This document shows positions 1-64,000 of a stretch of 64,000 nucleotides of DNA, in pieces. This DNA comes from Selaginella moellendorffii (Eukaryota; Plantae; Lycopodiophyta). The stretch spans positions 971,325 to 1,035,324 of the forward strand of contig NW_003314261.1 of the NCBI RefSeq assembly GCF_000143415.4. The letters run 5' to 3'. The notes beneath the pieces are model-generated. The model had not been told where the DNA came from and searched no databases. It was given only the letters and a program-made list of their open reading frames with translations. The position numbers were made by a program, and so were the translations under genes. Each line of letters begins with the position of its first letter. Within the stretch, counting starts at the first letter, position 1.

Positions 1-2976
1 GCAATCCTTCGTATATCCGGAACTTGGTTTGAACCACTCCACAGTTACATTGAAGGAGTTAGTTTCCGCGTCCTCCTTTGCATCAGTGATGCAGTGCCCC
101 ACCCATATCATTTGTTTTTTATTACTGGGTCTGACAAGCACGACCATTCCTTTGCAGACCTGTACTGGATTGAATGCTGAATCCGGCTTCTTGTTCCTCG
201 GCCCACAATAGTGATCCTCAACATCGTTATCTGTCACTGCATTTCCAGAGGACATTATTCCGCTACTATCTGGTGCTCTGGGTTCTGGCCAAAAGGACTC
301 TTCCAATTCTTCATATACAACCGGCCCATTTTGGATAGCAGATATAATCTTCTCCCAGTATTCGAGCAAAGGCTTGCACCTCTTAAAATAGGATTCTCCA
401 CCAAACACCAACCCCCTCTTCCAGAAGGCAATATGCTGTCTAATCCCGGCCACTATACTTTCCTGGTTTTTGAGTCCATCCGGGTGCATCGGCCGTGGGG
501 AACCCTGAGGAATCATAGGTTCCCCAGTTATGGGATCTCTCTTGAAGAGTTCAATGCCATCCACTGGCAGCCACACTGTGTCCCATTCTCTCATCTTGTA
601 CCTCATCACTGGAGCACCGTCACGCATGCTGAAATGAAACTGAAGAGGCTTGGAGTGGCCAATCAGCATTTCGAATCCGTCCCTGATGTAGCCTCTTACA
701 AACCCCTTAAAGTCTGGAACCTCTGTCACAAGTGCAGCTTCAACAGTGCCTTTGATGCAATTTTGGAATTCATCGTAGAGTTGTGGGAGGGTGAGGACAT
801 TGGATCGCCGGAGGGACTCTGCCAGGTGACTGAACATGGCATCGACGTCTTCATGAGTGTGCCCAACCATGAGAAAGCCAAGTGTAACCGTTTCAAATAT
901 GCCTTTGGCAACAAGCATCGCCAAGTACGCGAAGACGTACATGTTTTTGTTCTCACTGCCAGCATTGTCTGTTTGGAGCAGAAGATGGGGTGGAAGGCCA
1001 CATCGGCCGCAAGAACTTCCTTGAGATTCTGCTTCGTTTGGATGAGGCTGTGCATTCACCGGGCGACCAGCCTCGTCGGAATGGCATGAGGCCTCACGTG
1101 ATAACCCTACAATCTGACGGCCAACATATTCACTGGGATGGCATGGGGCCCCACACGATACTGCAAGCCTTTGCTCCTCCTCCAGCTGAACCCTGTATGG
1201 GGTTCGATCGACAAGGGCCTTATGCAAGGGTTGGCCGTTCAGCTCAGTCTGCGCACTTTGCAGAGACCTTAAATGTTTTACTAGGGACGCAATCATCATG
1301 TTTGCACCCCCGCCACCCCATAGAGGTACAAAGAAGTTCCCATAGTTCTGGGCACCATGCCCATGAGCGATTATGCCAAACAGAGACACAGGCAGCTGCA
1401 TGGATGAAGAGATTGCCTTGGGGGCAGGATTGAGTCGAGGTAAGCACGTCTTTTTCTGGTCCATTTTGTCGTGGATGATGCAGAGGTAAGAGTCAGGTCT
1501 CTCCATGGAGAGAATCCTGTTATGATAATATGCAGTCCTGCAGCTTCTCTGCTCGATGTTGTGGTCGAGCCGCCTTCTAACCAACGTCTCTCGCTCTTGA
1601 GCGCTGCAAGAATTCTTTGACAAAGCCATTTTGATAGCAGTGCACTCGTCACACTTTGAAAAGCTGGAGTACTTTCCTATACTCACATCCCTGAATCTGT
1701 TGCTCCACAATCTACTAAATCTAGATTGGCTCAGCTTTCTGTAGCCATTACTCTGGAGTTCCTGATTCACATCTTCCAATATGGCCCCCTTGGTATACAT
1801 GGAAGGGAGAACTCGTTGGGTGTCTCGTGTTCCATCTTCCAAGAGGCGGGTTTTATGTGGTTGCTGCTCGCTACATGTCTCGACAAACCTCTTGAAGATT
1901 GCCTCTCCATATACAACATGACACCTGGTTTTGTGCGTACCGTCGTTCCCATGGACTGCCTGTTGAACCCTTTGTTCCTCGAACTCAGTTTTGATTCTGT
2001 AGAATGTGGTTCGANNNNNNNNNNNNNNNNNNNNNNNNNNNNNNNNNNNNNNNNNNNNNNNNNNNNNNNNNNNNNNNNNNNNNNNNNNNNNNNNNNNNNN
2101 NNNNNNNNNNNNNNCCTTCATGCAGACCAAACCCCTCTGGAAGACCATGCCCCCCACCTGATGTTCTGAAGCATCAACAGATGACCGTAATGCCTCATAC
2201 ACAAAATTGCGAGCTGCCTTCCAGGACAATGTCTTGTATCTGCCTCTCTCTCTTTCAATAGCATCCCAATCAGCTTGTTGACAGCACCTCCTCTTGCAAC
2301 AAGCAACTGTCGAGACCATTCGAACCTCCATCGCCATTTTCTGCCTTTTCGGTTCGTTGCTCAGATCCCTTTGGCTGCGCTGTAGGAAGGTGTACTTTCT
2401 TTTCCCATGAAGAGATGTTCTGTCATCAGTTGTAGTGGTGTTTGATTGTGAATCCTTCACATTCTCAAACACTAAATGCCTCAATTTCCACCGCACAATG
2501 CTTCCAATAGTCAGACTGTTTTCTTCTGTGTCAACAACCTCTAAAATCGCAACTCCAATATCATCCCAGCCCAATTCTTGATTAGCAACCGCATCTCTTG
2601 GATCGACAACTGTGGCTAAGCCCTCAGCTACCACCTCCCCCTCGGGGTTGTTTAGAAACACCTTTGCCTGAATCCATGTAGCACGGTTCTTAAGATCCAT
2701 GGAGGGAACATGCGTCGCACTTGCGCTGTCCCTAACATCTACTTTCTTCTGCAGATTTTTCAAGGCAACAACAACATTTACCCCGACGACCATCTCTCCT
2801 CGTTCAATAGCGACCACATTCCCATCGAAGACGGTCTCTACTGATACAGCAGCATTGCCTTCCCCAAGCCTTTGACAGTGTATAACAAAGTTCCGATCCA
2901 TAGACACAAGGGTCCCTTTTGCAACTCTCTTCCCACCATTCAAAATGTAAACCTTTTCCCCAACCCTGAAGGCCAT
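1..2976 (-). CDS. Sola1-like (DUF7869-type) DDD transposase, 3' end outside window
   Basis: Manual translation from ATG 2976 (MAFRVGEKVYIL...) stays open across the 100-N gap to position 1. Motifs: CCKRRCC...VC, HGN, FSKCDEC, YLCIIHDKMDQKKTCLP, GIIAHGHG, LLLQTDNAGSENKN, FLMVGHTHEDVDAMFS. C-terminal GMVVLVRP..IWVG..VTVEWF segment. Confidence 0.85.
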   Translation of the reverse strand, partial: MAFRVGEKVYILNGGKRVAKGTLVSMDRNFVIHCQRLGEGNAAVSVETVFDGNVVAIERGEMVVGVNVVVALKNLQKKVDVRDSASATHVPSMDLKNRATWIQAKVFLNNPEGEVVAEGLATVVDPRDAVANQELGWDDIGVAILEVVDTEENSLTIGSIVRWKLRHLVFENVKDSQSNTTTTDDRTSLHGKRKYTFLQRSQRDLSNEPKRQKMAMEVRMVSTVACCKRRCCQQADWDAIERERGRYKTLSWKAARNFVYEALRSSVDASEHQVGGMVFQRGLVCMKXXXXXXXXXXXXXXXXXXXXXXXXXXXXXXXXXXRTTFYRIKTEFEEQRVQQAVHGNDGTHKTRCHVVYGEAIFKRFVETCSEQQPHKTRLLEDGTRDTQRVLPSMYTKGAILEDVNQELQSNGYRKLSQSRFSRLWSNRFRDVSIGKYSSFSKCDECTAIKMALSKNSCSAQERETLVRRRLDHNIEQRSCRTAYYHNRILSMERPDSYLCIIHDKMDQKKTCLPRLNPAPKAISSSMQLPVSLFGIIAHGHGAQNYGNFFVPLWGGGGANMMIASLVKHLRSLQSAQTELNGQPLHKALVDRTPYRVQLEEEQRLAVSCGAPCHPSEYVGRQIVGLSREASCHSDEAGRPVNAQPHPNEAESQGSSCGRCGLPPHLLLQTDNAGSENKNMYVFAYLAMLVAKGIFETVTLGFLMVGHTHEDVDAMFSHLAESLRRSNVLTLPQLYDEFQNCIKGTVEAALVTEVPDFKGFVRGYIRDGFEMLIGHSKPLQFHFSMRDGAPVMRYKMREWDTVWLPVDGIELFKRDPITGEPMIPQGSPRPMHPDGLKNQESIVAGIRQHIAFWKRGLVFGGESYFKRCKPLLEYWEKIISAIQNGPVVYEELEESFWPEPRAPDSSGIMSSGNAVTDNDVEDHYCGPRNKKPDSAFNPVQVCKGMVVLVRPSNKKQMIWVGHCITDAKEDAETNSFNVTVEWFKPSSGYTKDC
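2015..2114. other. Assembly gap (100 N) inside transposase ORF
   Basis: Run of n; the flanks are in the same reading frame (VCMK...RTTFYR). Confidence 0.99.
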
Positions 2977-3330
2977 TCTGAAAGTGCAGAAAAGAAGTTA
3001 AGACCATACAAAAAATGATTGGAGAATGGCCTAAATCATAACATACCAAATAGCATGAGGCCACATGCCATTATTCAAACATGCTATTGACACCCACGTG
3101 AAATTTCGCATTCACAAAATTGGCATGAGCCCTCATGCCATCTTGATATACACACAGCTGCAGGCAAGTAAAAACATACATGACAATACGCTAGCCATGA
3201 AATTGCAAGGGCCCAAGATGGCATGTGGCCTCATGCCATTTCTAAATGTGGTCCTAAACCATTCCATGGTGAACATACCAGGAAGCACAAGTGCCGAATA
3301 TCAAGAGGAAGCGGTAGCCACACCAAAGAC

Positions 3331-3470
3331 AGTGCCGCTCGCAACACCGCAACTACTCGTAGCGCCGCTCGCAACACCGCAACTGCTCGTAGCGCCGCTC
3401 GCACAAACTGCCACTCGCATAAACTGCTGCTCGCAATGCCGCAACCGCTTGTAGACGCAAAAACCACAGC
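3331..3470. repeat. Short tandem array (~30-bp unit GCGCCGCTCGCAACACCGCAACTRCTCGTA) upstream of transposase
   Basis: Two near-exact units plus degenerate copies visible. Confidence 0.8.
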
Positions 3471-4250
3471 TCACAACGCCGCTTACACAAGCAGCGCTCA
3501 CTGCGCTCAGTGGAACCAAGAACACGGCGCACAAAAATGATAGACCTAGGAATGAGTTCGAGAATTCAAAAATAACACACGCTTGAACGTCACATCAAAT
3601 CCTCTGACAAACCAGATCTTATGATTCCTCTGACAAATTTCAAACTGAGTAGCTTCTAGACTTTGCTGTCGGAGGTTGAACTTTGTCACATCATGTCCTT
3701 GCCTCGATTCAGCTGTGCCATGTCAGTGATTCGAACTTTCCCATGCCATATCAGCGATCCGCGCCAAGATTATTCGCCGTGTAAAGGAATAATTATGCTG
3801 TGTGTGTACGTCCATTTATGGCAATATAAGGCCATACGCCATTCAAAGAATAATGCTAGTCGAGCATTTTTTGGTGCATTTTTTGGTTCAAAATTGCATG
3901 AGCCCACACGCTATAAAGTTTACCTGTACCAAAAATAGAAATAGCTTTATTTACTTGGGAATTTAAGTGGTTGAGGCATTTTTAAACTTACAAACACATG
4001 CCCTACTTACATTCATTTGGTTGCTTAAAATTCAAAAATATTATAAACCTTTCTTTTTGCATTTTCAATGTTTTCAATTATGGTTTTTGATTTTCGCAGG
4101 ACCAGCCTAGTAATCTATTTGCATCCCGTCATGTTTATAGCTAGCTTTCGTTTGTCCCCTTCGCTAGCCTGAGATACATCTGCTCGGCATCTGCCTCTTA
4201 CAGCATTTGCCCAGAAAGGGCATCTTTCTTCACGCAGCATTTGCCACATG

Positions 4251-4275
4251 TTTAGGGTTAGGGTTTAGGGTTTAG
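4251..4275 (+). repeat. Telomere-like/telo-box motif TTTAGGG(TTAGGG)TTTAGGGTTTAG
   Basis: About 3.5 plant telomeric units in the region between the divergent genes. Confidence 0.6.
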
Positions 4276-5517
4276 CAATTCAGTAGCTTGATAAACATGC
4301 AAATACAGAACTTGATGCAAAATCCTTTGATATGTCACAATGCCCCTAGGACCATAAACACATTTCAATAGAGAGGGTCCTTTCATTTCATAACTCCTTA
4401 CGTAGATCTTGGTGAAACCAGAGTTAGTGAAGTTGGTTTTTTGTGATCCCGCATCTGATTGTGATGTCCCTTTGCAGTGTCGATGGAAAGGTCAATGCAC
4501 ACCAAACTGTAGAATCTTGGAGCAAAATAACGGTCGGATCTATGGCAAATGCCCCTGAAACATTGTAAGGCTCGTGTGGTCTCATGTGGTGTCCGATCGA
4601 GATGCTTCTTTGCAGGGTCATTAAGAAGGACATTGTATACCATTCTGTAAAATCTAGTTGCGATCTAACGGTTGGATCTCCAGGAAACTCAAAACAATCT
4701 CGCGCGTGTCAGAATATTCTAGGAATATACTCCTATGTGCTCCTGAAAATGGCATGCGGCCCCACGCCATTCAAGAGATAACGCCAGATGACGCCGAGCA
4801 TTTTTTGGTGCATTTTTTGGGATCAAAATTGCATGAGCCCACACGCTTGAACGTCACATCAAATCCTTTGACAATTTATTTAGCTGAACATCTGGCATTT
4901 TTGGAAATACAAGATGCTTTGGAATATCCAATCATGCATGGTATAAATATAGCGAGGGTATTAAATGATATCCCAATCATGATCTTTCTTTTGGATTTCG
5001 CGTGCATGCAGTCCGAGGAATGATGACGTTGCGGATTTCTTTTGGATTTCACGCATGCGCGTGCCGATCCAGAAATTAATGGTGGCGCCCAAGTCCGAGG
5101 AATGATGACGTGGCGGGATTACCAACCGTTGTGACATTTCGCGCGTGTGAGGTTAGGTTTTGCATTTTGCTTCGTACTCGCGCTCGCATACTCGCCCTCG
5201 CATCGCGCTCCCACTCGCGCTCCCACTTCTCTACAGGTTTCTCGTGTGCATCGGCGTCCACTCGCGCTTGCATCACACTCGGGCTCGCATCGCGCTCGTG
5301 TGCATCGGCGTCCACTTCAAGACACACCCAGTTTATAACTTCGCCGCCAACTCCGCCGCCCACTCTGCCACCCACACGCAGCCCACTTGGTGTCCCGGGA
5401 GATTTCAGCGCCACTCTCCAACTGTAAGTGGCAGAGTAGCCTTGCTGCTATGATCCGCTGCACACACAGTGCACATTCGCCAGCGAGTCCGGTTGTCACG
5501 CCTCCATTCGGCTTCAA

Positions 5518-8500
5518 ATGGTAAGTCTTTTAGGCCAAGTAGAAAATGGCATGAGGCCACATGCCATTCAGTAGCAACATTGGCATGCACCGATTGGGCT
5601 CTCGAGTGCAGTCCGGTTACAGATGGCGTGTAGCCTCACGCCATCTTAGGATGCAGCCTTAAGACATCTGATGCAGTGGTGAATGGCGTGTGGCCTCACG
5701 TTATTTCCAGCTGCTAGCTTTTCATCTGTCAGCTCTAATTGTTGTGCATTTCTGAATAGGCGAGGAATTGCGTTCTTCTTCCAGCCACTGTCAATGTGGA
5801 TGCAGAGAAGGGGGAGGAGCTCACCAGTTGGACTTTTGGGATGAAAGGCGAGGATCTGAGGCTGTACAACACAGATGGTGGGAGAAAAGAATGCATGGGG
5901 ATCCTCATCTAAGTGACAGACACTCCATGCAGTTCCATGCAAGAATATGGACTGGCACTTGTGGTAGAGACAGCGTCTGCCTTCAAGATCCACCTTGCAC
6001 ATCCTAGCGGCTTCCCGGAGGGGGGCAGCGGCTATGAGGAATTCCTAGAGGGAGCTAGGGAGAGGTTGTCCAGGAGGCCCACAATTTCAAAGACGCTGCG
6101 GGTCTATGAAGATCACATGGAATCCACGGACCTCACCTACGGCGATGTTCAAAAACTATATTCCAACATTGAGCCGTTGAGAGTGCCTCCAGTTTGCGAA
6201 GCGAAGGGGAAGGGGGTCGATCTGGAAACTACCCCGAAGCAGAAAAGGGTGGTCAAGCTCAAGCCGACGTCCGACTCTCCTCCAAAAAAGAAGCTACTCG
6301 GTGATGCCATTGCCTTGGGTTCGAACACTACACCCACCAAAAAGAAGAGCCGCAAAGAGTAGAAAGAGCAAGAAGAGGCAGCAAAAATCGTCGCAGATAA
6401 TAGTACTTGTTACTATTCCAACAAAGTATATACAATCGACGTGAGCCGTATCGACATCCAAAGCAAATACAACCACAGGCTAGTATCTGATGAGTGGGTG
6501 GAGAAACTGAAGCAGAAGATGCTGGCAAGTCCAGTAACACCCGACATCACAGACGTGATCCCCTACTACCGAACAATGAAGGGCGAGACGAGGTTTCTAG
6601 ACTTGATCAATAGGAAGGTGTTGGACGATCAGAACATCCGGTTCTATGCCGTCTCCGGGCAGCATTCTAGCTTGGCGATGCAAGAGATAGTTGTGGATAT
6701 TATGGTGGGTGAGGAGGTGAAGAAAGTTTTCAAGACAAGAGTTGTCCGCCTGATAAAAGGCAACTCGCCCCTCCGATCTATCATATACATTTCCCACGCG
6801 CAGAATGTCAAGCAAGAAACGTGCTACAAATCGGGTCTGCACGAGACATTGGCACAAACACGGAAGCTCTAGGTTCAACTGAAGAAGCCACAAAAACCAG
6901 GACAAGGACGTGCACTAGCAACTAGCGCCTGGCAGGTAAGCCTCGTTGCATGTGGCCTCACGCCATTTCCATTGCAGGAATTCTCGAGTCTTCTCTCAAA
7001 AACACTGGGAGTCAATGACACACTCAGCATCCATAACATTCTACTCGCGACAAAAGTTGTTTTTGACAAATGGGTAGATGTGCTGAGGAGGTACCATGAC
7101 AGAGAGTTGCCAAACTCAATGGGTGTGGAGGACGGCCGGAAGCCCAATGATTTGAAGCTCAACGCCTTGCGTTTCTCGCGGTCTCTAGACGACGACGACC
7201 TTTTGACAGTGGCTAATGCTCTTCTACGTGGTGAGGTAGTCTTCAACAAGACCAAAATGACTCCCGGCCATATTGTGACATACGAGGACTTGTGCACGAC
7301 TCTGAGAGCTCGTGCGCTATTGAAGGATTGGATCTTCGAGCAAGTGGCCGTGGAGAGGGTGAGCATCGACACCACGCAAGAGATGATGGAAGCGCTAGAT
7401 TTGTCAAATGAAGACATCGACGAGTACGTGAAGGGGGCCCCCAAGTTCATCGATCTGCTGCGGGATGCCACGAAAAGTAAAGCTGAGAAGTTGGATCAGT
7501 ATCCAAATTTCATTAAGATTGATGTCGACCGCCGGCTTCAGAAACAGCTCGACCCCGCAGCAGAGGCCTATCGAGAACCTTACCGGGTATACTTGAATTC
7601 GGATGAGGATCAAAGGTGGAGGAGCATCGTTTCCCGCGGAGATAAGCAGGTCAAGAACATCTTTTGTGTGATGGACTTTACAAACGAGGAGATCACTCAT
7701 GCAGACGAAATCAGCTCCATCATTGACTTAATGGTGGGACTTGCGGAGGTGGAATCTTCAGTCCACTATATGATCTACGACTTCGAATCCTATCACAAGT
7801 TCTGGAAGGCCTTGAACGAGGTGAAGGCTCGGTTGAAAGGCAAGGAGATGTGGGAGATCCATGGGATAATGGCTAAGAAGAAGATACCGACGAATGTCCG
7901 CATCTTCACATTCGCCCTTGTTATTGGTCCTGCAGCAGAGTGGGACTGGAGTGACTTCCCAGCTTCGTTCGACAAGGCCAATCGAATTGATCTGAGGGAG
8001 GTCAATTTACCCGTGCCTGAGGAACTGAAGACGGCTATGGAGCTTTCGAATCCAAAGAAAGCTCCAGGTGCAGCATGGGAAATGCTCAGCTGGGTCTTCA
8101 ACGCAATAGCGGGTGGGTCACCTGCTTCCGACTCCAAGGGCAAATGCGTTGTCGAGTACAACTGCGGTGGACTATTCTTTCAAGCCGCACTACTCAAGGG
8201 TGTCCCGTGTGTTGCGGTGACAAACTCCATTGAAGAGGTGACTTCAATGGAGCATATAATTACAGTTGCCAAAGAAAAATAGTATCTTCTCTGCGAACCT
8301 GGTGAGTACACACTTTAAGTTTAAATGTTATCTCACAAGCTCTGTATGCAAGAGCGTGGCCACCCCCAGATGCTGAAACGGCGTTAACAGCTACTGTTGA
8401 AGATACCCATGTTGGGCCGAGCTCACAACCTGTACAAGGTAAGGTCACGTGAGGCCTCACGCCATTTTGATTATAGATCATTGTGAATATTCAGACACGA

Positions 8501-9430
8501 GGACTGAAAAGCACACTGGTGGCGCATCGAAGAAGGACAAACAGACAAGCAATAGGAAAAAAGGAGGTACAAATTATATTTGCAATGGCGTGTGGTCTCA
8601 TGCCATTCCTTGCAGGAGACACTTCTTCAAAGGCAAAACAGGCAAGCACCAGCCAAGCTCAAACTGACAGTGGTCATAAAAAGTGAAAGCACGTTGGACA
8701 GTCGTCGAGATCAGAGGCATTTGATTCGAAAAGGAAGAAGGGCAACGAAAAGATGATAGGTAATGCCTCGCGGTTATGGCGTGTGTGCTCATGCCATTCA
8801 TTGCAGATCAAGGGCTGAGTGAAGCAGGCAGTCACCACCTCCTGACTTAGATTCCTATGGCGGACTCCCCTTCCCCAATCTCAATGGAGAGGTACAATGG
8901 ATGAGGGATGCTTTTCAAGTCAGGGCCACGTTTTTCTCATCTCGTCGTCTTCGAAGGGTGCAAGAACGTGCAAAAACCATGTTAAGACAGTCGGGTGAGG
9001 ATACGGTCCTAGGTCACGCACTAAAACAGGCTATGGATGTCTTGTATTTTGAGATGGAGACTCGGCCAGATGATTTTCCCAAGATGGTCCTGGAAGAACA
9101 AGCCATCCAGCCTGAGCAGCCTATGGAAGAAATGCAGGAGGGGGATGAGGAGCCAGAGAAAGATAATGAGCAGGAAGAGCAGAAGGACGAAGAGGAGGAC
9201 AAAGAAGAGGAGGACGAAGAAGAGGAGGACGAAGAGGACTTGGATGGTCCTCACAATGGTGACGATCACAATAACGATGACGACGATGATGACGACGATG
9301 GCCAGCCTGAGGTGGCCAAAGAGCAGCGGAGGAAGGTCATACAAGACAAACCATCAGGTAAATAATAGTACATCCATTCCTAACCTTTTACCATTTCTAA
9401 CATTGTCCATGTAGGTCGCAGAGCAAATGG
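5518..9430 (+). pseudogene. Transposon cargo gene: ParB-like N-terminal domain + degenerate beta-class N6/N4 DNA methyltransferase-like fold + acidic tail; at least 4 premature stops
   Basis: ATG 5518, intron 5521-5759, then one frame through ORFs 5913-6362, 6441-6872 and 6972-8282, broken by TAA 5910, TAG 6360, TAG 6870 and TAG 8280. ParB-like IDIQSKYNHRLVSDEWVEKLKQKM...FYAVSGQHSSLAM...ISHAQN. MTase-like EMLSWVFNAIAGG..GKCVVEYNCGG.FFQAALLKGVPCVAV. Mini-introns 6936-6977, 8439-8476, 8567-8615, 8760-8806. The 3' exon structure is uncertain. Confidence 0.65.
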
Positions 9431-10239
9431 TAAGTAGAGATTATTCAGTTGAATTTACAAACTCTAGCCTTTAGTGTCGAGGAAGGATAGTGCCAAGCAA
9501 GGGTCGAAACGTATGTCCAATCCTTCAGAATCAGCAGTGCGCCCAAGTGATATCGGTCATAGTTCCTCAATAGCAGTTGATGGTAAATACAGTATAGTCG
9601 ATTCAATGTGCTAATGAGTTTGTTTTTAGTAGCACGGGAGGATACCATCTCAATCGAAGGGAGATATTTGGACATGCATATGGATCCACCAGTGGACTCT
9701 ACTTGCCTACAAGAGTCATCAGAGCTGGTGGAGGCTACTATCCATATCAACGCCAAGCAAGCTGACCACGCTCCACTTGATGCTGCCCATACCACTAAGT
9801 CAATCTTGTCCACGTATCCAACTGACGGTGACTAGGCGCCATTGGACCCGCATGAGGCCGCCCCAGCCGCCGAGCCGGTCGTATCCTCATTTCCAACGGA
9901 CTCAACGTGTGCCCAATCGTCTGACTACGCGCCGTTGGAACCTCCCTACACCGCCCCTGCTGCCTGTTCGGTCATGTCCACTTTGCCAACGGAGGCACCA
10001 ACTGAAATGGCGTGTGATCACACGTCATCGGAACCACCCCATGCCACTGTTGAGCCAGTTGTACCAGAGTCTACAGCTGAAATGGCATGTGCCCACACGC
10101 CATCGGATGCGATTGACCCCACATTGTAGAGGAGAGTATTTCCGCCCTTCACGTTTCCTCGACCAAAACCCTCTCAACGACCATCGGGAGCACCATTCGC
10201 TAATATTGTAGATGGTAAAATTGACTTGTACCATTTTTT

Positions 10240-11124
10240 ATGCTGACGCATTTCATTTCAGAGTCACGGCGAAGGTACTGTATCATTTTTGATCTGAACG
10301 GTGTCCTTTTCTCCCATGAGCGTGGCTCGTCCTCGAATGTCATTGCACCCTCCAAAGCCTGCAGTCGCAAGTTGGTCAAAAGAGACAGATTCACATTAAT
10401 CACACGGGAGAAACTGCGGGATCTAATAATGACTATGCGACACTTAAAACAGAGGGCCGGGTTCAATTTGCAATTGGGAGTTTGGACATCCATGATGCGC
10501 CACAATGCATTAACGTTGCTACAGATGATGCACGATCAGATGCGAGTAATATTACCATTTGACTTTCTCCTAACGCAGGAGGATTGCTTGACTATGGTCC
10601 ATGTGAGGGGTAGCAAGCCCATCTTTGTCAAGCCAGAGGCTGTAGTGATGAACCGGACTGCTAGGTCAAGTGAAATCCTCATCATCGATGACTCGCCGAT
10701 TAAAACTGCAACGAACACGCATACATATGCAGTGCACCCCATCTCTTGCAGTATGGAAACTAGGGAGAAGAAACCGTATGTTCTGGGGGACCTTGCAAAA
10801 CGGCTTGGAGCGATGGTGATAGAGAACCGGCCAGTCCAGGAGGTGGCTGCAGAAATCAACCAAATGGCAGATGGAACGGTATATCAGAAGCTATTTGATC
10901 GGACAGACACCAGTCATCATTTATGGCATGTATATTGTCTAGCCAAGCACTATCCGCATCTCCATAATCTGCTCAACCGGATGGGTTCTTTGACCACTGA
11001 ACATGAGCGTGGACGTATTAGAGAAGAGATGGCATTACTATTGGGTTTAAATCCTGATAGTGTGGAGAGTGATGAAATTCCAAGATTATTGTATAGGCGT
11101 TGGAGGCAAAAAATAATAGTCTGA
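10240..11124 (+). CDS. FCP1/NIF-like HAD-superfamily phosphatase domain (terminal exon; upstream exons uncertain)
   Basis: IIFDLNGVL (motif I, DxN variant), GVWTS, LLTQEDC, FVKP, ILIIDDSPIK..N...AVHP. Splice acceptor tttcag at ~10261. Confidence 0.8.
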   Translation: MLTHFISESRRRYCIIFDLNGVLFSHERGSSSNVIAPSKACSRKLVKRDRFTLITREKLRDLIMTMRHLKQRAGFNLQLGVWTSMMRHNALTLLQMMHDQMRVILPFDFLLTQEDCLTMVHVRGSKPIFVKPEAVVMNRTARSSEILIIDDSPIKTATNTHTYAVHPISCSMETREKKPYVLGDLAKRLGAMVIENRPVQEVAAEINQMADGTVYQKLFDRTDTSHHLWHVYCLAKHYPHLHNLLNRMGSLTTEHERGRIREEMALLLGLNPDSVESDEIPRLLYRRWRQKIIV

Positions 11125-11524
11125 GATGGCATGTATTTATTTAAAAATGTAACTTATTATGGCATGGGGTTCCATGCCATTGTATTAATATTAAAAGACA
11201 ATTCTTTGAGAGGATTTGCATTATACTAGAAGTGTTACAGCATGTTATTGGAAGTCTACAAAGTTGTTTTATTAATAAGGGGAAAGTAAAGATTGAATGG
11301 GGACTTGGGCTCCACCTAGACTTGGAGCAATTGAGCCAATATTAAAAGGATGGAAAGAAATTAGACGACGATGACAAGGAGAAGAGAGAGGTGAAGCAGT
11401 GGCAGGGGGAGGAGAAGTGATTGAGTAGACATTTCCTTGTTTAAAATAAAATGGCATGTGCCTCAATGCAGTTGAATTTTGTTATATTTATATACTATAT
11501 AAAGGTTTGGAAACCTTATTTTAC

Positions 11525-11565
11525 AAGTGGGATAATGACAATTCCCACTTTAACGAAATAGAGCT
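11525..11565. repeat. Right terminal inverted repeat of the large transposon
   Basis: Reverse complement GCTCTATTTCGTTAAAGTGGGAATTGTCATTATCCCACTT versus MITE end GCTTTATTTCGTTAAAGTGGGACTTTTCATTATCCCACTT. Confidence 0.85.
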
Positions 11566-12037
11566 TAAGAGAAATTAATCTGAAAAGTGATGTTCCCACT
11601 AGAACATCCTAATTTCCCACCATCTAACCATGACTCAAGTTGAGGTAAACAACTTGTGTTTACATAACCATCTTCGTGCCACCACATCTAGATTTTATTT
11701 GCATTTGCCTCATGTTCTTCTTCAAAGGATGCAACTTGCCATTATTTATAGAATTCCTTAAACACTAATTAAAACTCTAGTTTGATAAGGTGGTAATATT
11801 GGTTTAGGTTTGAGTCTAGTGGAACTTATAAGTCCTTTCATGACCTTTTAAGGGTTGACCATTCCTAAAAAGTACTCAAACACCATTCCAGTTCACAAGC
11901 TTATCAATTCACTTTAGCACAATATTGGAGAGAAACTTCCAAAATACGAAATGCTCAAAGAACGAGCACGAAGCAAGCAATAAGTGAGTCTCTAAAAAAG
12001 GGACACAAGAGGACCAACACATGATATGTGGAGGAGT

Positions 12038-12430
12038 CCGAGATGGACCTGATATGGAGTCCAAGATGGAGTCCAAGATGGACCTAAGATGGAGTCTGAG
12101 ATGGACCCAAGATGGACCTAAGATGGAGTCTGAGATGGACCCAAGATGGAGTTCAAGATGGAGTTCAAGATGGACCCAAGATGGAGTCCAAGATGGACTG
12201 ACGTGGAGTTCAAGATGGAGTTTCAGATAGACCCGAGATGGAGTCCGAAGTGGTGTCTGAGATGGACCTGAGATGGAGTCCAAGATGGACCCGAGATGGA
12301 GTCTAAGATGGAGTCCGAGATAGACCCCCGAAATGGAGTCTGAGATGGAGTCCGAGATAGAGTCCGAGATGGAGTTTGAGATGGACCCGAGATGGAGTCT
12401 AAGATGGATATCCAAAAGTATAGTAGGGAG
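12038..12430. repeat. Degenerate 10-12-bp tandem array (GATGGAGTCCAA / GATGGACCCAA) within a TE-like relic
   Basis: About 30 units visible; followed by CCAAAAGTATAGTAGGGA, also found inverted at 24835-24852. Confidence 0.85.
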
Positions 12431-12664
12431 AGTGTGGAGGTTGCCCAGTGGAGCTAGTTTGGCCAAGAAAGGCTAGTGTGACCCAGAAAGGCTATGCCCA
12501 CGTGTTGGATGATGATATATTTACTGAGGAGTCTAAAGTCAGATGTAAGCAACCAAAGGGAACGACTCGAGAGACGATCCATGGGGTTCAAATATAGAGG
12601 GAAAGGGCCCATGAACAAGAGTGCACCCCCTTTTCCAATCGGTTAAGGGTCTTGGGATAGTTGG

Positions 12665-12720
12665 AGTTAAGCGTCCTTGGGTTTGAATAGTACTAGGCTG
12701 GGTGACCTCCCGGGAAGTCC
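12665..12720 (+). pseudogene. 5S rRNA-derived fragment (internal Pol III promoter core: A box, IE, C box)
   Basis: AGTTAAGCGTCCTTGGGTTTGAATAGTACTAGGCTGGGTGACCTCCCGGGAAGTCC closely resembles plant 5S AGTTAAGCGTGCTTGGGCGAGAGTAGTACTAGGATGGGTGACCTCCTGGGAAGTCC. The 5S 5' half and 3' end are absent. Confidence 0.85.
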
Positions 12721-15129
12721 AAACTTAGGAGCTTACACTAGAGTGAATATAGACAGACAAATGGGGTGGTTTGGTGAAGTGTTCAAAAGTCAACTTTAGT
12801 TCCCCTGGGAGATCGAATGGTCGATGCTCCCAGTCCAAACATAGGTGGCACTACCTACTTGGATAGTTGGTGTGGCTCAACAAAACCTCACTCTAGCCCC
12901 ATGGCTAGAGCACCCAAAGGTGGAAGGTGGGGAGAGTACCCATGATGTTTACATAGGGCCACGAAAAGTCCTAGATTATGGAAAAGAAGAGGGGTAGTCC
13001 TCTAATGTAGTGACCAAAGATACGATCACATAGTGAGGAAGTCCCAAAGGATAGTGGGACTTAGTGGTCGGGCTGGTGGGCCTTGACCCAATGGCAGTGT
13101 TGGTGAATATGACCATGGAAAGAAAGGGACTTGGTGGGGACTGAAAAAAGGATATTAGGGAAGGTTGTTCTTCATGTTTGTAAGCATCCTAAAGATGCTA
13201 AAGAGTGGATTTGAGATGATCACTCATGGATAGCCAACTTAGTTTTTGAGAGATGGGACTGTGATGCAAATGGTGTTGGACCACTAGTGTGGCAAAGATG
13301 AATGGACATAGCCTTAGTGTAATGAGCTGATATGTCAGTGGTACCATTGGGTGTCGGTCATGGGATCGGACATGTAGAGCACTTGGACCAAGTGCAAAGG
13401 TTGAGTGGCATAAATGCCATTCTCAAAGGTAGCAAGCCCTAAGTCTGGAATAAAACTTATGGAGGTTATGAGTAAGAATCCTTCAAATGGTCAAAGGTGT
13501 GGTTAAGTGACTAAAGTAGAATGGAAAATTTAGCGCTTACAATCTGTTTGAGAGACAAGATCTACACTAGAGGTGGGGTCCATTGTAGACATCTTGGAAC
13601 GATGGGGTGCTTTTACTTATTGACAACTTGGTCTAGAAATAATTTTTGTGGATGAACTCATATAGACAAGTTTGTTTTAGTTCAAGAATGAAGTCAACTT
13701 TTTATCACAACTTCCCTTCTCAAGATTCACACATCCAAGATTTTATCTTAAACAATATAATATGAACAAAAGATATTATTGTAACATATAAAATACAACA
13801 GACATATCTCCTTAAGTTAGTAACAAGTTATACATGCCATAGTAAGTCCTGCAAGTTAGCCTTGTTTAGTTAAGTCTTTTGCTAATACAGATTGAGTAAT
13901 GTGATTGCGATAAAATCCTTAAAGATGGTCTTTTGAATATACTTTGGAGTTTGTAGATGAGTTTTTCACAACCTTTTTCTACACAACATTTTTAAAATGG
14001 TTGAAAGAACTCCTTTATATCCCTTCTTGCATTGGATATACATATATGCTAATATGCATTATAGCTTTTTTAGCCATTCTATCCCGAGGAAAAAAGTAGT
14101 ACATTTTGGCCTTGTAGATAGCATAACATATAGGAGCATTTTTGCATAATCGACACTTAAATATAACAGCAATGGTATCATGGGTAGAAAGATTGTTGCA
14201 AACCCTTAAAAATTATGGAATTTCTACAATAATCTCAATTGCATACTTCATCCACACAATCCAAATACCTACTATAGTGAACTATACATATTGTGCCTTT
14301 GAAATGTTAGAAGTGTGTAATCTTGATTTTACACTAGTTGTGGATATCCTACTCCTTTTTTGTTTGGAACTAATATTGTTGATAAAATCTGGTAGCTTGA
14401 AAAAGATGTTGCCATTGTAGTGGGATGGAAGCTCACTCACGAGCCTATATAGAAACAAGTGCATATCAATTGAAAAGCGGGAAAGCTGGAAAATATTGCT
14501 AACAACTTTGAATATTTTTTAAGATGGAGTAACAACGTTAATCCCGGTGTGTGGGATTATAAGATGAGCATACCTGGATTGAGAAACCACTCCCTAGGCT
14601 ATTGGGTAGGTTCATCTCTAAGAATACTTGCTAAGGCATGATAGAAAGTGCAAAGCTATCCTCTTAATCTGGAGGAGAATGACCAAAAAAAAGATGTGAA
14701 GCCAAAAGCAAGTAGTAAGAGGATAGAACCAAACCATAGAAATCAAAAGGCATAACCAAGGATGGTTATGCTAGTTGGGAGTGGAAAATCAAGTGGGGGC
14801 TCGAGGGTGTTGTTGCTAGCAACCGTGATGCCATGGAGAGTTTAAAGTATGGAATTGTCCATACTAGACCATATGGCAATTAGAAAGCTTGCTTAGAAAG
14901 AATTTAGAAAATGTATAGCAACTTTGAATGGCACCTCATAAAGCTTTCAAAATTTTCAAAAAGCCTATAAAACCCATCCTTCTTAACAACACCAAGATTT
15001 GGGTGAACTACCTTAGACAGCTCTACACTTAGCAGATAAGAGACTTAATCACTTCCCAATCACAAGCCCCAATCCAATTCAATGAAGATAATAGTCTTGC
15101 TACTATTGATCGCCTTCACAAATGAAAAG

Positions 15130-15980
15130 CCTTAAATGCCTAGGGTCTCATAGATGAATTACTCCAAGTATATGACAAGGAGTTCCTTGCATACATATTC
15201 CACCCAATCTTTGAACCATCAGTAAATGAAGGTTTTCCTAGGGTATAAACAATGAATTGTGTGGTTCCTATCTACAAATTTGGAGATCCCATGATCCCAA
15301 AAAATTACTAAACTATTACGGTGAGCTCTATCTTCTCCAAGTTATTTACAACCATTTTAGAGGGTCATCGAGTCTCTTGGAGTGAGACTAACTCCAAATG
15401 AGCTACTGTAGATCATCTATGCTATAAATTGTGTATACAATGATATACCAATTGTTTTGTTGCTTTGTGGACTTTTGCAAAGCATTTGACATAGTCCCAC
15501 AAAAGGAATTATTTCAATGACTTTGGGAGTTAAATATTACACTAGAGCTTGTATATGCTATTCAACAGCTCTATGCAACAACTTTTGTAGAATATCCAAG
15601 AAGTCACAAATGGAATGCACAATAGGTGTCCAAGCAAGGGTGTCCTTATCCCCCATGTTATTTGGATTGTATATTGATGCATTAGAAACACTTCTTCACA
15701 ATGAAGATCTTTTTGACATTCTCATAGCTAATCTCTACTTATACCTCCTCCTATATGCAGATGATTTGCTCTTGTTTTCCACAACTTAACAAAGCCTCTA
15801 ATGCTAGTTAGACTTGCTCATGACCTTCTATTGCACTACTAGTTTATCTATGAATTTTATAAGATATAAGTCATGGTATTTAGCCATCCGCAACCAAGAT
15901 CCATTTGATGAGTTTGTCAATACAAAACACCATTATATGTTCTTTCTTCATTAGGATTCTTTGTCATATCTTAAATATAT
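15130..15980 (+). mobile_element. Decayed LINE (non-LTR) reverse transcriptase relic
   Basis: VVPIYKFGDP..NY*TITVSSIFSKLF, CFVDFCKAFDIVP, LSPMLFGLYIDALE, LLYADDL; many stops and frameshifts. Confidence 0.85.
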
Positions 15981-17727
15981 AAACTTGCCACCCTTTAAAT
16001 GTGTAAAGGTGTCTTTTGAAAAAACCTTTATGTAAATATTGGTGATAAAGGAGTTAAAGTCAGGAAACTCTTTAAGCTCATCCAAGAAATCACTATATAA
16101 CTTCACAAATGAGATAAAATTCACTATCTTAGATAATCCATTAGCCATCATATTACCACCTTCATATTTATACCGAATCTTAATAGATAATTTTTGTAGG
16201 AACTTTTACCAATAAGCAAAGTGGCCTTTTGACCACTAAAATATTGGAGAGATTGATAGTTTGAATTTATATGAAAGTTTGATCTATGTTATCATTCCTT
16301 CACAATAACAATCATGTCTTATATAAATAATGTTAAAGTTGTGGTTTATATATGCCAAAGGATGCCCAACTTGAAGCAAAATGGATCCAATATATAGCAT
16401 GTCATTTATATCTATCTAAACCATAAAACACTTCTTAGAATAAAAAGAATCCTCAACACTAAAGCAACATTATTTCAATTGTTGAAAAAACATTTAACAC
16501 TTCTCATCCCAACCATGAATAGTAATATACTTTAATGTGCTTTAGAGAAAATCATTCAAGAGAATAGCTATCTCTAGGAAGTCTTTTATAAACTGTTAAA
16601 AAAATCTAGCCATACCAAGGAAATTACAAAGATTATACATTATTGAAAGCATAAATCAGTCAATTATGATCTCACACTATATAATCAAATCAAATGTTTT
16701 AGATATTTAATATCCTCTAAAACAAATTAACTTCAAATAGAACTTGTTGTCTGTCAAAAGTTCCAAAACTCACATCTCATATTCCTCCATAAAGCTACTA
16801 AAATATCATCAAAACAATCAATTGCAAACTTCTCTAAGTAAAGTTATAAAACTTGATTTATCAACTTCTAAAATTTATAAAAATATTTGTCAAACCAAAT
16901 TGGCATCACTAAAAACTTATAATTACCCATACTTGCCTTGGTGGTCATCATTGTATATTCCTCATCCACTCAAGTCAGCCCTTAGAACATTGAATACTCT
17001 TAGAATATTCATGTGATTTATGGTCTAATTAAATTGGAAAAGCACGCTATTTGTCTGTGGAGGTAATAAAAAAGTAAAACTACAAATATTTCTTCATTTT
17101 ACTCCTCCCCAATGTGGTGAGTCACTTCTCAAGCATGCCATCTGGAAGGCAGAGAAGAAATGTTATGAAGAAAGTATAACATTTCTGTCTACATTTTAAT
17201 TGGTAGTTTTTTCCTACGGAGCTGAAGTGATTGTTTCAAATCCAAATGCAACCTCCAATGTGGATCTTGTCAAGTTATGGAGTTGTAGGTGATAAAATTT
17301 CTTTCCTCTTGGTGGCTCATTTAACGTTTGTCACTCTTTTCATGTGAAATTTGCATGACCTGATCTGATCAACACCATAAAACAAAGCTATGGACTCTGC
17401 TCTTGCAAAAGGAATCATGAGATTGCAAGCTTGATTCACAGGTTAGTTTTCTAAGAAGCAAACTGCCTCTGTGGCAGCAGCATTCCAGGTGGGAGAAAGC
17501 TCTTTTCCATCCAGCTTATGTGATTGCGTTCCAGGGAGTGTGGTCGCCCAAAAGCGGGGGAATGTGGATCTCCTCGAAGAAGGTAGAATCAACCTCTTTG
17601 AATCTGCGGAAGAGAATGCTGACCATCTACAACTCACTATTGGGAGTCCCAGTTTGTCTCAAAGCCCACCCGAAAACTTTGCGATCCTCTTGACTTGTAA
17701 CCAATGAGTTTTAAAAGAAGTTTCAGA

Positions 17728-18868
17728 TCAGTCAATGACAATGGAGAGGCATGTCAAACCTCCATCACCTTTGTGGAACTCTGAAATGTTGGCTGGAATG
17801 ACGCGCTCGGCAGAGTTTGCGTACAACTCGGCCAGATCGCTTCCGCAAGGATAAGCAGACGGATAGACAAGCGTGTTTCCCACCCAAAGGAGATTTGCCG
17901 CACCTTGGTGTGGAGTAAAGACGCAGTCGCACGAATCCATGGAAGCCTTTCGGATCAGCTCGAGCATCTGTTTGGCGTGGAAGGTCTCCTCGGCCAGAAA
18001 AGAGTTCCGGCCAAGCGGAGACAAGACTGCAAGCCAGCAAAGCAGCAAGAGACTTTAGAAAACAGAAAGAATACCAGTACCTGATTTTAAGTGCAAGGTT
18101 TCAGCAACGTCGATTGGAACAACAGGTATTGGAGAGAAGGCCCGTGCCAGTGCCTCGATTCCTCTCGAGTTTGTCCTCCTAATCAAGGAGATGTAAAAGA
18201 GTGAGTACTGAGTTCACCTATAGAGAGGTGCCTTACATGCTCTTTCCAACAAAGAGGGTGTTTTGGACGTAGAGAACATCGCCACCATCAATGGTACCGG
18301 GAGGCTCGACGTTGTGAATCTCGAATCCAAGATTTCTAAGCTCTGCCTCCACTGCTTCGACTTCTCCACGCCTCAAACTTGCTCCCTGTTATTGTGAGTT
18401 CACTGACTATCTGTGATAGATACGATAGATAACTCACAGGACGAGTGATGAGAGCTTTGGATCCAATCACGACCGCGGTGTCCTCGATGAAAGGGCAGTC
18501 GGGGAATTCGTCCATCGGTGAGAGCTCCACGACGTGATCGACGAGCTCTGGACTGGAAAACACGAAATGTGAGAAAATGGAAGCTCGATCGAGAAAGAAA
18601 ACGAGGGACAAGAGAACCTCTCAGGATGTTCACGTAATCCGAATGCTGCTTTCTCGCGAGCTCCACATCGATCGCCGCCTCAGACTTCTCCATTGTAATG
18701 CAGCTGGAGAAAGTGTGTGGAACTCCACGGACGAGCGCCAGGCGTGGCTTGCTAGAGTTCGTTGGCACCGCACCAGCTGCTGGACAGGAATGAGCTGCTG
18801 GAAGCGAGATAATCGAGAATACCTGACGCCACGCATCTGGCAGGGCAAACATCGAGCGCGCGCGCCAT
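17728..18868 (-). CDS. N(G),N(G)-dimethylarginine dimethylaminohydrolase (DDAH)-like amidinotransferase-fold protein, multi-exon
   Basis: ALVRGVP..F...IDVELARKQHSDYV, FPDCPFIEDTAVV, TIDGGDVL, RTNSRGI, LHLKS, SEFHKGDGGLTCLS with catalytic Asp/His/Cys; short GT-AG introns. Confidence 0.88.
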
Positions 18869-19092
18869 AGCTTCCCCTAGAACCCTAAAAATTTCCTCTA
18901 GAACCCTAAAAGTATGAATTTGGGGGAAAATAGAATCTTTGCGAAATATTTCCTGTGATCCAATCGAGCGCGAATGAATCGAGCACGAATCGATCAACGC
19001 GATAGCTGAGATTTTAGAAACCATCTCTCATTACACAAATTACACGGTGTTCTTGGATCTTCTTCTTTCGCGCAGCTGTCTGTGATCCTCGT

Positions 19093-19848
19093 CTACCTGG
19101 GAGAGACGGTGATGTTGCCAGCGTCCACCACTAGCTTCCCATTCCTGAATTCGCTCACGGCAGCCAGCGGCCACACAAATCCCTTCCATATCAAGCTCGT
19201 CGCCAGCGGCACATCGATGATGATCTCCTTTTGCGTGGGCTTGGCCTCAGTGCTGACAGCGATCAAGTAGCTCCGCCCAACCCATCCAATCCATCCCGCG
19301 ATGTAGAGGAAGATGAGCCCCGGATAGACGAACTCGCCCAGGTGCTGCTGATCGCCATCGACGATGAGATGGGGCAATCCATCCGCGCCACACAAGAGCC
19401 CAGCATCGCCATAGAACTTGAATCGCCGCTTGGTCTTCTCGATCGTGGCATTGATCGCCAGCGCCGGCGCGCTATCGTCGGCGTAGAGCTTGAGCCGCGA
19501 CTGGAGCTTCTTGATCTCCTTCTTCTCGCGCTTAGCAAAGGCCGCGGAATCCTTGCACTTGGTGAGGCCGGCTACATCCGCTGCTGCCTCGGGCGGCGCC
19601 GCCACGATTGGAGCGCTGCCGATGATCGCCGCCGCCGCCAGCGCAGCCGCCATTCTACCAGCATTGGATCTGGCCGCCTGCTGCTCACCCGAGGTGGAGG
19701 AAGCTTGGACGAGGAGAGACTTGGATCTCTTGGCGCTGCCGCTGCTGCCTCGAGGGGGCAATGCCAAACCCGAGAATGTGGAGCGCGAGGAGACATCCAT
19801 GGCGGGGTTCTTCAAGCTGGAGAGGGCGACGGACGATGCTGCAGCCAT
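19093..19848 (-). CDS. PSAF: Photosystem I reaction centre subunit III precursor (PsaF), single exon
   Basis: Transit peptide, then [19 protein letters not shown]...[53 protein letters not shown]...NITVSPR. Confidence 0.97.
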
Positions 19849-19928
19849 GGTAGATGGATGTTGGTGGAGAAGAGCCCCAGAAACAGAGCAAGGAGATAGG
19901 ATGATGGATGAATGGTAATCTTTGCTGC

Positions 19929-19938
19929 TACACGTGGC
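19929..19938 (-). promoter_or_regulatory. G-box (GCCACGTG) upstream of PsaF
   Basis: CACGTG at 19931-19936, ~85 bp upstream of the ATG; typical light-response element of photosynthesis genes. Confidence 0.55.
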
Positions 19939-21343
19939 TGTGCTTGAGTGGAGCACACAGGATAGCTAGATCATGTTAAATTTTAAATTAGTACTAGCAC
20001 TTAACTTTGCCTTCAAATCTGTTTTAGCCTATAGTTTAAAGGTACCATTAGGTGGATTCAAGCTTCCAGTTTTGATAAAACTTGGCAGGTTTGTAGTGGA
20101 TGTTATAAAAAACTCATAGCATCTGAAAGGTGGAATTTCCATGTTGATGAAATATTTCTACTTCTCATGACATAAAAAAAGTAAGTAGTTCAAGTTTTCT
20201 CTTGTGAGGTTCTGATTAGTTGAGTTTAAACTAAGATACGTGTTCTTAGCTTAACTTTACCTTTGGTAGTTCTCTTGTCAACTATTTGTTCATGTCCTGC
20301 TGTAGAGATCCGAATGTATTTAACTTTGAATGAGCACCATCAAGTTCAGTTGATATTTATGGCAAGTGAATATAATTGCCTGCTTCACAACTTCCCATTG
20401 ACTAAAACAGCATCTTTCTTCACCATGAAGCTATTACAAGCCATTGTAGATGCTAATTAAGCATGCAGTTAGCTTGCATCCTACCAGTGACACAAATGGA
20501 GTGGCTAAAGCAGTGGAACAAAGTTAATAATGTCACATTTCTTTGTGCTATAATATTACTCACATGCTTCCAATCTATAATAAGTATTATTTTATTAATA
20601 ATATTTAATAGTTAATTTACTAATTGAGAAATAAATTACACAATCCCTCATATATACTAAGGTTTTTCAATGTTCAATTCAGTTCATCATTTTTATAAAT
20701 AAGTTCGGTATGTGGATATTTATTAAACTTAGTGTTATATTCATATGGTATAGTCAACATAAAAGTATATGAAATTAAAATAATATATATTAATTAGCCC
20801 AAAATAATAAATTAAAAAATTCAAGAGATAAGGAAAATATATAAGTTATAAAAGAAACTAAATTAAATTTCTAAAAGGAGCTATAGTTTTGTAGCTTATT
20901 TAATTTTTAAAATGTTTTACTATTCAAAGATATAAATGTTATTTATGAGATTTACATAATAAACGTGGCTATTTTTAAGTTAACATAGAGATTCAATGTT
21001 AACTTTGAAAGTTAAAAACTTTATTTTTTAGAAATTAAATTAAATTATAAATTACGAAAATATTCATTAATAAAAATTCATACTCATGAAGATGACCAAT
21101 TTCTGTAAATATGACTGGTGAAATATCTTGTCTATTAAAGGAAAAAAAGATCAAAATTTATTTTCACATCTAGCATTTTCCAGCTAGTTTAGAATATTTT
21201 AATAAATTTTTTAAAAAAAATAAAATTCTCATTATTTACTAAATGTATAAAAATAATTTTAATTTTTTATTAACTATTAAAACTAATTTACTTGTGTTTT
21301 TAATAATATAAAAATATGCAATAATAACTATGAAACTATATAT

Positions 21344-21655
21344 ATAGGGATGGTAGTGGATATATCTAGAATATGCTTGGATATTCTAGGATATTCTACC
21401 ATCTAACAGTTATTGTTCATTTAGATTAATTTTGTATTTATAATTTATAAACATGTTTATAATTTATAAACTTTCTTAAACCCTTTCTAGTATATTCTTT
21501 TTGATTCTATCATCTAATGGTTGATATGCAATAAGATTAATTTTGTGTTTATAAATTACGAACATGCTTATAATTATAAACTTTATTTGATCAATTGGAT
21601 TAATAAGTAATAATAAGACTATTATTAAACAAACCAAGTGTTGTTACGCAATTTA
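21344..21655. repeat. Dispersed AT-rich repeat, direct copy at ~40415-40690
   Basis: Shared TTGGATATT.TAGGATATT.TACCATCTAA...TTCATTTAGATTAAT...CAAACCAAG. Confidence 0.8.
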
Positions 21656-24600
21656 TTGCATATAAAGGGGTATAAACCCCAATTAATATACTATTCCTTT
21701 ATCTTGAGCACTCACATTTGTGGAATTGAAAGGCACTACAATTTATCCCTAGAGGACAAAACTTTATGGCAATGCTTTGTTATTAGTGTTTAGGATTGTG
21801 TTTTTATTTTAATTCCTTTGTTCTCTTTTAGGTTTAGATTTGTATTAGCTTTTTGCCAAAATTAAAATTCCAATTACCACTATGCTTAGGTTTGCTTTTC
21901 CTTTTGAGTTTCATTGCATTTCTTTCCTCTATGCTATATTGTCATCAATCAAGGAATATATCATTTGAGGTTGTTAATGTTGCTCTGTTAAATTGAGTTT
22001 TTGGTGTATAGAGTGTATTGGTGATTATATGAGTGTTGTGCCTGTTCTTGGTATGTTGTTGTTTTTAACTTTTATGGGATATGATTACATGATTTTTTTT
22101 ATTCTTGATGTTCTATCAGCTTTAACTGATATAGAGCATAATTATAACATTGATTAGAGAGTTATGGAGGTTTAAGAGAATGTTTAAGGATTAAATTTAT
22201 AGTAAAAAAATGTTTATGAACTCAAGTGGATTCCAAATTATGATGAGAAGCTTAATTATTATGGAAATAGCTTTAGATATGAATTTAAAATTTCACAGCA
22301 TAGGTATCAATCTTTTAATTTGTCATTTGATGCCTTCTCTTTACCTTTTACTCTTTCCTAACATTTTCTTATTTCTCGGCTTGAGCTACTTTCTTATATT
22401 CCTAGTGTTTCTTCCTCATCCACAACATTTTTTTCTCTTGACACATTAATCATTTGTGACTCTTATGATTTTTATTCTCAATTTAATATTGAGTTGAGTG
22501 TTTCTGTCCTCATTATATTAGTTTAAATATTAACCATGTATGTGAAGTTAATTTTGTTTATTTTTTTATCAATTATAATATTAAGTATTCCCCTATTGCA
22601 AAAGTTGAATCACTTTGGCTAGAGTTTTAAGTTGAGTATATATCCCTATTTATGAGTGCCACTAAAAGCCTTTGTTTTATCATTATTACTATGTTCCCTT
22701 AAGAATATAAATTTTTCTGTTAATTTTCCTATCTCAAATATTGAGTTATATGTTAAGGAGATTGAATGATGTGAATCTCTTACTTATTTTATAGTGGTGA
22801 AAATATTTTATTATAGCAAGTCCTTTATCTTGCTTTAAGCACATTTCTCCCTATTTTTACTTTGTCTTCTGTGTAAGTAATAAAAAAGAATGACTCAAGA
22901 GATGATCATTTCTTTTTTACTTAGGATACTTAGGGTTAAATGTCCTTAAGTTTGAATAATGACCTTCCAGGAAGTATAAATTTAGGAGTTTATATTCTAA
23001 TATTTTTTATCCACTTTTTATTTTTCTATAATATTTCTCTTCAATTTTGCTCATTTTCTCCTCTTTGTCATGACACTTCAAATATTTTTTTCTTTAGAGG
23101 AGGGGGTAAAGGGGATAGAAAGGAGTCCAACCTCGATGATGGAGTGAAAAGGAATGGATACAATAGTGGAGTGAAAATGAATAATATGTATTGTGGAATA
23201 AGGATGAGCATATTGAGTCTAAATAAAATATTTAGTTTCAATATAATGAGGTTGAATGAATATAATAGTGGAGTGAAGCTGAATATAGATGGTAGAGTGA
23301 AGATGAGCATAATGAATTTGAACGAAGTTGATGTTTCAAAACCTTTTTTCATTTGAAGAAAGGATAAATAGAATGTGAAGGACAAATAAAGTGAATCCAA
23401 CCTCCTTTGTATAGTGTTGGACAAAGACAAATAAAGAAAGTTTGAGTTAACACAGGTATCAATAGTTGACTAAGGAGAAGATGCAAAGGCAGATTTTACT
23501 AATGGTTATAAGTCCAAATTAACAATGGTTTAGAGAATGGTTAGTAAACTGAATTAGAAATATGATGTGTTGTTTGTTGTAATAATGCTTTGTGGGCTAT
23601 AGTGGTGCTTGAAATCCTCTACTTTGGTTTGAAATTAAAACTCCAAGGTTGGTTCAAGCATTTGGTTGCACATGAAGTTATAATTGGTTTATCAGGATTC
23701 TGTAGTTGAAATATATTTATGCTAGTCATGGTTATTAGCAATTATGCTACTAGTTCTAAAGGACTATCAAATTCTTATAGTAATTTATAAACACTTAGCA
23801 AAAGCTCTAAATGTTCCACCAAACTTATTATCGTTATTTTTTTGTCTTCTGAAAAGGAGGATTGTAAGCCATAAATTTTTCTTTCCAATTTACTAACTTA
23901 CTTTGTCTATTCAACTACCACGGCTTTAACTTTAGTTAAGTTCTCTCACCAAAGTTCCTGCTTATTGTATTAGCTCCTACTTAATCTTATTTAGTCTTGG
24001 CAACTCATTGCATGAGCAATAGAACATTAGTCATCCATCCACAAATTCCCAAATTCTCTCCCAATCCCTCTCCCTAGGTTAAACTAGATTTAAGGTTAAG
24101 CTACATTCCCTACAGACACAAGCAACCAAGCACACCAAACCTCCAGGTTCTTAACATCCCTTGGTATAATAACACTTGATCATAGGACTCTCTAAATTTT
24201 AAGTCTTGGGTGCAACATTTACTTCGGGTTGAAATTATATTGATTATTAATGATTCTTTTTGTGCTTGTTATAAAGTGAGTTATGTCTTACTATAAATGG
24301 ATTTATGGAGGATCAATTTGAAGGTCACTTGTTGAGCATAACTTTATTATTCTTATCTTTTAAATTGATGCAGAAATATTTTTCATTAGCTTTGGCATTT
24401 TAAAATTTAACTTATAGATGTGTTGAAGAGGATATTGTGGGTTGTACTATGATATCTTCTTAACATTAAAGTTAGTTTATATGAAGTTTGTGATCATTGT
24501 TAGGCGAGACCTAACTATAGGCTTCTTTGAGCTTTAAGTTGTAGTGACGACACTACCAAAAGAGGTATTAGAAGTGGGAGCCTTGACCTAGACCCTAAGA

Positions 24601-24820
24601 AGGGTGAAGACCAATGAGCTGCAAGGTACTCAAGTGGGGCACCACTCCACATGAGCCAAGAGCACTATAATTGATTTCCCTTCCAAGAGTGGGAGTTGCT
24701 CTTTAGGTGGCTTTTTTAGAACCACATGAGTCCATATTCACTCCCACCTAAGGCCCTTAAGCCCTAATCTCAACCTTAAGTCAATTTGGAAGCACTAAAG
24801 AATTCCTTCAAAACTAATTC

Positions 24821-25200
24821 TTGGACCTCACTATCCCTACTATACTTTTGGGACCCCCCGCCCCCCCTATTGGGAGACAATATACTTTGGGATTTCACTC
24901 TATGACTTGTATTAGTCTTGGACTTGATTTTAGCTCTATCTTAGACTCGATTTTGAACTCGATCTCGGACTCGACCTCGGACTCAACTTCGGACTTGGTC
25001 TTAAACTCAATCTCGGACTTGACTTTGGACTTTGTCTTGGACTCGATCTTAGATTCGATCTTGGATCTCGAACTCAGTCTTGAACTCGGTCTCAGATTTA
25101 GTTTCAAACTCAGTCTCAGAGTTGGTCTTGAATTCAATCTCAAACTCAATTTCGAATTTGGTCTCAAAGTCGATCTCAAACTCGATTTTAAACTCGGTTT
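24821..25200 (-). repeat. Inverted relative of the 12038-12430 tandem array (GACTCGATCTTG units)
   Basis: 12-bp periodic units plus shared flank TCCCTACTATACTTTTGG. Confidence 0.75.
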
Positions 25201-25647
25201 CATCCAATGAACTCTTTATCATTTTGGTCGTGCTTTTGGGGATCCTTCAGCCTACAACACCTCAGGGAATTGGTTCTTTAGAAGGATAATATAAGGTCTA
25301 TAAATACATATATGTATATAGATGTATTACTTTGCTTAAGTAATATGCTAATTAAAGTACTATAATATATAAACTGTCCATTTGAGACTGAATTTATATA
25401 AGTAGGGTTCTAAACTTTAATTAATATATCTATTTCTATATCTTGAGTATTTATATAGAAATTTTTAAAAAATTTTAGAAAACTAAAAATGAAATAGTGA
25501 ACACTTTAAACTTAAAAAATATTTATAAAATTATAATTATTATAATATTTATATACTATATTATGCATATGGTACATTTCAAGACTGATAAAACTTAAAA
25601 CTGATAATCTATTTAAATTTTTAATATATATTAATACCTAAATTTTA

Positions 25648-25680
<33 letters not shown>

Positions 25681-26604
25681 ATACACACACACACGTATTT
25701 ACAAACCTTACATTGTCTATATATTTTAGAATACAAGAATATATAGAAGAGAATATAAAATATAAATTTTTATAACAGCTTAATTGATAATATAAGGAAA
25801 TAAAAATATGGATAGATCTCTTTAAAATATGATGATGTTATAAAAAATGATAAGTTGATATGGTATGTTTAATCAATATTATTATAAGAATATCATTATA
25901 AGGAATTTTTTTTAGCATACATTAGCACTCCATTTGAGTATTGAACACTAAAGATTAAAAGGACAGAAAAAATTTCTATTAACATTCATTGCATTGTAGT
26001 CTCCAAAACATATATTATTATTATTATTTGTTCAAATCTATTTTATATATATATACTATTTTTAAAGCTTGTAAGCACCCGTCATTGCACGTCACGCCCA
26101 TAATTGTCAAGTTGCCGTTTTCCACAGGCCAAACTAAGCTCTTTGGTTCCCATTTTAAATTTCCAAGCTCCAGGCGAGTAAAGGAGCATGTCCGTTTCGG
26201 AGGTGCTCTAACTTATTAGGGTTCTTCGCTGCCTCTGCGATTATTTTGCCCTTCCCACAAAACCTCTGCGCACAAGTTCCTTTTCTTCCTCTGAGTTCGT
26301 TCGTGGGTGGATAAAATCTTCCACGCAAAATGCCAAAACGCTTTTGTTGGTGTTGGGAGTTCCAATTTGGCTGCTTTTGATCCATCGTCTTCTACAGAAC
26401 CCAAATTCCAGTGAAGTTCTTCGAGAGAGATGTCGCGAATTTAGAGCGAGCGAGCTTTCCAGAATGATTTCTCTCGCGAATGCGAGCTCTCCTTGGATTC
26501 CTCACGGCAGTTCCTCAGATTTGAGGTAGAAATTGATGATCTTCTCAACGATTTCCCAAAGTTTATGTGTACTTGGCAGCAGTCCTGGAAATGCGATTCT
26601 TGGC

Positions 26605-28751
26605 ATGGATGACGAGCTCGATCCCATCCTCTCCAAGGTGTTCTTCACGCAAATTCTCGCAATTTCCTTACAGATTGTTCTTTTCAGGACGACCACAATG
26701 CCGCATTCCCGGACAGCGATTGGTTTATCGCAACGCCGCCACCGCCACCGCCACCGCCGCCACCACCGCCGCCAATTCATCACCCGGGAATTCTCAACGT
26801 CGAGGCCCTCCAGCTCCAATCCTTCCTCTGTCGCAGCATTTTCGAGAATTCCTCTGGGCAGCCATCCATCGTGCTCGACAGCGATGGATCGATACTGCTA
26901 GACGACAATGGCCACATTGTCAGTAGCAGCAATCCAGCCGCGATCGCGAGCCCCGCCAAGAACAGGGGAGTGGGAGGAGGATTCCTGTGCTCCTCCAGCC
27001 CCCTGGGAGGAATCCCAGCGTCAGCCACTGCTGGAATTCCTGGAATTCCACTCGCCAAAACCCCCACAACTCCAACAGCGACGTGTAGCAGCAATCCGGT
27101 GGCCATGGCGATCATCTCTCCCAAGAATGCGGCCAAAATCCACGATTCGAGCAGCGGCCGCCCGAGATTTCTCCCCCCGCACCTCAATTCCTCCACCACC
27201 ACGCTTCTTAAGCCGCTATCGGCATCGCCGCCAAGAACTGGGGCTCGCCCCACGCTCTTCCAGAAGCGAGCACTGCGCCGGGCCGGGGAGCCACACGCAC
27301 GATCGTCGACGCTGTCACAAATCCCTCCTCCAGCGGCAATCTCCAGCACGCCCGATCTGGAGAGCCCCAACATCGCGAGAGAGAAGAGGTATGGGCATAT
27401 TTTCGCCTCGCCGCCCAAGAACGCCAAGAATCCTAGCAGCGCGGCGCTGCTCAAGCGGCGAATCGAGGAGTGGGAGCAGGAATTCCTGGACGAAGACGAA
27501 GATCACGACCAGGAGAGCGGCGATGGATCCGGCGTGGTTGAGCTGGGGAAGAATCCTGATTCCGGCAAGAAGGGCGGCGGCGGCGGTGGATCAAGGAAGG
27601 GAATGCCGGCCAAGAATTTGCTGGCGGAGAGGCGGCGGCGGAAGAAACTCAACGATCGCCTCTACATGCTTCGATCGGTGGTGCCCAAGATCACCAAGGT
27701 TTTCTCTTGTCTGCTACGGTTTATGGGAAGAATGTGGGTGCTAACATCGATCGCGCTTTGATTCGCAGATGGACAGAGCTTCCATTTTGGGCGACGCCAT
27801 CGATTACTTGAAGGAGCTGCTCCATAAGATCAACGATCTACACAACGAGCTGGAAGCGGCGCAATCCGAGAAGCAAATTCCCCATTCTCTTCCCCCTCCG
27901 CCCGAATTGACGCCCACCTCCACCGCAAGGCCGCTCATCAAAGAGGAGTCATCCACGTCGCAAGCTCCCATCGCCGAGCCGGAGCAGCCAGCGCGGGTAA
28001 AATCTTTTAAAATCCTTGCAAAGTTCTTCCGAGTTCTTGAAGTTTGCGCACTTAGCGCTGTGAGACTAGAGTTTCTTCCTTTCTTGAAGTTCTTCCAAGG
28101 TTCTTCCTCTTTTCTTTCGACATTCCCTTGAAAGTTCTTCCGCCTTCTCGAAGATCTTTGTCTTTGTTTTAAACATTTCCTCGAAATATATTCCACCTTC
28201 TTCTTCCCAAAGTTCTTTCTCGTTATTTGCTTGAAAAATCTTCCACTTTCTAGGGGTTCTTCCCAAAGCTCTCAAAGTTCTTCCAACTAAAGCTCTCTCT
28301 ATTCTTCCAGAATTCGCAAAGCTCTTGTTTCGAATTTCCCGAGCGATTCTTTCAGTCTTTGAAGATTTGTCGGATTAACTTGGACGTGCCATGGATGTAG
28401 ATCGAGGTGAAGATGCAAAAGGGCAAGGATTTCAACATACACATGTTCTGCGGATCCAGGCCCGGATTACTGCTGTCGATGATGAAAGCTTTGGATGGTC
28501 TCGGATTGGACGTTCAACAAGCAGTGATCAGTTGCTTCAATGGTTTCGTGTTTGACATCTTCAGAGCCGAGGTATGCTGAAAACACACCCCTTGCTTGCT
28601 TGAATCGCACCACCTTTGATCGATTTTTCTATATTGTTCTTTGCTGATGGACTTTGGATTCCTCTAGGCAACCAAGGAAGGAGAAGTCGGCCCAGAGGAA
28701 GTCAAGACGGTGCTGCTGCACACTGCGGGTTGTCACAGTGTGATAGCATGA
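26605..28751 (+). CDS. ICE1: ICE1/SCREAM-type bHLH transcription factor; exons 26605-26637, 26688-27698, 27769-27996, 28401-28571, 28668-28751
   Basis: [11 protein letters not shown] motif; [31 protein letters not shown]|[18 protein letters not shown]; ACT-like [38 protein letters not shown]; all GT-AG junctions keep frame. Confidence 0.93.
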
Positions 28752-29313
28752 AAAACGAGAGAACGAGAGAAGAGGGAAATATTATAATCACGCGAGGATA
28801 GAAAAGAGAGGGTATTTGTATCGTATGCTTTCATTTTCCACAATGTATAAATCAATGAAGTCACAACGGCACATTTCAGATGCAATGTGTTTCAAAGAGG
28901 GGCATTCAATTGGCACGTAATGGGAAAAGCATAGAACTCTCGGATCAAGTGTTTGATAGGGATATTAGTTTGTTAGATCATCAAATTATACTTATTTGGA
29001 TCGCATTTTGTCATGTCCTAAGAATTCAATGGGAGTATAAAGAACATTTGCTCCAAAGGTGCAACCTGGCAACCTCACGGAGAACAAACATCTCTTTTTC
29101 ACATCGTTTTCCACTTAGCAAAAATGTAAAATTAAAACGTTAAAATTAAATTTTTAAATTTTATTTTGTTCACTAAGATTTCTCATTAAAATGAATTAAG
29201 ATTAAAACTTAGATGTTTGTTGTTTAGGCTAACCATATTCTAGAATATGCCATTAGAATTGGAATCTTATCCTATCCGTTGGGTTTTAATTAGGGTTCTT
29301 CGCTTGGTTGGCT

Positions 29314-29715
29314 ATGGCGGTCCTCGTCTCGTCCTCGTCGCGCCTCGCGCTCAAACAATCGCTCATAGAGCCGCTCCAGGTGAGGCAATCCCCATCGCTG
29401 GGCTTCCCGCAGATCCGCGTGGCCCCGATTGGCATCGAATGCTCGTCCAGGCCGCAGAAGAAGGCCACAGCCCACCACATCAAGTCGCGCCCAAAGAAGA
29501 AGGGCTATGACAGGAGGAGGAAGGGACCGACGCGCTACCCCCCACTCTCCGAGCGCCCCGCGATTTGGGACATCCTCACTCCCAAATCCTGGGCTCTGCG
29601 AGCATTGGGCGTCGACGACCACCCTTCTGTCAGGAAATCCACCACTGCTGCTGCTAGCGATTCGAAGGAGCCGGCCACGGTCGAGGTCGAGGTTGTTTCG
29701 TCGTCGACAGAGTGA
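29314..29715 (+). CDS. PSRP6: Plastid-specific 50S ribosomal protein 6 (cL38) precursor
   Basis: IECSSRPQKKATAHHIKSRPKK..YDRRR.GPTRYPPL after a transit-peptide-like N-terminus. Confidence 0.9.
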   Translation: MAVLVSSSSRLALKQSLIEPLQVRQSPSLGFPQIRVAPIGIECSSRPQKKATAHHIKSRPKKKGYDRRRKGPTRYPPLSERPAIWDILTPKSWALRALGVDDHPSVRKSTTAAASDSKEPATVEVEVVSSSTE

Positions 29716-29855
29716 TCGATCTAAAGTTCCACTGCCAGCATTTTGAGAGAAATCAATTCGCTCCCCAGGAACTTTGTTGCTCTTGCGGACTTTTTTTCTC
29801 TTGTGCCACGACGAGAGAGCTTCGTGACGTATAAAACCTTCTCTTTTATTTCTTC

Positions 29856-32263
29856 TCACATTGTCGGTGCCGAGCTAAGGAGCCTCTCCACCTCGTCTGC
29901 TGCCTCGGCTTGGATCTTCCATTTCTGCGAGAACAGGAGATTTAAATTCTGCTACGCGGGATGAGTTGAATGATCCAAATAACCAGCATACCTTTTGGAG
30001 CTCCTCGACCTCCATGAGCCCTTGAATTTGCTCTTCAATTCTCGCCTGCCAGAAGCCACCATTCATTCCATCAACGTGAAACCTGGAAAGAATGAAAGAA
30101 TTAAAGGAGGACAGGAGATTTTACCACGGCCCCTGCTGTCTCGGCTGCAATAACATCCATGTCCATCTCCACTTCGATCTCAATCATCGCTGCAATCTGA
30201 CACGGAGGAATTACGTGAGCACGAGGAAGAAAAAACAAAACAAAAAAATGACTACGCTTGCCTTGGCGTAGTTATCTATCAGTTCGAGCTGTGCACGCAA
30301 GCGCTCATCAATTCCTTCTCTTGCTTTGCGCACCCGATCGATCCTCGCACTAAGTTTCAATTGTGCGTGCTCAGAATCATAAAATATAAGAGAAAGTGAA
30401 GCGTTCTCACCTGTACATGTCCTGGCCGACTGACTCCATTTTATTTTCCAGCTGACACATTCGAGCCAATCGCACCACCTGCACGTCGGCTGCTTTGGTA
30501 AACTAAAACTGGAATTTTTGTTCCTAACCTCCTGGACGGATGCATCCGTCAGCTGTTGAAGGCGTGATTGTAGCATCTCGTACTGCGACAAAAGCTCCTG
30601 CCTCAAGGCTATGGCATCAACACTCCTGGAAGGAATCTGGAAGCAAAGCAGTCAATCAGTAGAAAGAAAAGCAAGAGATAGATCGGGCTCACCTGATTCA
30701 GCTTAGGCAGGAGAAAAGCGTTCGCTGCACCACCAAAGACAATCGCTGCGCTAGCACCTATAACGATTGCTCGAGGCAGCGTCGGATCTATCAAAGCTGT
30801 AGCAGCATTGCTGCTGGCCAGCACAAGTGCTGCAGGGACAACGAGGGAGGTGTTGAATGCAGCAGCAGTAGCTCCGGTCTTCGGTGGTGCTCTCAAGAGT
30901 TTAGTTTCACGCCCCGTATCGTGGTTTGTTACTGCCATGGGTTCGCTCGGCTGCCAACCCGGTGTTCTTGCCGCGAAAGAAATGAAACGAAACCCCTGTC
31001 GTGCTGGAGCTGCAGATGCGATGGTAACTCTTTCTCCTAACTGCCCCGGGATTTCAGCGCTCTCAGTTGCAAATCTGTGAGTTCGAGCTACTCCGTTAGG
31101 CGCAGTTACCTGATTTAACGCCTGAAACTTAGACATATGACTGTTGTATTGCAGCTACTTACGTTAAAGGAATGGACTGCTGAAGCGACAGGTCGCTTCA
31201 TAAGTTGCAGGAATCGAAGTGCGCGCTCGAGAGCTGAAGTACTAGAACTGCCAACAGAACGTTCGAAGTTAAATGAAGGCAAAAACTTGAAGTCCAAGGC
31301 TCAGCACCTCATCGACTCTGACTCGCAGCTCGTCACATCACCGGACATGAGTTCATATTGATATCGGCATTTGGAGCATGCCACAAGCTAGAAAAAAGAA
31401 AAGTAGGAAGAATGATTTCGATAAGCCATTCCCATACCTGGATTCCACACTGCGGCTGCACGACCGCCATCGCTACATTACAAGTGGGACACTTGACAAC
31501 ATTCCCGAAAGGAACCTGAAACAACGAGCCGGTCGGTTTCGTGAATCTGGAATGACAATCAAATGACAAATACCTCATCACCCGGAGGAACTCCGCGACG
31601 TCGGACGTTGGAGACCGCTTGTATAGCATCCGAAACACGAAGAGAAGCAGCAAGACCTTTGATCACGGTGGCATAAGTAGAAACATCGGGTTGAGGCCAC
31701 TGCCATGTTCCTTTCGCTTCACCAACTAATGAAAAAGAAACCATAGCGTGACAAGTGATGAACGAAGAAGTTATAAAACAAAGAAGAACACTGACCTGAC
31801 CTTGATCACTTTGGATGCGAGGTTTCTTACTCCGCATCGCATCCAGTAAAGAAAAGGCCAAATCCACATTGCCATGAGAGAATGCCGCAACGATAATCTC
31901 ACAGCATTCCTCATTGCTCACAACCCGACCAGCTACCTGTGAGTCTTGCGAAGAGATTATCATCTCCAGCGCATCCTCGGCGCTCGCGGCCGTGGCAGCC
32001 ACATCCTTACACAGATTAGCGTCCAGCCGATCCAATTGCTCGGCGCAATCCTCGGACGCATTCTCCTCGGGCGTTCTTGACCTAATCGCTGCTTTCCTCC
32101 TGACCAGGGAGAGTCGCGTGCACCGTGGATTCATCCACGGGGCCACTGCTGCTGCTGCCGGATTGAGCTTCCTCTTGCCGCCATCGATCGGATTGTCGAG
32201 AAGAAATCTCCCGCTGCCGCTGCTCGTTGGTGCGGAGACGACGATCATTATCGCCTCCCACAT
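29856..32263 (-). CDS. Conserved plant PPR-like chloroplast protein (At1g64430-like), multi-exon
   Basis: NEECCEIIVAAFSHGNVDLAFSLLDAM, WPQPDVSTYATVIKGLAASLRVSDA, VPFGNVVKCPTC..AVVQPQ.GIQ, ARTHRFATE, C-terminal WKIQAEAADEVERLL; short introns. Confidence 0.82.
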
Positions 32264-32494
32264 TTCATCGTCGTCTCCAAGGGAAAGCAATCGCAGCCGT
32301 CGGTAGACTTAAAGAATCTGACGTCTCAAGGTCAATGCGATTGCTTTGTGGTTCATGTTATTCTTTTGTATTTTTAAAAGTATTTCAATAGAAATACCAA
32401 AAAAAATTCATTATGAAAAAAATTACATATCCCAAAGAAAAAAATTAAAAAATGTGAATTAAATGTCAAAACAATTCTTCAACTTATCAAATAT

Positions 32495-35400
32495 TGTGAG
32501 TGCTTGGAATATAGAAAGGGAATACAGAAAATGTGCACATTGATTAACCCAAAAACCCTAGCTTGTGCTTGGAATATAGAAAGGGAATACAAAAAACATG
32601 CACATTGATTAACCCAAAAACTCTAACTTATATATAGGAGTAAGTGGTCCAGATTGAAACTAATCCGACAGCTATCAAAATCCCATTATGCTAATATTAA
32701 TATACAACATTATAGCCATACACTTGACCCTCACATCATTCCCTCCTCTTGAAATAATGAAAGACCATCAAAGTTCTCTTGTAGATGGACCAAGATTTGG
32801 AGGAACATCAAAAGGAGGTATTGGCAAATCTGTTGGTGGTATTAATTGCTTTTGATCCCTTTGTATGAAGCATTTCAACCACTGCACATGCACAATTTCT
32901 AGAGGATCGGTTTGCTGCATATCATGCCGAACCTCATAAACTTGTGGTCCCACTTGTTGCAACACCTGATACGGTCGTTTCCACTAAGCAAGGAGCCCCT
33001 TAAATAAACCACGTACCGTAAGATGGGGAAAATGCATTAACACCAAGTCATCCATTTTGTACTTTGCAAGTGGATAATGATGGGAGTTGTAGTGCCGTTG
33101 TTGTCCCACTTGTACACAGCCTAAGTGTTTGGCAAACTCTGCTCGGACAAGTGGAAGAATACTTGTCAAATATTAATCCCACGACTTAGCATCAGCAACT
33201 TGTGGCAATTGCAAAGGTAAACCCAGCTCCATTAGTAATATTGAATCATGACTATATAGGAGTTTATATGGTGAAACACCAACATAACTCTACACCCCTA
33301 TGACATATGCATACTGAAGAGACGGCAAATAATGGCCCAATCTGAATGCTGAAAGTTCACATACTTCGCGATCATCTCTTTGAACATCCGAACGAGCCAT
33401 TCCACTAGACCATCTGATTGTGAATGATAAGCACTCATGAAAGTGTGGCATATCCCCAACTGAGATGTCAAAACATGAAATGCCTCAGCCATAAATGCAG
33501 GACTATTATCCGAAAGAATCCGCTTTAGACAAGAATGCTGGAACACTACTCAATTGAGGAGGAAATATCCAACAGTAGTTGCAAAGGTGCTAGCAAGAGC
33601 ACCAACTTCCACCCAATGAGTCAAGTAGTCATAAGCAATAATAACATACTCATTGCTAGTAGTCGACTATGGAAAAGGTCCCATAAGATCAAATGCCACC
33701 AACTCAAACGGATGGGAAATTGCAATTGACTCCAACAGTCTTTCTATAGCATGAGGGGGGGGTATTACGAGCTTGGCACCAAACGTAGCTACGCACATAT
33801 TGAATAATATCACATTGCATCTCCGGCCAATAGAAAGACCTGCTCAGCTTCTCCGTCATATGATGATGTCCCATATGCCCACATAGAATAGGAGAATCAT
33901 GGTAGGCATTGAGAAACCGCGGAATAAAGATAGATGGCACCACCACCCGTAAATGATCATTAGGATCCATCCCCACAAAATAAAAAAGGCCGTCTTCAAG
34001 GCAATATTGAGAATGTAAATATCAGAAAGACAAGTCATCAGCAAGTGATGCAGGATTCTCAAACCCATCTCGAAGCCTTTGAATCCACGGCTCAATTTTT
34101 TGAGCCTCACAAACCTCATCAAGAAAAGGTAGACCTTGCTCTGTGCCTTGTGGACACTAAACATCAAGTACAACAATCGCCGACAACACAGAATCCTCGT
34201 TTAGAAAATCCACAGATGCTGGAATAATAGGCTTGTCAAAAATATGAGAAGAGAGTGGAGAAGGAAGAGGAGCTCGAGAAAGGGCATCAACATCAGCCAA
34301 AGAACTCCCTGGGTGATGAACAACATCAAAATCATATATCTGAAGCTTTAAAGCCCAAGCAGTATGACCAACAAGGTTCTTTCATTTCAATAGTGAAGTA
34401 ACAGCAACATGGTCACCTTCAAGTAACATCCGAGAACCATGTAAATATGCATAAAGTTTCTTGAAACCCCAGACTGGTGCTAAACACTTCTTCTCTGTTG
34501 TGGAGTAATTCAACTTTGCTAGTTGTCATGTACAGCTTATATACGCAATGGAAGGGCACTGACCAGACACACTCGGACTCTCTTGCATCAACACACCTCC
34601 AAGACTAATATCTGAAGCATCCACATGCAAAATAAAAAGTTAAGTGTAGTCAGGATATGCCAAAACTAGAGGAGTCGTCAATAGCTCTTTGAGATCCATG
34701 AACGCCCGCTCACAATCCGGAGACCAAATAAAAGATGATGTTGATGATTTCAACAACGCTCGTAACGGTGCAGTGCGATCAGAAAAATGATCCACAAAAT
34801 GACTAAGATACTGCACCTTGCCCAAAAAGCGTTGCACATCATTCACACACTTCAAAGTAGGGAACTTTAGAACAACCACAAGTTTATCAGGATCAACTTG
34901 CAAACTCTCACGAGAAATACAGTACCCAAGATAAGTTGTGTCCTTGGACCCAAATACACACTTCGACTGCTTCAATTTTAAACCAACGTATTGTAGCTGA
35001 TCCAAAACTTTACAAACATCACAAACGTGCTCCTCCTATGTCCCCTCCAAGTGGATCAAGACATAATCAATGAAGTCAACAGTCACCTCTAGCATATCGC
35101 AAAGAACCTCGTCCATCATCCTCTGAAAAGTTGTTGTTTCATTGTTCAAACCAAACGGCATCACCAAGAACTCGTACAAACCAAATGGTTTATGAAAAGC
35201 AGTCTTAGAAATATCTTCTTCGGCCATTGGTACTTGGCAGTACCCAAAAACAAGATTTAACTTGGTGAACCAATGACTTCACACCAAACGATCCAAGAGA
35301 TCAGTAGTGTGAGGAAGAGGGTACACATCCGAGATCGTCAGTTTGTTTAACGGACAATAGTTAATGTAGAAACAAATACTTTCATTAGACTTCATCACAA

Positions 35401-37552
35401 GATGAGGTTCACATGCCCAACGACTCCATGACTTTTGAATAACACCCTTCTCCAACATCTCCTTGACGTTTGCACGTAAAATTTTGATTTTCTTGGGTGA
35501 CTGACGACGAACAGGAACTTTGATTGGATGAGCATCCCCAGTTGGAATTGGATGATGTGTATCAATCTTGGCCCCAGACAATAGGTCAAATTCAAAGATA
35601 TCAGAATACTCCTTCATGAGTTAGTCAACCGCTGCAACACAAAGATTGTCGGAGGGATTAGAAAAGGGAAGAGCAGAACAAAATAGAAATATGGGGGAAC
35701 AAAAGTAATAGAAGCAGAGGTAGAAGTAGAGGGAGGAAGAAGTACGAAAGTGAGAGAAATGGATGAAACATAAGGAAGTATGAGACAAAGGAAAGAAACT
35801 TTAAAGTCACATTTGGCATGATTGTGATACAACTAATCCATACCAAAGATGAGGTAAAAAACTTGACTCGGTACTACTCGCAATAGCTACAACCCAAGCT
35901 CAAGATTGCCCACACACACAACTAGGTTCGCCTCATCCCGTGCACATGCATGTGTGTGATTGTTGCCATAAAGAATGAAAACTAGTTCCACCACATGACG
36001 CAAGTGTAGACGGCAATGTGTGGCAACAGGTCGAGCAATAGAAGATAAACTCAAACCTGTATCAACCAACACGGAGAGAATAATAGGGGACCTCTTGTTA
36101 TAAAAACGAGCTTGGAAAGTAAACACTGGATGAATCGGTGCCAAGTGAACCCCTTAATGATACTTCTAAAAGAAAGATAGAAGGGTCATTGACTTATTCG
36201 CATAAGGTCCCTCCATTACTCACGCGACTCCTTATTTTCTGGATGCATTTCGGTGTCCAGACCTTCCACTACAGCAACACCAACAAGACATTGTTGATGC
36301 CAAGGTCTCCACCTAGGAAATGGAGGTCGCTAATTTGGAAAACATTGACAACGCCGATAAATATGACCAACTTTATTACACGCCCAGCAGTGAATATCAC
36401 GGCCATGACCACGTCCTCACCCTTGTCCTTGGCATCGAGCAACAACAGCATTAACCTCTATTGGAACAAGACCATCACCCATAGAAAATGGAGTTGAAGG
36501 ATGTGCAGCGAGAAGTGGAAGAAGCGACGTCTCATAACATTGTGCCAAATGAAGAGCATCATCAAGGGTGGCGGGAGCAAGTGCATGCACAAATCCGACA
36601 AGATCTTGATAAAGTGTTGGCTACAACATTCTTAGGTTGATTTGTTCCGATATATTTGGCTCCATATGAAGCAAAAGACTGCAGAAATGAACGCCAAATT
36701 GCATCACCAACTCAGATGGCCCTTAGCAAAAATGATGCAATTGTTGAAAGGCATCATCACAATCATCGGCATGTCCGAATGTGCGTTTGAAGACGTCCGG
36801 GAGAACACTCCAATCCCCATGAGTGGCTGCACTCAAACAATTGTACCACTACAATGCCGTCCCTTGGAGACACGTGAGAAACTCATGCAAATATCGAGCA
36901 TCATCCTAAGAATGATATGTGGCAATCACCATGAAGTGATCGAATCAATGGTACATATCATCCCCAAGATTCCTGCAAAAGAACTCCGGCCGAACGTGAA
37001 GATTGGCACCAAGAGCAAAAGGAGTTGTACCACATGCTGTGAACGCCACCATCAACTGAGTTTGGTTGTTCAATTGCAAGCACATAGCATTAAGCAATTA
37101 TACCAACTACTACTCCAGAGTCAAAGGAGGAGATTGTTGATTTGCCATGAAGATGAATGAAATGGAAAGAGCAAAAGAAAATAAATGACAAAAAGCTAGA
37201 AGGAAATGGAGATCTAGACAATGCAAAAAAGCTAAATCTAAACCAAAATCCTGAAAGGAAAGAATAAATAAAAAGAAATGGAAAAAGTTAGATCTAGATG
37301 ATATAAAAGCTAAATCTAAACCAAAATCCCAAATCTAAGCACTCAGAGAAATCAAAGGTACCCCTCACTTCCACCAATGTGAGTGCTTAGAATATGGAAA
37401 GTGAATACAGAAAATATGCATATTGATTAGCCCAAAAACCCTATCTTATATACAAGAGTAAGTGGTCTAGATGAAATCAATCCGATGGCTACCAAAATCC
37501 CACTATGCTAATATTAGTATACAGCATTGTAGCCATACACTTGGCCCTCACA
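32495..37552 (-). mobile_element. Full-length decayed Ty3/gypsy LTR retrotransposon (gag-PR-RT-RH-INT)
   Basis: TG..CA LTRs at 32495-32735 (with internal ~68-bp duplication) and 37378-37552. PBS TGGTGGAAGTGAGGGG (tRNA-Ala-like), PPT AAGAGGAGGGAATGA. LVDTG protease, KTAF..GLYEFLVMPFGL, VDAS RNaseH, SDN...HSQSDGLVE integrase. Many stops. Confidence 0.93.
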
Positions 37553-37960
37553 GTACAAAAATAAAATTAGATTAAGTACAAAAGTATATCTCTATATACT
37601 TATTTATATAGTGTATATAGTTACCAAATGTTAAATTGAAATGAAAAATATTATAAAAATAATAAATAAATAAATAAATAAATATTACCTTTCTGATATT
37701 TACTTTGTTATATTTTATTATTTGAAAAATTTCATTTTGTATAACACAAATGCCTTCTATTGGTCATCATGGTTGCAAAAGCAAAAATGAAAAAATATAA
37801 AAAAAACACAAAACAAACAATACTTATATAGCTATGACAACTTTAAGTCACACACTTAAAAATAATAGTCATGTGCTAATTTGTTTTAGCATTTTTTACT
37901 CTTGCACAAGTACATATATAAATGTTTACAAAAATCAAATTAAAAAGTTATTATTAAATG

Positions 37961-37964
<4 letters not shown>

Positions 37965-38010
<46 letters not shown>

Positions 38011-38144
38011 CACACACATACTCTTTTTCTTAGTATATTTAAATAAGTATATCCTTTCACTTTCTACTCATTTAAAAGCAAAGAACAATAAAAATATAAT
38101 TATAGAAATTGTTAAAAAAGTGTGTGTGTGTGTGCGTGCGTGTA

Positions 38145-38179
<35 letters not shown>

Positions 38180-38180
38180 C
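37965..38180. repeat. Compound (TA)n/(CA)n and (TG)n/(TA)n microsatellites arranged as an inverted pair
   Basis: (TA)n(CA)n at 37965-38018 and (TG)n(TA)n at 38120-38179. Confidence 0.9.
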
Positions 38181-38186
38181 TATGTA

Positions 38187-40335
38187 TATGAGGTCCAAGT
38201 GTATAACTATAATGCTATATAAAAATATTTATGTAGTGGGATTTTAGTAGCCATTGGAGTGGTTTTAATCTAGACCACTCACTCTTGTATATAAATTAGG
38301 GTTTTTTAGTTAGCACATTTCTATATGTCATTTCTGTATTTTATACATTCATATTTATGGAGGTGAAAGGCATCTTTTATTGTCCCTAATGAGTGCTTAG
38401 ATTTGGGTTTTTGATTTAGATATAGCTTTTGTATTGTCTAAATCTCACTTTCCTTGTAACTTTCTCATTTTTTATTTTTTTTATTTTTATTCATCTTTAT
38501 GGCAAAACAATAGTCTCTTCCTATTTTGACTCTAGAGTAGTAATTAGTGCAATTGCTCGATGCTATGCAGTTGCAATTAAACAATCAGACTTAGTTGATG
38601 ACAACATTCATGATATATGGTACAGTTCCTCCTATTTTTGTTGTAAATCTTCATATTTGGCTAAGAGTTCTTCCATGAGAATCCTAAGGATCATGTGTAT
38701 TATTGATTTGATCACTTTATAGTGATTGCCACCTATCATTCTTGGAATGATGTTTGGCATTTATATAAATTTCTCACGTGTTTCCGAGAAACAGTATTGC
38801 AATGGTAAAATAGTCTGTCCAAGAGAAAAGTATCATTAAGGGTGACTAAAGTAAGTGCATACACAAGTCTCATAAAATTTTGATGAAGTGTTGGTTATAA
38901 CATTTGCAATTTGATCTGCTCTAACATATTTGGCTCCACATGAAGCAAGAAATTTCAAAAGTAAATGCTAAATTACATTATTGATTTAGACAACCTTTGA
39001 CGAATTGATGAAATTATTAGAAGGTATCATCACAATTGTTAGTATGTCTAAATATGTGCTTGAAGACGTCTAGGAGAATGCTTTAATTTGTATAAGTGGC
39101 TGCAGTTAATGTTATGGGATAACACTTTTTCCATTTCTTATTGCACATCCTTTAACTTCATTTCCTATGGGAGATGGTCTTGTTTTGAATGTTGATGCTA
39201 TTGCTGCTCAAGTTTAAAGACAAGGGTGAAGACGTGGTCATGTCTGTGATGTCCACTGTTAAACATGTGATGAAGTTAGTCATACATATTGATGTTGTCA
39301 ATGTTTTCTAGATTGGTATCCTCCATTTCTGGGTGGAAGCCTTAGCGTCAACAATATCCTATTGCTGTTGTGGAAGTTTTGGACACCTAAATTCTTCTAG
39401 GAAATAAAGATTCATGTGAATAGTGAAGTCAATTTTATGCGAATAAGTCAATGACCCCTCCATCCTTCTTTTACTAGTACCATCAAGGGTTCACTTAGCA
39501 CTAATTCATCTAGTGTTTACTTTCCAAACTCATTTTTATAACAAGAAATCTCATGTTATTCTCTTCATGTTGGTTGATACAAGCTCAAGTTTATCTTCTA
39601 TTGTTTAGCCTATTGCCATATATTGTCAACTACAATTGTGTTGTGTGGCAAAGCCACCATTTTTATGGCAACAGTTATACATATGCATATGTATGGGATA
39701 AGACAAACTTAATTGTGTATATTAGAGATCTCAAACTTCAAATATTGTAGGTGGTGCCAAGTCAAGTTTTGGACTTCATCCTTAATATAAATTGGTTGTA
39801 ATGCAATTATGCCAAGTGTGATTTTAAAGTTTCTCCCCCTTATTTTATACTTCTTCATATTTCTTTCATTCCTCTTATGTTTATTCTTTTTCATCCCTTT
39901 ATTTCTATTTTTTACTTCCATCATTTTTGTCTCCCCATTACTTTCTACTGTGTCCCTATCTTGTTCCTTTATTCTTTTACCAAATTTCTCTAACGATCTT
40001 TGTGTCACAATAGTGGATCAACTCAAGGAGTATATTGATCTTTTTAGTTTTGACATGTCGTCTAGAGCCAAGATTACAATATGTCATTTTATTTCAACTG
40101 GGGATGTTTGTTCAATCAAAGTTTCTATTTGGCATTAGTCACTAAAAGAGATTAAGATTTTATGCATGAACATTAAGAAAATGTTAGAAAATGGTGTTAT
40201 CTAAAAATCTTAAAGTTCTTGGGCATGTGAACCTCATTTTATAATGAAACTTAATAAGAGTCTTCACTTTTCCATTGACTATTATTTATTAAACAAAGTG
40301 ACTATCCTAGAAGTGTACCCTCTTTCTCACATAGC
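38187..40335 (+). mobile_element. Truncated relic of the same gypsy family (5' LTR, gag, PR, start of RT)
   Basis: Reverse-complement similarity to 35300-37552 (LTR GTCCAAGTGTATAACTATAATGC; CTTGGGCATGTGAACCTCAT). Confidence 0.8.
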
Positions 40336-40890
40336 TAATAAAATATAGGCCTAGTTTTTAATAAATTTCTATATAAATTAACATATTACTTTTTGGTTTG
40401 CTTAAGCAAACCTGGAGGGTAGAGGATATACTTAGAGTATACTTGGATATTTTAGGATATTTTACCATCTAATGGTTGTTATTCATTTAGATTAATCTTG
40501 TATTTATAATTTATAAAATTGATTAAACAATTTCTAGTGTATTCTTTTTTATTCTACCATCTATATGCAATAAGATTAATCTTGTGTATATAAATTATAA
40601 ACATATTTATAATTATAAATTTTTATTTGATCAATTTAATTAATAAGTAGGAATAACACTACTATTAAGCAAACCAAGCATTGCTACATGCAACATGTAG
40701 CAAATTTTTTAAAATTTAAGTGCTTTAAAGTTTTATAAATTAAATTTTATTTTATAATAATTACAATTTATTTATTTATATAAATAGTCTATGAGTGCAA
40801 ATTAAGTATTATATATGTATATTTGTAGAAGTCCAACTCAGAATTTCAAGAACTCTTGAGAAGTTGCACTGACTGACCAATTGAACAAGC

Positions 40891-43070
40891 TTATGTATCT
40901 ATCCACATCCTCAAAGAAGATACATCCACTCCAATTCTTGAGGCACACCACCTCCTCTTCTCTTTTGCCAGTTGAGTCGACAATGGTGATACTTGCTGTG
41001 TGCTCGCTTGAACAAAGTTGACGGACATAAAAACGAGCGAGTCATGAACAGGAACCACAATGTGCTCCTGTTCCTTGGGCCTGTCCATGCAGAAGTTGAT
41101 GATGAAAACCTGTGCTGAATGCTAATCATGGTAAAGAAGCGCCCTCGTCATGTGCTCGCTTATTTGTGCCATAGTACCGTTTGCAACAATCTCCACTGCA
41201 AACTTGGAGAAGTTGGTACCGTCGTGAATAAGAGAGTCACAGCGCATCCCAGACCGCCTCTGATCTGGCACAATCTCCTCCTTGACTTCAGGTAGAACTG
41301 TCGCTGGAATGCAAGGATAAGCGTGCTTCAATATGGCCTTCATGCTGCATAGAAAGAGGAACTGGTGCATGTATTCGGAGCACTCGGGCCTGCACATAAC
41401 TTCTCCGTCCAGGTTCTTGATGGCCTGAAGAAGCAGCCAGACGCGGTCCAGTCAAGTAGCACAAGGAGGTGCATCCACGTCGTCGCAGAGGGTAGTGCAC
41501 CTCCGGAGCATAGCAGTCCGAAGCAGTGGCGTTGAAATGCATACATAATATGTTTCTGCCCCACTTTCCTCATCGTCACTGTCCCAATCTGTAACTGCGA
41601 GCACCCCGTGTGCAATAAAATCGCGGAGTTGCACCAGCGTCTCGGGTCCGCAATATAGACCTGGAATCTCCAGGTACCGAATCAGCAGCTTGCACGCCTT
41701 GATATCTTGCTCCTGTTTCCGTATAAAGCCGAGAATCCTATTGTATGTAGCCTGTCCGTATGTAAGCTCCCAGGTGATACGACTCTGCTCGCCGGAGCCA
41801 GCGCCTGAACGTCCAGAGCTCCTCCTGAACAAGGTAAGCTAGGCAAGTGCCTGTGAGGCCCTTGTGACCGCCAGTCCACTGCATTATCGACGCTGCAATG
41901 CTGTCCACCTCGATGGCCACACTTGGATGATCCGCTGCTGCCTGTTGTAATGCTTTATTTCGTTAAAGTGGGACTTTTCATTATCCCACTTATGGTGTGT
42001 GGCCACATGCCATTTTTATAATAACAATAAAAAATTGAAGTTTTAATTTTATAATTTATAAATTAAAAACTTTTCATATGATTTTGTGTTATAATATTGT
42101 GAAATATAAAAAAATAAATTAAAAAACTGATAGAAATATTAATAAATATTAATTAAGTACTAGGAAATGGCATGTGGACACATGCTAATTAATGTCCCAC
42201 TTTACTGAATAAGTCCCACTTTAACGAAATAAAGCATTGTAACAGTTCCCTCACGTGTTCCAGAGTGAACCTTGAGGATGCCAGGACATGGTCGTGCGGA
42301 AAGGGAGACAGATGACTTGAAGTAGAACTTGGCATATGCGTGCGCTCAGTCCTTGCTGCATGATTGTTGTATTGTGCTTCAAGAAGATCCTTTACAGTCT
42401 CCACCCCAACAAGCAGGAAGCCGTGCAAGTTGTACGCATCCTTGTCGCTCTTGATGCTTCTGATGGTGGCAAAGAACTCGTGCACGATGTCCGACGGTAT
42501 GTTCAGCAGAGAATCTGCCTCGTCGAGGATGACAGTCACCAGTGTTTGCAGCTTGCTCCTTACGAAGAGCGACTTGAAGACGAGAGGTGTATAGCATGGT
42601 AGCTGCTGCTTGGGGAAGAGAGTGGGACACTTCAAGGTGAGGGTGTCACAGATATAGCCCCAAAAGTCATGGCTGCTCCAACTCATCCTCGCACCCTCCA
42701 GTCCATCCAGGTAGATCAAAGTTGCTTCGGACTGTAACGTGAGCTTCCTCCGAGCTGCCAGCACCATTGTCGACTTTCCACTCTGTCGAGGGCCACACAG
42801 CACGCAGTACTTGCCCTGCGCCAGGTCAGATACCAGGTCGACCATGTCGGGGGTGATATAGTAATTCGACACTGGATCGACTGCAAGCCCAGCTGCAAAT
42901 CGTCGCTTTGGACGTGACTCATTTCCAGCCTGAACCGTGTAATCGAGAGGTGGAGCGAGCTTGAAGTCTCTCGCCAGAATGATTTCCCCTGCCCTGGATT
43001 CCAGCATCAGTATATCACAACTCGTTTCGATCTCCCTCGAGATCCTCCACGCCCACCTCTTTTGTGTGCA
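40891..43070 (-). pseudogene. Crinkler-like P-loop NTPase + PD-(D/E)xK nuclease gene, disrupted by MITE, frameshift and stops
   Basis: Walker A CGPRQSGKST, Walker B VILDEAD, WTGGHKGL, C-terminal VLPEVK..RCDSLIHDG..FAVEIVA...EHMTRA..Y. Removing the MITE restores ELLQQAAADHP. Frameshift at ~41760, TGA at 41452, TAG at 41122. Confidence 0.75.
41951..42236. mobile_element. 286-bp MITE, non-autonomous derivative of the large transposon at 1-11565
   Basis: Perfect 26-bp TIR TGCTTTATTTCGTTAAAGTGGGACTT; 6-bp TSD TTGTAA (41945-41950 / 42237-42242); subterminal palindrome copies at 41992 and 42167. Confidence 0.95.
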
Positions 43071-44701
43071 CGCTTCAATTGAATTTAACTTAACCTAAAT
43101 CTTGTAATTACTAATAACAATTATTGAGCTATGTTTTTATATTTATGCGTATTATACATTTATAGTTTTTTATGTTTGACTTTTTTATTTTTTATTATAT
43201 TTTGATTGTGTTCTATATCTCTCATCTGAGGATTTTTTTAATGTTTGTATCACAGTTGAAGCTGTATAAGCACAATACTGAATTTTAGTTCCTAGTTGAA
43301 TAAATTTATCATAATGCTAATATTGCAGATTAAAAGCATTTTGTTGTATGTATTGTTCTTGCTGCTGCTGGTTGTATAGAAATTGTGTTCTTGATAATGT
43401 ATAATTATTAATTTTTTATTTGTATTCACTTAAAACATGGCTCGAATTATGGAATTTTGTGAACATAATTGTTTTCCTACTATATCAATTTCAAATTTTA
43501 TCCATAATATTTCTTTATTTTGAGATATATATTTCATACTAAGCCATCTTGTGTTTTTATATTTAAAGTATCTCAATTTTTATTTCTTTTTTTATTATTA
43601 AGCTTCCTGGAACATTTTGTATTACTTGATCATTATGTTTCTTTACTTGTTTATTTGTATAAAGTACAATTTGTTGTTATTTTTTATTAATTATCTCTAT
43701 ATTTTCTTCATTTTGCTCAGATGTTCTTATTCTATTTAGTTATCATCCTTTTGTCTCATTATTTCTGTAAGTTCGTCCTTCCATGGATGTATAACTAGTA
43801 AATGAGTAATAATAACTCATATTGTTTATTAGGAGAAAACTTCACTGTGACAGGCTCCATAATAGAAAAAGTGTTATAAAGCTTGAAGTGGGTTTTCTAT
43901 CATATTAGTCATGTTTGTAATTGCTATTGACATTTTTGGTATGGACAAAGAAAATAAAAAAGCATAAAATTAGCATTAACCATCATTAAAGATGACCTTT
44001 TTATTGATTTTTATCCCAGGTATAAACCATTTTTTATATCTTATCCACCAACACCACCATTTCTGTTAAATTGACCATACAATATCCATCATTAACAAGG
44101 TTGAGAAACCATGCAACTACAAGCACACACACACACACACACTTCCAGAAACTTCGAAAGCATGTGTTTAATTTAATAGATCCTTTTTTGTCATATCAAC
44201 TTGAGACTACTGGATCCTTAAGCTCTACAAATGGCTAAGATTGCTTTTGCTTTGCAAATATTCCACTGGTCAGAGATTAGGTCCTCCACCAAGAGGTTGG
44301 CCCGCATCACGTCATGGGAAGAGACGCTCGACAAGATCCAAGCTTGGCAGTCCAACGCTCTCCATCACGTAAGTTTCAATGTTGTTTTCTCATAGTTCTC
44401 TCTTTTAAGTTTTACTTTGTCTCACTCGTTAGGGGGAGGATTGCTGTTCTACCCGATCGGATGCTGGATCATTGAAGCTCTAAAGCTGTAGACCAAGAGC
44501 ATATGTGCCAAATACCAAGAGTCATGCCTGGCTCACAGGTTCGTCTTTGAGATCTTCACTTGCTAGAATATCTAGGTGCTGCCAAGACGATCTTTTCAGA
44601 ACAGTTACATTGGACGCACGACTCATCGCCCTCGGAAGTTAGGGCTCAAGAGTTGGAGGGGAAGACCCAAAGTTTTTGGAGAGGAAAATCCTTTCGTCCA
44701 A

Positions 44702-47700
44702 TGTTATGATCCGGCGCAAAAAGACAAAGATCTAGCTGCCCTAGACTATGCTATGCCACCTCTTGAGGTTCCTCACCACCCAACCACCCCCGAGCTACTT
44801 CAAAAGCTCCATTGTGCCGCCGCTCCACTGTAAGCCTTAGGGTAGGTTTTGTCCCTTACCCTAACATGCCTTAATATACCCTTGAGCCTCCCTTTGACCG
44901 ACATTGACCACGTAGTCAAAGCTGGTGCCTAACAATTCTTCCCCCCCAAGAAAGTCCTTGTCCCAAGGACGAGTTGTACCGGTGATCACCCTTTCTGAGG
45001 AATTCTGCTCAAGCTCCTGGTCCATCTTCCACAGCCGTATACATCAAGGAGGCATTGGGTCCGTCCCTCCGAGATAGTACACTTTTCAACTGGCTGACAT
45101 AAAATACCGGATGAATTTTCAATCACTCTTCCCTATCCATAAAGGCACCAAGGTGTTCTGCCACTCACTTGACGGAAAGATCACTCGCACAAAGACGAGA
45201 TCACCCACCTTATATTCCTGGAATTGGTGATGCTCATTAGCAAACTTCTCCACTCTATCCTGAGCTGCTTGCAAATTCCATTTGCACACCACCAGAATCT
45301 CATCAAGTTCTGTGGCTAGATCAGTTGCCTCGGAATCAAGCTTATCTTGAACGTCTTTGCTCAAATGCAATCCCAATTCCACTGTTGTTCGAGGATGCCT
45401 TCCAAACATAGCAAAGTAAAGACTTAGCTTGGTTCCACAGTGTTAGCTATTGTTATAAGCAAATTGCACCAACGGAAGATATAGATCCCATTGTCCTTGC
45501 CTTTGACCAATGCTACAACATAGCATATCCTCCACCACCTAATTCACACGCTCGGTTTGCCCATCCGTCTGAGGATGATCTCCACTCGAGAGTTTCAAAG
45601 TCACTTGCATAGCCTTTGCAAAGATTTTCCAAAATCCATTGGTGAACTTTGAATCTCAATCACTAATGATGTCCTCTGGCAAACCAAAATCAGGAAAAAC
45701 CTTCTCCAAGTAAACCGTAGCCAAGTCTAAGGCAGTGACAATCTTCCGAAGAGCTAACAACTGCACATACTTCGTCAACTGATCCACTATGACCCATACT
45801 TGCTCCTTTTGTCTCTGTGTTCATGGCAAACAAGTGATGAAGTCCATAGAGATAATACACTAACGGCTCTAAGGAATAGGTAAAGGTTGCAAAAGTCCCC
45901 CCGGCTTCTCCCATGGCACCTTAACCCGCTGACAAAGCTCGCATGATTTACAATACTTGAGGATATCAGCCTTCATATTCCTCCAATAAAAGTTGTGTTT
46001 AATCAACTCATACGTCTTCTTCCCCCCAAAATGACCGGCCTCTGGACGATCATGATAGTGGAATAAAACTTGAGTAATTATCACATCCACCCGTGGCAAA
46101 TATACACGGCCATTGTAGTAGACAATCCCATCCACCAATGAGAAAGGGGCTTCCATCTGGGCTCGCAAAGAGGCCACCTCAACATCCTGAGCCTGAGCAT
46201 GCTCAACCAACTGCCCAAACTCGCTGACCACCTTACTCAAATGATGACAAAATCGTTATCGTAACGTCGTCACATGACAAACATGAGATAAAGCATCTGC
46301 CACCACATTTGATTTTCCCGGATGATGCTCAATAGGAAACTCCCCAAACTCCATGAGTTTAACCATCTAACAAGCTTGCCTAGTGTTTAACTCCTTCTGT
46401 GTGAAAAGATACACAAGTGGTTTGTGATCTGTCAACACCACGAACACTGCACCATAAAGATAATGCCGCCACATCTGCAAAGCATGAACAATAGAGAGTA
46501 ACTCTTGCTCATATGTGGAATAGCGTTGCTCCGCGGAATTCAAAGTTTGACCCTCATATGCAATAGGCTGTCCCTCTTGCATGAGAACTCCTCCCAGTGC
46601 ATAACCACTCGCATCGCATGTCACCTCGTAAGATTTCGATGGATCAGCAATGCGAAGCACTGGAGTCTCGCTCAACAATCGTTTCAGCGCCATAAAACTC
46701 TCCTCTTGTGGCTTCTTCCACTCAAATGGCACATTCTTGCGTAACAACTGCGTTAGGAATAGCCACAAAGGAATAGCCACCTTTGCAAACTTATGCTGGA
46801 AACATTGGTAGTAACTAGCCATACCAAGAAAACTGTGCAACTCGGCTACTGTAGTCGGTATAGGCTAGTTTTCCACCACAGCCACCTTCCTTGGATCCGT
46901 CTTGACACCCTTAGATGTCACAATATGGCCTAGATATTCCACCTCTGACTTTGCAAATTTACATTTGCTCTTCTTCGCATAAAGTTTGCTGTCTCGAAGT
47001 AACAAAAGAACCTTGTGCAAATGCACCCTATGCTCCTCCATATTCTTGCTAAAAACAAGAATATCATCCAAGAAAATCTCCACAAACTCATGAAGATAAT
47101 GCCCAAATACCTCCGTCATCAACCGAGTAAATGTGGCAGGTGCATTTGTCAAACCAAACGGCATAACTGTAAACTCAAAATGTTCAAAGCTTGTGTTGAA
47201 TGCCGTCTTGGAGATAAATGCATTATCCATTGCAATCTGATGATATCCACTCCTTAGATCAATCTTGGTAAACACTCGTGCTTCACCAAGCTTGTCCAAG
47301 ATATCATCCACACGTGGCATCGGCATTTTATCCTTCACTGTCTTCTTGTTCAAAGCGCAGTAGTCAATACACATTCACATTGAACTGTCCTTCTTCTTCA
47401 CAAGCAAGACCGGAGCACCAAACAGAGACTTACTTGGCTGAATAAATCCAAACTCAAGTAACTCCTTGACTTGTCGTTGAACTTTTTGCTCCTCCGCATA
47501 ACTTAACTGGAATGGACGCCGGTAAATGGGTCGTGTCCCCGGCTCCAATGTAATCCCATGCTCCACACCTCGTAATGGAGGCAACCTTTCATGTGGAAAA
47601 ACATCAGAAAACTCATCTAGTACATCCCGTACTGCTACTTCTCCCCCACACATGCCTTGGTCGCCCAAGTCACGAACAAACAGCAAGTAACTCAAAAGTG

Positions 47701-49480
47701 CTTTTTCATTACGACAAGCCCGCTTCAAAGATATAGCAGAGAGCATAATAACTAGTGGTTGAACGCCCTCGCCAAACCACACATCTTTAACGCCACTATA
47801 CTTCAGCGAGATATGCTTAATGCTCCACTTTATCTCTGGATCCACCTTCACCAACCATGGCATCCCAAGAATGAGATCCACACGATGGATATCCGCGAGA
47901 TAAAAAGTCTCCACAAGTGTGGTTTTGCCAACCAACACTTCCAGCCCCTCGACACAAGCATCGAAATGCTAAGCAGAGGTAGCTGCACCCTCCACTGTGT
48001 ATGGAAGAACGCCGCGTGTGACCAGGCCATAAACTTTGCCAAAACAAAGTTGTCATCACTCCCACTATCCAGTAAAATCCGCACTGGATCGCCACGGAAC
48101 ACGCCCTCCAGCATTAAAGCTGATTCACACATATCCTCGAGCTCCATCTTGTTCCACACACAGTTGAGTTGACGAGCAACGATCGAAAGTCACTTCCTTC
48201 GACCGGAATAGTCGTTCTCCTCATCCTCACGCTGCAAAGTTTGCAACTTTTTAGTATCTGACTTACCGTGAGAAGAAGATTGGCCATTCTTCTTGTCCTG
48301 CTACTTGTTCTTCAACTACAGACAATCAGCCTTGTAGTGTCCAAGTTCGCCGCAATGATGACAACCCTGTCTATAATTCTTCACAAAGAACTTCTACTTC
48401 TTGGACCCCTTTGCATCCGAGGTAGTCACCACCGACTTCAACTTGTGATGCTTGTTCCCATCCTTGTGTCCACGGTGATCATCACGACGATTCTCGACAG
48501 AAGGACTCTGCAAACATTTGCAAGACTTGTGCTTGTCATTATCAAGTCGACGAGCCACATCAAAGAGCTCCTCCAAACAATTTATAGGCTAAGAATGACG
48601 CAAGTGTTATTGCATGCTCTCACTATATAGTCCATCAATGAAGTAGGACTTGTTCTGATCCAGATCCTTCGTTGGAACACGACTAATCAAGCGAGTAAGC
48701 TTCTCAATATAGTCCCCGAGCGTCATTTTCCCTTGCTGGAAATGTCGAAGTTCTATACAAGCATTCTCCATGTCGTAATGAGGGGCAAAACGTAAACGAA
48801 AAGCAGCCTCAAACTCATCCATGGTAGACACTGGTGGTTTCTTATCCGCAACACGGGACTCCTCAAGCCAATTCCACCATCGGAGACCCGCATCACGCAA
48901 AACCATTGGAATAGCCACTAAAGCCTCTGCATCTGGAGTTCCTCTAGCAGCCAAGAACTTCTTCACATTGGCTAGCCAAGTGAGACACTCATCCACACCA
49001 CCATCACTGGAAAAGGTTGGAATCTTGAGTCAATCTACCAAAGAAAGCTTACTCGGAGCACTACCCCGTCTAGCCTTGAGTGCCTCAACACGCCCACGCA
49101 TGGTATCCATCATGCCATGCATCTCATTTTGCATCTCTTGCTGATTTCGATTAAGAGCTCGCAGCTCATGAACCACATCTTGAATGGTCCAAATCTCGGC
49201 ACCATCGTCAGCACCACCATTGGCAATAGGATTTTAGCATTCAGCTTGGTCGGATTAAGGCATGTTAGGGTAAAGGACAAAACCTACTCTAAGGCTCATA
49301 GTGGAGTAGTGGAGCTTTTGAGGTAGTTCGGGGGTGGTTGGGTGGTGAGGAACCCCAAGAGGTGGCGTAGCATAGTCTAGGGCGGCTAGATCTTTGTCTT
49401 TTTGCGCCGGATCATAACATTGGTATCAGAGAATTGGTTGTGATGGACGTTGACCACATAGTCAAAGCTGGCACCTAACA
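44702..49480 (-). mobile_element. Full-length decayed Ty3/gypsy element (tRNA-iMet PBS) with an internal inversion of 5' LTR/PBS
   Basis: 3' LTR 44702-44934, PPT at ~44935-44950; gag (48607-48996, CCHC zinc knuckle ~48330-48375), LLDSGS protease, RT (KIDLRSGYHQI, FLDDIL), RNaseH (CDASG), integrase (HPQTDGQTE); TSD TCCAA/TCAAA. Confidence 0.93.
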
Positions 49481-50898
49481 TCAAACTCGAAGCTTTCAGT
49501 GTCTTCTCTTCCAAGGGAGAAGATGATCAGGCAAGTTTCTCAGCTGACACCACGACCAAGTGGCCCGATTTTAGATTCTTTCCAAAGCGGAAGGTGTTTT
49601 CAAGAGCATTTTCCGCAGAGGCTCGCAACGTAGAAGTGGAGATGCGAGCGCTCTTGCCGGGAGGCCCAAGCAACTACGATGGTCTAGAGTTCGCCAAGGA
49701 TATGCTCAAGGGTTTGACAGCGAGGCAATTCGCACAGCTTAGCAAAAGTTTGCGACGACGGCGTCTATCACTTCCTCAGCTAACTAAGAGTTTTGGTGAT
49801 GGCGGCGGTATGGCGAGCTGAAGGAAGGGCCGGTAAGTCTGGGCGAGCAGCGGCGAGCAGCACTATCCCAGCACAGCATGGAGTCCCGTGATCAAGAACA
49901 GGAGGGATCTATACTGGCGGAGCTAGACCGAGCATGGCAAGAAGAAAATTTAAGAAGTGGAAGACTGAAAACTTCCCATTCTTCGTCGAGATCCTGGCTG
50001 AGAAGCAGCAGCTCAAGCCACTGATTGGCAGAAGACATAACATAGACAAGAAGAGCTTGACAAAAGAGCTGAGACGACGAACGCTGGTCCTCTCATTCCT
50101 CTTTATTGTCTAACGGCTTTCATTTAAACAAGACTCTGGAGAACAAAAACCAAACTTTTCTACCAACAGAATCTTATTGATTTGCCCGGGCTTGCGAAGG
50201 ACAGCAATCTATAGTTGCATGAACGTTCAAACTTTCACTAATAAGGTTTCTATTCCTGCCTGCAAAATCTATGAGGAGAAGAAAACAAGGGAAAAAAAAA
50301 TCCAGGGGAAAGCTCTTTGCCACTGCAGGCTGCGGAAAGAAACACTTAAAGACGAGCTTTTGCGATTACCACATGAGCAGCAGCCACTGCATCATCGCTT
50401 CCACTGATTGACAGATTGCCTGCAATCTCTGACAACTAAGAAGAGTGACACCTCTCTCCAAAGTTTTCTCGTGCGAGGCAGATCCAATGCGTGATCAGAT
50501 GATATTTCCCATCAGCTGGCTGTACAAATTCCGCACAAACAGAATCAAGCACGGTGCAAGCAAAGTCCCTTGCAAAAGTAGAGTACACATTATCGTCAAG
50601 AACACGACCATCACCTGGATCGCCACACAGTAGCTAACAATCGCTCGAAAGCTTTGACAGACCATTTTGAGTTTGGAAGCACCTCCACCATCGTCAGTGT
50701 CAGCTTCCTGAATCATCGATGTTCGTGCCCTCCCTCATTTCAGGCCCTGGAACCTTCTATCAACTTCATCTAGATCGTGATCTAAAGGAAGAAGGAAATC
50801 CATCAAAACTTTTGCTTGGCCACACAAACCATCGACCACTATAGAATATTCTCTATATTATGGTACAACATGGATCTTTTAGGGTTGGTCAATCTGGA

Positions 50899-51973
50899 AT
50901 GGAGGAGCACGCGAATGTGGATAGCCTCTTCAAGGGTGTGAAAGTGCCGCCGCGCTTGAGAGAAGCCGTGGATGCCACGCTCGAGTTGCAGAGGGTCATC
51001 TCCGCCTTCAGGCACAGTTGCTTCTTCTCTGTGGAGGGTGGAGCTCTGTTCGAGACAATTCAAGCGTGGTACGTGAAGAAATACGTGCCCAGTTCCAACC
51101 TGAAGGAGTACCCCAAGGTACACACTGTTTTTCTCGCTGTAGAGTTTAATTTGCTGCTTTAGGACCTGGAGGAAAGGAACCCATATGCACGGTATAAGAC
51201 TCAATTCCCAAATGCTGCAAGGGCGTGGTCCTCAAAGCTGGATTTCTTGCTTGATGAAATCCCGCTCTGCGACTCATCGCTGCAGTCGCTTGAGCGATGT
51301 AAGTTTCCCTCGCAGCCAGATGAAAATACTGACAAAAAGAACAACAGGGACTGTAAGTGCAGCGGAGCTGGAGCAGCTCCTGCTAGACCTGGGTGACGGC
51401 GGAAGGCTTGCTCCTCTTATTACTGTGTGCCCTTACCTTACACACTTGGAGAACGTCTACATGGCCGTGTTAGACGCGCGGCTGTGGCTCAGCTATTCAG
51501 AGCTTCCTGTCGAACCTCTTCGGAATAGCGGATCATGTGAGTGAGCCTTCAGCATTCTTGACTTTTTAGTTGCTCATGCATGGTTCATAGACAAGGCAAT
51601 TCGTATGGGGTCCGCTCCACCTGTGCGGCAGCTGCAGGGCAAGCCTCCCTCCCCCTTCTACGCCCTCGTGATGCGGCGTGAAGCGAACAACTACTTGGGC
51701 ATGCTCGGCGACCCGGGTTCGACGGTGTACTACGTGACGCCAATGGATTTTGAGCCAGGGAGACGAGGCTGTTACATGGCGAGGATGTCGAGATTGGGGC
51801 GGGGCTTCATGCGCAAGCGCGGGATGTCACCAAAAAAGCTTGCTGCAAGCCTGGCTGCAACGCCCATTGATGATAAGGAGTTCAAGGACCGCTTCCTCAA
51901 GCACAATAAGATGACAGAAACATCTTCCATGGCCAAGCTCCTGGCTCACCACATATATGACATCAGTGTCTAG
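50899..51973 (+). CDS. Unknown protein, ~4 exons (introns ~51118-51162, 51299-51348, 51537-51590)
   Basis: GC-rich coding-like segments joined by short GT-AG introns; no recognisable family motif; start uncertain. Confidence 0.55.
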
Positions 51974-53129
51974 TGGCCTGTTTTGTTTCTGCTTGTGTGG
52001 TCTTTCTTTCAGTTGCTGCCCCTTGTAAGCTTTTATCCAGATCTTTTTTAAGATTGAATAGCCACTGGACCTTCATGCACCGGTTGTGATCGTTATTTAT
52101 GATAAAAAGAAGTATCATGTCTATAGCTTGAGTAGCATTATGGTAATAACTGAACTCTAGATATTCCATCTTATGAATTTAATAATTGATATTATTTAAT
52201 AGTATTGTGAGGTCCAAGTGTTGTCCAAACTCATAGAATTTTTTGGGCTTTTTTATCCTAAATAAAAATGGGAATATTGAAGTTCTCACGAACTTGAAAT
52301 TTCTATTGTATATTGATATTTCAACAATTAATTAAAACTATATAAATAATTTGAACACTAATTCACTAATTCATTTGTTAGGGTTTTACAAATATAGGAA
52401 GTAAGGAGGATAAAAAATCTAGGAGTAGTTCTAGCATATATAAATATGAGAATGTTAATGTTGTTTCACCACCACAATCTTTATATTACACTTCTAGTCC
52501 TTATTACTCATTTGGAAATGTAAAAACCACTATCACTATTAATAAAAATGCTTTTGTTACTTTCAAAACAATAGTCTCAAGTAAGAGAAAAGAAGAAATG
52601 GACAACATAGCAAAAAGCATTAATAAATCCATTTCATAAAGCTTTCTATAGATTTTGTAATCCACTAAAATATTATATAGAAAAATTTTATATATATATA
52701 TATATATATATATCTCCTTTTCCTCTTGATATATTATATAAGTGTATATTATATATGATTTGGATAAATCAAAGAGTTAAATCTATATATATTTTTGAGA
52801 TTGAAAAGTAATCTTGCAAAAAGGCATGCTTGTGTGCTTATGTGCATTTGCCATTATTATATATGGCAGACCAGCTATATAAAATAAGGTTACATATTAA
52901 TCATGTATTAGTTTTTAACTTCTTGAACCCTATAGCCATTTGTCTCTAGTAGTAAGTTGTAATTATTGAGACTGACAATTATGATTCAATATATTGCCAT
53001 GTCATAATAAAATGTCATTCTCAAGATTGAAATATAGTATATTAATCAAAGAATTATTATTGTTAGAGAGTTTAATTCTTCTTGTGTATTGCAATAATTT
53101 GGAAGAAGTTTACTTTTGGTCTTGGAGAC

Positions 53130-53760
53130 TTCTCATATAAGTCTCCACCTTCATCTCTAAGCTCAACCAATAATCCATCTAAACCTCTACATAATAATCC
53201 TCTTCTTCATTTTGAGGGGTGTTCTGAAGTTCTTTCATTTGTGACCTCGAGTGCAATTGAATGAGTGTTCCCTTTTTATGATGTTGTTAAAAGAGTTGGA
53301 TTGCCTCTAATACTTCAAGAGTGATGTCAATATTTTCTTCAAGATCTTGCTTTAGATATGGCAGAAAATCTTGATGTAGATACATATTATCTTTCGTATC
53401 CTATATACTATTTTTCTTTGAACAAGATACATAGTTGCATGGGTTTGGTAAATTAAGAAAGAGTTAAGAGCACACAACCATTATCACTTTATAGTAAAGA
53501 ACAATATTCCATTAGTAAACACTACATCTAAAAGTGCTAAATATGGTATTTTTAGGCCACCCTACTAAAGTTCATTATGATATTATCCATCCCCTCCCCC
53601 CAACCCCCCCTCCTCCCTTTTGCCATTTTCTTTTTTTAAAAAATGGTATTAATTGTAGGTAGCATATTCATCATTATGAAATTTGATAGACTAATACTAT
53701 AACTATCTTTGACATTGCCACTATCTCTGACACTAACATTGACACTATTTTTGACATTGA
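53130..53760. repeat. Dispersed repeat, direct copy at ~58890-59495
   Basis: Shared CTCATATAAGTCTCCACCT, CAACCATTATCACTTTATAGT, TTATGAAATTTGATAGACT. Confidence 0.8.
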
Positions 53761-54024
53761 CACTATCATTATCGCTATCATTATCATTATCACATTGACA
53801 TGTGATATGCTTTTCTTATTGCAAGTGGATGCATTCAACTCTTTTTTACTGTATCATCATTAAATAGATTTTTTATATGACTCCTCAATTCAAAGGAAGA
53901 CTCATAGCATATGTTGTGCCATGCATACTCAGAAAGACTTCTAGGGCTCATTGTATTAGAGATTTATGATAGATATAGAGGAAAACCAAATTTGTATTGC
54001 ATATAAATTTTAAAACATCATAAA

Positions 54025-54360
54025 TTACCTCCTAAAAGCAACCAATAAAGAAGGACGAAAAACTTTAAGATGGCTTTTGAAGAGTTTATATTTTTGAATT
54101 GCAAACACCAATCTATCAGAATCATGTACTGCCTCAACCATCGAACCACTACCTATTGTGCAATCGATGACAACACCCCTAATTGGATAATAAAGTTCAA
54201 GTAGGATATACATCACTGATGGAGATCAAAACTAATACCTAAATAATGTATCATAAATGTCATCATCTATGAGATTTGGTATGATATCAGTAGAGTTATC
54301 ATACCCTGACAAGACCCATGTAACACACTCACTATCACAAATTTTCTCTTTTGCAAAACA
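54025..54360 (-). pseudogene. Relic C-terminus of an N6/N4 (beta-class) DNA methyltransferase-like protein
   Basis: F*SPSVMYILLELYYPIRGVVIDCTIGSGSMVEAVHDSDRLVFAIQK resembles KP..L...LI...S.PGD.VLDPF.GSGTT..AA...GR..IG.E; in-frame stops upstream. Confidence 0.6.
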
Positions 54361-55669
54361 TATGATAGGTCCACATTATAACTTAAATAATAAAACTTTT
54401 AGAGACAACACAAAACACAAGATGATTTCTTACTTTCTTTGGCATGCTTAGGATGCTTTTGGTCTTGACTCAAACACTATCCATGATGCACCCAAAAGAG
54501 AACCTCAAAAGGTAAAATGTGAAATTAAGAAAAATTTACATATTGTTATGTGGCATGTTGTAAATGTGAGTTTGTTTAGGTCCTCTTCTCAGGCATCAAA
54601 ACAAGCTAGAATGAAGTTACTCTCGATAATTCTTGTTACAACCATTTTGAAGAATTAAGAATAGGAGAAATTAAAAGAAATATACCACAAGAAGTTCCCT
54701 GGTTATAGGTATATTTTAGACAATCATTATCACTATTGACTAATTCTTCTAATTGTGGATTTGCACATCTTTGTTGTGGTAGAACTTCTTATATGTCCTG
54801 GTTCTCTTGCTACACTTTCTCTTGTGGAATTTCTTGCAAGTCATTCTCACTGCCATCTTCAATCTCCTCACTATTGGCATTGATAATGTTGACATTCTCA
54901 TGGTCACCATTTTTGTCATTCGGCATGTCTTCATTATTGCCTCTTGCAGCCTCTTAACAGGCTAATGCATAGTTTGACAAGAGTGGTCTACGCTCCATCA
55001 ACAGAATATTGTTCTTCACCATAAAAATATAGTAGCTGTATGTCTTTAACATTTTCTTGATTTTTTGTACATCTGTGTATGCACACCTTAACTAGCTCTT
55101 AGGCATTTGTGATAGTGCTCAAGAAAATTTACTAAACCCATGCAACTATTTGTCTTATTTAAATAAAAATAGCATCTTTAAAGAACAACTTTGGCCAAGT
55201 TTTCTATATCCCTATATTGAACAAATAATGCCTTCAGTGTATTTTTTGGATTATTGATATATATCTTCCATGAGAATGTTTTCTCCTATTCTTCTTTGAC
55301 ATTTAAACCTTGTCCACCTAGGATTAGTTGGGAAAAATGAGGTTGAAAACAGAATATAAAAACAAAAATATTTAGTAAGCTTACTAGCTTTAGTAGACAC
55401 CTTTTTTATGATTGCAAGTTGTAAATTTTTTTACATATGCGAGTTCCACATTTCTTGATCCCCCTTTAACACCACAAAAATACCAAAATTTAGCCACCCA
55501 GGACAATTTTCTCTCTTATAGTTTGTAATTGCAATACCTTTAGGTAGCTTCTCATCCCCATATATATAGGTAGGTGAAACAACCATAACTCAATAATGGT
55601 TGGAATTGCCATCTACATATATTTGAAGTACCTAAAACTTAAAAAGTAAAAAGTGTTACTTGTATATAA

Positions 55670-55975
55670 GATGCTGGAAAGTTGTTTCGATTGGGGAGTG
55701 ATGCTGAGAGAGAAGCTAGGGTTGTCTCCTTCAAGGGCTTTGTTAGGGAGAGAGATGGTGCCAACTGCTATGGCACCATCATCATGGAGCTGTGCGGCCC
55801 AAACCTATGCAAGGGATTGATCAACTGTAGGCCGATGAGGGAGGAGGATGCAGCAAAAATCATTAAGAAACTGGCTGAAACGCTTAAGGAGATCCACTCT
55901 AGGGGAATTATCCACTAGGATCTCAAGTCGAAGAACATTCTTTTCAAGCTTAATGCCACTAGCATGCACAATGTT
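55670..55975 (+). pseudogene. Ser/Thr protein kinase fragment (CAMK/CDPK-like subdomains V-VIb)
   Basis: IIMELCG...EEDAAKIIKKLAETLKEIHSRGIIH*DLKSKNILF; HRD Arg codon is a stop; isolated in AT-rich DNA. Confidence 0.8.
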
Positions 55976-56949
55976 CTTAATAAACTTTTTATATTATTGC
56001 ATCATTTGTTTCATCCCTTAGTTTTTATCATCATCCTTTTCAATCTCAACTTTATTAAGCACTAACTAAAGCTATGCCTAAATCTGTCAAATGCAAAACT
56101 TGAGTTTGCACTCTCCAACACTATTTGGTACTTCAATTGGTTTACTCTAGTTCTCCACCCCACTCCTACACATACCTAATCATATTCTCCACCACATTAA
56201 TATTAGCACAAGAGGGATTGATGAAGGGTGTAACAATATAAATCTTATGCCATTATGGCAGTAAAAGAAGAATATCTAAAAGAAGTTATTGATATATAGC
56301 TTTCAATATCTACAATCACATTTGCAACATACTTTATCACTATTAAATTCAAAAGAGTTTATTAATAATTGGGACTAAGGAATAGACAACTTTAAATAGT
56401 TTGTTGATTGCTCTCAACTCTATAAATGTCACTAGCTTGTAGAAATTTAATAAGCTCAGATACGGATCTCTTCATTTAGAATAGAGGGAAAATAAATATC
56501 TCATAGGAAAGATTCGTCTTTATACTAGAGAAACCCTCATATATCTTAGTGCTTTTTTTAATGGGGAAGTTCCAAGGAAAGAAATCAAGGGTTACATTAG
56601 ATAGATATTTCTTTCTATGGAATAGGTTTTCCCTCAAAATATTATAGAAATTTTCTCTGGGCAATACAAGACTTAGAAAAAAGAAAAAACGAGGCGAATA
56701 CTCTAGAAGTAATATGTACATTTTTCTTGCCCCATTCTATAAACTCTACCAGCAAACCACAAGGATTAATGAGTAAAGGTTACTAGGCCAATAAGGAAAA
56801 AATAATCCACAATATGTTTGCATACAAAAGTAAACAAAGACAAAAGAATAAAGCTTAGGGCTAACATAATAAAGCAAGGTGACTTAGGTAATTTGGAAGT
56901 GGCTAGGGAGTTTTTTTTTCTCTCTCTCTTTCCCTCTCACTTACTCTAC

Positions 56950-58310
56950 ACCTATGCCTTTGCTAAGATGCTCTTTGACATTTGCATGTAAAATTTTATT
57001 TTCTTTTGATGATTGACAACGAATAAAAACCTTGATTGGACGAGTATCCCCACTTGTAGTAGGATGATGTGCTGTAATCTTGGCCCTAGATGATAGATCA
57101 AATTCAAAGAAATTGACATACTCCTTAATGACTTAGTCAACCACTACAACATAAAAACCGTAAGAGGGATTTGAAAAGGGAGTAAAAGATGGAAACATAG
57201 AAGGAAGTAATAAGGAGATAAAAATGATGGAAGTAAAGGGACAAAAAAGAACAAAAGTGAGAGGAATGAAATAAATATAAGGAAGTATGAGATAAGGGGG
57301 AGAAGCCTCAAAGTTATACTTTAAGTTATATCTTTAAGTTGGCTTAAAGAGAAAGAGATAAGTGCTACATGTGGTATCAGAGAAAATGACATGGCTACTT
57401 AAAATATAATATACCCTTGAGCAACGTATATTCTTACCCCTAAAATTGAAATCATACATATAGTTCCCCTTAGCTCAGTAAGGGTTGTTAGTCAATAGTT
57501 AATAATCAATAAGGACATTGACATCTTTAAAGGGGGGGGTGAGTGTAGCATATGTGATCATAGGATGAGATTTAGATATATTGTCACCTTGGAACCTTGG
57601 GGGATAAATGGGGATAAAATAGCCACTAAAAGCTTTTTCATCAAACAATTACCTCTTTTTCAATTGGCTTAAGAAGAGAAAGATAGGATGCACTATAGCA
57701 CTAAGATGTTGTTGGTGCTAAGATCTCCACCCAAGAAATGGAGATTACTAATTTAAAAAATGTCGACAATGCTGATAAATATGACCAACTTCATCACATA
57801 CCTAGCAATAGACATCATAGCCATCACCACATCTTTGGCTTTGTCCTTGAACTCAAATAGCAATAGCATGAATCTCTATTAGAACATGATTATCTCCCAC
57901 AAGAAGTAGAGCTAAAGGACATGCAATAAAAAGTGGAAGAGATGATATCTCATAACGTTATACTAAGTGAAGACCATCACCAACGGTGGCTAGAGCAAGT
58001 GCATACACAAGTCCAACAAAATCTTGATAAAGTGTTATCCACAACATTTATAACTTGATCTGCTATGATATATCTAACTCCGCATGAAAATAAGTTAAGC
58101 ACCAAAAGCTAAATCTAAACCAAAATCTTAAATCCAAGCACTCTTTAAAGACTATCAAAATTACACTTCATCTCCACAAATGTGGGTGCATGGAATATAA
58201 AAATGTGCATATCAATTAGCCCAAAACCCTAGCTTATATATAAGAGCGGTCCAGATTGAAAATAATTAAACAGCTCTACACTAATATTAGTATATGGCAT
58301 TATAACTGTA
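56950..58310 (-). mobile_element. Internally deleted relic of the 32495-37552 gypsy family, with nested TRIM-like insertion
   Basis: Direct similarity to 35460-35810, 36290-36670 and 37290-37540 (including LTR). Confidence 0.75.
57330..57697 (+). mobile_element. TRIM-like miniature LTR element
   Basis: LTR end TTGGCTTAAAGAGAAAGAGATAAGTGCTACA, PBS TGGTATCAGAG (57372-57382), ~150-bp noncoding core, [18 protein letters not shown], second LTR from TGTAGCA (57544) ending TTGGCTTAAGAAGAGAAAGATAGG. Confidence 0.65.
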
Positions 58311-59544
58311 ACTTCTAATTCTAGAAACTACTCAATCAATATTTTATTGTATAGGTCGCATTAGAAATTAGAATTTTTCTAATTTATGGTTAACTATGTT
58401 GACTAGCATTGACTTGAGCTAAATTAAGCTCAACTAATGAGCTCAACTCAAGTTTGGACCATCCCCATTGGTGAATATTGCATTAGTGAGTGTTAAATGT
58501 TGGGATGTTTAGGCCACCCTATAATGTAATATGAGAGCTATGAGAGTCATGGTTTTTTTCAAAAGTTTAGTTCATTATATGTAAAGTAGAGAATCTTATA
58601 TTTTTTAGCATGATAGTATTCTAGCATGTATAAAGACATTATTATATATAATTATAATACCAATGGTTGTGACACTATTATAATTCTAAAGTCCCATTTT
58701 CAAGACTAAAATCTAGACTTCCAAGAATCTGTGTATTGTTAGTGCCATAATAAAAATTCATTCCCTAGAGTTCTTTTTAGTATAAATATTGACAAAGGAT
58801 GTTTTCATCATTCAAAATTCAATTTATTTAGAGTATAGAAATGGCTAGGGAGAATTTTATTGTTACTCACACTTGGCCTTCATGCATCTCATATAAGTCT
58901 CCACCTCCATCTCCAACTTTTACCAACATTCTACCCTTCCTTCCACATAATAAATGTTGTGAGGATTTTCTTTTATGGCTTTAAGTCTTTTTTGGATAAT
59001 GTTTCAGATATTGTTACTAGAGATGAATTGCCTTATGTGCTTTAAGAGTAATAGTAGATGTTTCTTCAAGATTTTGCTCTAGATATGGCTAAATTGTTTT
59101 TGAAAGAATGAACATATATTATCTTTAGTGTTCTATATGCGATTTTTGGTAGAGTTGGTTTGGAAGGTGTACATATATGGATGTAGAAAAAAATTAAGAA
59201 AGAGTTAAGGATATGCAACCATTATCACTTTATAGTGAAGAAGAATATTTTGTTAGTAAATACTACATCCATAAGTGCTAGATATAGCATTTTTAAGCTG
59301 CCCCTCTAAAGTTATAACTAACTTCTTAAATTGTGATATTGTCCATCCTCTCTTGCTTCCCCCTCCCACAAAATAAATAAATAAAAATAAAAAATGATAT
59401 TAATTATAAATAGTATAGTTGCTATTATGAAATTTGATAGACTGACCTTGTAATTATCTCTGACACTGACACTATCAATGTTGCTATCTTTGACGTTGCC
59501 ACATGTGAATAACAACAATATTAAAACTCCCATCATCATCCACC

Positions 59545-60029
59545 TACAGAATATAAAGTGGATGATTTGGTGTTAGTCTAATTTTACAATGTATGGTTTA
59601 TATAAGAGGCTTCTTGCTTAGAGGAAGGGACTGTATCGAGTGTTGCGGCAAATTAAATTGCAAGTTTATGAGGTTTGGCATAACATCTAATAAATCGATC
59701 CTCTAGAAATTGTACAGCTAAAATGCTTTGTAGAAAGGGATTAAGAACAATTTGCACCACTTACAGATTTATCGATGCCTCCTCTTGATATTCTTTTAGA
59801 TCCCAGACCATCCATTAAAGAACCTTAACTGTCTTTCACCATTCCGAAAGGAAGGGATGATGTAAGGTTTAAGTTACGATACTGTATACTAATATTAGTA
59901 TAGTGGGATTTTGATAGTTATTAGATTGATTTCCATCTGAATTACTCATTTCTATATATAAGCTAAGGTTTTTTGTGTTAATATATATGCACATTTCTAT
60001 ATTCCATTTCCATATTCCATGCACTTACA
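59545..60029 (+). mobile_element. 3' end + 3' LTR relic of the 32495-37552 gypsy family
   Basis: Reverse-complement match to 32500-33065, including PPT AAAGGAAGGGATGA and LTR. Confidence 0.75.
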
Positions 60030-63000
60030 GCTTGTGTTTTTAATATTATAAAAATATGCAATAATAACCTAAAATATATATAAATATATAAAATCAAAAT
60101 AAAATTTAAGTATGAATACATATTAAAAATGTAAATAGATTGTCAATTTTACTACCTCTTTTCATATTGAAATGAATCATATGTATAATATGGTATATAA
60201 ATGTTATAATAACTATAAATTTTATAAATATATTTTTAAGTTTAAAGTATTCACTAATTATTTTCTAGTTACTATGATTTTTTAAAATTTATCTACATAA
60301 ATGCTCAAGATATAGGACTAGATATATAATTAGAGTTTATAACCTTGCTTTAGATATGCCAAATTACATAAATGTATTTCTAGATCATACACTATCCTCC
60401 CCTTCAAAAGATGAAAAAATGATGACAATAAATCTGATGGAATATCTAGTGCTTTTATTAGATTATAAACTACTATAAGAACTTGATGCTTCTTTGGAAC
60501 TAATAGCATAATTCTTAACATCCATGACTGAAACAAAACTTAAAACTATAGCATAAATAATAAATTAATTACAAATTCTCAATAAACCAATTGCTTCTTT
60601 ATATGCAGTTACTAAATGTTTGAACTAATCTTGAAGTTAGAACTTTGAACCTAATCAAGGGACTTTGAGAACCACTACAATTCACAAAACATCATTACAA
60701 CAAATAACATATCCCGTTTCTAAGTTTATTTGCTAGCCATCCTCTAAGGCCACCATTAACTTGGACTCATGACCATTAATAGAATTTTCCTTTGGTAAAC
60801 TTTTAAGACTTATGTTAACTTAAATTCTCTCTATTTATTCTTGTCCAACATTAGACATAAGAGGTTAGACTCACTTTATTCATCTTCCACATCTTATTTA
60901 TCCCCTTCTTGAATGAAAAAAAAAATTGAAACACCAACTCCGTTTAGGCTTACTATACTTATCCTCAATCTGCCATCTATGTTTAGTTTCACTCTACTAT
61001 TGCATTCGTTCAACCTCACTATGTCAGGGTTAGATGTTTAGTTATACTCATCCTCATTTCACAATCCATGTCATTTATATTTGCTTCACTATTGTATTCA
61101 CTTTATTAGGGTTGGACTCCTAAATAACACTCAACTTACACCAAATTGAAAATAAGAATCATAAAAATCACAAATGATTATTATATTAAAAAAAGGAAAT
61201 GTTGTAGATAAAGAAGAAACACTAAGAATATAAGAAGATGGCTCAAGCCAAAAAATAAGAAAATGTTGGGAAAGAGCATGATAAAGAGGTAAATGTTATA
61301 TCTTGTGTATCATCCTAGATAGAGCAAAAGAAGAAAACTTAGGTGAAGTAGAGTTACTTTTAAGCTTAGGCATTCAAAGAAAAAAGACTTGACTTAGGCA
61401 ATATTTGTCATAGATAAGTGTAAAGCAATTAGGAATAGTTATAAAATCATGTAGTATATAAATAACACTTAAACGTGTTAGAAAACAACCCCCACTTACT
61501 ATTATATGCATTTATATTGAAATAACCATTTTTTTCCCACCTATAATTGTTTATACAATGTAGAGTTGAGAGAGTGATATATGTTTATCTTTCCTTATGC
61601 CTTTGGGGTTCAAAGTTGAATTCTTTTTTATTCTCTTTTCATTCTTCTTTTTTTCTTATCTTCTCTACATTCTTATCTTTGTGTTTTTATCACTATTTTG
61701 TAGGCAAGGGTAATAACACGAGTATAGGCAAACAAAGCCTTACTCACTTTTGGTGACCACGGTGGGATAAGTCATCACTTTTTGGCTTGAAAAACAGTTG
61801 AAAGAAAATCATTTATGAATTTCAAACATCCCTAGCACTAAGAATTACAAGTAGATCTCTTTAATGATTACAGAGGCCCTGAGCTTAGACAACATTGAGC
61901 AAAGAAGTTCTTTTTGTGACTACAGTGGCTTAGTGCTTAGATAACACAAGAAAGATAATTTTTCAATCATCATCTAAACTACAAAGCATGGGATGAGTTG
62001 AAATTAACACAAATTAGAGCTTGAAAAGATATGATTTAAGTCGACACTATTGTGCTAAACTTTGTTTTCTTTTGAAAAGCTACCTAAGCTATTTAGTTTG
62101 GCATATATTCCCAAGAAACTCAAGTTCAAATTATTTAGCCAGCAATTTCTTGAGAAAAATCCAAAAGAAGAAAAAATGAAGTTTGTTTAATGTGGAAAAC
62201 ATTTTTTAGCAACGTATCACAATTTTTCTAGGTATATATAAGTAGGAAAATTTAGCACTTATAACTCTTGTCTTCAACTCTAACTTAAAGAGAGCTAAAG
62301 TTAGTCTTAATGAAGAATAAATTGGGGAATTATTCACCTAAATTTTATAAAGCCTTGACAAAGGCAAAATCACAATTAGAATATTGTGCTGTCTCAAAGT
62401 TTTAATTTGATGTCCTTTAGCTTGGACAACTACTTAGACACGGTTTAAAAGTAGATTTATCCCGAATTTAAGTCTTCTATACATATTGTAAGAGCTTATG
62501 AAACTTGAATAAGACTCACAAGTTAAAAATTCAAAAACAATTATCACAAACCACTTTAATCGTTTGAACCTCTTTATGTTTAGTATACCTAGGCAAATTA
62601 ATCAAGGCTCATCTCTTATATATAGAGAGCTTACTTAGATTACAAATGCTACTCAGTGTGAAAAATGTCACTTTCCTATAAATTTTAAAAGCATTCATAT
62701 CACATCTAGCCTTATAGGGAGGAATTAAGGGCAATCACATGAAATGTGCCTTATATTCCTTGAACTGAGGCTTAGATAAAGAGCAAATATACAAATGAAT
62801 GGATGTGAAAATTTATATTTCAAACCAATTAAGCAATGTTTAATTATTAAGGGAAATACTTGTCACTCTATGCATGAAACACCTTTTGCAAGGTGTGAAC
62901 CACCCTTTGTGAAATGTGATCCACAGATGTACATACCTCCTTACATAAGAGAATTACCACCTAGTAAATATTTTCCATATAAGCAAAATTGTATAACTAC

Positions 63001-64000
63001 TTTAGTAAAAGTTATAGTTCAATTTCCACCTACATTTAAAACATACAAATCACCCTGTGTGCTAATTGAGTTTTTGTTAGATGAAGTAGTTAAGAGGCTT
63101 CACGCTATAAATATGGAACAAAGAGCTATAGAGATTGTTGTTAGGCATAGACATCAATCTTGGAGACACTACTACCATCGCTTTGATCTCTAAAGAACTA
63201 GAACAAGCTTAGAGATATTAAAAAACAAATTAAAAAAAGAAAGGGTTTTGTCTAAAGAGGTGAAATAACCTCAGATACTCCTAAAACTTCTGAAATACAT
63301 TGCAAAGTTTAAGAATTTATCATATAAATGAGCAAAGATTTATATTAACCATTATCACTCGTTGACATAGAGGCTAAAGAGAAATTTAACTTGAAAAGCA
63401 ATTTTTATTTAGATTTGAAGCAAAGTCTTCCATAAATTAACTATTATATGCTTGAAAAGCTACTTAACGTCATTCCACAAGCAAATTGATCTAGAATAAG
63501 ATATCATGCACTAAACAATTTGACCTTTATGTTGATTTTACAAGGCAATTTCATAGAATGGTCTCCACACCCTATTTAAATTAGTCCCTAGTATTGATCC
63601 ATTTAAAAATAGTTTGCCTCAAATTTGCCAAGAGCAATATGCTACTCTTTCTAATTCTACAGTTGTAAGGGCAAAATTGGTTGTAAGCTAGAGGGTAAGA
63701 CCCATTGTAAAGTACGCAAGCTACTTTAACTATCACATGCTAGAGACTTTGCAATGAATTAATCTTAACCACACTAGGCACAGGTAGAAAGGAAAGATCC
63801 TTCTATGCACACAGGTGGAGAGATTAAAAATTGACAACCCTTCATAGTCCTGATAGAAGTTAAATAAGGGAATTAGGGTAGATAAAATAAAAATGTTTAC
63901 CAACAATCCACCACAAGTATCAGAAGATGTATTTTTCTTATAAACCTACAAAAGTTGGTTTATCCCCACTCTGTGTGACTAGGCAAAAGTATAGAAAGCA

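Follow-up and report, generated by a model that had tools for sequence, protein, structure and literature searches.

In bacterial ParB-parS systems, dispersed copies of a 16-bp palindrome are read by a dimer, with spreading over kilobases. In En/Spm (CACTA) elements, the non-catalytic DNA-binding protein TnpA recognizes 12-bp subterminal motifs, partly in inverted pairs, near the ends and the promoter. Established binding sites of transposases are concentrated in the outermost few hundred base pairs of an element. In the available parts of the source, VANC21 of VANDAL21, a Mutator-like transposon of Arabidopsis, is described as an element-encoded accessory protein that binds YAGTATTAY motifs and removes silencing, with ChIP binding across the element in introns, intergenic DNA, and terminal non-coding DNA (PMC5735166). 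For Sola1-1_Ec32 of Ectocarpus, the accessible sections describe a ParB-like and DNA methyltransferase gene opposite the transposase, which was proposed to bind and modify its own element (PMC12477816). The accessible part of a preprint describes inverted-repeat arrays beside the ParB-like gene of the red-algal Plavaka PAG3 (bioRxiv 10.1101/2025.02.11.637652).

The palindromes and their host element

We analyzed a 64,000-nucleotide stretch of Selaginella moellendorffii DNA (the window), in which palindromes are hosted by a high-copy DUF7869 (Sola-like) DNA transposon. Its transposase gene, for which 64 homologues were found, and its accessory gene are divergent and have a promoter region in common. 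The transposase open reading frame continues beyond the first base of the window, and the element's left end is therefore not included; at the right, other element copies diverge after 11566-11570. The features are as follows, with the strand where one applies.

1-2997, minus strand: transposase gene with DUF7869 catalytic domain (PF25273, E = 5.8e-43), start codon at 2974-2976
2016-2114: run of N, an assembly gap that interrupts the transposase gene
2979-3278, minus strand: predicted transposase 5'UTR intron (CTG/GTATGT ... CTTTCAG/A ATG, from sequence reading) with 3 palindromes
3279-5517: intergenic region, the shared promoter region of the divergent genes, with internal direct repeats
5518-11124, plus strand: multi-exon accessory gene(s), opening ATG/GTAAGT, divergent from the transposase gene
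5521-5759, plus strand: predicted first intron, 239 nt, with 3 palindromes
6363-6869, plus strand: exon part, weakly ParB/Srx-like
6936-6977, plus strand: putative mini-intron, 42 nt, phase-0 GT..AG around a palindrome, in frame and stop-free
6978-8279, plus strand: large exon, amino-methyltransferase-like by language-model features only (0.88; a lead)
8302-8351, plus strand: predicted 50-nt intron, palindrome-free, 3' AG restored in the family majority
8439-8476, plus strand: putative mini-intron, 38 nt GT..AG, with palindrome, phase-consistent open frames on either side
8567-8615, plus strand: putative mini-intron, 49 nt GT..AG, with palindrome
8760-8806, plus strand: putative mini-intron, 47 nt GT..AG, with palindrome, phase misfit to the next exon in the window copy
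10225-11124, plus strand: exon with NIF/FCP1-like phosphatase domain (PF03031, E = 3.8e-5, 23.9 bits, cut-off 21.8)
11525-11564: right terminal repeat of the big element, with an inverted AAGTGGGA pair
41952-42235: MITE, 284 bp, with a palindrome and the big element's terminal repeat at either end, plus AAGTGGGA pairs

The window was scanned for the 22-bp word ATGGCRTGWGGCCWCAYGCCAT with at most 3 mismatches. This gave 17 matches, 15 in 1081-10103 and 2 at 41992 and 42167, against 0 expected; 100 dinucleotide-preserving shuffles yielded no match. A separate scan with at most 6 mismatches found 21 copies, 19 in 1081-11472 and 2 in the MITE, with none in the remaining ~52 kb of the window and none in or near its host genes. 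The least-matching copies were at 1138 and 11159 (4 mismatches), 4828 (5), and 11451 (6). All 19 element sites and both MITE sites of the preliminary description were thereby recovered, two of them shifted by 1 to 2 bases, and its statement that the motif is absent from the rest of the window agrees with the scan. Its claim of a spread over the whole element holds for the visible 11.5 kb, the part that the window covers. The consensus was confirmed as a perfect dyad, and in many copies the symmetry reaches 24 bp (AATGGC...GCCATT). Exact matches numbered zero in JGI metagenome contigs and zero in 596 Gb of prokaryote genomes. All seven copies checked were the same as the family majority, and two pairs were duplicated together with their flanks (3893 and 4828; 10007 and 10082). 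Loss of CpG was found at 0/9 sites within palindromes and 14/158 overall, a difference that is not significant, and post-insertion selection cannot be read from the window copy. We read the palindromes as genuine cis elements, specific to this family of DUF7869 (Sola-like) transposon and confined to its non-coding DNA.

The MITE has an exact 16-mer in common between its terminal repeats and the right end of the big element. The sequence TTGTAA lies on both sides of the MITE (41945-41950 and 42237-42242) and may be a 6-bp target duplication. The word AAGTGGGA occurs 11 times in comparison with 2.08 expected, and six of these copies are at the three termini. The MITE palindromes, previously called subterminal, indeed abut the terminal repeats, and a palindrome by each repeat suggests a role in transposition itself.

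Placement of the copies

The 21 copies, with mismatches to ATGGCRTGWGGCCWCAYGCCAT and location, are the following.

1081-1102: palindrome, 2 mismatches, variable transposase-gene linker, either coding or intronic
1138-1159: palindrome, 4 mismatches, variable linker of the transposase gene
3050-3071: palindrome, 1 mismatch, predicted transposase 5'UTR intron
3120-3141: palindrome, 2 mismatches, predicted transposase 5'UTR intron
3218-3239: palindrome, 0 mismatches, predicted transposase 5'UTR intron
3893-3914: palindrome, 3 mismatches, between the divergent genes
4749-4770: palindrome, 2 mismatches, between the divergent genes
4828-4849: palindrome, 5 mismatches, between the divergent genes, duplicate of the 3893 unit
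5546-5567: palindrome, 0 mismatches, predicted first intron of the accessory gene
5623-5644: palindrome, 1 mismatch, predicted first intron of the accessory gene
5683-5704: palindrome, 2 mismatches, predicted first intron of the accessory gene
6945-6966: palindrome, 2 mismatches, putative mini-intron 6936-6977
8444-8465: palindrome, 3 mismatches, putative mini-intron 8439-8476
8585-8606: palindrome, 1 mismatch, putative mini-intron 8567-8615
8776-8797: palindrome, 2 mismatches, putative mini-intron 8760-8806
10007-10028: palindrome, 3 mismatches, open frame within repetitive Pro/Thr/Ser-rich sequence, either coding or non-coding
10082-10103: palindrome, 1 mismatch, repetitive Pro/Thr/Ser-rich stretch
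11159-11180: palindrome, 4 mismatches, 3' non-coding
11451-11472: palindrome, 6 mismatches, subterminal
41992-42013: palindrome, 1 mismatch, adjoins the MITE left terminal repeat
42167-42188: palindrome, 3 mismatches, 6 bp from the MITE right terminal motif

Coding DNA, defined conservatively, amounts to 6668 bp (57.6%), and none of the 19 element copies overlaps it. This set excludes the linker at 1073-1160 and the repeat stretch at 9587-10129, where four copies sit in open frames. The chance of such avoidance is ~8e-8 when sites are counted and 1.9e-4 when they are counted as 10 clusters. The clusters are also more even than chance, with a largest gap of 1912 bp; only 1.3% of random placements were as even. 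The predicted first introns of both divergent genes hold three palindromes each, and four further copies lie within predicted GT..AG mini-introns of 38 to 49 nt.

Candidate binding proteins and alternatives

The palindrome is probably the binding site for a dimer of some element-encoded protein (probability about 0.7). This part of the preliminary description is its best-supported claim, through coding avoidance, independent half-sites, the arrays of relatives, and the MITE, whereas its three options for the protein (a ParB-like protein, an anti-silencing protein, or the transposase) were inseparable. A dimer would sit on each dyad, with one subunit per outer half-site (ATGGCGTG) and the GGCC center as the dimer axis. 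Since sites occur throughout the element, bound protein would coat or mark it along its full length. It may keep both promoters open against host cytosine methylation, as VANC does, or it may deposit a mark if its methyltransferase-like part is active. A site by each terminal repeat would place non-autonomous MITEs under the same control, and mini-introns could be the element's way to house sites within long coding stretches.

The accessory protein, encoded opposite the transposase and weakly ParB-like, is tentatively favored over the transposase as the predicted binder, at somewhat less than even odds, and both genes are preceded by sites, three in each predicted first intron. By language-model features, 6363-6869 lies near ParB N-terminal clusters (0.92, rank 30); for 6873-8279 they point to clusters of N6/N4 methyltransferases (0.88; 10/10 best named matches). 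Both labels are weak: Pfam, NCBIfam, and PDB sequence searches gave no match, ParB in PHROG matched only at E = 0.21, tblastn against phages gave no match, and a 469-aa accessory exon had no homologue among 5.8 billion proteins. The single-sequence AlphaFold model, with a pLDDT of 34, was uninformative, and none of the tools found a helix-turn-helix. In-frame stops interrupt the window copy of the gene; three of them, at 5910, 6360, and 6871, occur in this copy alone. At the position that we take to be the CTP-binding box of ParB, the exon reads GQHSSLA, and the arginine is absent. Because of this and the weak ParB evidence, a strict parS/CTP-clamp reading is unsupported.

Relatives of the element in metagenomes have palindrome arrays of their own (18 to 26 bp), with the GGCC center or ATTTGG arms partly in common. 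One locus (L001) has 9 to 10 copies of TTTGGCCATATGGCCAAA and no further open reading frame of at least 100 aa besides the transposase; types of the form GCTCAAAC..GTTTGAGC occur in L006 (4 copies), L003 (3), and L005 (2). Fourteen 24-bp near-palindromes were counted in six distant, non-redundant loci, and TGGCCA is the center of 10. In the closest relatives, the arrays are immediately upstream of an intronless transposase open reading frame. Searches by tblastn with five accessory open-reading-frame pieces against 33 relative loci gave no match, and Pfam NIF or ParB was not found in 132 open reading frames of eight long relative loci; the contigs of the relatives are short or decayed. Since the ParB-like exon of the window itself has no Pfam match, only the tblastn result bears on ParB in relatives.

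The transposase is thus the only protein common to all palindrome-bearing relatives, which favors it as the binder. A dimer of its front part would then bind the palindromes, much as subterminal motifs are bound in En/Spm, Ac, and P elements; copies by the terminal repeats would take part in assembling the cutting complex, and internal copies would be autoregulatory or tolerated extras. The MITE retains just terminal repeats and one palindrome per end, and the upstream arrays of the closest relatives fit as well. In the AlphaFold model of the relative P0007 (20 sequences, pLDDT 71.7), a helical region and beta-hairpin before the catalytic core (residues 254-360) could be a DNA-binding domain. 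Foldseek, however, returned no DNA-binding-domain match, and two front beta-barrels were only weakly like histone-mark readers. Moreover, 15 of the 19 copies are evenly placed at distances above 1 kb from the visible end, unlike end-clustered transposase sites, while the termini bear AAGTGGGA, a more natural transposase site. Motif likeness also does not simply track transposase similarity, since relatives of 40% identity have other centers and relatives of 28-36% have GGCC. We put binding by the transposase at clearly less than even odds, a little behind the accessory protein. It is improbable that the palindromes are host transcription factor sites collected as enhancers, or functionless sequences spread by internal duplication. 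The center does resemble GGCC-type plant promoter words, the sites occupy the first introns and shared promoter region of both genes, and the flank-including duplicates and the identity of the seven checked copies to the family majority would fit. However, a host factor would be expected to require one fixed sequence, yet the arms differ among related elements, each being palindromic, and the window host genes have no nearby copy. Duplication alone does not yield a 22-24 bp dyad in 21 copies, and strict coding avoidance with even spacing points to constraint.

The palindromes could instead form RNA or DNA hairpins that aid or regulate splicing of tiny introns, or be introner-like mobile hairpin remnants, which we regard as very unlikely. 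Each of four putative GT..AG mini-introns is filled by one copy, which stops 4 to 11 nt short of the 3' AG. All four copies have T at position 14, which produces CTCAY, a sequence that could be a branch site, ~17 nt before the AG, and three have the tail GCCATT..TTGCAG in common. In comparison with shuffles, only two of the four mini-introns folded clearly better (-14.5 and -16.2 kcal/mol; z = -2.5 and -1.7), whereas the other two showed no advantage (z = -0.15 and -1.2). Pairing across the 21 copies was no better than in column shuffles (80.1% of cells versus 81.3%; 419 of 500 shuffles equal). The half-sites thus vary independently without compensatory pairing, which counts against a hairpin. 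Most copies are in intergenic, 5'UTR-intron, terminal, or MITE DNA, where splicing is irrelevant; relatives carry arrays upstream of intronless genes, the window host genes have no copies, and five other putative introns of the accessory gene (8302-8351 and four of 45 to 57 nt between 9357 and 10260) lack the palindrome.

Comparison with known systems

As in ParB-parS, several dispersed palindromes could be read by a dimer, and kilobase spreading from them is possible, but the motif is 22 bp instead of 16, there is no ParA partner, and the CTP-binding box is lost. As in En/Spm, the element encodes two proteins and carries short repeated motifs, and the transposase front domain has weak TNP1/En-Spm Pfam matches (0.012 in the window; 3 of 20 relatives, best E = 6.6e-4); however, CACTA termini are absent, the sites extend beyond subterminal DNA, and the motif is longer and dyad-symmetric.

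Compared with VANC21 as described in the available text, both motifs are short, confined to one transposon family, concentrated in non-coding DNA, and different between related families. The VANC21 motif is 9 bp, non-palindromic, and in dense head-to-tail tandem arrays there, whereas here a 22-24 bp dyad occurs singly or in loose groups of two or three. In addition, the present transposase belongs to another superfamily, and no VANC-like protein was found. The VANC analogy of the preliminary description thus stands for the distribution over introns, intergenic DNA, and termini, which matches the available portions of PMC5735166, but could not be separated from the parS and transposase options.

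The algal elements, as far as their sources were available, are likewise large DNA transposons with a transposase and an accessory gene on opposite strands, and published work proposes inverted repeats as binding sites for the accessory protein itself. There too the accessory gene opens ParB-like and continues methyltransferase-like, for which the evidence here is weak; the present assignments are below curated thresholds, and the comparison is by description, not by sequence. The present element differs in its land plant host, in an added NIF/FCP1-like phosphatase domain, and in sites that are element-wide and in mini-introns, whereas the algal sites are described as arrays beside the gene. 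The known kinds in these sources are VANC motifs in Arabidopsis and, from 2025, ParB-like genes with inverted-repeat arrays in seaweed transposons. If our reading is true, a land-plant cut-and-paste transposon shares a design of element-encoded landing sites with VANDAL and seaweed transposons.

Palindrome copies and their placement in the element

Positions ~1-11564 of the window hold the rightmost 11.5 kb of a DNA transposon, and its left end lies outside. The transposase ORF (1-2997, minus strand) matched DUF7869 (PF25273) with an E value of 5.8e-43 and a score of 147 bits (cut-off, 26), and this domain was found in 19 of 20 relatives. Elements with DUF7869 transposases have been equated with Sola/Sola1, a putative identity here. 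The named proteins among its 64 homologues came from a liverwort (Riccia), cnidarian, sponge and lancelet, and a literature search on 'DUF7869' gave no match. The multi-exon accessory gene (5518-11124, plus strand) lies on the opposite strand and is divergent from the transposase gene.

The 22-bp word ATGGCRTGWGGCCWCAYGCCAT showed 17 matches at ≤3 mismatches in the 64-kb window and none in 100 dinucleotide-preserving shuffles. At ≤6 mismatches, 21 copies were found, 19 within 1081-11472 and two (41992 and 42167) in a 284-bp MITE (41952-42235), and their alignment showed that the dyad often reaches 24 bp (AATGGC...GCCATT). The scan recovered every palindrome site listed in the preliminary description, and the absence of the word elsewhere, noted there by eye, was borne out, with no copy in the remaining ~52 kb. 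The copies in the element were distributed as follows.

1081 and 1138: variable linker of the transposase gene, in open frame; ambiguous between coding and intron
3050, 3120 and 3218: predicted 300-nt 5'UTR intron directly before the transposase start codon
3893, 4749 and 4828: between the transposase and accessory genes
5546, 5623 and 5683: predicted first intron (239 nt) of the accessory gene, starting just past the ATG
6945, 8444, 8585 and 8776: one each, nearly filling predicted GT..AG mini-introns of 42, 38, 49 and 47 nt
10007 and 10082: repetitive Pro/Thr/Ser-rich stretch in open frame, of ambiguous coding status
11159 and 11451: 3' non-coding and subterminal DNA of the element

None of the 19 palindromes overlapped conservatively defined coding DNA (6668 bp, 57.6%), a set that omits the two ambiguous stretches and would at worst leave 4 of the 19 coding. 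The probability of such avoidance was ~8e-8 if the sites are taken as independent and 1.9e-4 if they are grouped into ten clusters. Neighbouring clusters lie at most 1912 bp apart, an evenness reached by only 1.3% of random placements.

Intron calls in the element were based on sequence signals and reading frames. The predicted transposase 5'UTR intron is bounded by CTG/GTATGT ... CTTTCAG/A ATG, and the four palindrome mini-introns have donors of the AG/GTAAG type and acceptors of the TGCAG or TATAG type. For 8302-8351, 8439-8476 and 8567-8615, the flanking exons keep a single phase and open frames when joined, and for one exon near these introns the required frame is the only open one. The junction past 8760-8806 showed a phase mismatch in the window copy. 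The 42-nt unit at 6936-6977 is in frame and stop-free, so its removal cannot be proved from the frames. Five more putative introns of the accessory gene, one at 8302-8351 and four of 45 to 57 nt in 9357-10260, are palindrome-free, indicating that short introns are normal for this gene. Contigs of run X20, guessed to be RNA but possibly DNA, were unspliced across the intron sites.

The right terminus of the element ends ...CCCACTTTAACGAAATAGAGC, and contigs of other copies diverge past 11566-11570. An exact 16-mer from this terminus is present at both ends of the MITE. In addition, AAGTGGGA occurred 11 times in the window against 2.08 expected, with six copies at the three visible termini, one pair each; it is a further cis word, separate from the palindrome and strictly terminal. 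The pairs (11525-11564, 41952-41991 and 42195-42235) are inverted at two termini and direct at one. Membership in En/Spm (CACTA) was rejected, as the termini end ...CGAAATAGAGC and the palindromes are spread over 10.4 kb. TTGTAA at 41945-41950 and 42237-42242 is a possible 6-bp target-site duplication if the MITE termini are T41951 and A42236, a single case and the sole target duplication seen. At its right end, the MITE shares 42189-42235 with the 3' end of a P-loop ORF on the minus strand (42189-43094).

In the source organism the family reaches a very high copy number: 50,833 contigs of a single DNA run matched the 11.7 kb. The window is land-plant DNA and also holds the following features.

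19093-19965: PsaF gene
near 27.6 kb: bHLH gene
46-48 kb: Ty3-type reverse transcriptase

A plant-type telomere-like repeat run (TTTAGGG) lies within the element at 4255-4285, and some family copies have a similar run inserted at 5893-5980. About 460 bp past the right end of the element, a degenerate tandem array with a 12/23-nt unit (GAGATGGAGTCC-like) spans 12028-12444. Arms of 114 nt (44698-44811 and 49310-49423; 96% complementary) surround a 4.5-kb segment with Ty3-type reverse transcriptase ORFs; inverted instead of direct arms are unusual for an LTR element.

Form of the dyad and its counterparts in related transposons

Whether the word acts as a hairpin or a protein site was judged from the 21 copies. 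Pairing cells amounted to 80.1%, compared with 81.3% (SD, 1.4) when the 3' letters were column-shuffled, and 419 of 500 shuffles were equal or better. Because there was no pairing gain over the shuffles and the sides of the two variable base pairs varied independently, the dyad appears to consist of two half-sites that each hold the consensus, not of compensated base pairing. Two of the four palindrome mini-introns folded well as RNA (-14.5 and -16.2 kcal/mol; z, -2.5 and -1.7), and the remaining two folded no better than shuffles. An introner-like intron-generating unit was rejected, since no host gene in the 64-kb window carries the palindrome.

The reading of the R/Y positions as CpG decay private to the window copy was also rejected. 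In 5500-8830, the window differed from the family majority at 43 positions, and none of the 40 differences listed touched any of the seven palindromes there, indicating that the R/Y positions and the other variants of the palindromes are shared with the family. The accessory gene of the window copy has private in-frame stops at 5910, 6360 and 6871; stops at 8280 and 8683 were not among the listed private differences. The private changes in the stretch were almost all of the C-to-T type, with 13 in CG, 9 in CHG and 12 in CHH contexts among the 34 listed. This similar occurrence in all three contexts would be expected of a plant element methylated in each of them. CpG loss was 14 of 158 overall versus 0 of 9 within palindromes, a difference that was not significant, and the copy-to-copy differences were not informative on selection for the palindrome.

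Loose contig ends at 5544 and 8466 were rejected as rearrangements, being cross-matches of contigs from palindrome copies outside the compared stretch; comparison over the 11.7 kb showed no such joints. In one clone-like run, the palindrome at 6945-6966 carries a 12-nt partial duplication of its left half-site, and several contigs break there. Palindrome sites seem prone to small rearrangements.

A search of metagenome contigs based on the transposase alignment returned 33 loci with related transposases. The closest relatives (~40% identity) have intact intronless ORFs of ~1060 aa, each gene with palindrome arrays of its own on the upstream side. Locus L001 showed ten TTTGGCCATATGGCCAAA-type words across 1.2 kb, nine of them from the repeat finder and one recognized visually, L006 showed AGGCTCAAACTTGGGTTTGAGCCT four times, L003 showed three copies of a word similar to AGGCTCAAACTTGGGTTTGAGCCT, and L005 showed two palindrome copies. 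Among distant decayed relatives (28 to 36% identity; six nonredundant loci), 10 of the 14 24-bp near-palindromes had a TGGCCA centre, for example TTCATTTGGTGGCCACCAAATCAA, compared with 0 to 0.6 near-palindromes per locus after shuffling. At locus L030, a near-palindrome lies between two transposase coding blocks within a GTAAGT...TTCAG unit, and a second element copy at this locus showed the same arrangement. As a group, these transposons carry dyad words of 18 to 26 bp in non-coding pockets.

Each family has a different word, with partial sharing: the GGCC centre is common to the window element and the distant set, and the ATTTGG arms are common to L001 and the distant set. Word similarity does not simply track transposase similarity. 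The window palindrome itself gave no match in a motif scan of metagenome contigs and prokaryote genomes. No description of it was found in the cited literature, where supplements or figures may hold comparable motifs. A 16-bp palindrome, GGTGTTTATAAACACC, is conserved just past the transposase stop in three of the loci (L001, 5170; L002, 2128; L008, 4029), and L001 has a TTTTAACGAAAT word, like the window terminal repeat, ~180 bp past the stop. No terminal repeats were found in the relatives' contigs, which are therefore probably partial.

Candidate binding proteins

We predict, with a probability of about 0.7, that the palindromes are bound by a protein encoded by the element itself. As the binder within this prediction, the accessory protein is tentatively favoured, and the transposase is a somewhat less likely candidate.

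The last part of the accessory gene (10225-11124) was NIF/FCP1 phosphatase-like (E, 3.8e-5), and the accessory ORFs matched no other Pfam family. In this tail, the first catalytic box reads DLNGV, with the second Asp replaced. A ParB_N likeness at 6363-6869 had a language-model score of 0.92 at rank 30, a weak result, as was the PHROG ParB match (E, 0.21). A likeness to N6/N4 methylases, at 6978-8279, scored 0.88 in the language model and made up the ten best named matches, which we take as a lead. The ParB-like and methyltransferase-like labels found no support above threshold in Pfam, NCBIfam, a PDB sequence search or phage tblastn. PF02195 did not match the accessory protein, helix-turn-helix families did not match 6978-7250, and the single-sequence AlphaFold model had a pLDDT of 34. 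The accessory gene seems to combine a weakly ParB-like front, an N6/N4 methyltransferase-like part and the NIF/FCP1-like tail, a three-part combination of which no description was found in the cited literature.

The transposase is the sole protein detectably common to all palindrome-bearing loci. By tblastn, none of five pieces of the accessory ORFs had a match in the 33 relative loci, and the 469-aa accessory exon had no homologue in two large searches. Among 132 ORFs of eight long loci, DUF7869 was present and no NIF or ParB Pfam match was obtained; as the ParB-like exon of the window itself has no Pfam match, only the tblastn result counts for ParB in the relatives. Because the relatives' contigs are short or decayed, little weight attaches to the lack of an accessory gene in them. 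Also in favour of the transposase, the MITE retains one palindrome immediately beside each terminal repeat. In favour of the accessory protein, sites for a transposase generally lie close to the ends of an element, and the termini carry a different repeated word, AAGTGGGA, which is better suited to the transposase. Binding by the accessory protein is also favoured by algal counterparts: opposite its transposase, a brown-alga Sola1 element has a gene with a ParB-like and a DNA methyltransferase domain (PMC12477816), and red-algal Plavaka elements have arrays of inverted repeats next to a ParB-like gene of the accessory type (bioRxiv 10.1101/2025.02.11.637652).

The transposase of a relative, P0007, was modelled with AlphaFold from a 20-sequence alignment (pLDDT, 71.7). 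The model contains a pair of beta-barrels at its front, a helical region that includes a beta-hairpin, an RNase H-like core and, at the C terminus, a beta domain. Foldseek gave no match at E ≤0.001, leaving the model without structural superfamily assignment; weak matches related the core to PIWI and TnsB and the front barrels to tandem Agenet/Tudor/BAH/KOW readers. For these barrels (residues 10-86 and 122-201), the likeness to histone-mark readers (Agenet/Tudor/BAH) had Foldseek E values of 0.03 to 0.2, and the front of the transposase family showed weak TNP1/En-Spm Pfam matches. The model hints at a chromatin-reading transposase.

A possible self-marking system and comparison with known systems

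A wider reading, which we consider improbable, is that the ParB-like/methyltransferase-like/phosphatase-like fusion and the parS-like palindromes form a self-marking system that keeps the element transcribable. The transposon would place palindromes at intervals of ≤2 kb along its entire length, with ~40-nt mini-introns created to house them within long exons. The fusion protein would load at the palindromes and spread from them or act locally, and the element and its MITEs would thereby be recognized as 'self' and be transcribable. If true, this would be the first land-plant system of such a type, and its introns would be a case of retention for a DNA-level purpose. If the mini-introns are real and serve to house the sites, it would also follow that a mobile element can adapt its intron-exon layout to a function at the DNA level. 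To our knowledge, VANC of the Arabidopsis VANDALs is the one system in which sequence-specific escape from or steering of host silencing by a transposon has been worked out in detail. The element offers a compact land-plant test case: its 22-bp dyad is sharply defined and occurs ~20 times, with natural variants; two proteins are candidates for binding it; and the 284-bp MITE holds just the terminal repeats and two sites.

The ParB N-terminal CTP-binding box is arginine-rich (GxxRxxA). The accessory protein has GQHSSLA at this position, no ParA-like ORF was found among the element ORFs, and the motif is absent from the prokaryote genomes scanned; these three results argue against membership in the ParB-parS partition family. 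The palindromes resemble VANC-type motifs in being family-specific and spread element-wide through non-coding DNA, and none lies outside the family in the window. The accessory gene, like that of Sola1-1_Ec32, lies on the strand opposite the transposase; for that element, the ParB-like and DNA methyltransferase protein is proposed to bind and modify its own element (PMC12477816). For algal giant transposons, a pairing of ParB-like genes with nearby inverted repeats was proposed as a second such system only in 2025 (PMC12477816; bioRxiv 10.1101/2025.02.11.637652). By analogy, the palindromes would work like VANC motifs and these proposed algal pairs. New here are the land-plant host, a 22- to 24-bp dyad spread evenly over the whole visible element, its placement in predicted mini-introns and the first intron of both genes, and a comparative series of family-specific palindromes.

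What the first reader, a model, noticed from the sequence alone, without database searches (positions are those of the whole stretch)
1..11565. Giant Sola1-like transposon with ParB-like/MTase-like and FCP1-phosphatase cargo
Seen: an intact DDD transposase, a divergent ParB-like + methyltransferase-fold gene and a HAD phosphatase, all bounded by a TIR shared with a MITE and all marked by the same 22-bp palindrome. Known: Sola elements are usually described as transposase-only; ParB-MTase fusions are typical of phages and plasmids; FCP1-family enzymes dephosphorylate the Pol II CTD. Inference: this is a multi-gene plant DNA transposon whose accessory proteins could recognise its own DNA and manipulate chromatin or transcription, possibly an undescribed system.
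Basis: partly seen in the sequence, partly recalled or inferred. Interest (0 to 1): 0.92.

Follow-up and report, generated by a model that had tools for sequence, protein, structure and literature searches.

The report
Three-gene Sola1 transposon in Selaginella
This is a real but partly decayed copy of a large Sola1 "jumping gene" in the clubmoss Selaginella that carries, besides its transposase, a methyltransferase-like gene, a phosphatase gene and about 18 copies of its own 22-base palindrome; the same layout occurs in a liverwort, and a related two-gene version was already reported in a brown alga.

Summary
Window 1-11565 is the larger part of one Sola1 DNA transposon of Selaginella moellendorffii (scaffold GL377565.1). 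It has a transposase on the minus strand (Pfam DUF7869, E 6e-43), which runs off the window start. It has a divergent second gene (ORF2) whose C-terminal half folds like beta-class N6A/N4C DNA methyltransferases. It has a downstream NIF-type HAD phosphatase exon and a terminal sequence shared with both ends of a MITE at 41951-42236. A 22-bp palindrome occurs 18 times in the element, twice in the MITE and nowhere else in the window (0.6 expected).

In a 97%-identical copy the assembly gap is about 25 nt and in frame. That copy also shows the missing transposase-side terminus.

Two diverged Riccia sorocarpa elements have the same gene order and their own 22-bp palindrome (57 and 37 copies). The accessory genes are therefore conserved parts of the family, not chance cargo.

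The ParB-like call could not be verified. The methyltransferase catalytic motif is degenerate, the phosphatase motif is atypical, and ORF2 of this copy has three in-frame stops.

The system is not undescribed. A Sola1 element with a ParB-plus-methyltransferase gene on the opposite strand was reported in Ectocarpus in 2025. This is a new variant of a known kind.

The parts
1..2976 (-). Sola1 transposase gene. The ATG is at 2976-2974 and the C-terminus lies beyond the window start. Conserved acidic residues are at codons 1470-1468 and 1461-1459 (HDKMD), 969-967 (TDN) and 843-841 (HEDVD). The N-terminal roughly 80 codons (2726-2967) are absent from copy L002.
   Evidence: Open frame. DUF7869 at E 6e-43. 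117 homologues. Alignment A5 with invariant D182/D185 and near-invariant D349/D391. Motif match to Sola1-1_Ec32.
2015..2114 (.). Assembly gap inside the transposase gene. The real content is about 25 nt and is in frame.
   Evidence: L002 positions 815-839 bridge window 2115 to 2014, and the ORF P0006 reads through.
2977..5517 (.). Region between the two divergent genes. It holds five palindrome copies (3050, 3120, 3218, 3893, 4749), an internal duplication and a short telomere-like run at 4251-4274.
5518..8310 (+). ORF2, the accessory gene, transcribed away from the transposase. The start is uncertain and the copy is a pseudogene, with in-frame TAG stops at 6360-6362, 6870-6872 and 8280-8282. 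The 6870 stop replaces a Trp that is conserved in Selaginella P0001 and in Riccia.
6420..6700 (+). N-terminal conserved domain of ORF2, with the motif FYAVSGQHSS (FLAISGQHSS in Riccia).
   Evidence: tblastn to Riccia at E 1e-9. Alignment A4. No family hit apart from phrog_1033 at E 0.21. The model failed.
6978..7500 (+). Helical middle domain of ORF2. It is the best-modelled part, with pLDDT about 80-90.
7560..8279 (+). Methyltransferase-like domain of ORF2. The motif IV position is VMDFTNEE (Asp at 7674-7676, no PPY). The motif I-like stretch VVEYNCGG is at 8148-8171.
   Evidence: Foldseek against PDB and BFVD. Profile hit to M.RsrI. The Riccia homologue hits PF01555 at E 1.2e-3.
6936..6977 (+). 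A 42-nt GT-AG segment that holds one palindrome. It lies at an intron position shared with Selaginella P0001 and Riccia ORF2.
8311..10260 (+). Unresolved stretch between ORF2 and the phosphatase exon. It holds short open segments, an acidic low-complexity ORF (8823-9362), three GT-AG mini-segments that each carry one palindrome (8439-8476, 8567-8615, 8760-8806), and two palindromes read in frame (10007, 10082).
10261..11124 (+). NIF-type HAD phosphatase exon. It follows an AG acceptor and has no upstream in-frame ATG, so it is probably spliced to upstream exons. Motif I reads FDLNG, with Asp at 10291-10293 and Asn at 10297-10299.
   Evidence: Pfam NIF at E 3.8e-5. Alignment with the Riccia NIF ORFs.
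11125..11566 (+). Right subterminal region and terminus. It has palindromes at 11159 and 11451, an 8-bp inverted pair AAGTGGGA...TCCCACTT, and the terminal sequence at 11544-11564.
   Evidence: The same end follows the transposase in L002.
41951..42236 (.). A 286-bp non-autonomous relative (MITE) with the same termini and one palindrome next to each end. It is inserted in an AAA_22 ORF.

Best explanation
Shown: positions 1-11565 are the right-hand roughly 90% of one copy of a young, multi-copy Sola1-superfamily cut-and-paste transposon of Selaginella moellendorffii. The family has three conserved coding parts:
- a DDD-type transposase;
- a divergently transcribed accessory gene (ORF2) with a conserved N-terminal domain, a helical middle domain and a C-terminal domain with the fold of beta-class N6-adenine/N4-cytosine DNA methyltransferases;
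- a NIF/SCP-type HAD phosphatase domain encoded just downstream on the same strand as ORF2.

The family also has an element-specific 22-bp palindrome scattered through introns, untranslated and intergenic parts, tolerant coding linkers and the subterminal regions. This copy is decaying, because ORF2 has three nonsense codons.

Inferred: the palindrome is a dimeric binding site for an element-encoded DNA-binding protein. ORF2 is the better candidate for the many internal copies. The transposase may bind the subterminal copies that the MITE keeps. Binding would mark the whole element as 'self'. The methyltransferase-like and phosphatase domains would then act locally on DNA, chromatin or the transcription machinery, to control the element's own expression or to avoid silencing. 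The methyltransferase lacks the PPY catalytic motif and the phosphatase lacks the second Asp, so either may work as a binding module rather than as an enzyme.
For: Identity:
- DUF7869 at E 6e-43.
- 28 of 53 identical residues with the curated Sola1-1_Ec32 catalytic core.
- The terminal sequence is shared with both ends of a MITE and follows the transposase in the 97%-identical copy L002.
- Removing the MITE extends the interrupted AAA_22 ORF from 301 to 354 aa through the junction.

Conserved architecture:
- Riccia L003 and L005 both have NIF, then ORF2, then the transposase on the opposite strand. Their ORF2 proteins are only 55-63% identical to each other.
- Supporting scores: tblastn E 1e-9 to 1e-10 between the window and Riccia ORF2, and Pfam NIF at E 4.9e-13 for the Riccia ORF.

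Palindromes:
- 18+2 copies in the window against 0.6 expected.
- 57 and 37 copies of a different 22-bp palindrome, confined to the two Riccia elements, against 0 expected.

Methyltransferase fold:
- The AlphaFold model of the window protein (pLDDT 65.8) gives beta-class DNA methyltransferases as the top 21 PDB hits and most of the top 38 (E down to 3e-4, prob 1.0). It also hits phage and giant-virus N4/N6 methylases.
- The profile hits M.RsrI over the HPxxKP...FxGxG region.
- PF01555 at E 1.2e-3 for the L005 exon.

[quoted passage not shown] Red-algal Plavaka elements have inverted-repeat arrays next to a ParB-domain gene.
Against: - The left end and target-site duplication of this copy are outside the window.
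- The N-terminal domain of ORF2 gave no significant match to ParB in any library, and its model failed.
- The methyltransferase model has only moderate confidence in the catalytic half (pLDDT about 45-60). Motif IV keeps only the Asp.
- The window and Riccia NIF domains are too diverged to match each other by BLASTP.
- Nothing here shows which protein binds the palindrome, or whether any of the proteins is active.
- The gene structure between 8311 and 10260 is unresolved.
- The conserved layout rests on three elements from two species.
Confidence: 0.75

Rival explanations
1. The palindromes are transposase-binding sites only, like the subterminal repeats of CACTA or Ac elements. ORF2 would have no part in recognising them. 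The internal copies would be spill-over or would help synapsis.
For: The MITE carries no gene and keeps exactly one palindrome next to each terminus. This is what a cis-requirement for transposition looks like. The transposases of this lineage have an extra N-terminal domain (DUF8039) that could bind DNA.
Against: Classical transposase-binding repeats cluster within a few hundred bp of the ends. Here most copies lie kilobases inside, often as tandem arrays in introns of ORF2. The deletion copy L002 has no palindrome in the last roughly 140 nt before its terminus.
Confidence: 0.3
2. ORF2 and the phosphatase are host genes picked up by the transposon (Pack-type cargo) and have no function for the element.
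For: A solo ORF2-like gene (P0001) sits among ordinary Selaginella genes, with no transposase, NIF gene or palindromes nearby. NIF phosphatases are common host genes. ORF2 of this copy is already broken.
Against: The same two genes, in the same order and orientation relative to the transposase, occur in a lycophyte and in two diverged liverwort families. A ParB-plus-methyltransferase gene occupies the same position in a brown-algal Sola1. ORF2 has almost no relatives outside such contexts in 1.8 billion representative proteins.
Confidence: 0.07
3. The palindromes are tiny selfish insertions, or act at the RNA level (introner-like units that supply or sit next to splice sites), and are not protein-binding sites.
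For: Four copies lie in 38-49-nt segments with GT...AG ends and a conserved CCATT-YYTGCAG tail. One of these sits at an intron position conserved in Selaginella P0001 and Riccia.
Against: None of the 52 kb outside the element and its MITE has a copy, so they do not spread through the genome. Many lie in intergenic and subterminal DNA, or are read in frame (1081, 1138, 10007, 10082). Riccia has a different palindrome of the same length that is likewise confined to its elements.
Confidence: 0.1
4. The region is a chance juxtaposition or mis-assembly of unrelated repeats, not one element.
For: There is an assembly gap at 2015-2114, and the left end is not in the window.
Against: An independent copy bridges the gap in frame. 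One palindrome family runs through the whole span and stops at the terminus. The layout is reproduced in another species.
Confidence: 0.02

Closest known systems
Sola1-1_Ec32 of Ectocarpus (Genome Biol 2025, PMC12477816)
   Same: It is a Sola1 transposase with the same catalytic-core motifs (DN..ENKN...MVGHTH...D). It is a large element (21.5 kb) with TIRs and a 4-bp TSD. [quoted passage not shown] The authors proposed that it binds and modifies its own transposon.
   Different: The host is a brown alga, not a land plant. No phosphatase gene and no dispersed palindrome are mentioned. I could not compare the accessory proteins directly, because that sequence is not in the held supplements. In the window the methyltransferase motif IV is degenerate and the ParB part is unverified.
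Plavaka accessory genes PAG2/PAG3 of the red alga Bostrychia (bioRxiv 10.1101/2025.02.11.637652)
   Same: They belong to a giant DNA transposon that carries DNA-methylase-domain and ParB-domain accessory genes. Tandem arrays of inverted repeats lie next to the ParB gene and were proposed as its binding sites.
   Different: The transposase superfamily is different (Plavaka/KDZ-like). ParB is fused to a 2OG oxygenase and the methylase to a SET domain. The repeats lie next to one gene rather than across the whole element.
Bacterial and phage ParB-methyltransferase fusions and beta-class N6_N4 methyltransferases (CcrM, M.RsrI, M.PvuII; PF01555)
   Same: The domain order is the same, with motif IV before motif I. 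The HPxxK(P/R) and FxGG motifs are clearest in the Riccia copies. These proteins are the best structural matches.
   Different: ORF2 has no (D/N/S)PP(Y/F/W) motif and a one-residue-shorter glycine loop. It scores below the Pfam threshold. It is a eukaryotic gene with introns and sits inside a transposon.
Sola1 elements of Physcomitrella (Repbase Sola1-1_PPa; reviews PMC10741241, PMC9033089)
   Same: The transposase family is the same (DUF7869 proteins of Physcomitrium are among the hits). A DDD transposase and 4-bp TSD are described, with sizes up to more than 15 kb.
   Different: The moss-type transposases fall in a separate, long-branch clade. The one moss locus examined (Ceratodon, L004) has neither ORF2, nor NIF, nor palindromes.
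Two-gene plant transposons (CACTA TnpA/TnpD, PIF/Harbinger Myb-like ORF2, VANDAL VANC)
   Same: An accessory protein encoded beside the transposase recognises short repeated motifs in its own element. In VANDAL it counteracts silencing.
   Different: The proteins are unrelated. The motifs there are subterminal or short, not 22-bp palindromes spread through introns.

Membership tests
Sola1 superfamily | Transposase homologous to curated Sola1 transposases | tested here: met
   DUF7869 at E 6e-43. 28 of 53 residues are identical to the Sola1-1_Ec32 catalytic core read from the supplement of PMC12477816. That element's best BLAST hit is Repbase Sola1-1_PPa.
Sola1 superfamily | DDD catalytic residues | tested here: met
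   Acidic residues are conserved across 10 homologues: invariant D182/D185 (HDKMD), near-invariant D349 (DN) and D391 (HEDxD). The assignment rests on conservation, not on a structure.
Sola1 superfamily | Terminal inverted repeats at both ends | tested here: inconclusive
   The right end is present, and both ends of the related MITE match it. The left end of this copy is outside the window. A 97% copy (L002) shows the same terminus after the transposase.
Sola1 superfamily | 4-bp target-site duplication | tested here: inconclusive
   The MITE flanks fit a duplication of 2 (GT), 4 (TGTA) or 6 (TTGTAA) bp, depending on where the element is taken to end. No empty site is available.
ParB/Srx N-terminal domain | Significant sequence or profile match to ParB families | tested here: not met
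   Pfam, NCBIfam and PADLOC gave no hit, and neither phmmer nor a profile search against PDB sequences gave a ParB hit. The only hint is phrog_1033 'ParB-like partition protein' at E 0.21.
ParB/Srx N-terminal domain | ParB/Srx fold | tested here: inconclusive
   The AlphaFold model of 6363-6869 failed (pLDDT 34.7). The model of the later part aligns over about 500 columns with a phage protein named ParB/Sulfiredoxin (E 1.4e-3, TM 0.24).
ParB/Srx N-terminal domain | GxxR-type arginine motif | tested here: not met
   The conserved motif is SGQHSS in Selaginella and Riccia, with no Arg at the expected place.
Beta-class N6_N4 DNA methyltransferase (PF01555) | Methyltransferase fold with permuted motif order | tested here: met
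   Foldseek against PDB gives CcrM, M.BceJIV, M1.HpyAVI, RsrI, PvuII and MboIIA at E 3e-4 to 1e-2, prob 1.0, target TM 0.4-0.65. BFVD gives the same kind of hit. The model confidence is moderate.
Beta-class N6_N4 DNA methyltransferase (PF01555) | SAM-binding motif I (FxGxG) preceded by HPxxKP | tested here: inconclusive
   In Riccia the motifs are recognisable: HPVSKR...VFDFFSGG, aligned to M.RsrI at E 0.38, and PF01555 at E 1.2e-3. In the window they are degenerate (NPKKAP...VVEYNCGG), with one residue fewer in the loop.
Beta-class N6_N4 DNA methyltransferase (PF01555) | Catalytic motif IV (D/N/S)PP(Y/F/W) | tested here: not met
   Only the Asp is conserved: VMDFTNEE (window), YLDLTHPF (Riccia), IADLRRCQ (P0001).
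Beta-class N6_N4 DNA methyltransferase (PF01555) | Score above Pfam's gathering threshold | tested here: not met
   The best member scores 19.3 bits against a cut-off of 26.7. The window piece gives no hit.
NIF / FCP1-SCP HAD phosphatases (PF03031) | Score above Pfam's gathering threshold | tested here: met
   The window scores 23.9 bits against 21.8. Riccia L003 scores 49.5 bits, E 4.9e-13.
NIF / FCP1-SCP HAD phosphatases (PF03031) | DxDx(T/V) nucleophile and acid motif | tested here: not met
   The window has DLNGV. Riccia has DIEGL and DVEGL. The first Asp is kept and the second is Asn or Glu.
FCP1 proper (Pol II CTD phosphatase) | FCP1-specific insertion and BRCT domain | tested here: not met
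   No BRCT or other domain was found on the 299-aa piece. Only the bare NIF domain is present.

The most novel reading that the evidence does not exclude
The land-plant branch of Sola1 carries a self-recognition module. In this reading a ParB-derived domain of ORF2 binds the element-specific 22-bp palindromes, which act like parS sites and co-evolve with the protein. The palindromes are strewn through the element and kept in mini-introns. Binding would nucleate a complex over the whole transposon. The attached methyltransferase-like and CTD-phosphatase-like domains would then mark the DNA or reprogramme RNA polymerase locally, shielding the element from the plant's silencing machinery.
Probability: 0.2. 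Interest if true: 0.85.

Novelty: new variant of a known kind. Interest (0 to 1): 0.6.

Why it matters
Transposon-encoded ParB-plus-methyltransferase proteins were proposed only recently, from algae, as a way for an element to bind and epigenetically mark itself. Nothing about their DNA targets is known.

The Selaginella and Riccia elements supply what that idea lacked:
- an obvious candidate cis-site, of the same length but different sequence in the two lineages;
- a natural non-autonomous derivative that keeps only the ends plus two sites;
- a third conserved partner, a NIF-type phosphatase, which points towards the transcription machinery.

This makes the hypothesis directly testable in land plants that have genomes and, for liverworts, genetic tools. 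It also matters for annotation. These ORFs can be mistaken for host genes, and one ORF2-like gene in Selaginella (P0001) may be a domesticated copy.

Tried and rejected
- Word-indexed homologue search with the 469-aa ORF2 piece found nothing. The profile version returned only its own member.
- The exhaustive HMMER search gave five weak hits, of which only Selaginella P0001 had usable context.
- tblastn of the Riccia methyltransferase exon against phage genomes found nothing.
- phmmer of ORF2 and NIF pieces against PDB sequences found nothing useful.
- Rfam on the whole window found nothing.
- Exact look-ups of the window's HAD ORF and of a paralogous transposase (P0135), meant to reach other Selaginella copies, were not on record. 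A within-genome census was therefore not possible.
- Bao et al. 2009, the paper that defined Sola, is not held. The Sola1 assignment was made through the Ectocarpus supplement instead.
- I tried to read the palindromes at 1081 and 1138 as mini-introns of the transposase. Rejected: splicing them would create an in-frame stop, and an annotated paralogue reads through them.
- I tried to chain exons across 8311-10260 by hand. Abandoned: this copy is too decayed to decide.
- I considered building a ParB alignment from plasmid and phage records for a profile-profile test. I left it out as too costly for a result that would probably stay ambiguous with only three ORF2 lineages.

Full report
WHAT IS THERE

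The window is plant nuclear DNA. An exact protein look-up of the PsaF gene at 19096-19848 (-), and the locus fetched with it, place the window on Selaginella moellendorffii scaffold GL377565.1. That locus is 100% identical to window 29848-9093, so window position 1 corresponds to about record position 971,325.

Within 1-11565 the minus strand is open for 999 codons from 2997 down to position 1, with a plausible ATG at 2976. The part downstream of the gap hits Pfam DUF7869 at E 6e-43. On the plus strand there is one long frame from 5913 to 8279, interrupted by TAG codons at 6360 and 6870 and ended by a third TAG at 8280. It is followed by a patchwork of short open stretches and then by an exon at 10261-11121 that hits Pfam NIF (E 3.8e-5, above the gathering score).

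THE ASSEMBLY GAP

The closest database relative of the transposase is P0006, 96% identical. It lies on a 3.6-kb contig from another Selaginella data set (L002). L002 aligns at 97% to window 2725-2115 and 2014-769. It joins the two sides of the gap through 25 nt, and the reading frame continues. The bridging residues align with homologues from other species. The sides of the gap are therefore continuous and in frame. The gap is shorter than the 100 N that are written.

ENDS AND THE MITE

The sequence CCCACTTTAACGAAATARAGC occurs three times in 64 kb: at 11544-11564 and, inverted, at both ends of a 286-bp AT-rich element at 41951-42236. That small element interrupts an ORF with an AAA_22 domain. 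Removing it together with one copy of the flanking repeat extends the ORF from 301 to 354 residues through the junction. It is therefore a true insertion of a non-autonomous relative.

Its flanks fit a target duplication of 2, 4 (TGTA) or 6 bp, so the 4 bp expected for Sola is possible but not proven. The left end of the large copy lies outside the window. In L002, however, a copy that has lost the 3' part of the transposase, the same terminal sequence follows the transposase and is followed by unrelated LINE sequence. The family therefore does have this terminus on the transposase side.

THE PALINDROME

The pattern ATGGCRTG-N6-CAYGCCAT, allowing up to three mismatches, has 20 matches in the window. 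Eighteen lie between 1081 and 11472 and two lie next to the ends of the MITE. Shuffles give a mean of 0.62.

The copies are distributed as follows:
- Eight lie around the divergent gene starts. Five are in the intergenic region and three are in the first putative intron of ORF2.
- Four each occupy a 38-49-nt segment with GT...AG ends and a conserved CCATT-YYTGCAG tail: 6936-6977, 8439-8476, 8567-8615 and 8760-8806.
- Two lie in a variable linker of the transposase.
- Two lie in a low-complexity coding-like stretch.
- Two lie in the right subterminal region.

The segment 6936-6977 sits exactly where Selaginella P0001 has an intron, and where Riccia has an intron filled with six palindromes.

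WHICH SUPERFAMILY

All 117 relatives of the transposase carry DUF7869. The named ones are from Physcomitrium, Ceratodon and Riccia. Sola elements are described as DDD transposons with 4-bp duplications, 2-9 kb long and sometimes more than 15 kb, and are known from Physcomitrella (PMC10741241).

The supplement of the Ectocarpus transposon paper (PMC12477816) prints the curated Sola1-1_Ec32 transposase. Its core stretch (VQVDN...ENKN...MVGHTH...D...FS) matches the window sequence at 28 of 53 positions. That element's best BLAST hit is Repbase Sola1-1_PPa. In the alignment of ten homologues the acidic residues of HDKMD, DN and HEDxD are invariant or nearly so. I therefore accept the Sola1 assignment.

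THE SECOND GENE

Direct searches were almost empty, and the five weak hits needed context. The best hit, P0001, is a Selaginella gene among ordinary host genes. Its N-terminus aligns across the window's stop at 6870, where it and Riccia have Trp. The stretch 6363-8279 is therefore one gene with a nonsense mutation.

The informative step was to fetch the genomic surroundings of the Riccia sorocarpa transposases. In L003 a 990-aa gene with no Pfam domain lies head-to-head with the transposase. Its exons match the window's N-terminal piece (E 1e-9; both have ...SGQHSS...) and the middle piece (E 2e-9 to 2e-10). Its last exon ends with HPVSKR...VFDFFSGGIFAREALLNGRDVV. This reads like the HPxxKP and FxGxG motifs of beta-class N6/N4 DNA methyltransferases.

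Four results agree on the methyltransferase fold:
- A profile of the family finds M.RsrI over exactly this region. This is weak on its own, at E 0.38, and is one of only three PDB hits.
- One Riccia exon hits PF01555 at E 1.2e-3, below threshold.
- The AlphaFold model of the window's own sequence has pLDDT 65.8, high in the helical half and about 45-60 in most of the catalytic half. In the PDB its best hits are CcrM, M.BceJIV, M1.HpyAVI, M.RsrI, M.PvuII, M.MboIIA and the rotifer N4-cytosine methyltransferase, at E down to 3e-4 and probability 1.0.
- In the viral structure library it finds phage and giant-virus N4/N6 methylases.

The fold call is therefore supported. The catalytic motif is not. 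At the motif IV position only the Asp is conserved (VMDFTNEE, YLDLTHPF, IADLRRCQ).

The N-terminal 'ParB-like' domain could not be confirmed. There were no hits in Pfam, NCBIfam or PADLOC, and none to ParB with a PDB profile. One PHROG 'ParB-like partition protein' hit had E 0.21, and the model failed. The only further hint is a long, poor structural alignment to a phage protein named ParB/Sulfiredoxin.

THE THIRD GENE AND THE CONSERVED LAYOUT

Just downstream of Riccia ORF2, on the same strand, an ORF hits NIF at E 4.9e-13. A second Riccia locus (L005) belongs to a diverged family. Its ORF2 is 55-63% identical to that of L003 and the DNA is about 68-70% identical. It has the same order: NIF, ORF2, then the transposase on the other strand. 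The window has the mirror image of exactly this.

The phosphatase motif I is DLNG in the window and DIEG/DVEG in Riccia, not DxDx(T/V). No BRCT or other FCP1 feature is present. 'NIF-type HAD domain' is accurate and 'FCP1' is not. Neither NIF exon has its own start codon, so the phosphatase may be the C-terminal part of the ORF2 protein. I could not decide this.

Both Riccia elements are also filled with a 22-bp palindrome of their own (GCTTCGGGACGCGTCCCGAAGC and variants). There are 57 copies in L003 and 37 in L005, often in tandem arrays inside introns. All lie within the element span and none in the flanks, against zero expected.

More distant Sola1 loci, Ceratodon L004 and a metagenomic contig L006, have a transposase only, with no ORF2, NIF or palindromes. 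In the transposase tree they fall in a separate clade on a long branch with 100/100 support.

HOW IT LIKELY WORKS

Shown: this is a cut-and-paste element with a conserved set of three coding parts and a conserved cis feature. That feature keeps its length and symmetry but changes its sequence between lineages.

Inferred: a 22-bp perfect dyad is the classic footprint of a dimeric DNA-binding protein. Its confinement to the element and its lineage-specific sequence point to a reader encoded by the element itself. ORF2 is the better candidate for the internal copies. The published Ectocarpus and Bostrychia cases make the same argument for ParB-domain proteins and nearby inverted repeats. The MITE, which keeps one copy beside each end, shows that the site may also, or instead, serve the transposase. 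I give roughly 0.45 to ORF2, 0.3 to the transposase and the rest to both or neither. The methyltransferase-like and phosphatase domains lack canonical catalytic residues, so binding or scaffold roles are as likely as enzymatic ones.

STATE OF THIS COPY

The visible transposase frame is open. ORF2 has three TAG stops, and the one at 6870 is a TGG-to-TAG change. The region from 8311 to 10260 cannot be assembled into a clean gene. Other copies are 97-98% identical, so the family is young. This copy probably depends on others.

COMPARISON AND NOVELTY

The closest known thing is Sola1-1_Ec32, which has the same superfamily, a large size, and a ParB-plus-methyltransferase gene on the opposite strand. 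As far as my searches reach, the new points are:
- presence in land plants;
- the NIF phosphatase as a third conserved part;
- the dense, element-wide, lineage-specific palindrome, partly housed in mini-introns;
- a solo ORF2-like host gene in Selaginella.

I rate it a new variant of a known kind.

Noticed in passing
window 41951-42242 and 41500-43094 (-): The MITE related to the Sola1 element is inserted in an ORF with an AAA_22 ATPase domain. Removing the MITE and one flank repeat extends the ORF from 301 to 354 aa through the junction.
   Followed up: yes
L001 10001-11425 (Selaginella GL377575.1): P0001 is a 451-aa relative of the ORF2 middle and methyltransferase-like domains. It lies among ordinary host genes (ArfGap, VQ) with no transposase, NIF gene, N-terminal domain or palindromes nearby. 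It may be a domesticated or relic copy.
   Followed up: partly
L002 204 versus window 2726-2967: The 97% copy has an in-frame 243-nt deletion that removes the N-terminal part of the transposase, which aligns with the DUF8039-bearing N-termini of relatives. It also has a later frameshift and has lost everything from window 768 to near the terminus. It is inserted in a LINE reverse-transcriptase sequence.
   Followed up: partly
window 3575-3612, 3864-3914 and 4799-4875: There is an internal duplication or rearrangement in the region between the two divergent genes. Two blocks that are contiguous at 4799-4875 occur separately, and in the opposite order, about 1 kb upstream.
   Followed up: no
window 4251-4274: A short plant telomere-like run (TTTAGGG-type units, about three copies) lies inside the element's intergenic region.
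   Followed up: no
window 12028-12444: A tandem array of 11/12- and 23-nt units (GAGATGGAGTCC / AAGATGGACCC type) lies about 460 bp beyond the transposon end. A similar peptide-like repeat appears near 24818-25207.
   Followed up: no
window 19096-19848 (-), 26613-27758 (+), 31562-32308 (-): Host genes lie close to the element: an intronless PsaF (Pfam E 2.6e-81), a bHLH gene and a PPR gene. The element therefore sits in gene-bearing DNA.
   Followed up: partly
window 44698-49423: A degenerate Ty3/gypsy-type retroelement (RVT_1 at 46868-47374) lies between two 114-nt arms that are 96% complementary (44698-44811 and 49310-49423). This is an odd arrangement for LTRs.
   Followed up: no
window 35308-40331: A series of long inverted repeats (arms up to 307 nt, 72-87% complementary) forms a roughly 5-kb foldback-like structure. 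Related segments occur near 57-58 kb.
   Followed up: no
P0003, P0004, P0005 and their clusters (short ENA, JGI and Logan contigs): Proteins from unidentified organisms share the ORF2 helical middle domain and the Asp-containing strand. ORF2-like proteins therefore exist outside land plants, but the contigs were too short or not retrievable.
   Followed up: partly
L003 5277-5279: The Riccia L003 ORF2 also has an in-frame stop, where L005 has Gln, inside the N-terminal conserved domain. That copy may be decaying as well, despite its 990-aa gene model.
   Followed up: no

Follow-up and report, generated by a model that had tools for sequence, protein, structure and literature searches.

A 22-bp palindrome repeated through introns and spacers of a high-copy DNA transposon, with a predicted ParB-fold protein as its candidate partner

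The DNA analysed here (the window, a stretch of 64 kb) begins with a degraded member (~1-11565) of a DNA transposon family present in very many copies; the surrounding nuclear genome is plant-like and follows the standard code. A 22-bp palindrome recurs along this element and is interpreted, with moderate confidence, as a family-specific repeated motif of a cut-and-paste transposon that is likely bound by an element-encoded protein, most probably the product of ORF1, for which a ParB/sulfiredoxin fold and a methyltransferase-like domain are predicted. The copies of the motif avoid coding sequence, and one of them occupies most of a 42-nt intron in ORF1.

Structure of the transposon and its MITE

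The DDE transposase, the terminal inverted repeats (TIRs), the TTACAA duplication (seen at the MITE) and the many copies identify the element as a TIR cut-and-paste DNA transposon. The window shows the right end of the full element only, the left end lying beyond the window start. The transposase gene, the non-coding regions, the right end and the MITE are as follows:

1-2976, minus strand: transposase coding sequence, DUF7869-type DDE, open at the window start, with an N-run at 2015-2114 and the start ATG at 2976-2974
1081-1102 and 1138-1159, minus strand: two in-frame motif copies in a length-variable linker of the transposase (motif search and alignment)
2978-3278, minus strand: candidate 5'UTR intron of the transposase gene, 301 nt, GT..AG, with three motifs (3050, 3120 and 3218); called from splice signals only
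3279-5520, no strand assigned: divergent intergenic/leader region; degenerate motifs begin at three sites here (3893, 4749 and 4828)
11159-11180 and ~11451-11472, plus strand: two 3' non-coding motif copies (motif search)
11530-11565, plus strand: right TIR (TIR word and depth step)
41951-42236, minus strand: 286-bp MITE derivative of the same family, with matching TIRs, a flanking 6-bp duplication TTACAA and one motif just inside each end

The TIR word CCCACTTTAACGAAATA occurs three times in the window, at the right end of the element and at both ends of the MITE. DNA run X1 contained 38694 contig pieces matching over 8.8 kb of the element, and its depth falls about 450-fold past the right TIR, from 638107 (bin 11332-11625) to 1410 (bin 11626-11900). 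The transposase is assigned by Pfam to DUF7869 alone (PF25273, E=1.9e-42); its 48 homologues include moss and liverwort proteins, and conserved D..D..E-like blocks are visible in the alignment. The linker bearing the two in-frame motifs is missing or very different in these homologues (alignment columns ~850-920). A CCCTAAA telomere-like run is present near 4252-4275 in the divergent intergenic/leader region.

On the plus strand, exon 1 terminates in the ATG at 5518-5520, and the following features lie downstream:

5521-5759, plus strand: predicted first intron of ORF1, 239 nt, GTAAGT..AATAG, with motifs at 5546, 5623 and 5683
5760-8282, plus strand: ORF1 coding sequence, with copy-specific in-frame stops at 5910, 6360 and 6870 and the true stop TAG at 8280-8282
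8901-11124, plus strand: ORF2, comprising acidic and disordered regions and a NIF/FCP1-like domain (Pfam NIF, E=3.8e-5)
9358-9414, 9430-9474, 9583-9629 and 10215-10261, plus strand: four AT-rich short ORF2 introns (spliced frame)
10007-10028 and 10082-10103, plus strand: two motif copies in the open frame of the ORF2 disordered region (motif search)

The ORF1 frame opens exactly at 5760, and the three motifs that the first-pass annotation had placed in the first intron were all recovered. Among the 22 differences from the family majority listed over 5880-9000 are those at the in-frame stops 5910, 6360, 6870 and 8848; TAG 8280-8282 and TGA 8684-8686 are unchanged in the majority, and a Selaginella homologue of ORF1 stops at the position aligned with TAG 8280. 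The in-frame stops reflect decay and not an alternative code, because the host PsaF gene ends in TAG and the family-majority base is C or G at stop positions 5910, 6360, 6871, 8848 and 9833. The spliced ORF2 model comprises 675 codons with two internal stops in this copy, one of which (9833) is C in the family majority. Since the four ORF2 introns of 45-57 nt restore this frame, short introns are normal for this element. Removal of a further candidate intron of 69 nt (10061-10129) would take out the motif at 10082-10103 together with a TAG at 10127. The motif-free introns of the element carry CTAAC, CTAAT or CTGAC at 14-15 nt before the AG.

Sequence and distribution of the palindrome

The pattern ATGGCGTGWGGCCWCACGCCAT has 14 matches at ≤3 mismatches in the 64-kb window, against 0.00 expected. 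At ≤6 mismatches the 22-bp motif has 20 matches, 18 in the element and two in the MITE, and no copies were seen in the host genes of the window. Repeat analysis of positions 1-14000 likewise returned one family with 18 copies that is the palindrome. The count in the transposon used below is 19 copies over ~11.6 kb, besides one inside each MITE end. In most copies the W positions deviate from perfect symmetry and no compensating change is present; the palindrome is long and contains CpG.

Motif copies avoid coding sequence: coding frames hold only 4 of the 19, though 64% of the element is coding (P=1.5e-4). Motifs come in threes within the predicted 5' intron beside the start of each divergent gene, at least 13 of the 19 copies lie more than 1 kb away from the visible (right) element end, and the final copies are ~110-400 nt from the right TIR. 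It had been proposed earlier that introns allow the element to house binding sites at no coding cost. The avoidance of coding sequence and the copy in the conserved ORF1 intron described below are in line with this proposal, which fits less well the three segments that lie in a spacer and the four copies in open frames that encode variable or disordered parts of the proteins. The absence of coding cost is thus not absolute, because these four copies are in open reading frames.

The 42-nt intron of ORF1

6936-6977, plus strand: phase-0 mini-intron of ORF1, 42 nt; stop-free and in frame; single motif at 6945-6966

The in-frame, stop-free character of this segment had been pointed out before and was confirmed. 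Its boundaries, CAG|GTAAGC ... CATTGCAG|G, agree with the donor and acceptor consensus. In the alignment with Selaginella P0049 a 12-residue gap falls at exactly 6936-6977, two Selaginella protein models show an 'AS' difference at WQ|EF, the boundary of the segment, and the ORF fragments of relatives (four clusters) break at the same boundary, either ending in ..WKV(G) or beginning with MIILQ|SF. In L001, the one relative whose DNA was compared, a 101-nt GT-AG intron with 20% GC and without the motif occupies the same codon boundary. The relatives with an intron at this position have ~20-25% protein identity. Judged from these alignments, 6936-6977 is a genuine intron at an anciently conserved position.

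The comparison with L001 runs counter to the earlier suggestion that motif insertion creates introns. At the one intron where this could be tested the position is common to distant relatives, and an intron position lacking the motif in a relative, which the first-pass annotation had itself named as contrary evidence, is what L001 displays.

Candidate introns in the ORF1-ORF2 spacer

8302-8339, plus strand: candidate GT-AG segment, 38 nt, without motif, in the ORF1-ORF2 spacer; called from splice signals only
8439-8476, plus strand: candidate mini-intron, 38 nt, with one motif (8444-8465), downstream of the ORF1 consensus stop
8567-8615, plus strand: candidate mini-intron, 49 nt, with one motif (8585-8606), in the spacer
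8760-8806, plus strand: candidate mini-intron, 47 nt, with one motif (8776-8797), in the spacer; covered unspliced by a contig of X19, a run labelled 'RNA?'

The four motif-bearing segments, 6936-6977 (42 nt), 8439-8476 (38 nt), 8567-8615 (49 nt) and 8760-8806 (47 nt), all start with GT and finish with AG as first annotated, the sequence of 8439-8476 being exactly as given then; all four have AG|GT donors and YAG acceptors. Each contains a single motif that stops 9-11 nt short of the AG, in agreement with the description of one palindrome just before each 3' splice site, except that the left arms are degenerate in 6936-6977 and 8439-8476, where 7 and 8 of 11 positions, respectively, are self-complementary. 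Of the placement of all four within a gene, only the part concerning 6936-6977 is upheld; the other three lie beyond the family-wide stop at 8280, in the ORF1-ORF2 spacer. These three have AG|GTA donors, YAG acceptors and CTCAC or CTCAT at 15-17 nt from the end (3/3). Two of the spacer segments have a common 31-nt unit, 90% identical (repeat family D4), and 8760-8806 and 6936-6977 are alike over their full length, including GTAA-GCCTCG at the 5' end.

Because the spacer segments lie beyond the consensus stop TAG 8280 and the spliced frame keeps TGA 8684, they could only be introns of an untranslated region; with this TGA kept in the family majority, their removal is not needed for any conserved frame. 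They are predicted to be spliced, in a transcript spanning ORF1 and ORF2. There is nevertheless a substantial, if less than even, prospect that 8439-8476, 8567-8615 and 8760-8806 are not introns, the motifs being located in untranscribed or unspliced spacer and the GT/AG flanks originating from local duplication of a unit of motif and flank. The position beyond the ORF1 stop and the persisting TGA would agree with this, the acceptor-like tail may be a mere copy where the 31-nt unit is shared, the intergenic motif copy at 4749 is also framed by a chance GT..AG, and 38 nt is far under the host intron sizes (~95 and ~400 nt in a bHLH gene). Such an origin is harder to reconcile with the enrichment of AGGTA upstream of motifs: on the plus strand of 5400-11565, 4 of 9 AGGTA sites are ≤32 nt upstream of a motif, against 5.7% of positions (P=1.1e-3). 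In the same region all eight GGTAA are proposed donors, with none in ~4.5 kb of exon, and all four segments combine AG|GTA, YAG and CTCAY at 15-17 nt, like the frame-validated introns of the element.

Predicted domains of the ORF1 protein

6420-6830, plus strand: predicted ORF1 domain of ParB/sulfiredoxin fold, containing a conserved G-Q-H (structure model and structure comparison)
7569-8279, plus strand: predicted ORF1 domain resembling beta-class (N6/N4) DNA methyltransferases (structure model)

ORF1 and five relatives have no Pfam or NCBIfam match (ParBc and DndB-type DGQHR included) at E up to 1, and a profile search of PDB with ORF1 returned nothing relevant. The best of five models of the N-terminal domain has a pLDDT of 70.8, the other four being below 48. 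When compared with Myxococcus xanthus ParB, it gives a VIA Z of 11.1 with an rmsd of 1.9 A over 95 aligned residues. The 32 highest-ranking VIA matches are all of the ParB/Noc/KorB/Srx type, the next having Z 3.4, and a Foldseek search points to the same fold. G99, Q100 and H101 are invariant in the alignment of this domain, a G-Q-H that we take to resemble the DGQHR of DndB-type proteins. A ParB-like helix-turn-helix DNA-binding domain was not identified in ORF1. The N-terminal domain is predicted to adopt a fold of the ParB/Srx superfamily.

Beta-class methyltransferases are recognised by a catalytic (D/S)PP(Y/F) loop and an FxGxG SAM motif. The model of the C-terminal domain of ORF1 (pLDDT 66) matches proteins of this class in all of the 19 highest-ranking VIA results (Z 11.0-8.7; the next has Z 6.8), with support from Foldseek, and the top named clusters in the ESM Atlas are all PF01555 (scores 0.84-0.88). 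The domain has no Pfam match. Its profile aligns weakly with M.RsrI (E=0.18), a CGG/TGG-containing stretch corresponding to motif I. No DPPY-like tetrad is found at the expected strand end, where ORF1 has VMDFTNE and the relatives DSAN, DATT or DANS. The predicted fold is that of a beta-class N6/N4 DNA methyltransferase-like protein (PF01555).

Proposed function of the motif and alternative explanations

Under the favoured explanation, many sites would be kept along the whole element, only where conserved protein is undisturbed, namely in introns, leaders, the ORF1-ORF2 spacer, disordered linkers and subterminal DNA. Through binding, an ORF1-type protein would label the DNA of its own element or regulate it, by analogy with ParB-parS, algal ParB-like accessory proteins and VANC; the purpose may be self-recognition, anti-silencing or assembly of the transposition complex. 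In the mini-introns the right arm of the motif (CTCAC/CTCAT, 15-17 nt before the AG) may double as the branch site, and the three spacer segments would be untranslated-region introns of a transcript over ORF1 and ORF2. Several observations weigh against this explanation. The fold assignments derive from models of middling quality; ORF1 and its relatives belong to no Pfam or NCBIfam family, and the helix-turn-helix of ParB was not identified. Contigs from runs X19 and X20 (labelled 'RNA?') are unspliced over intron 1, the 6936 donor, 8760-8806 and 10215-10261, and the introns of the host bHLH gene are much longer than 38-42 nt.

The single motif beside each MITE TIR is explained by transposase binding no less well than by ORF1 binding. 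The palindromes could be transposase-binding sites of the subterminal-repeat type, needed in cis for excision or integration, the internal copies being spill-over or a reserve and ORF1 having another role. Repeated binding sites for transposase or TnpA are present close to the termini of plant elements such as En/Spm and Ac. The 286-bp MITE, which is necessarily mobilised in trans, has exactly one copy just inside each TIR, and the last copies of the full element approach the right TIR. However, most copies are remote from the one visible end, spread throughout and tripled at both gene starts, which is untypical of cutting sites, and the predicted N-terminal domain of ORF1 belongs to a superfamily known to bind palindromic sites; this alternative is regarded as rather unlikely. 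The earlier proposal that the motif acts in RNA, as a hairpin within a very short intron that controls splicing efficiency or acceptor choice, is improbable. Folding is moderate in two segments, 8567-8615 (-14.5 kcal/mol, z -2.53) and 8760-8806 (-16.2 kcal/mol, z -1.72), the putative branch site would fall inside the stem, and a YAG located 4-11 nt after every motif of the plus-strand gene region 5521-8806 (7/7) would offer a series of possible alternative acceptors. Yet the folding of 6936-6977 (z -0.15) and 8439-8476 (z -1.17) is no more stable than that of shuffled sequences, the imperfect W positions are uncompensated, and many copies are on the opposite strand or in DNA that probably has no RNA of fixed orientation (the intergenic region and the MITE).

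Equally remote is the prospect that a ~40-50 nt cassette (GTAAG - motif - TTGCAG) can itself move, within a copy or from one copy to another, creating introns in the manner of introners. Such a cassette would contain both splice sites and the branch-like CTCAY, and the resemblance of 6936-6977 to 8760-8806 extends throughout, but the sole case in a coding region is at the intron position of distant relatives, where L001 lacks the motif. None of the 12 joints listed over 5880-9000 in DNA run X1 exactly removes any of the four segments, the MITE of the family, inserted in another ORF, has no usable bounding splice sites that would restore the frame (hand check), and the host genes of the window have no copies. 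A more elaborate form of the ORF1-binding explanation, which we consider speculative and unlikely as a whole, is that palindrome and splice signals have fused into a ~40-nt 'cassette intron' composed of donor, palindrome with the right arm as branch site, and acceptor. An ancient 100-nt intron would have shrunk to this unit and been copied into the spacer, providing a dense self-recognition array for a ParB-fold protein through its own transcription unit.

Comparison with known systems

In the available text on Sola1-1_Ec32 of Ectocarpus (PMC12477816), an accessory gene opposite the transposase encodes a ParB-like and N4C/N6A DNA methyltransferase protein, which its authors propose to bind and modify its own transposon. 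As in that element, the accessory gene described here is divergent from the transposase and combines a ParB-like N-terminal domain with a prokaryote-type DNA amino-methyltransferase-like domain, both predicted in ORF1. The present element differs in being ~11.6 kb or more, compared with the giant 21.5 kb of Sola1-1_Ec32, in its land-plant-like host and in the unrecognisable catalytic loop of its methyltransferase domain. The same portion of the account (PMC12477816) mentions neither a repeated palindrome nor a link to introns. In the red alga Bostrychia moritziana, the available part of the report (10.1101/2025.02.11.637652) describes Plavaka elements with a ParB-like protein, PAG3, beside inverted-repeat arrays. 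PAG3 resembles the ORF1 product as an accessory protein with a ParB-like N-terminal domain, for which inverted repeats of its own element are proposed as binding sites. It has a 2OG-oxygenase domain where ORF1 has a predicted methylase-like one, and its repeats form tandem arrays by the gene, unlike the copies seen here, which are scattered, with a single one in each short intron or spacer segment and three in each 5' intron.

For the distribution of the motif, VANC21 and Arabidopsis VANDAL21 are the best analogue. To our knowledge, VANC is unrelated to ParB in sequence or fold. In the accessible part of PMC5735166, VANC21 is described as binding YAGTATTAY motifs that are located in VANDAL21 introns and in its intergenic and terminal non-coding DNA. 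These motifs are short, non-palindromic and tandem-repeated, in contrast to the 22-bp palindrome; VANC binding and hypomethylation were demonstrated experimentally (PMC5735166), whereas binding of ORF1 to its motif is proposed. Among bacterial proteins, the predicted N-terminal fold is like that of ParB, Noc and KorB, which act on palindromic parS, NBS and OB sites (PDB 7bnk, 7bm8, 6sdk, 7ol9, 8qa8), and the logic of a dimeric protein reading a palindrome recurrent on its own replicon would be similar. Sequence identity to these proteins is 8-16%, the GERR-type CTP motif of ParB is replaced by (S/D)GQH(S/T), and no ParB-type helix-turn-helix was identified.

Introners are intron-generating transposons according to the available parts of PMC9860276 and PMC12130899, and in both cases short repeats fall together with introns and contain splice signals. 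Introners enter many unrelated host genes and make new introns, whereas the motif stays within its own transposon family. Identity with introners was rejected, since all 20 motif matches are in the element or its MITE and the tested intron position is older than the motif.

ParB-like accessory proteins of transposons were noted in algae only recently, and the present element, which has hundreds of copies in a land-plant-like genome, supplies a clear candidate for a matched pair of protein and site. Because the site is a long CpG-containing palindrome, binding and methylation sensitivity would be easy to test. The element illustrates how numerous cis sites can be maintained over the full length of a mobile element without damage to its genes, by their placement in introns, leaders, spacers and disordered linkers, and how an ancient intron (6936-6977) can be reduced to little beyond a site and its splice signals. 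If the segments of 38-49 nt are spliced, in a host with introns of 95-400 nt, they would provide a useful test of minimal plant intron size.

The transposon and its host

The window comes from the nuclear genome of a plant-like organism. Its host genes include PsaF (which encodes a transit peptide and lacks introns), a PPR gene and a bHLH gene with introns of about 95 and 400 nt, and a gypsy-type polyprotein is also encoded. AT-rich spacers of 26–36% GC separate islands of about 45–54% GC. Positions 1 to about 11565 hold one copy of a highly abundant DNA transposon, along which a 22-bp palindrome (the motif) recurs. In the DNA sequencing run X1, 38694 contig pieces match 8.8 kb of the element, and the summed depth falls from 0.6–0.9 million across it to 1410 in the bin 11626–11900. 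Some 450 nt past the right end of the element lies a degenerate array (12010–12454) of a GGAGTCCAAGATGGACC-like repeat with a period of 11–12/23 nt and 13 registered copies.

The minus strand of the element encodes a DDE-type transposase (Pfam DUF7869, E=1.9e-42), divergent from the two plus-strand genes, ORF1 and ORF2; an assembly gap of 100 N (2015–2114) lies within the transposase gene. Its 48 homologues include moss, liverwort, coral and sponge proteins. The literature searched has no paper naming 'DUF7869', and neither PMC4455052 nor PMC5751038 gave TSD lengths for Sola. Three occurrences of the 17-nt terminal word CCCACTTTAACGAAATA are present in the window, one at the element's right end and the other two, inverted, at either end of a MITE, a short derivative of the same family. 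The features concerned are the following:

5760–8282, plus strand: ORF1
8901–11124, plus strand: ORF2
41951–42236, read on the minus strand: MITE of 286 bp with TIRs, TTACAA duplicated on its flanks and one motif copy inside each end

The MITE interrupts an ORF for an AAA_22-like ATPase (41682–43484, minus strand); it was considered as an intron of this ORF, and no GT..AG pair, checked by hand, restored the frame. The intergenic region of the element contains a telomere-like run of the plant type (CCCTAAA/TTTAGGG, about three units) at about 4252–4275, and X1 contigs have GGGTTTAGGG loose ends at 4258. In another copy of the element, X1 contigs contain a telomere-like insert near 5893–5980.

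ORF1 of this copy contains TAA and TAG codons in frame, which prompted consideration of a ciliate-type code with TAA/TAG read as Q. This code is contradicted by the PsaF gene, whose stop is a TAG exactly at the end of its Pfam domain, and by sense codons in the family majority, the commonest base across element copies. In X1 the majority has C at 5910, 6360, 8848 and 9833 and G at 6871, making sense codons at 5910, 6360, 6870, 8848 and 9833; the stops are therefore the result of C-to-T or G-to-A decay of this copy. The CpG observed/expected ratio is 0.75 in the element versus about 1.0 in host genes. A gypsy-type RT/RNase H/integrase frame (45821–47374, minus strand) has five in-frame TAA/TAG codons and no frameshift, a C-to-T style decay as in the DNA transposon.

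The intron of ORF1

The first-pass annotation listed four putative GT-AG mini-introns, 6936–6977 (42 nt), 8439–8476 (38 nt), 8567–8615 (49 nt) and 8760–8806 (47 nt), and on re-reading their coordinates, lengths, GT-AG ends and quoted sequence were all correct. It had also placed each of them within a gene, which holds for 6936–6977 but not for the other three, located in the spacer between ORF1 and ORF2 past a stop kept by the family majority.

Judged by four lines of sequence comparison, the segment 6936–6977 is a genuine intron. In a BLASTP alignment with P0049, the Selaginella homologue of ORF1, a 12-residue gap falls exactly over VSLVACGLTPFPLQ. The pair AS distinguishes two Selaginella gene models at precisely WQ|EF, a two-residue difference such as alternative acceptors would give. 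In four clusters of unannotated relatives, some unspliced ORFs stop at ..WKV or ..WKVG, which corresponds to the exon end plus GT, and others start with MIILQ|SF or MIILSILQ|SF, the intron tail plus exon. Finally, the metagenome contig L001, the one relative read at the DNA level, has a 101-nt GT-AG intron of 20% GC at the same codon boundary (..PKWK|SFVE..). The motif had no match in that intron, and over the whole contig its best match has 9 mismatches. The presence of a homologous intron in relatives, motif-free in L001, indicates that the intron at 6936–6977 is much older than the motif, and argues against the earlier proposal that motif insertion creates introns, at least at this site. 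The 101-nt intron of L001 holds a 27-nt direct repeat (242–315) in two copies, 93% identical, possibly a repeated motif belonging to that family.

Within the element family the intron is 42 nt long, or 54 nt in some copies with a 12-nt insert. The insert, located within 6947–6956, leaves the 54-nt version in frame and stop-free; it was seen in X4, a run treated as cloned DNA by its vector-like polylinker ends, and in X1 loose ends. On these comparisons, the old intron has evidently shrunk in this family to 42 or 54 nt, most of which is made up by the motif.

The spacer segments and the introns of ORF2

The spacer from ORF1 to the first ATG of ORF2 (8901) is 618 nt long and contains the other three segments. 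Neither TAG 8280, the stop of ORF1, nor TGA 8684 is among the 22 family-majority differences listed over 5880–9000, and the Selaginella protein terminates at the position aligned with the ORF1 stop. Since the family keeps TAG 8280, the segments 8439–8476, 8567–8615 and 8760–8806 lie outside coding sequence. A single ORF running through them was considered and rejected: the spliced frame is open in this copy except for one TGA, and the majority keeps both TAG 8280 and TGA 8684.

The splice signals of the three segments nevertheless exceed chance. Plus-strand AGGTA has four of its nine sites no more than 32 nt upstream of a motif (P=1.1e-3), and all eight GGTAA sites are proposed donors, with none in about 4.5 kb of exon. 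CTCAC or CTCAT is found 15–17 nt before the end of all four mini-intron segments, the corresponding words in the motif-free ORF2 introns being CTAAC, CTAAT or CTGAC at 14–15 nt. From these signals, the three segments are plausible candidates for introns in the untranslated regions of a transcript that covers both ORF1 and ORF2. Among the sequencing runs that contain this stretch, none is recorded as RNA. Contigs of X19 and X20, runs labelled 'RNA?' by guess, are unspliced across the introns that they cover and also cover intergenic DNA; being indistinguishable from DNA, they were counted neither way.

Short introns are normal for the element. Removal of four AT-rich introns (57, 45, 47 and 47 nt) from ORF2 gives a frame of 675 codons interrupted by just two stops in this copy; at one of them the family majority has a sense codon. 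The other, TAG 10127, is the sole unexplained in-frame stop of ORF2 and ends a candidate 69-nt phase-0 GT..AG segment (10061–10129) with a motif copy at 10082; its excision leaves one stop, sense in the family majority. The C-terminal end of ORF2 (10262–11124) has a NIF/FCP1-like phosphatase domain (Pfam E=3.8e-5), in which the first motif, DxDx(T/V) in the NIF/FCP1 family, reads FDLNGV. From its sequence, ORF2 may be an inactive phosphatase-like accessory protein of the transposon.

The plus-strand exon 1 terminates precisely in ATG (5518–5520), followed by the GT of intron 1. Any downstream phase-0 acceptor, e.g. 6978, would thus give an in-frame product with the same start codon, and this arrangement may be a device for alternative products, as in En/Spm.

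Distribution and nature of the palindrome

The pattern ATGGCGTGWGGCCWCACGCCAT has 14 matches at up to 3 mismatches, versus 0.00 expected. A looser scan gave 20 hits, 18 in the element and two in the MITE, one just inside each TIR, and one more degenerate copy, at about 11451, is known from the repeat-family search. Many copies contain GCATG or CATGC and others GCGTG or CACGC, the former variants being expected from CpG decay. Only 4 of 19 copies are in coding sequence, though it makes up 64% of the element (binomial P=1.5e-4), and these four fall in a length-variable transposase linker and a Pro/Thr/Ser/Ala-rich stretch of ORF2. Three copies each are present in the 239-nt intron adjoining the ORF1 start and, on the side of the divergent transposase gene, in a candidate 5'UTR intron of 301 nt.

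The suggestion that the motif forms a hairpin regulating splicing finds weak support in RNA folding: two mini-introns fold moderately (z -2.53 and -1.72), the other two no better than shuffles (z -0.15 and -1.17). The two W positions are imperfect in most copies, with no compensating changes. A mirtron was rejected, as the stems are just ~8–12 bp, below the size of Dicer substrates, which need longer ones. The folding results and uncompensated W positions, together with the occurrence of the motif in either orientation, between genes and in the MITE, fit a double-stranded DNA site for a dimeric protein better than an RNA structure.

The ORF1 product and its possible role

A word-based search for ORF1 homologues of similar length gave no match; an exhaustive search with HMMER yielded 11 hits, all weak (best E 5.7e-10). 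No family for ORF1 was found in Pfam or NCBIfam, and a PDB profile search with its N-domain gave a single, irrelevant match. G-Q-H is invariant among the relatives. The structure model of the residues from 6363–6935 (pLDDT 70.8) matches ParB, Noc, KorB, PadC and sulfiredoxin (best Z 11.1, rmsd 1.9 A, 95 residues aligned); the top 32 rows all belong to the ParB/sulfiredoxin superfamily, the next having Z 3.4. In the model for the sequence downstream of the intron (pLDDT 66), the last 235 residues match beta-class DNA amino-methyltransferases, which fill the top 19 rows (Z 11.0–8.7; next row Z 6.8). A profile of the C-part matched M.RsrI weakly (E=0.18), and its language-model neighbours, a lead only, are all PF01555 (0.84–0.88). 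The DPPY-type tetrad, the catalytic loop motif of such methyltransferases, is not recognisable in this part of ORF1.

The palindrome would be the element's own protein-binding site, and the ORF1 product, by its predicted fold and by precedent, its most probable reader. The main alternative reader is the transposase, in favour of which the MITE keeps one motif copy beside each TIR. Many sites are kept along the whole element, which could presumably place them only where conserved protein sequence is undisturbed, and in the mini-introns the right arm of the motif would double as the branch site.

For Ectocarpus Sola1-1_Ec32 (PMC12477816), a ParB-like and methyltransferase-like pair is described divergent from the transposase, and the authors suggest that proteins of this kind bind the transposon encoding them and modify it; ORF1 has this pair and orientation in common with it, here as predicted folds. 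Red-algal Plavaka elements have a ParB-like accessory protein adjoining inverted-repeat arrays (10.1101/2025.02.11.637652), and Arabidopsis VANC21 binds a motif that in VANDAL21 has built up within introns, between genes and in terminal non-coding sequence (PMC5735166). Both ParB-like accessory genes and the build-up of motifs in the non-coding DNA of transposons are already in print. New are a host that is land-plant-like, the single clear palindrome, its placement one per mini-intron and an ancient intron reduced to little beyond the motif site. The outcome of binding could be self-recognition, anti-silencing or assembly of the transposition complex.
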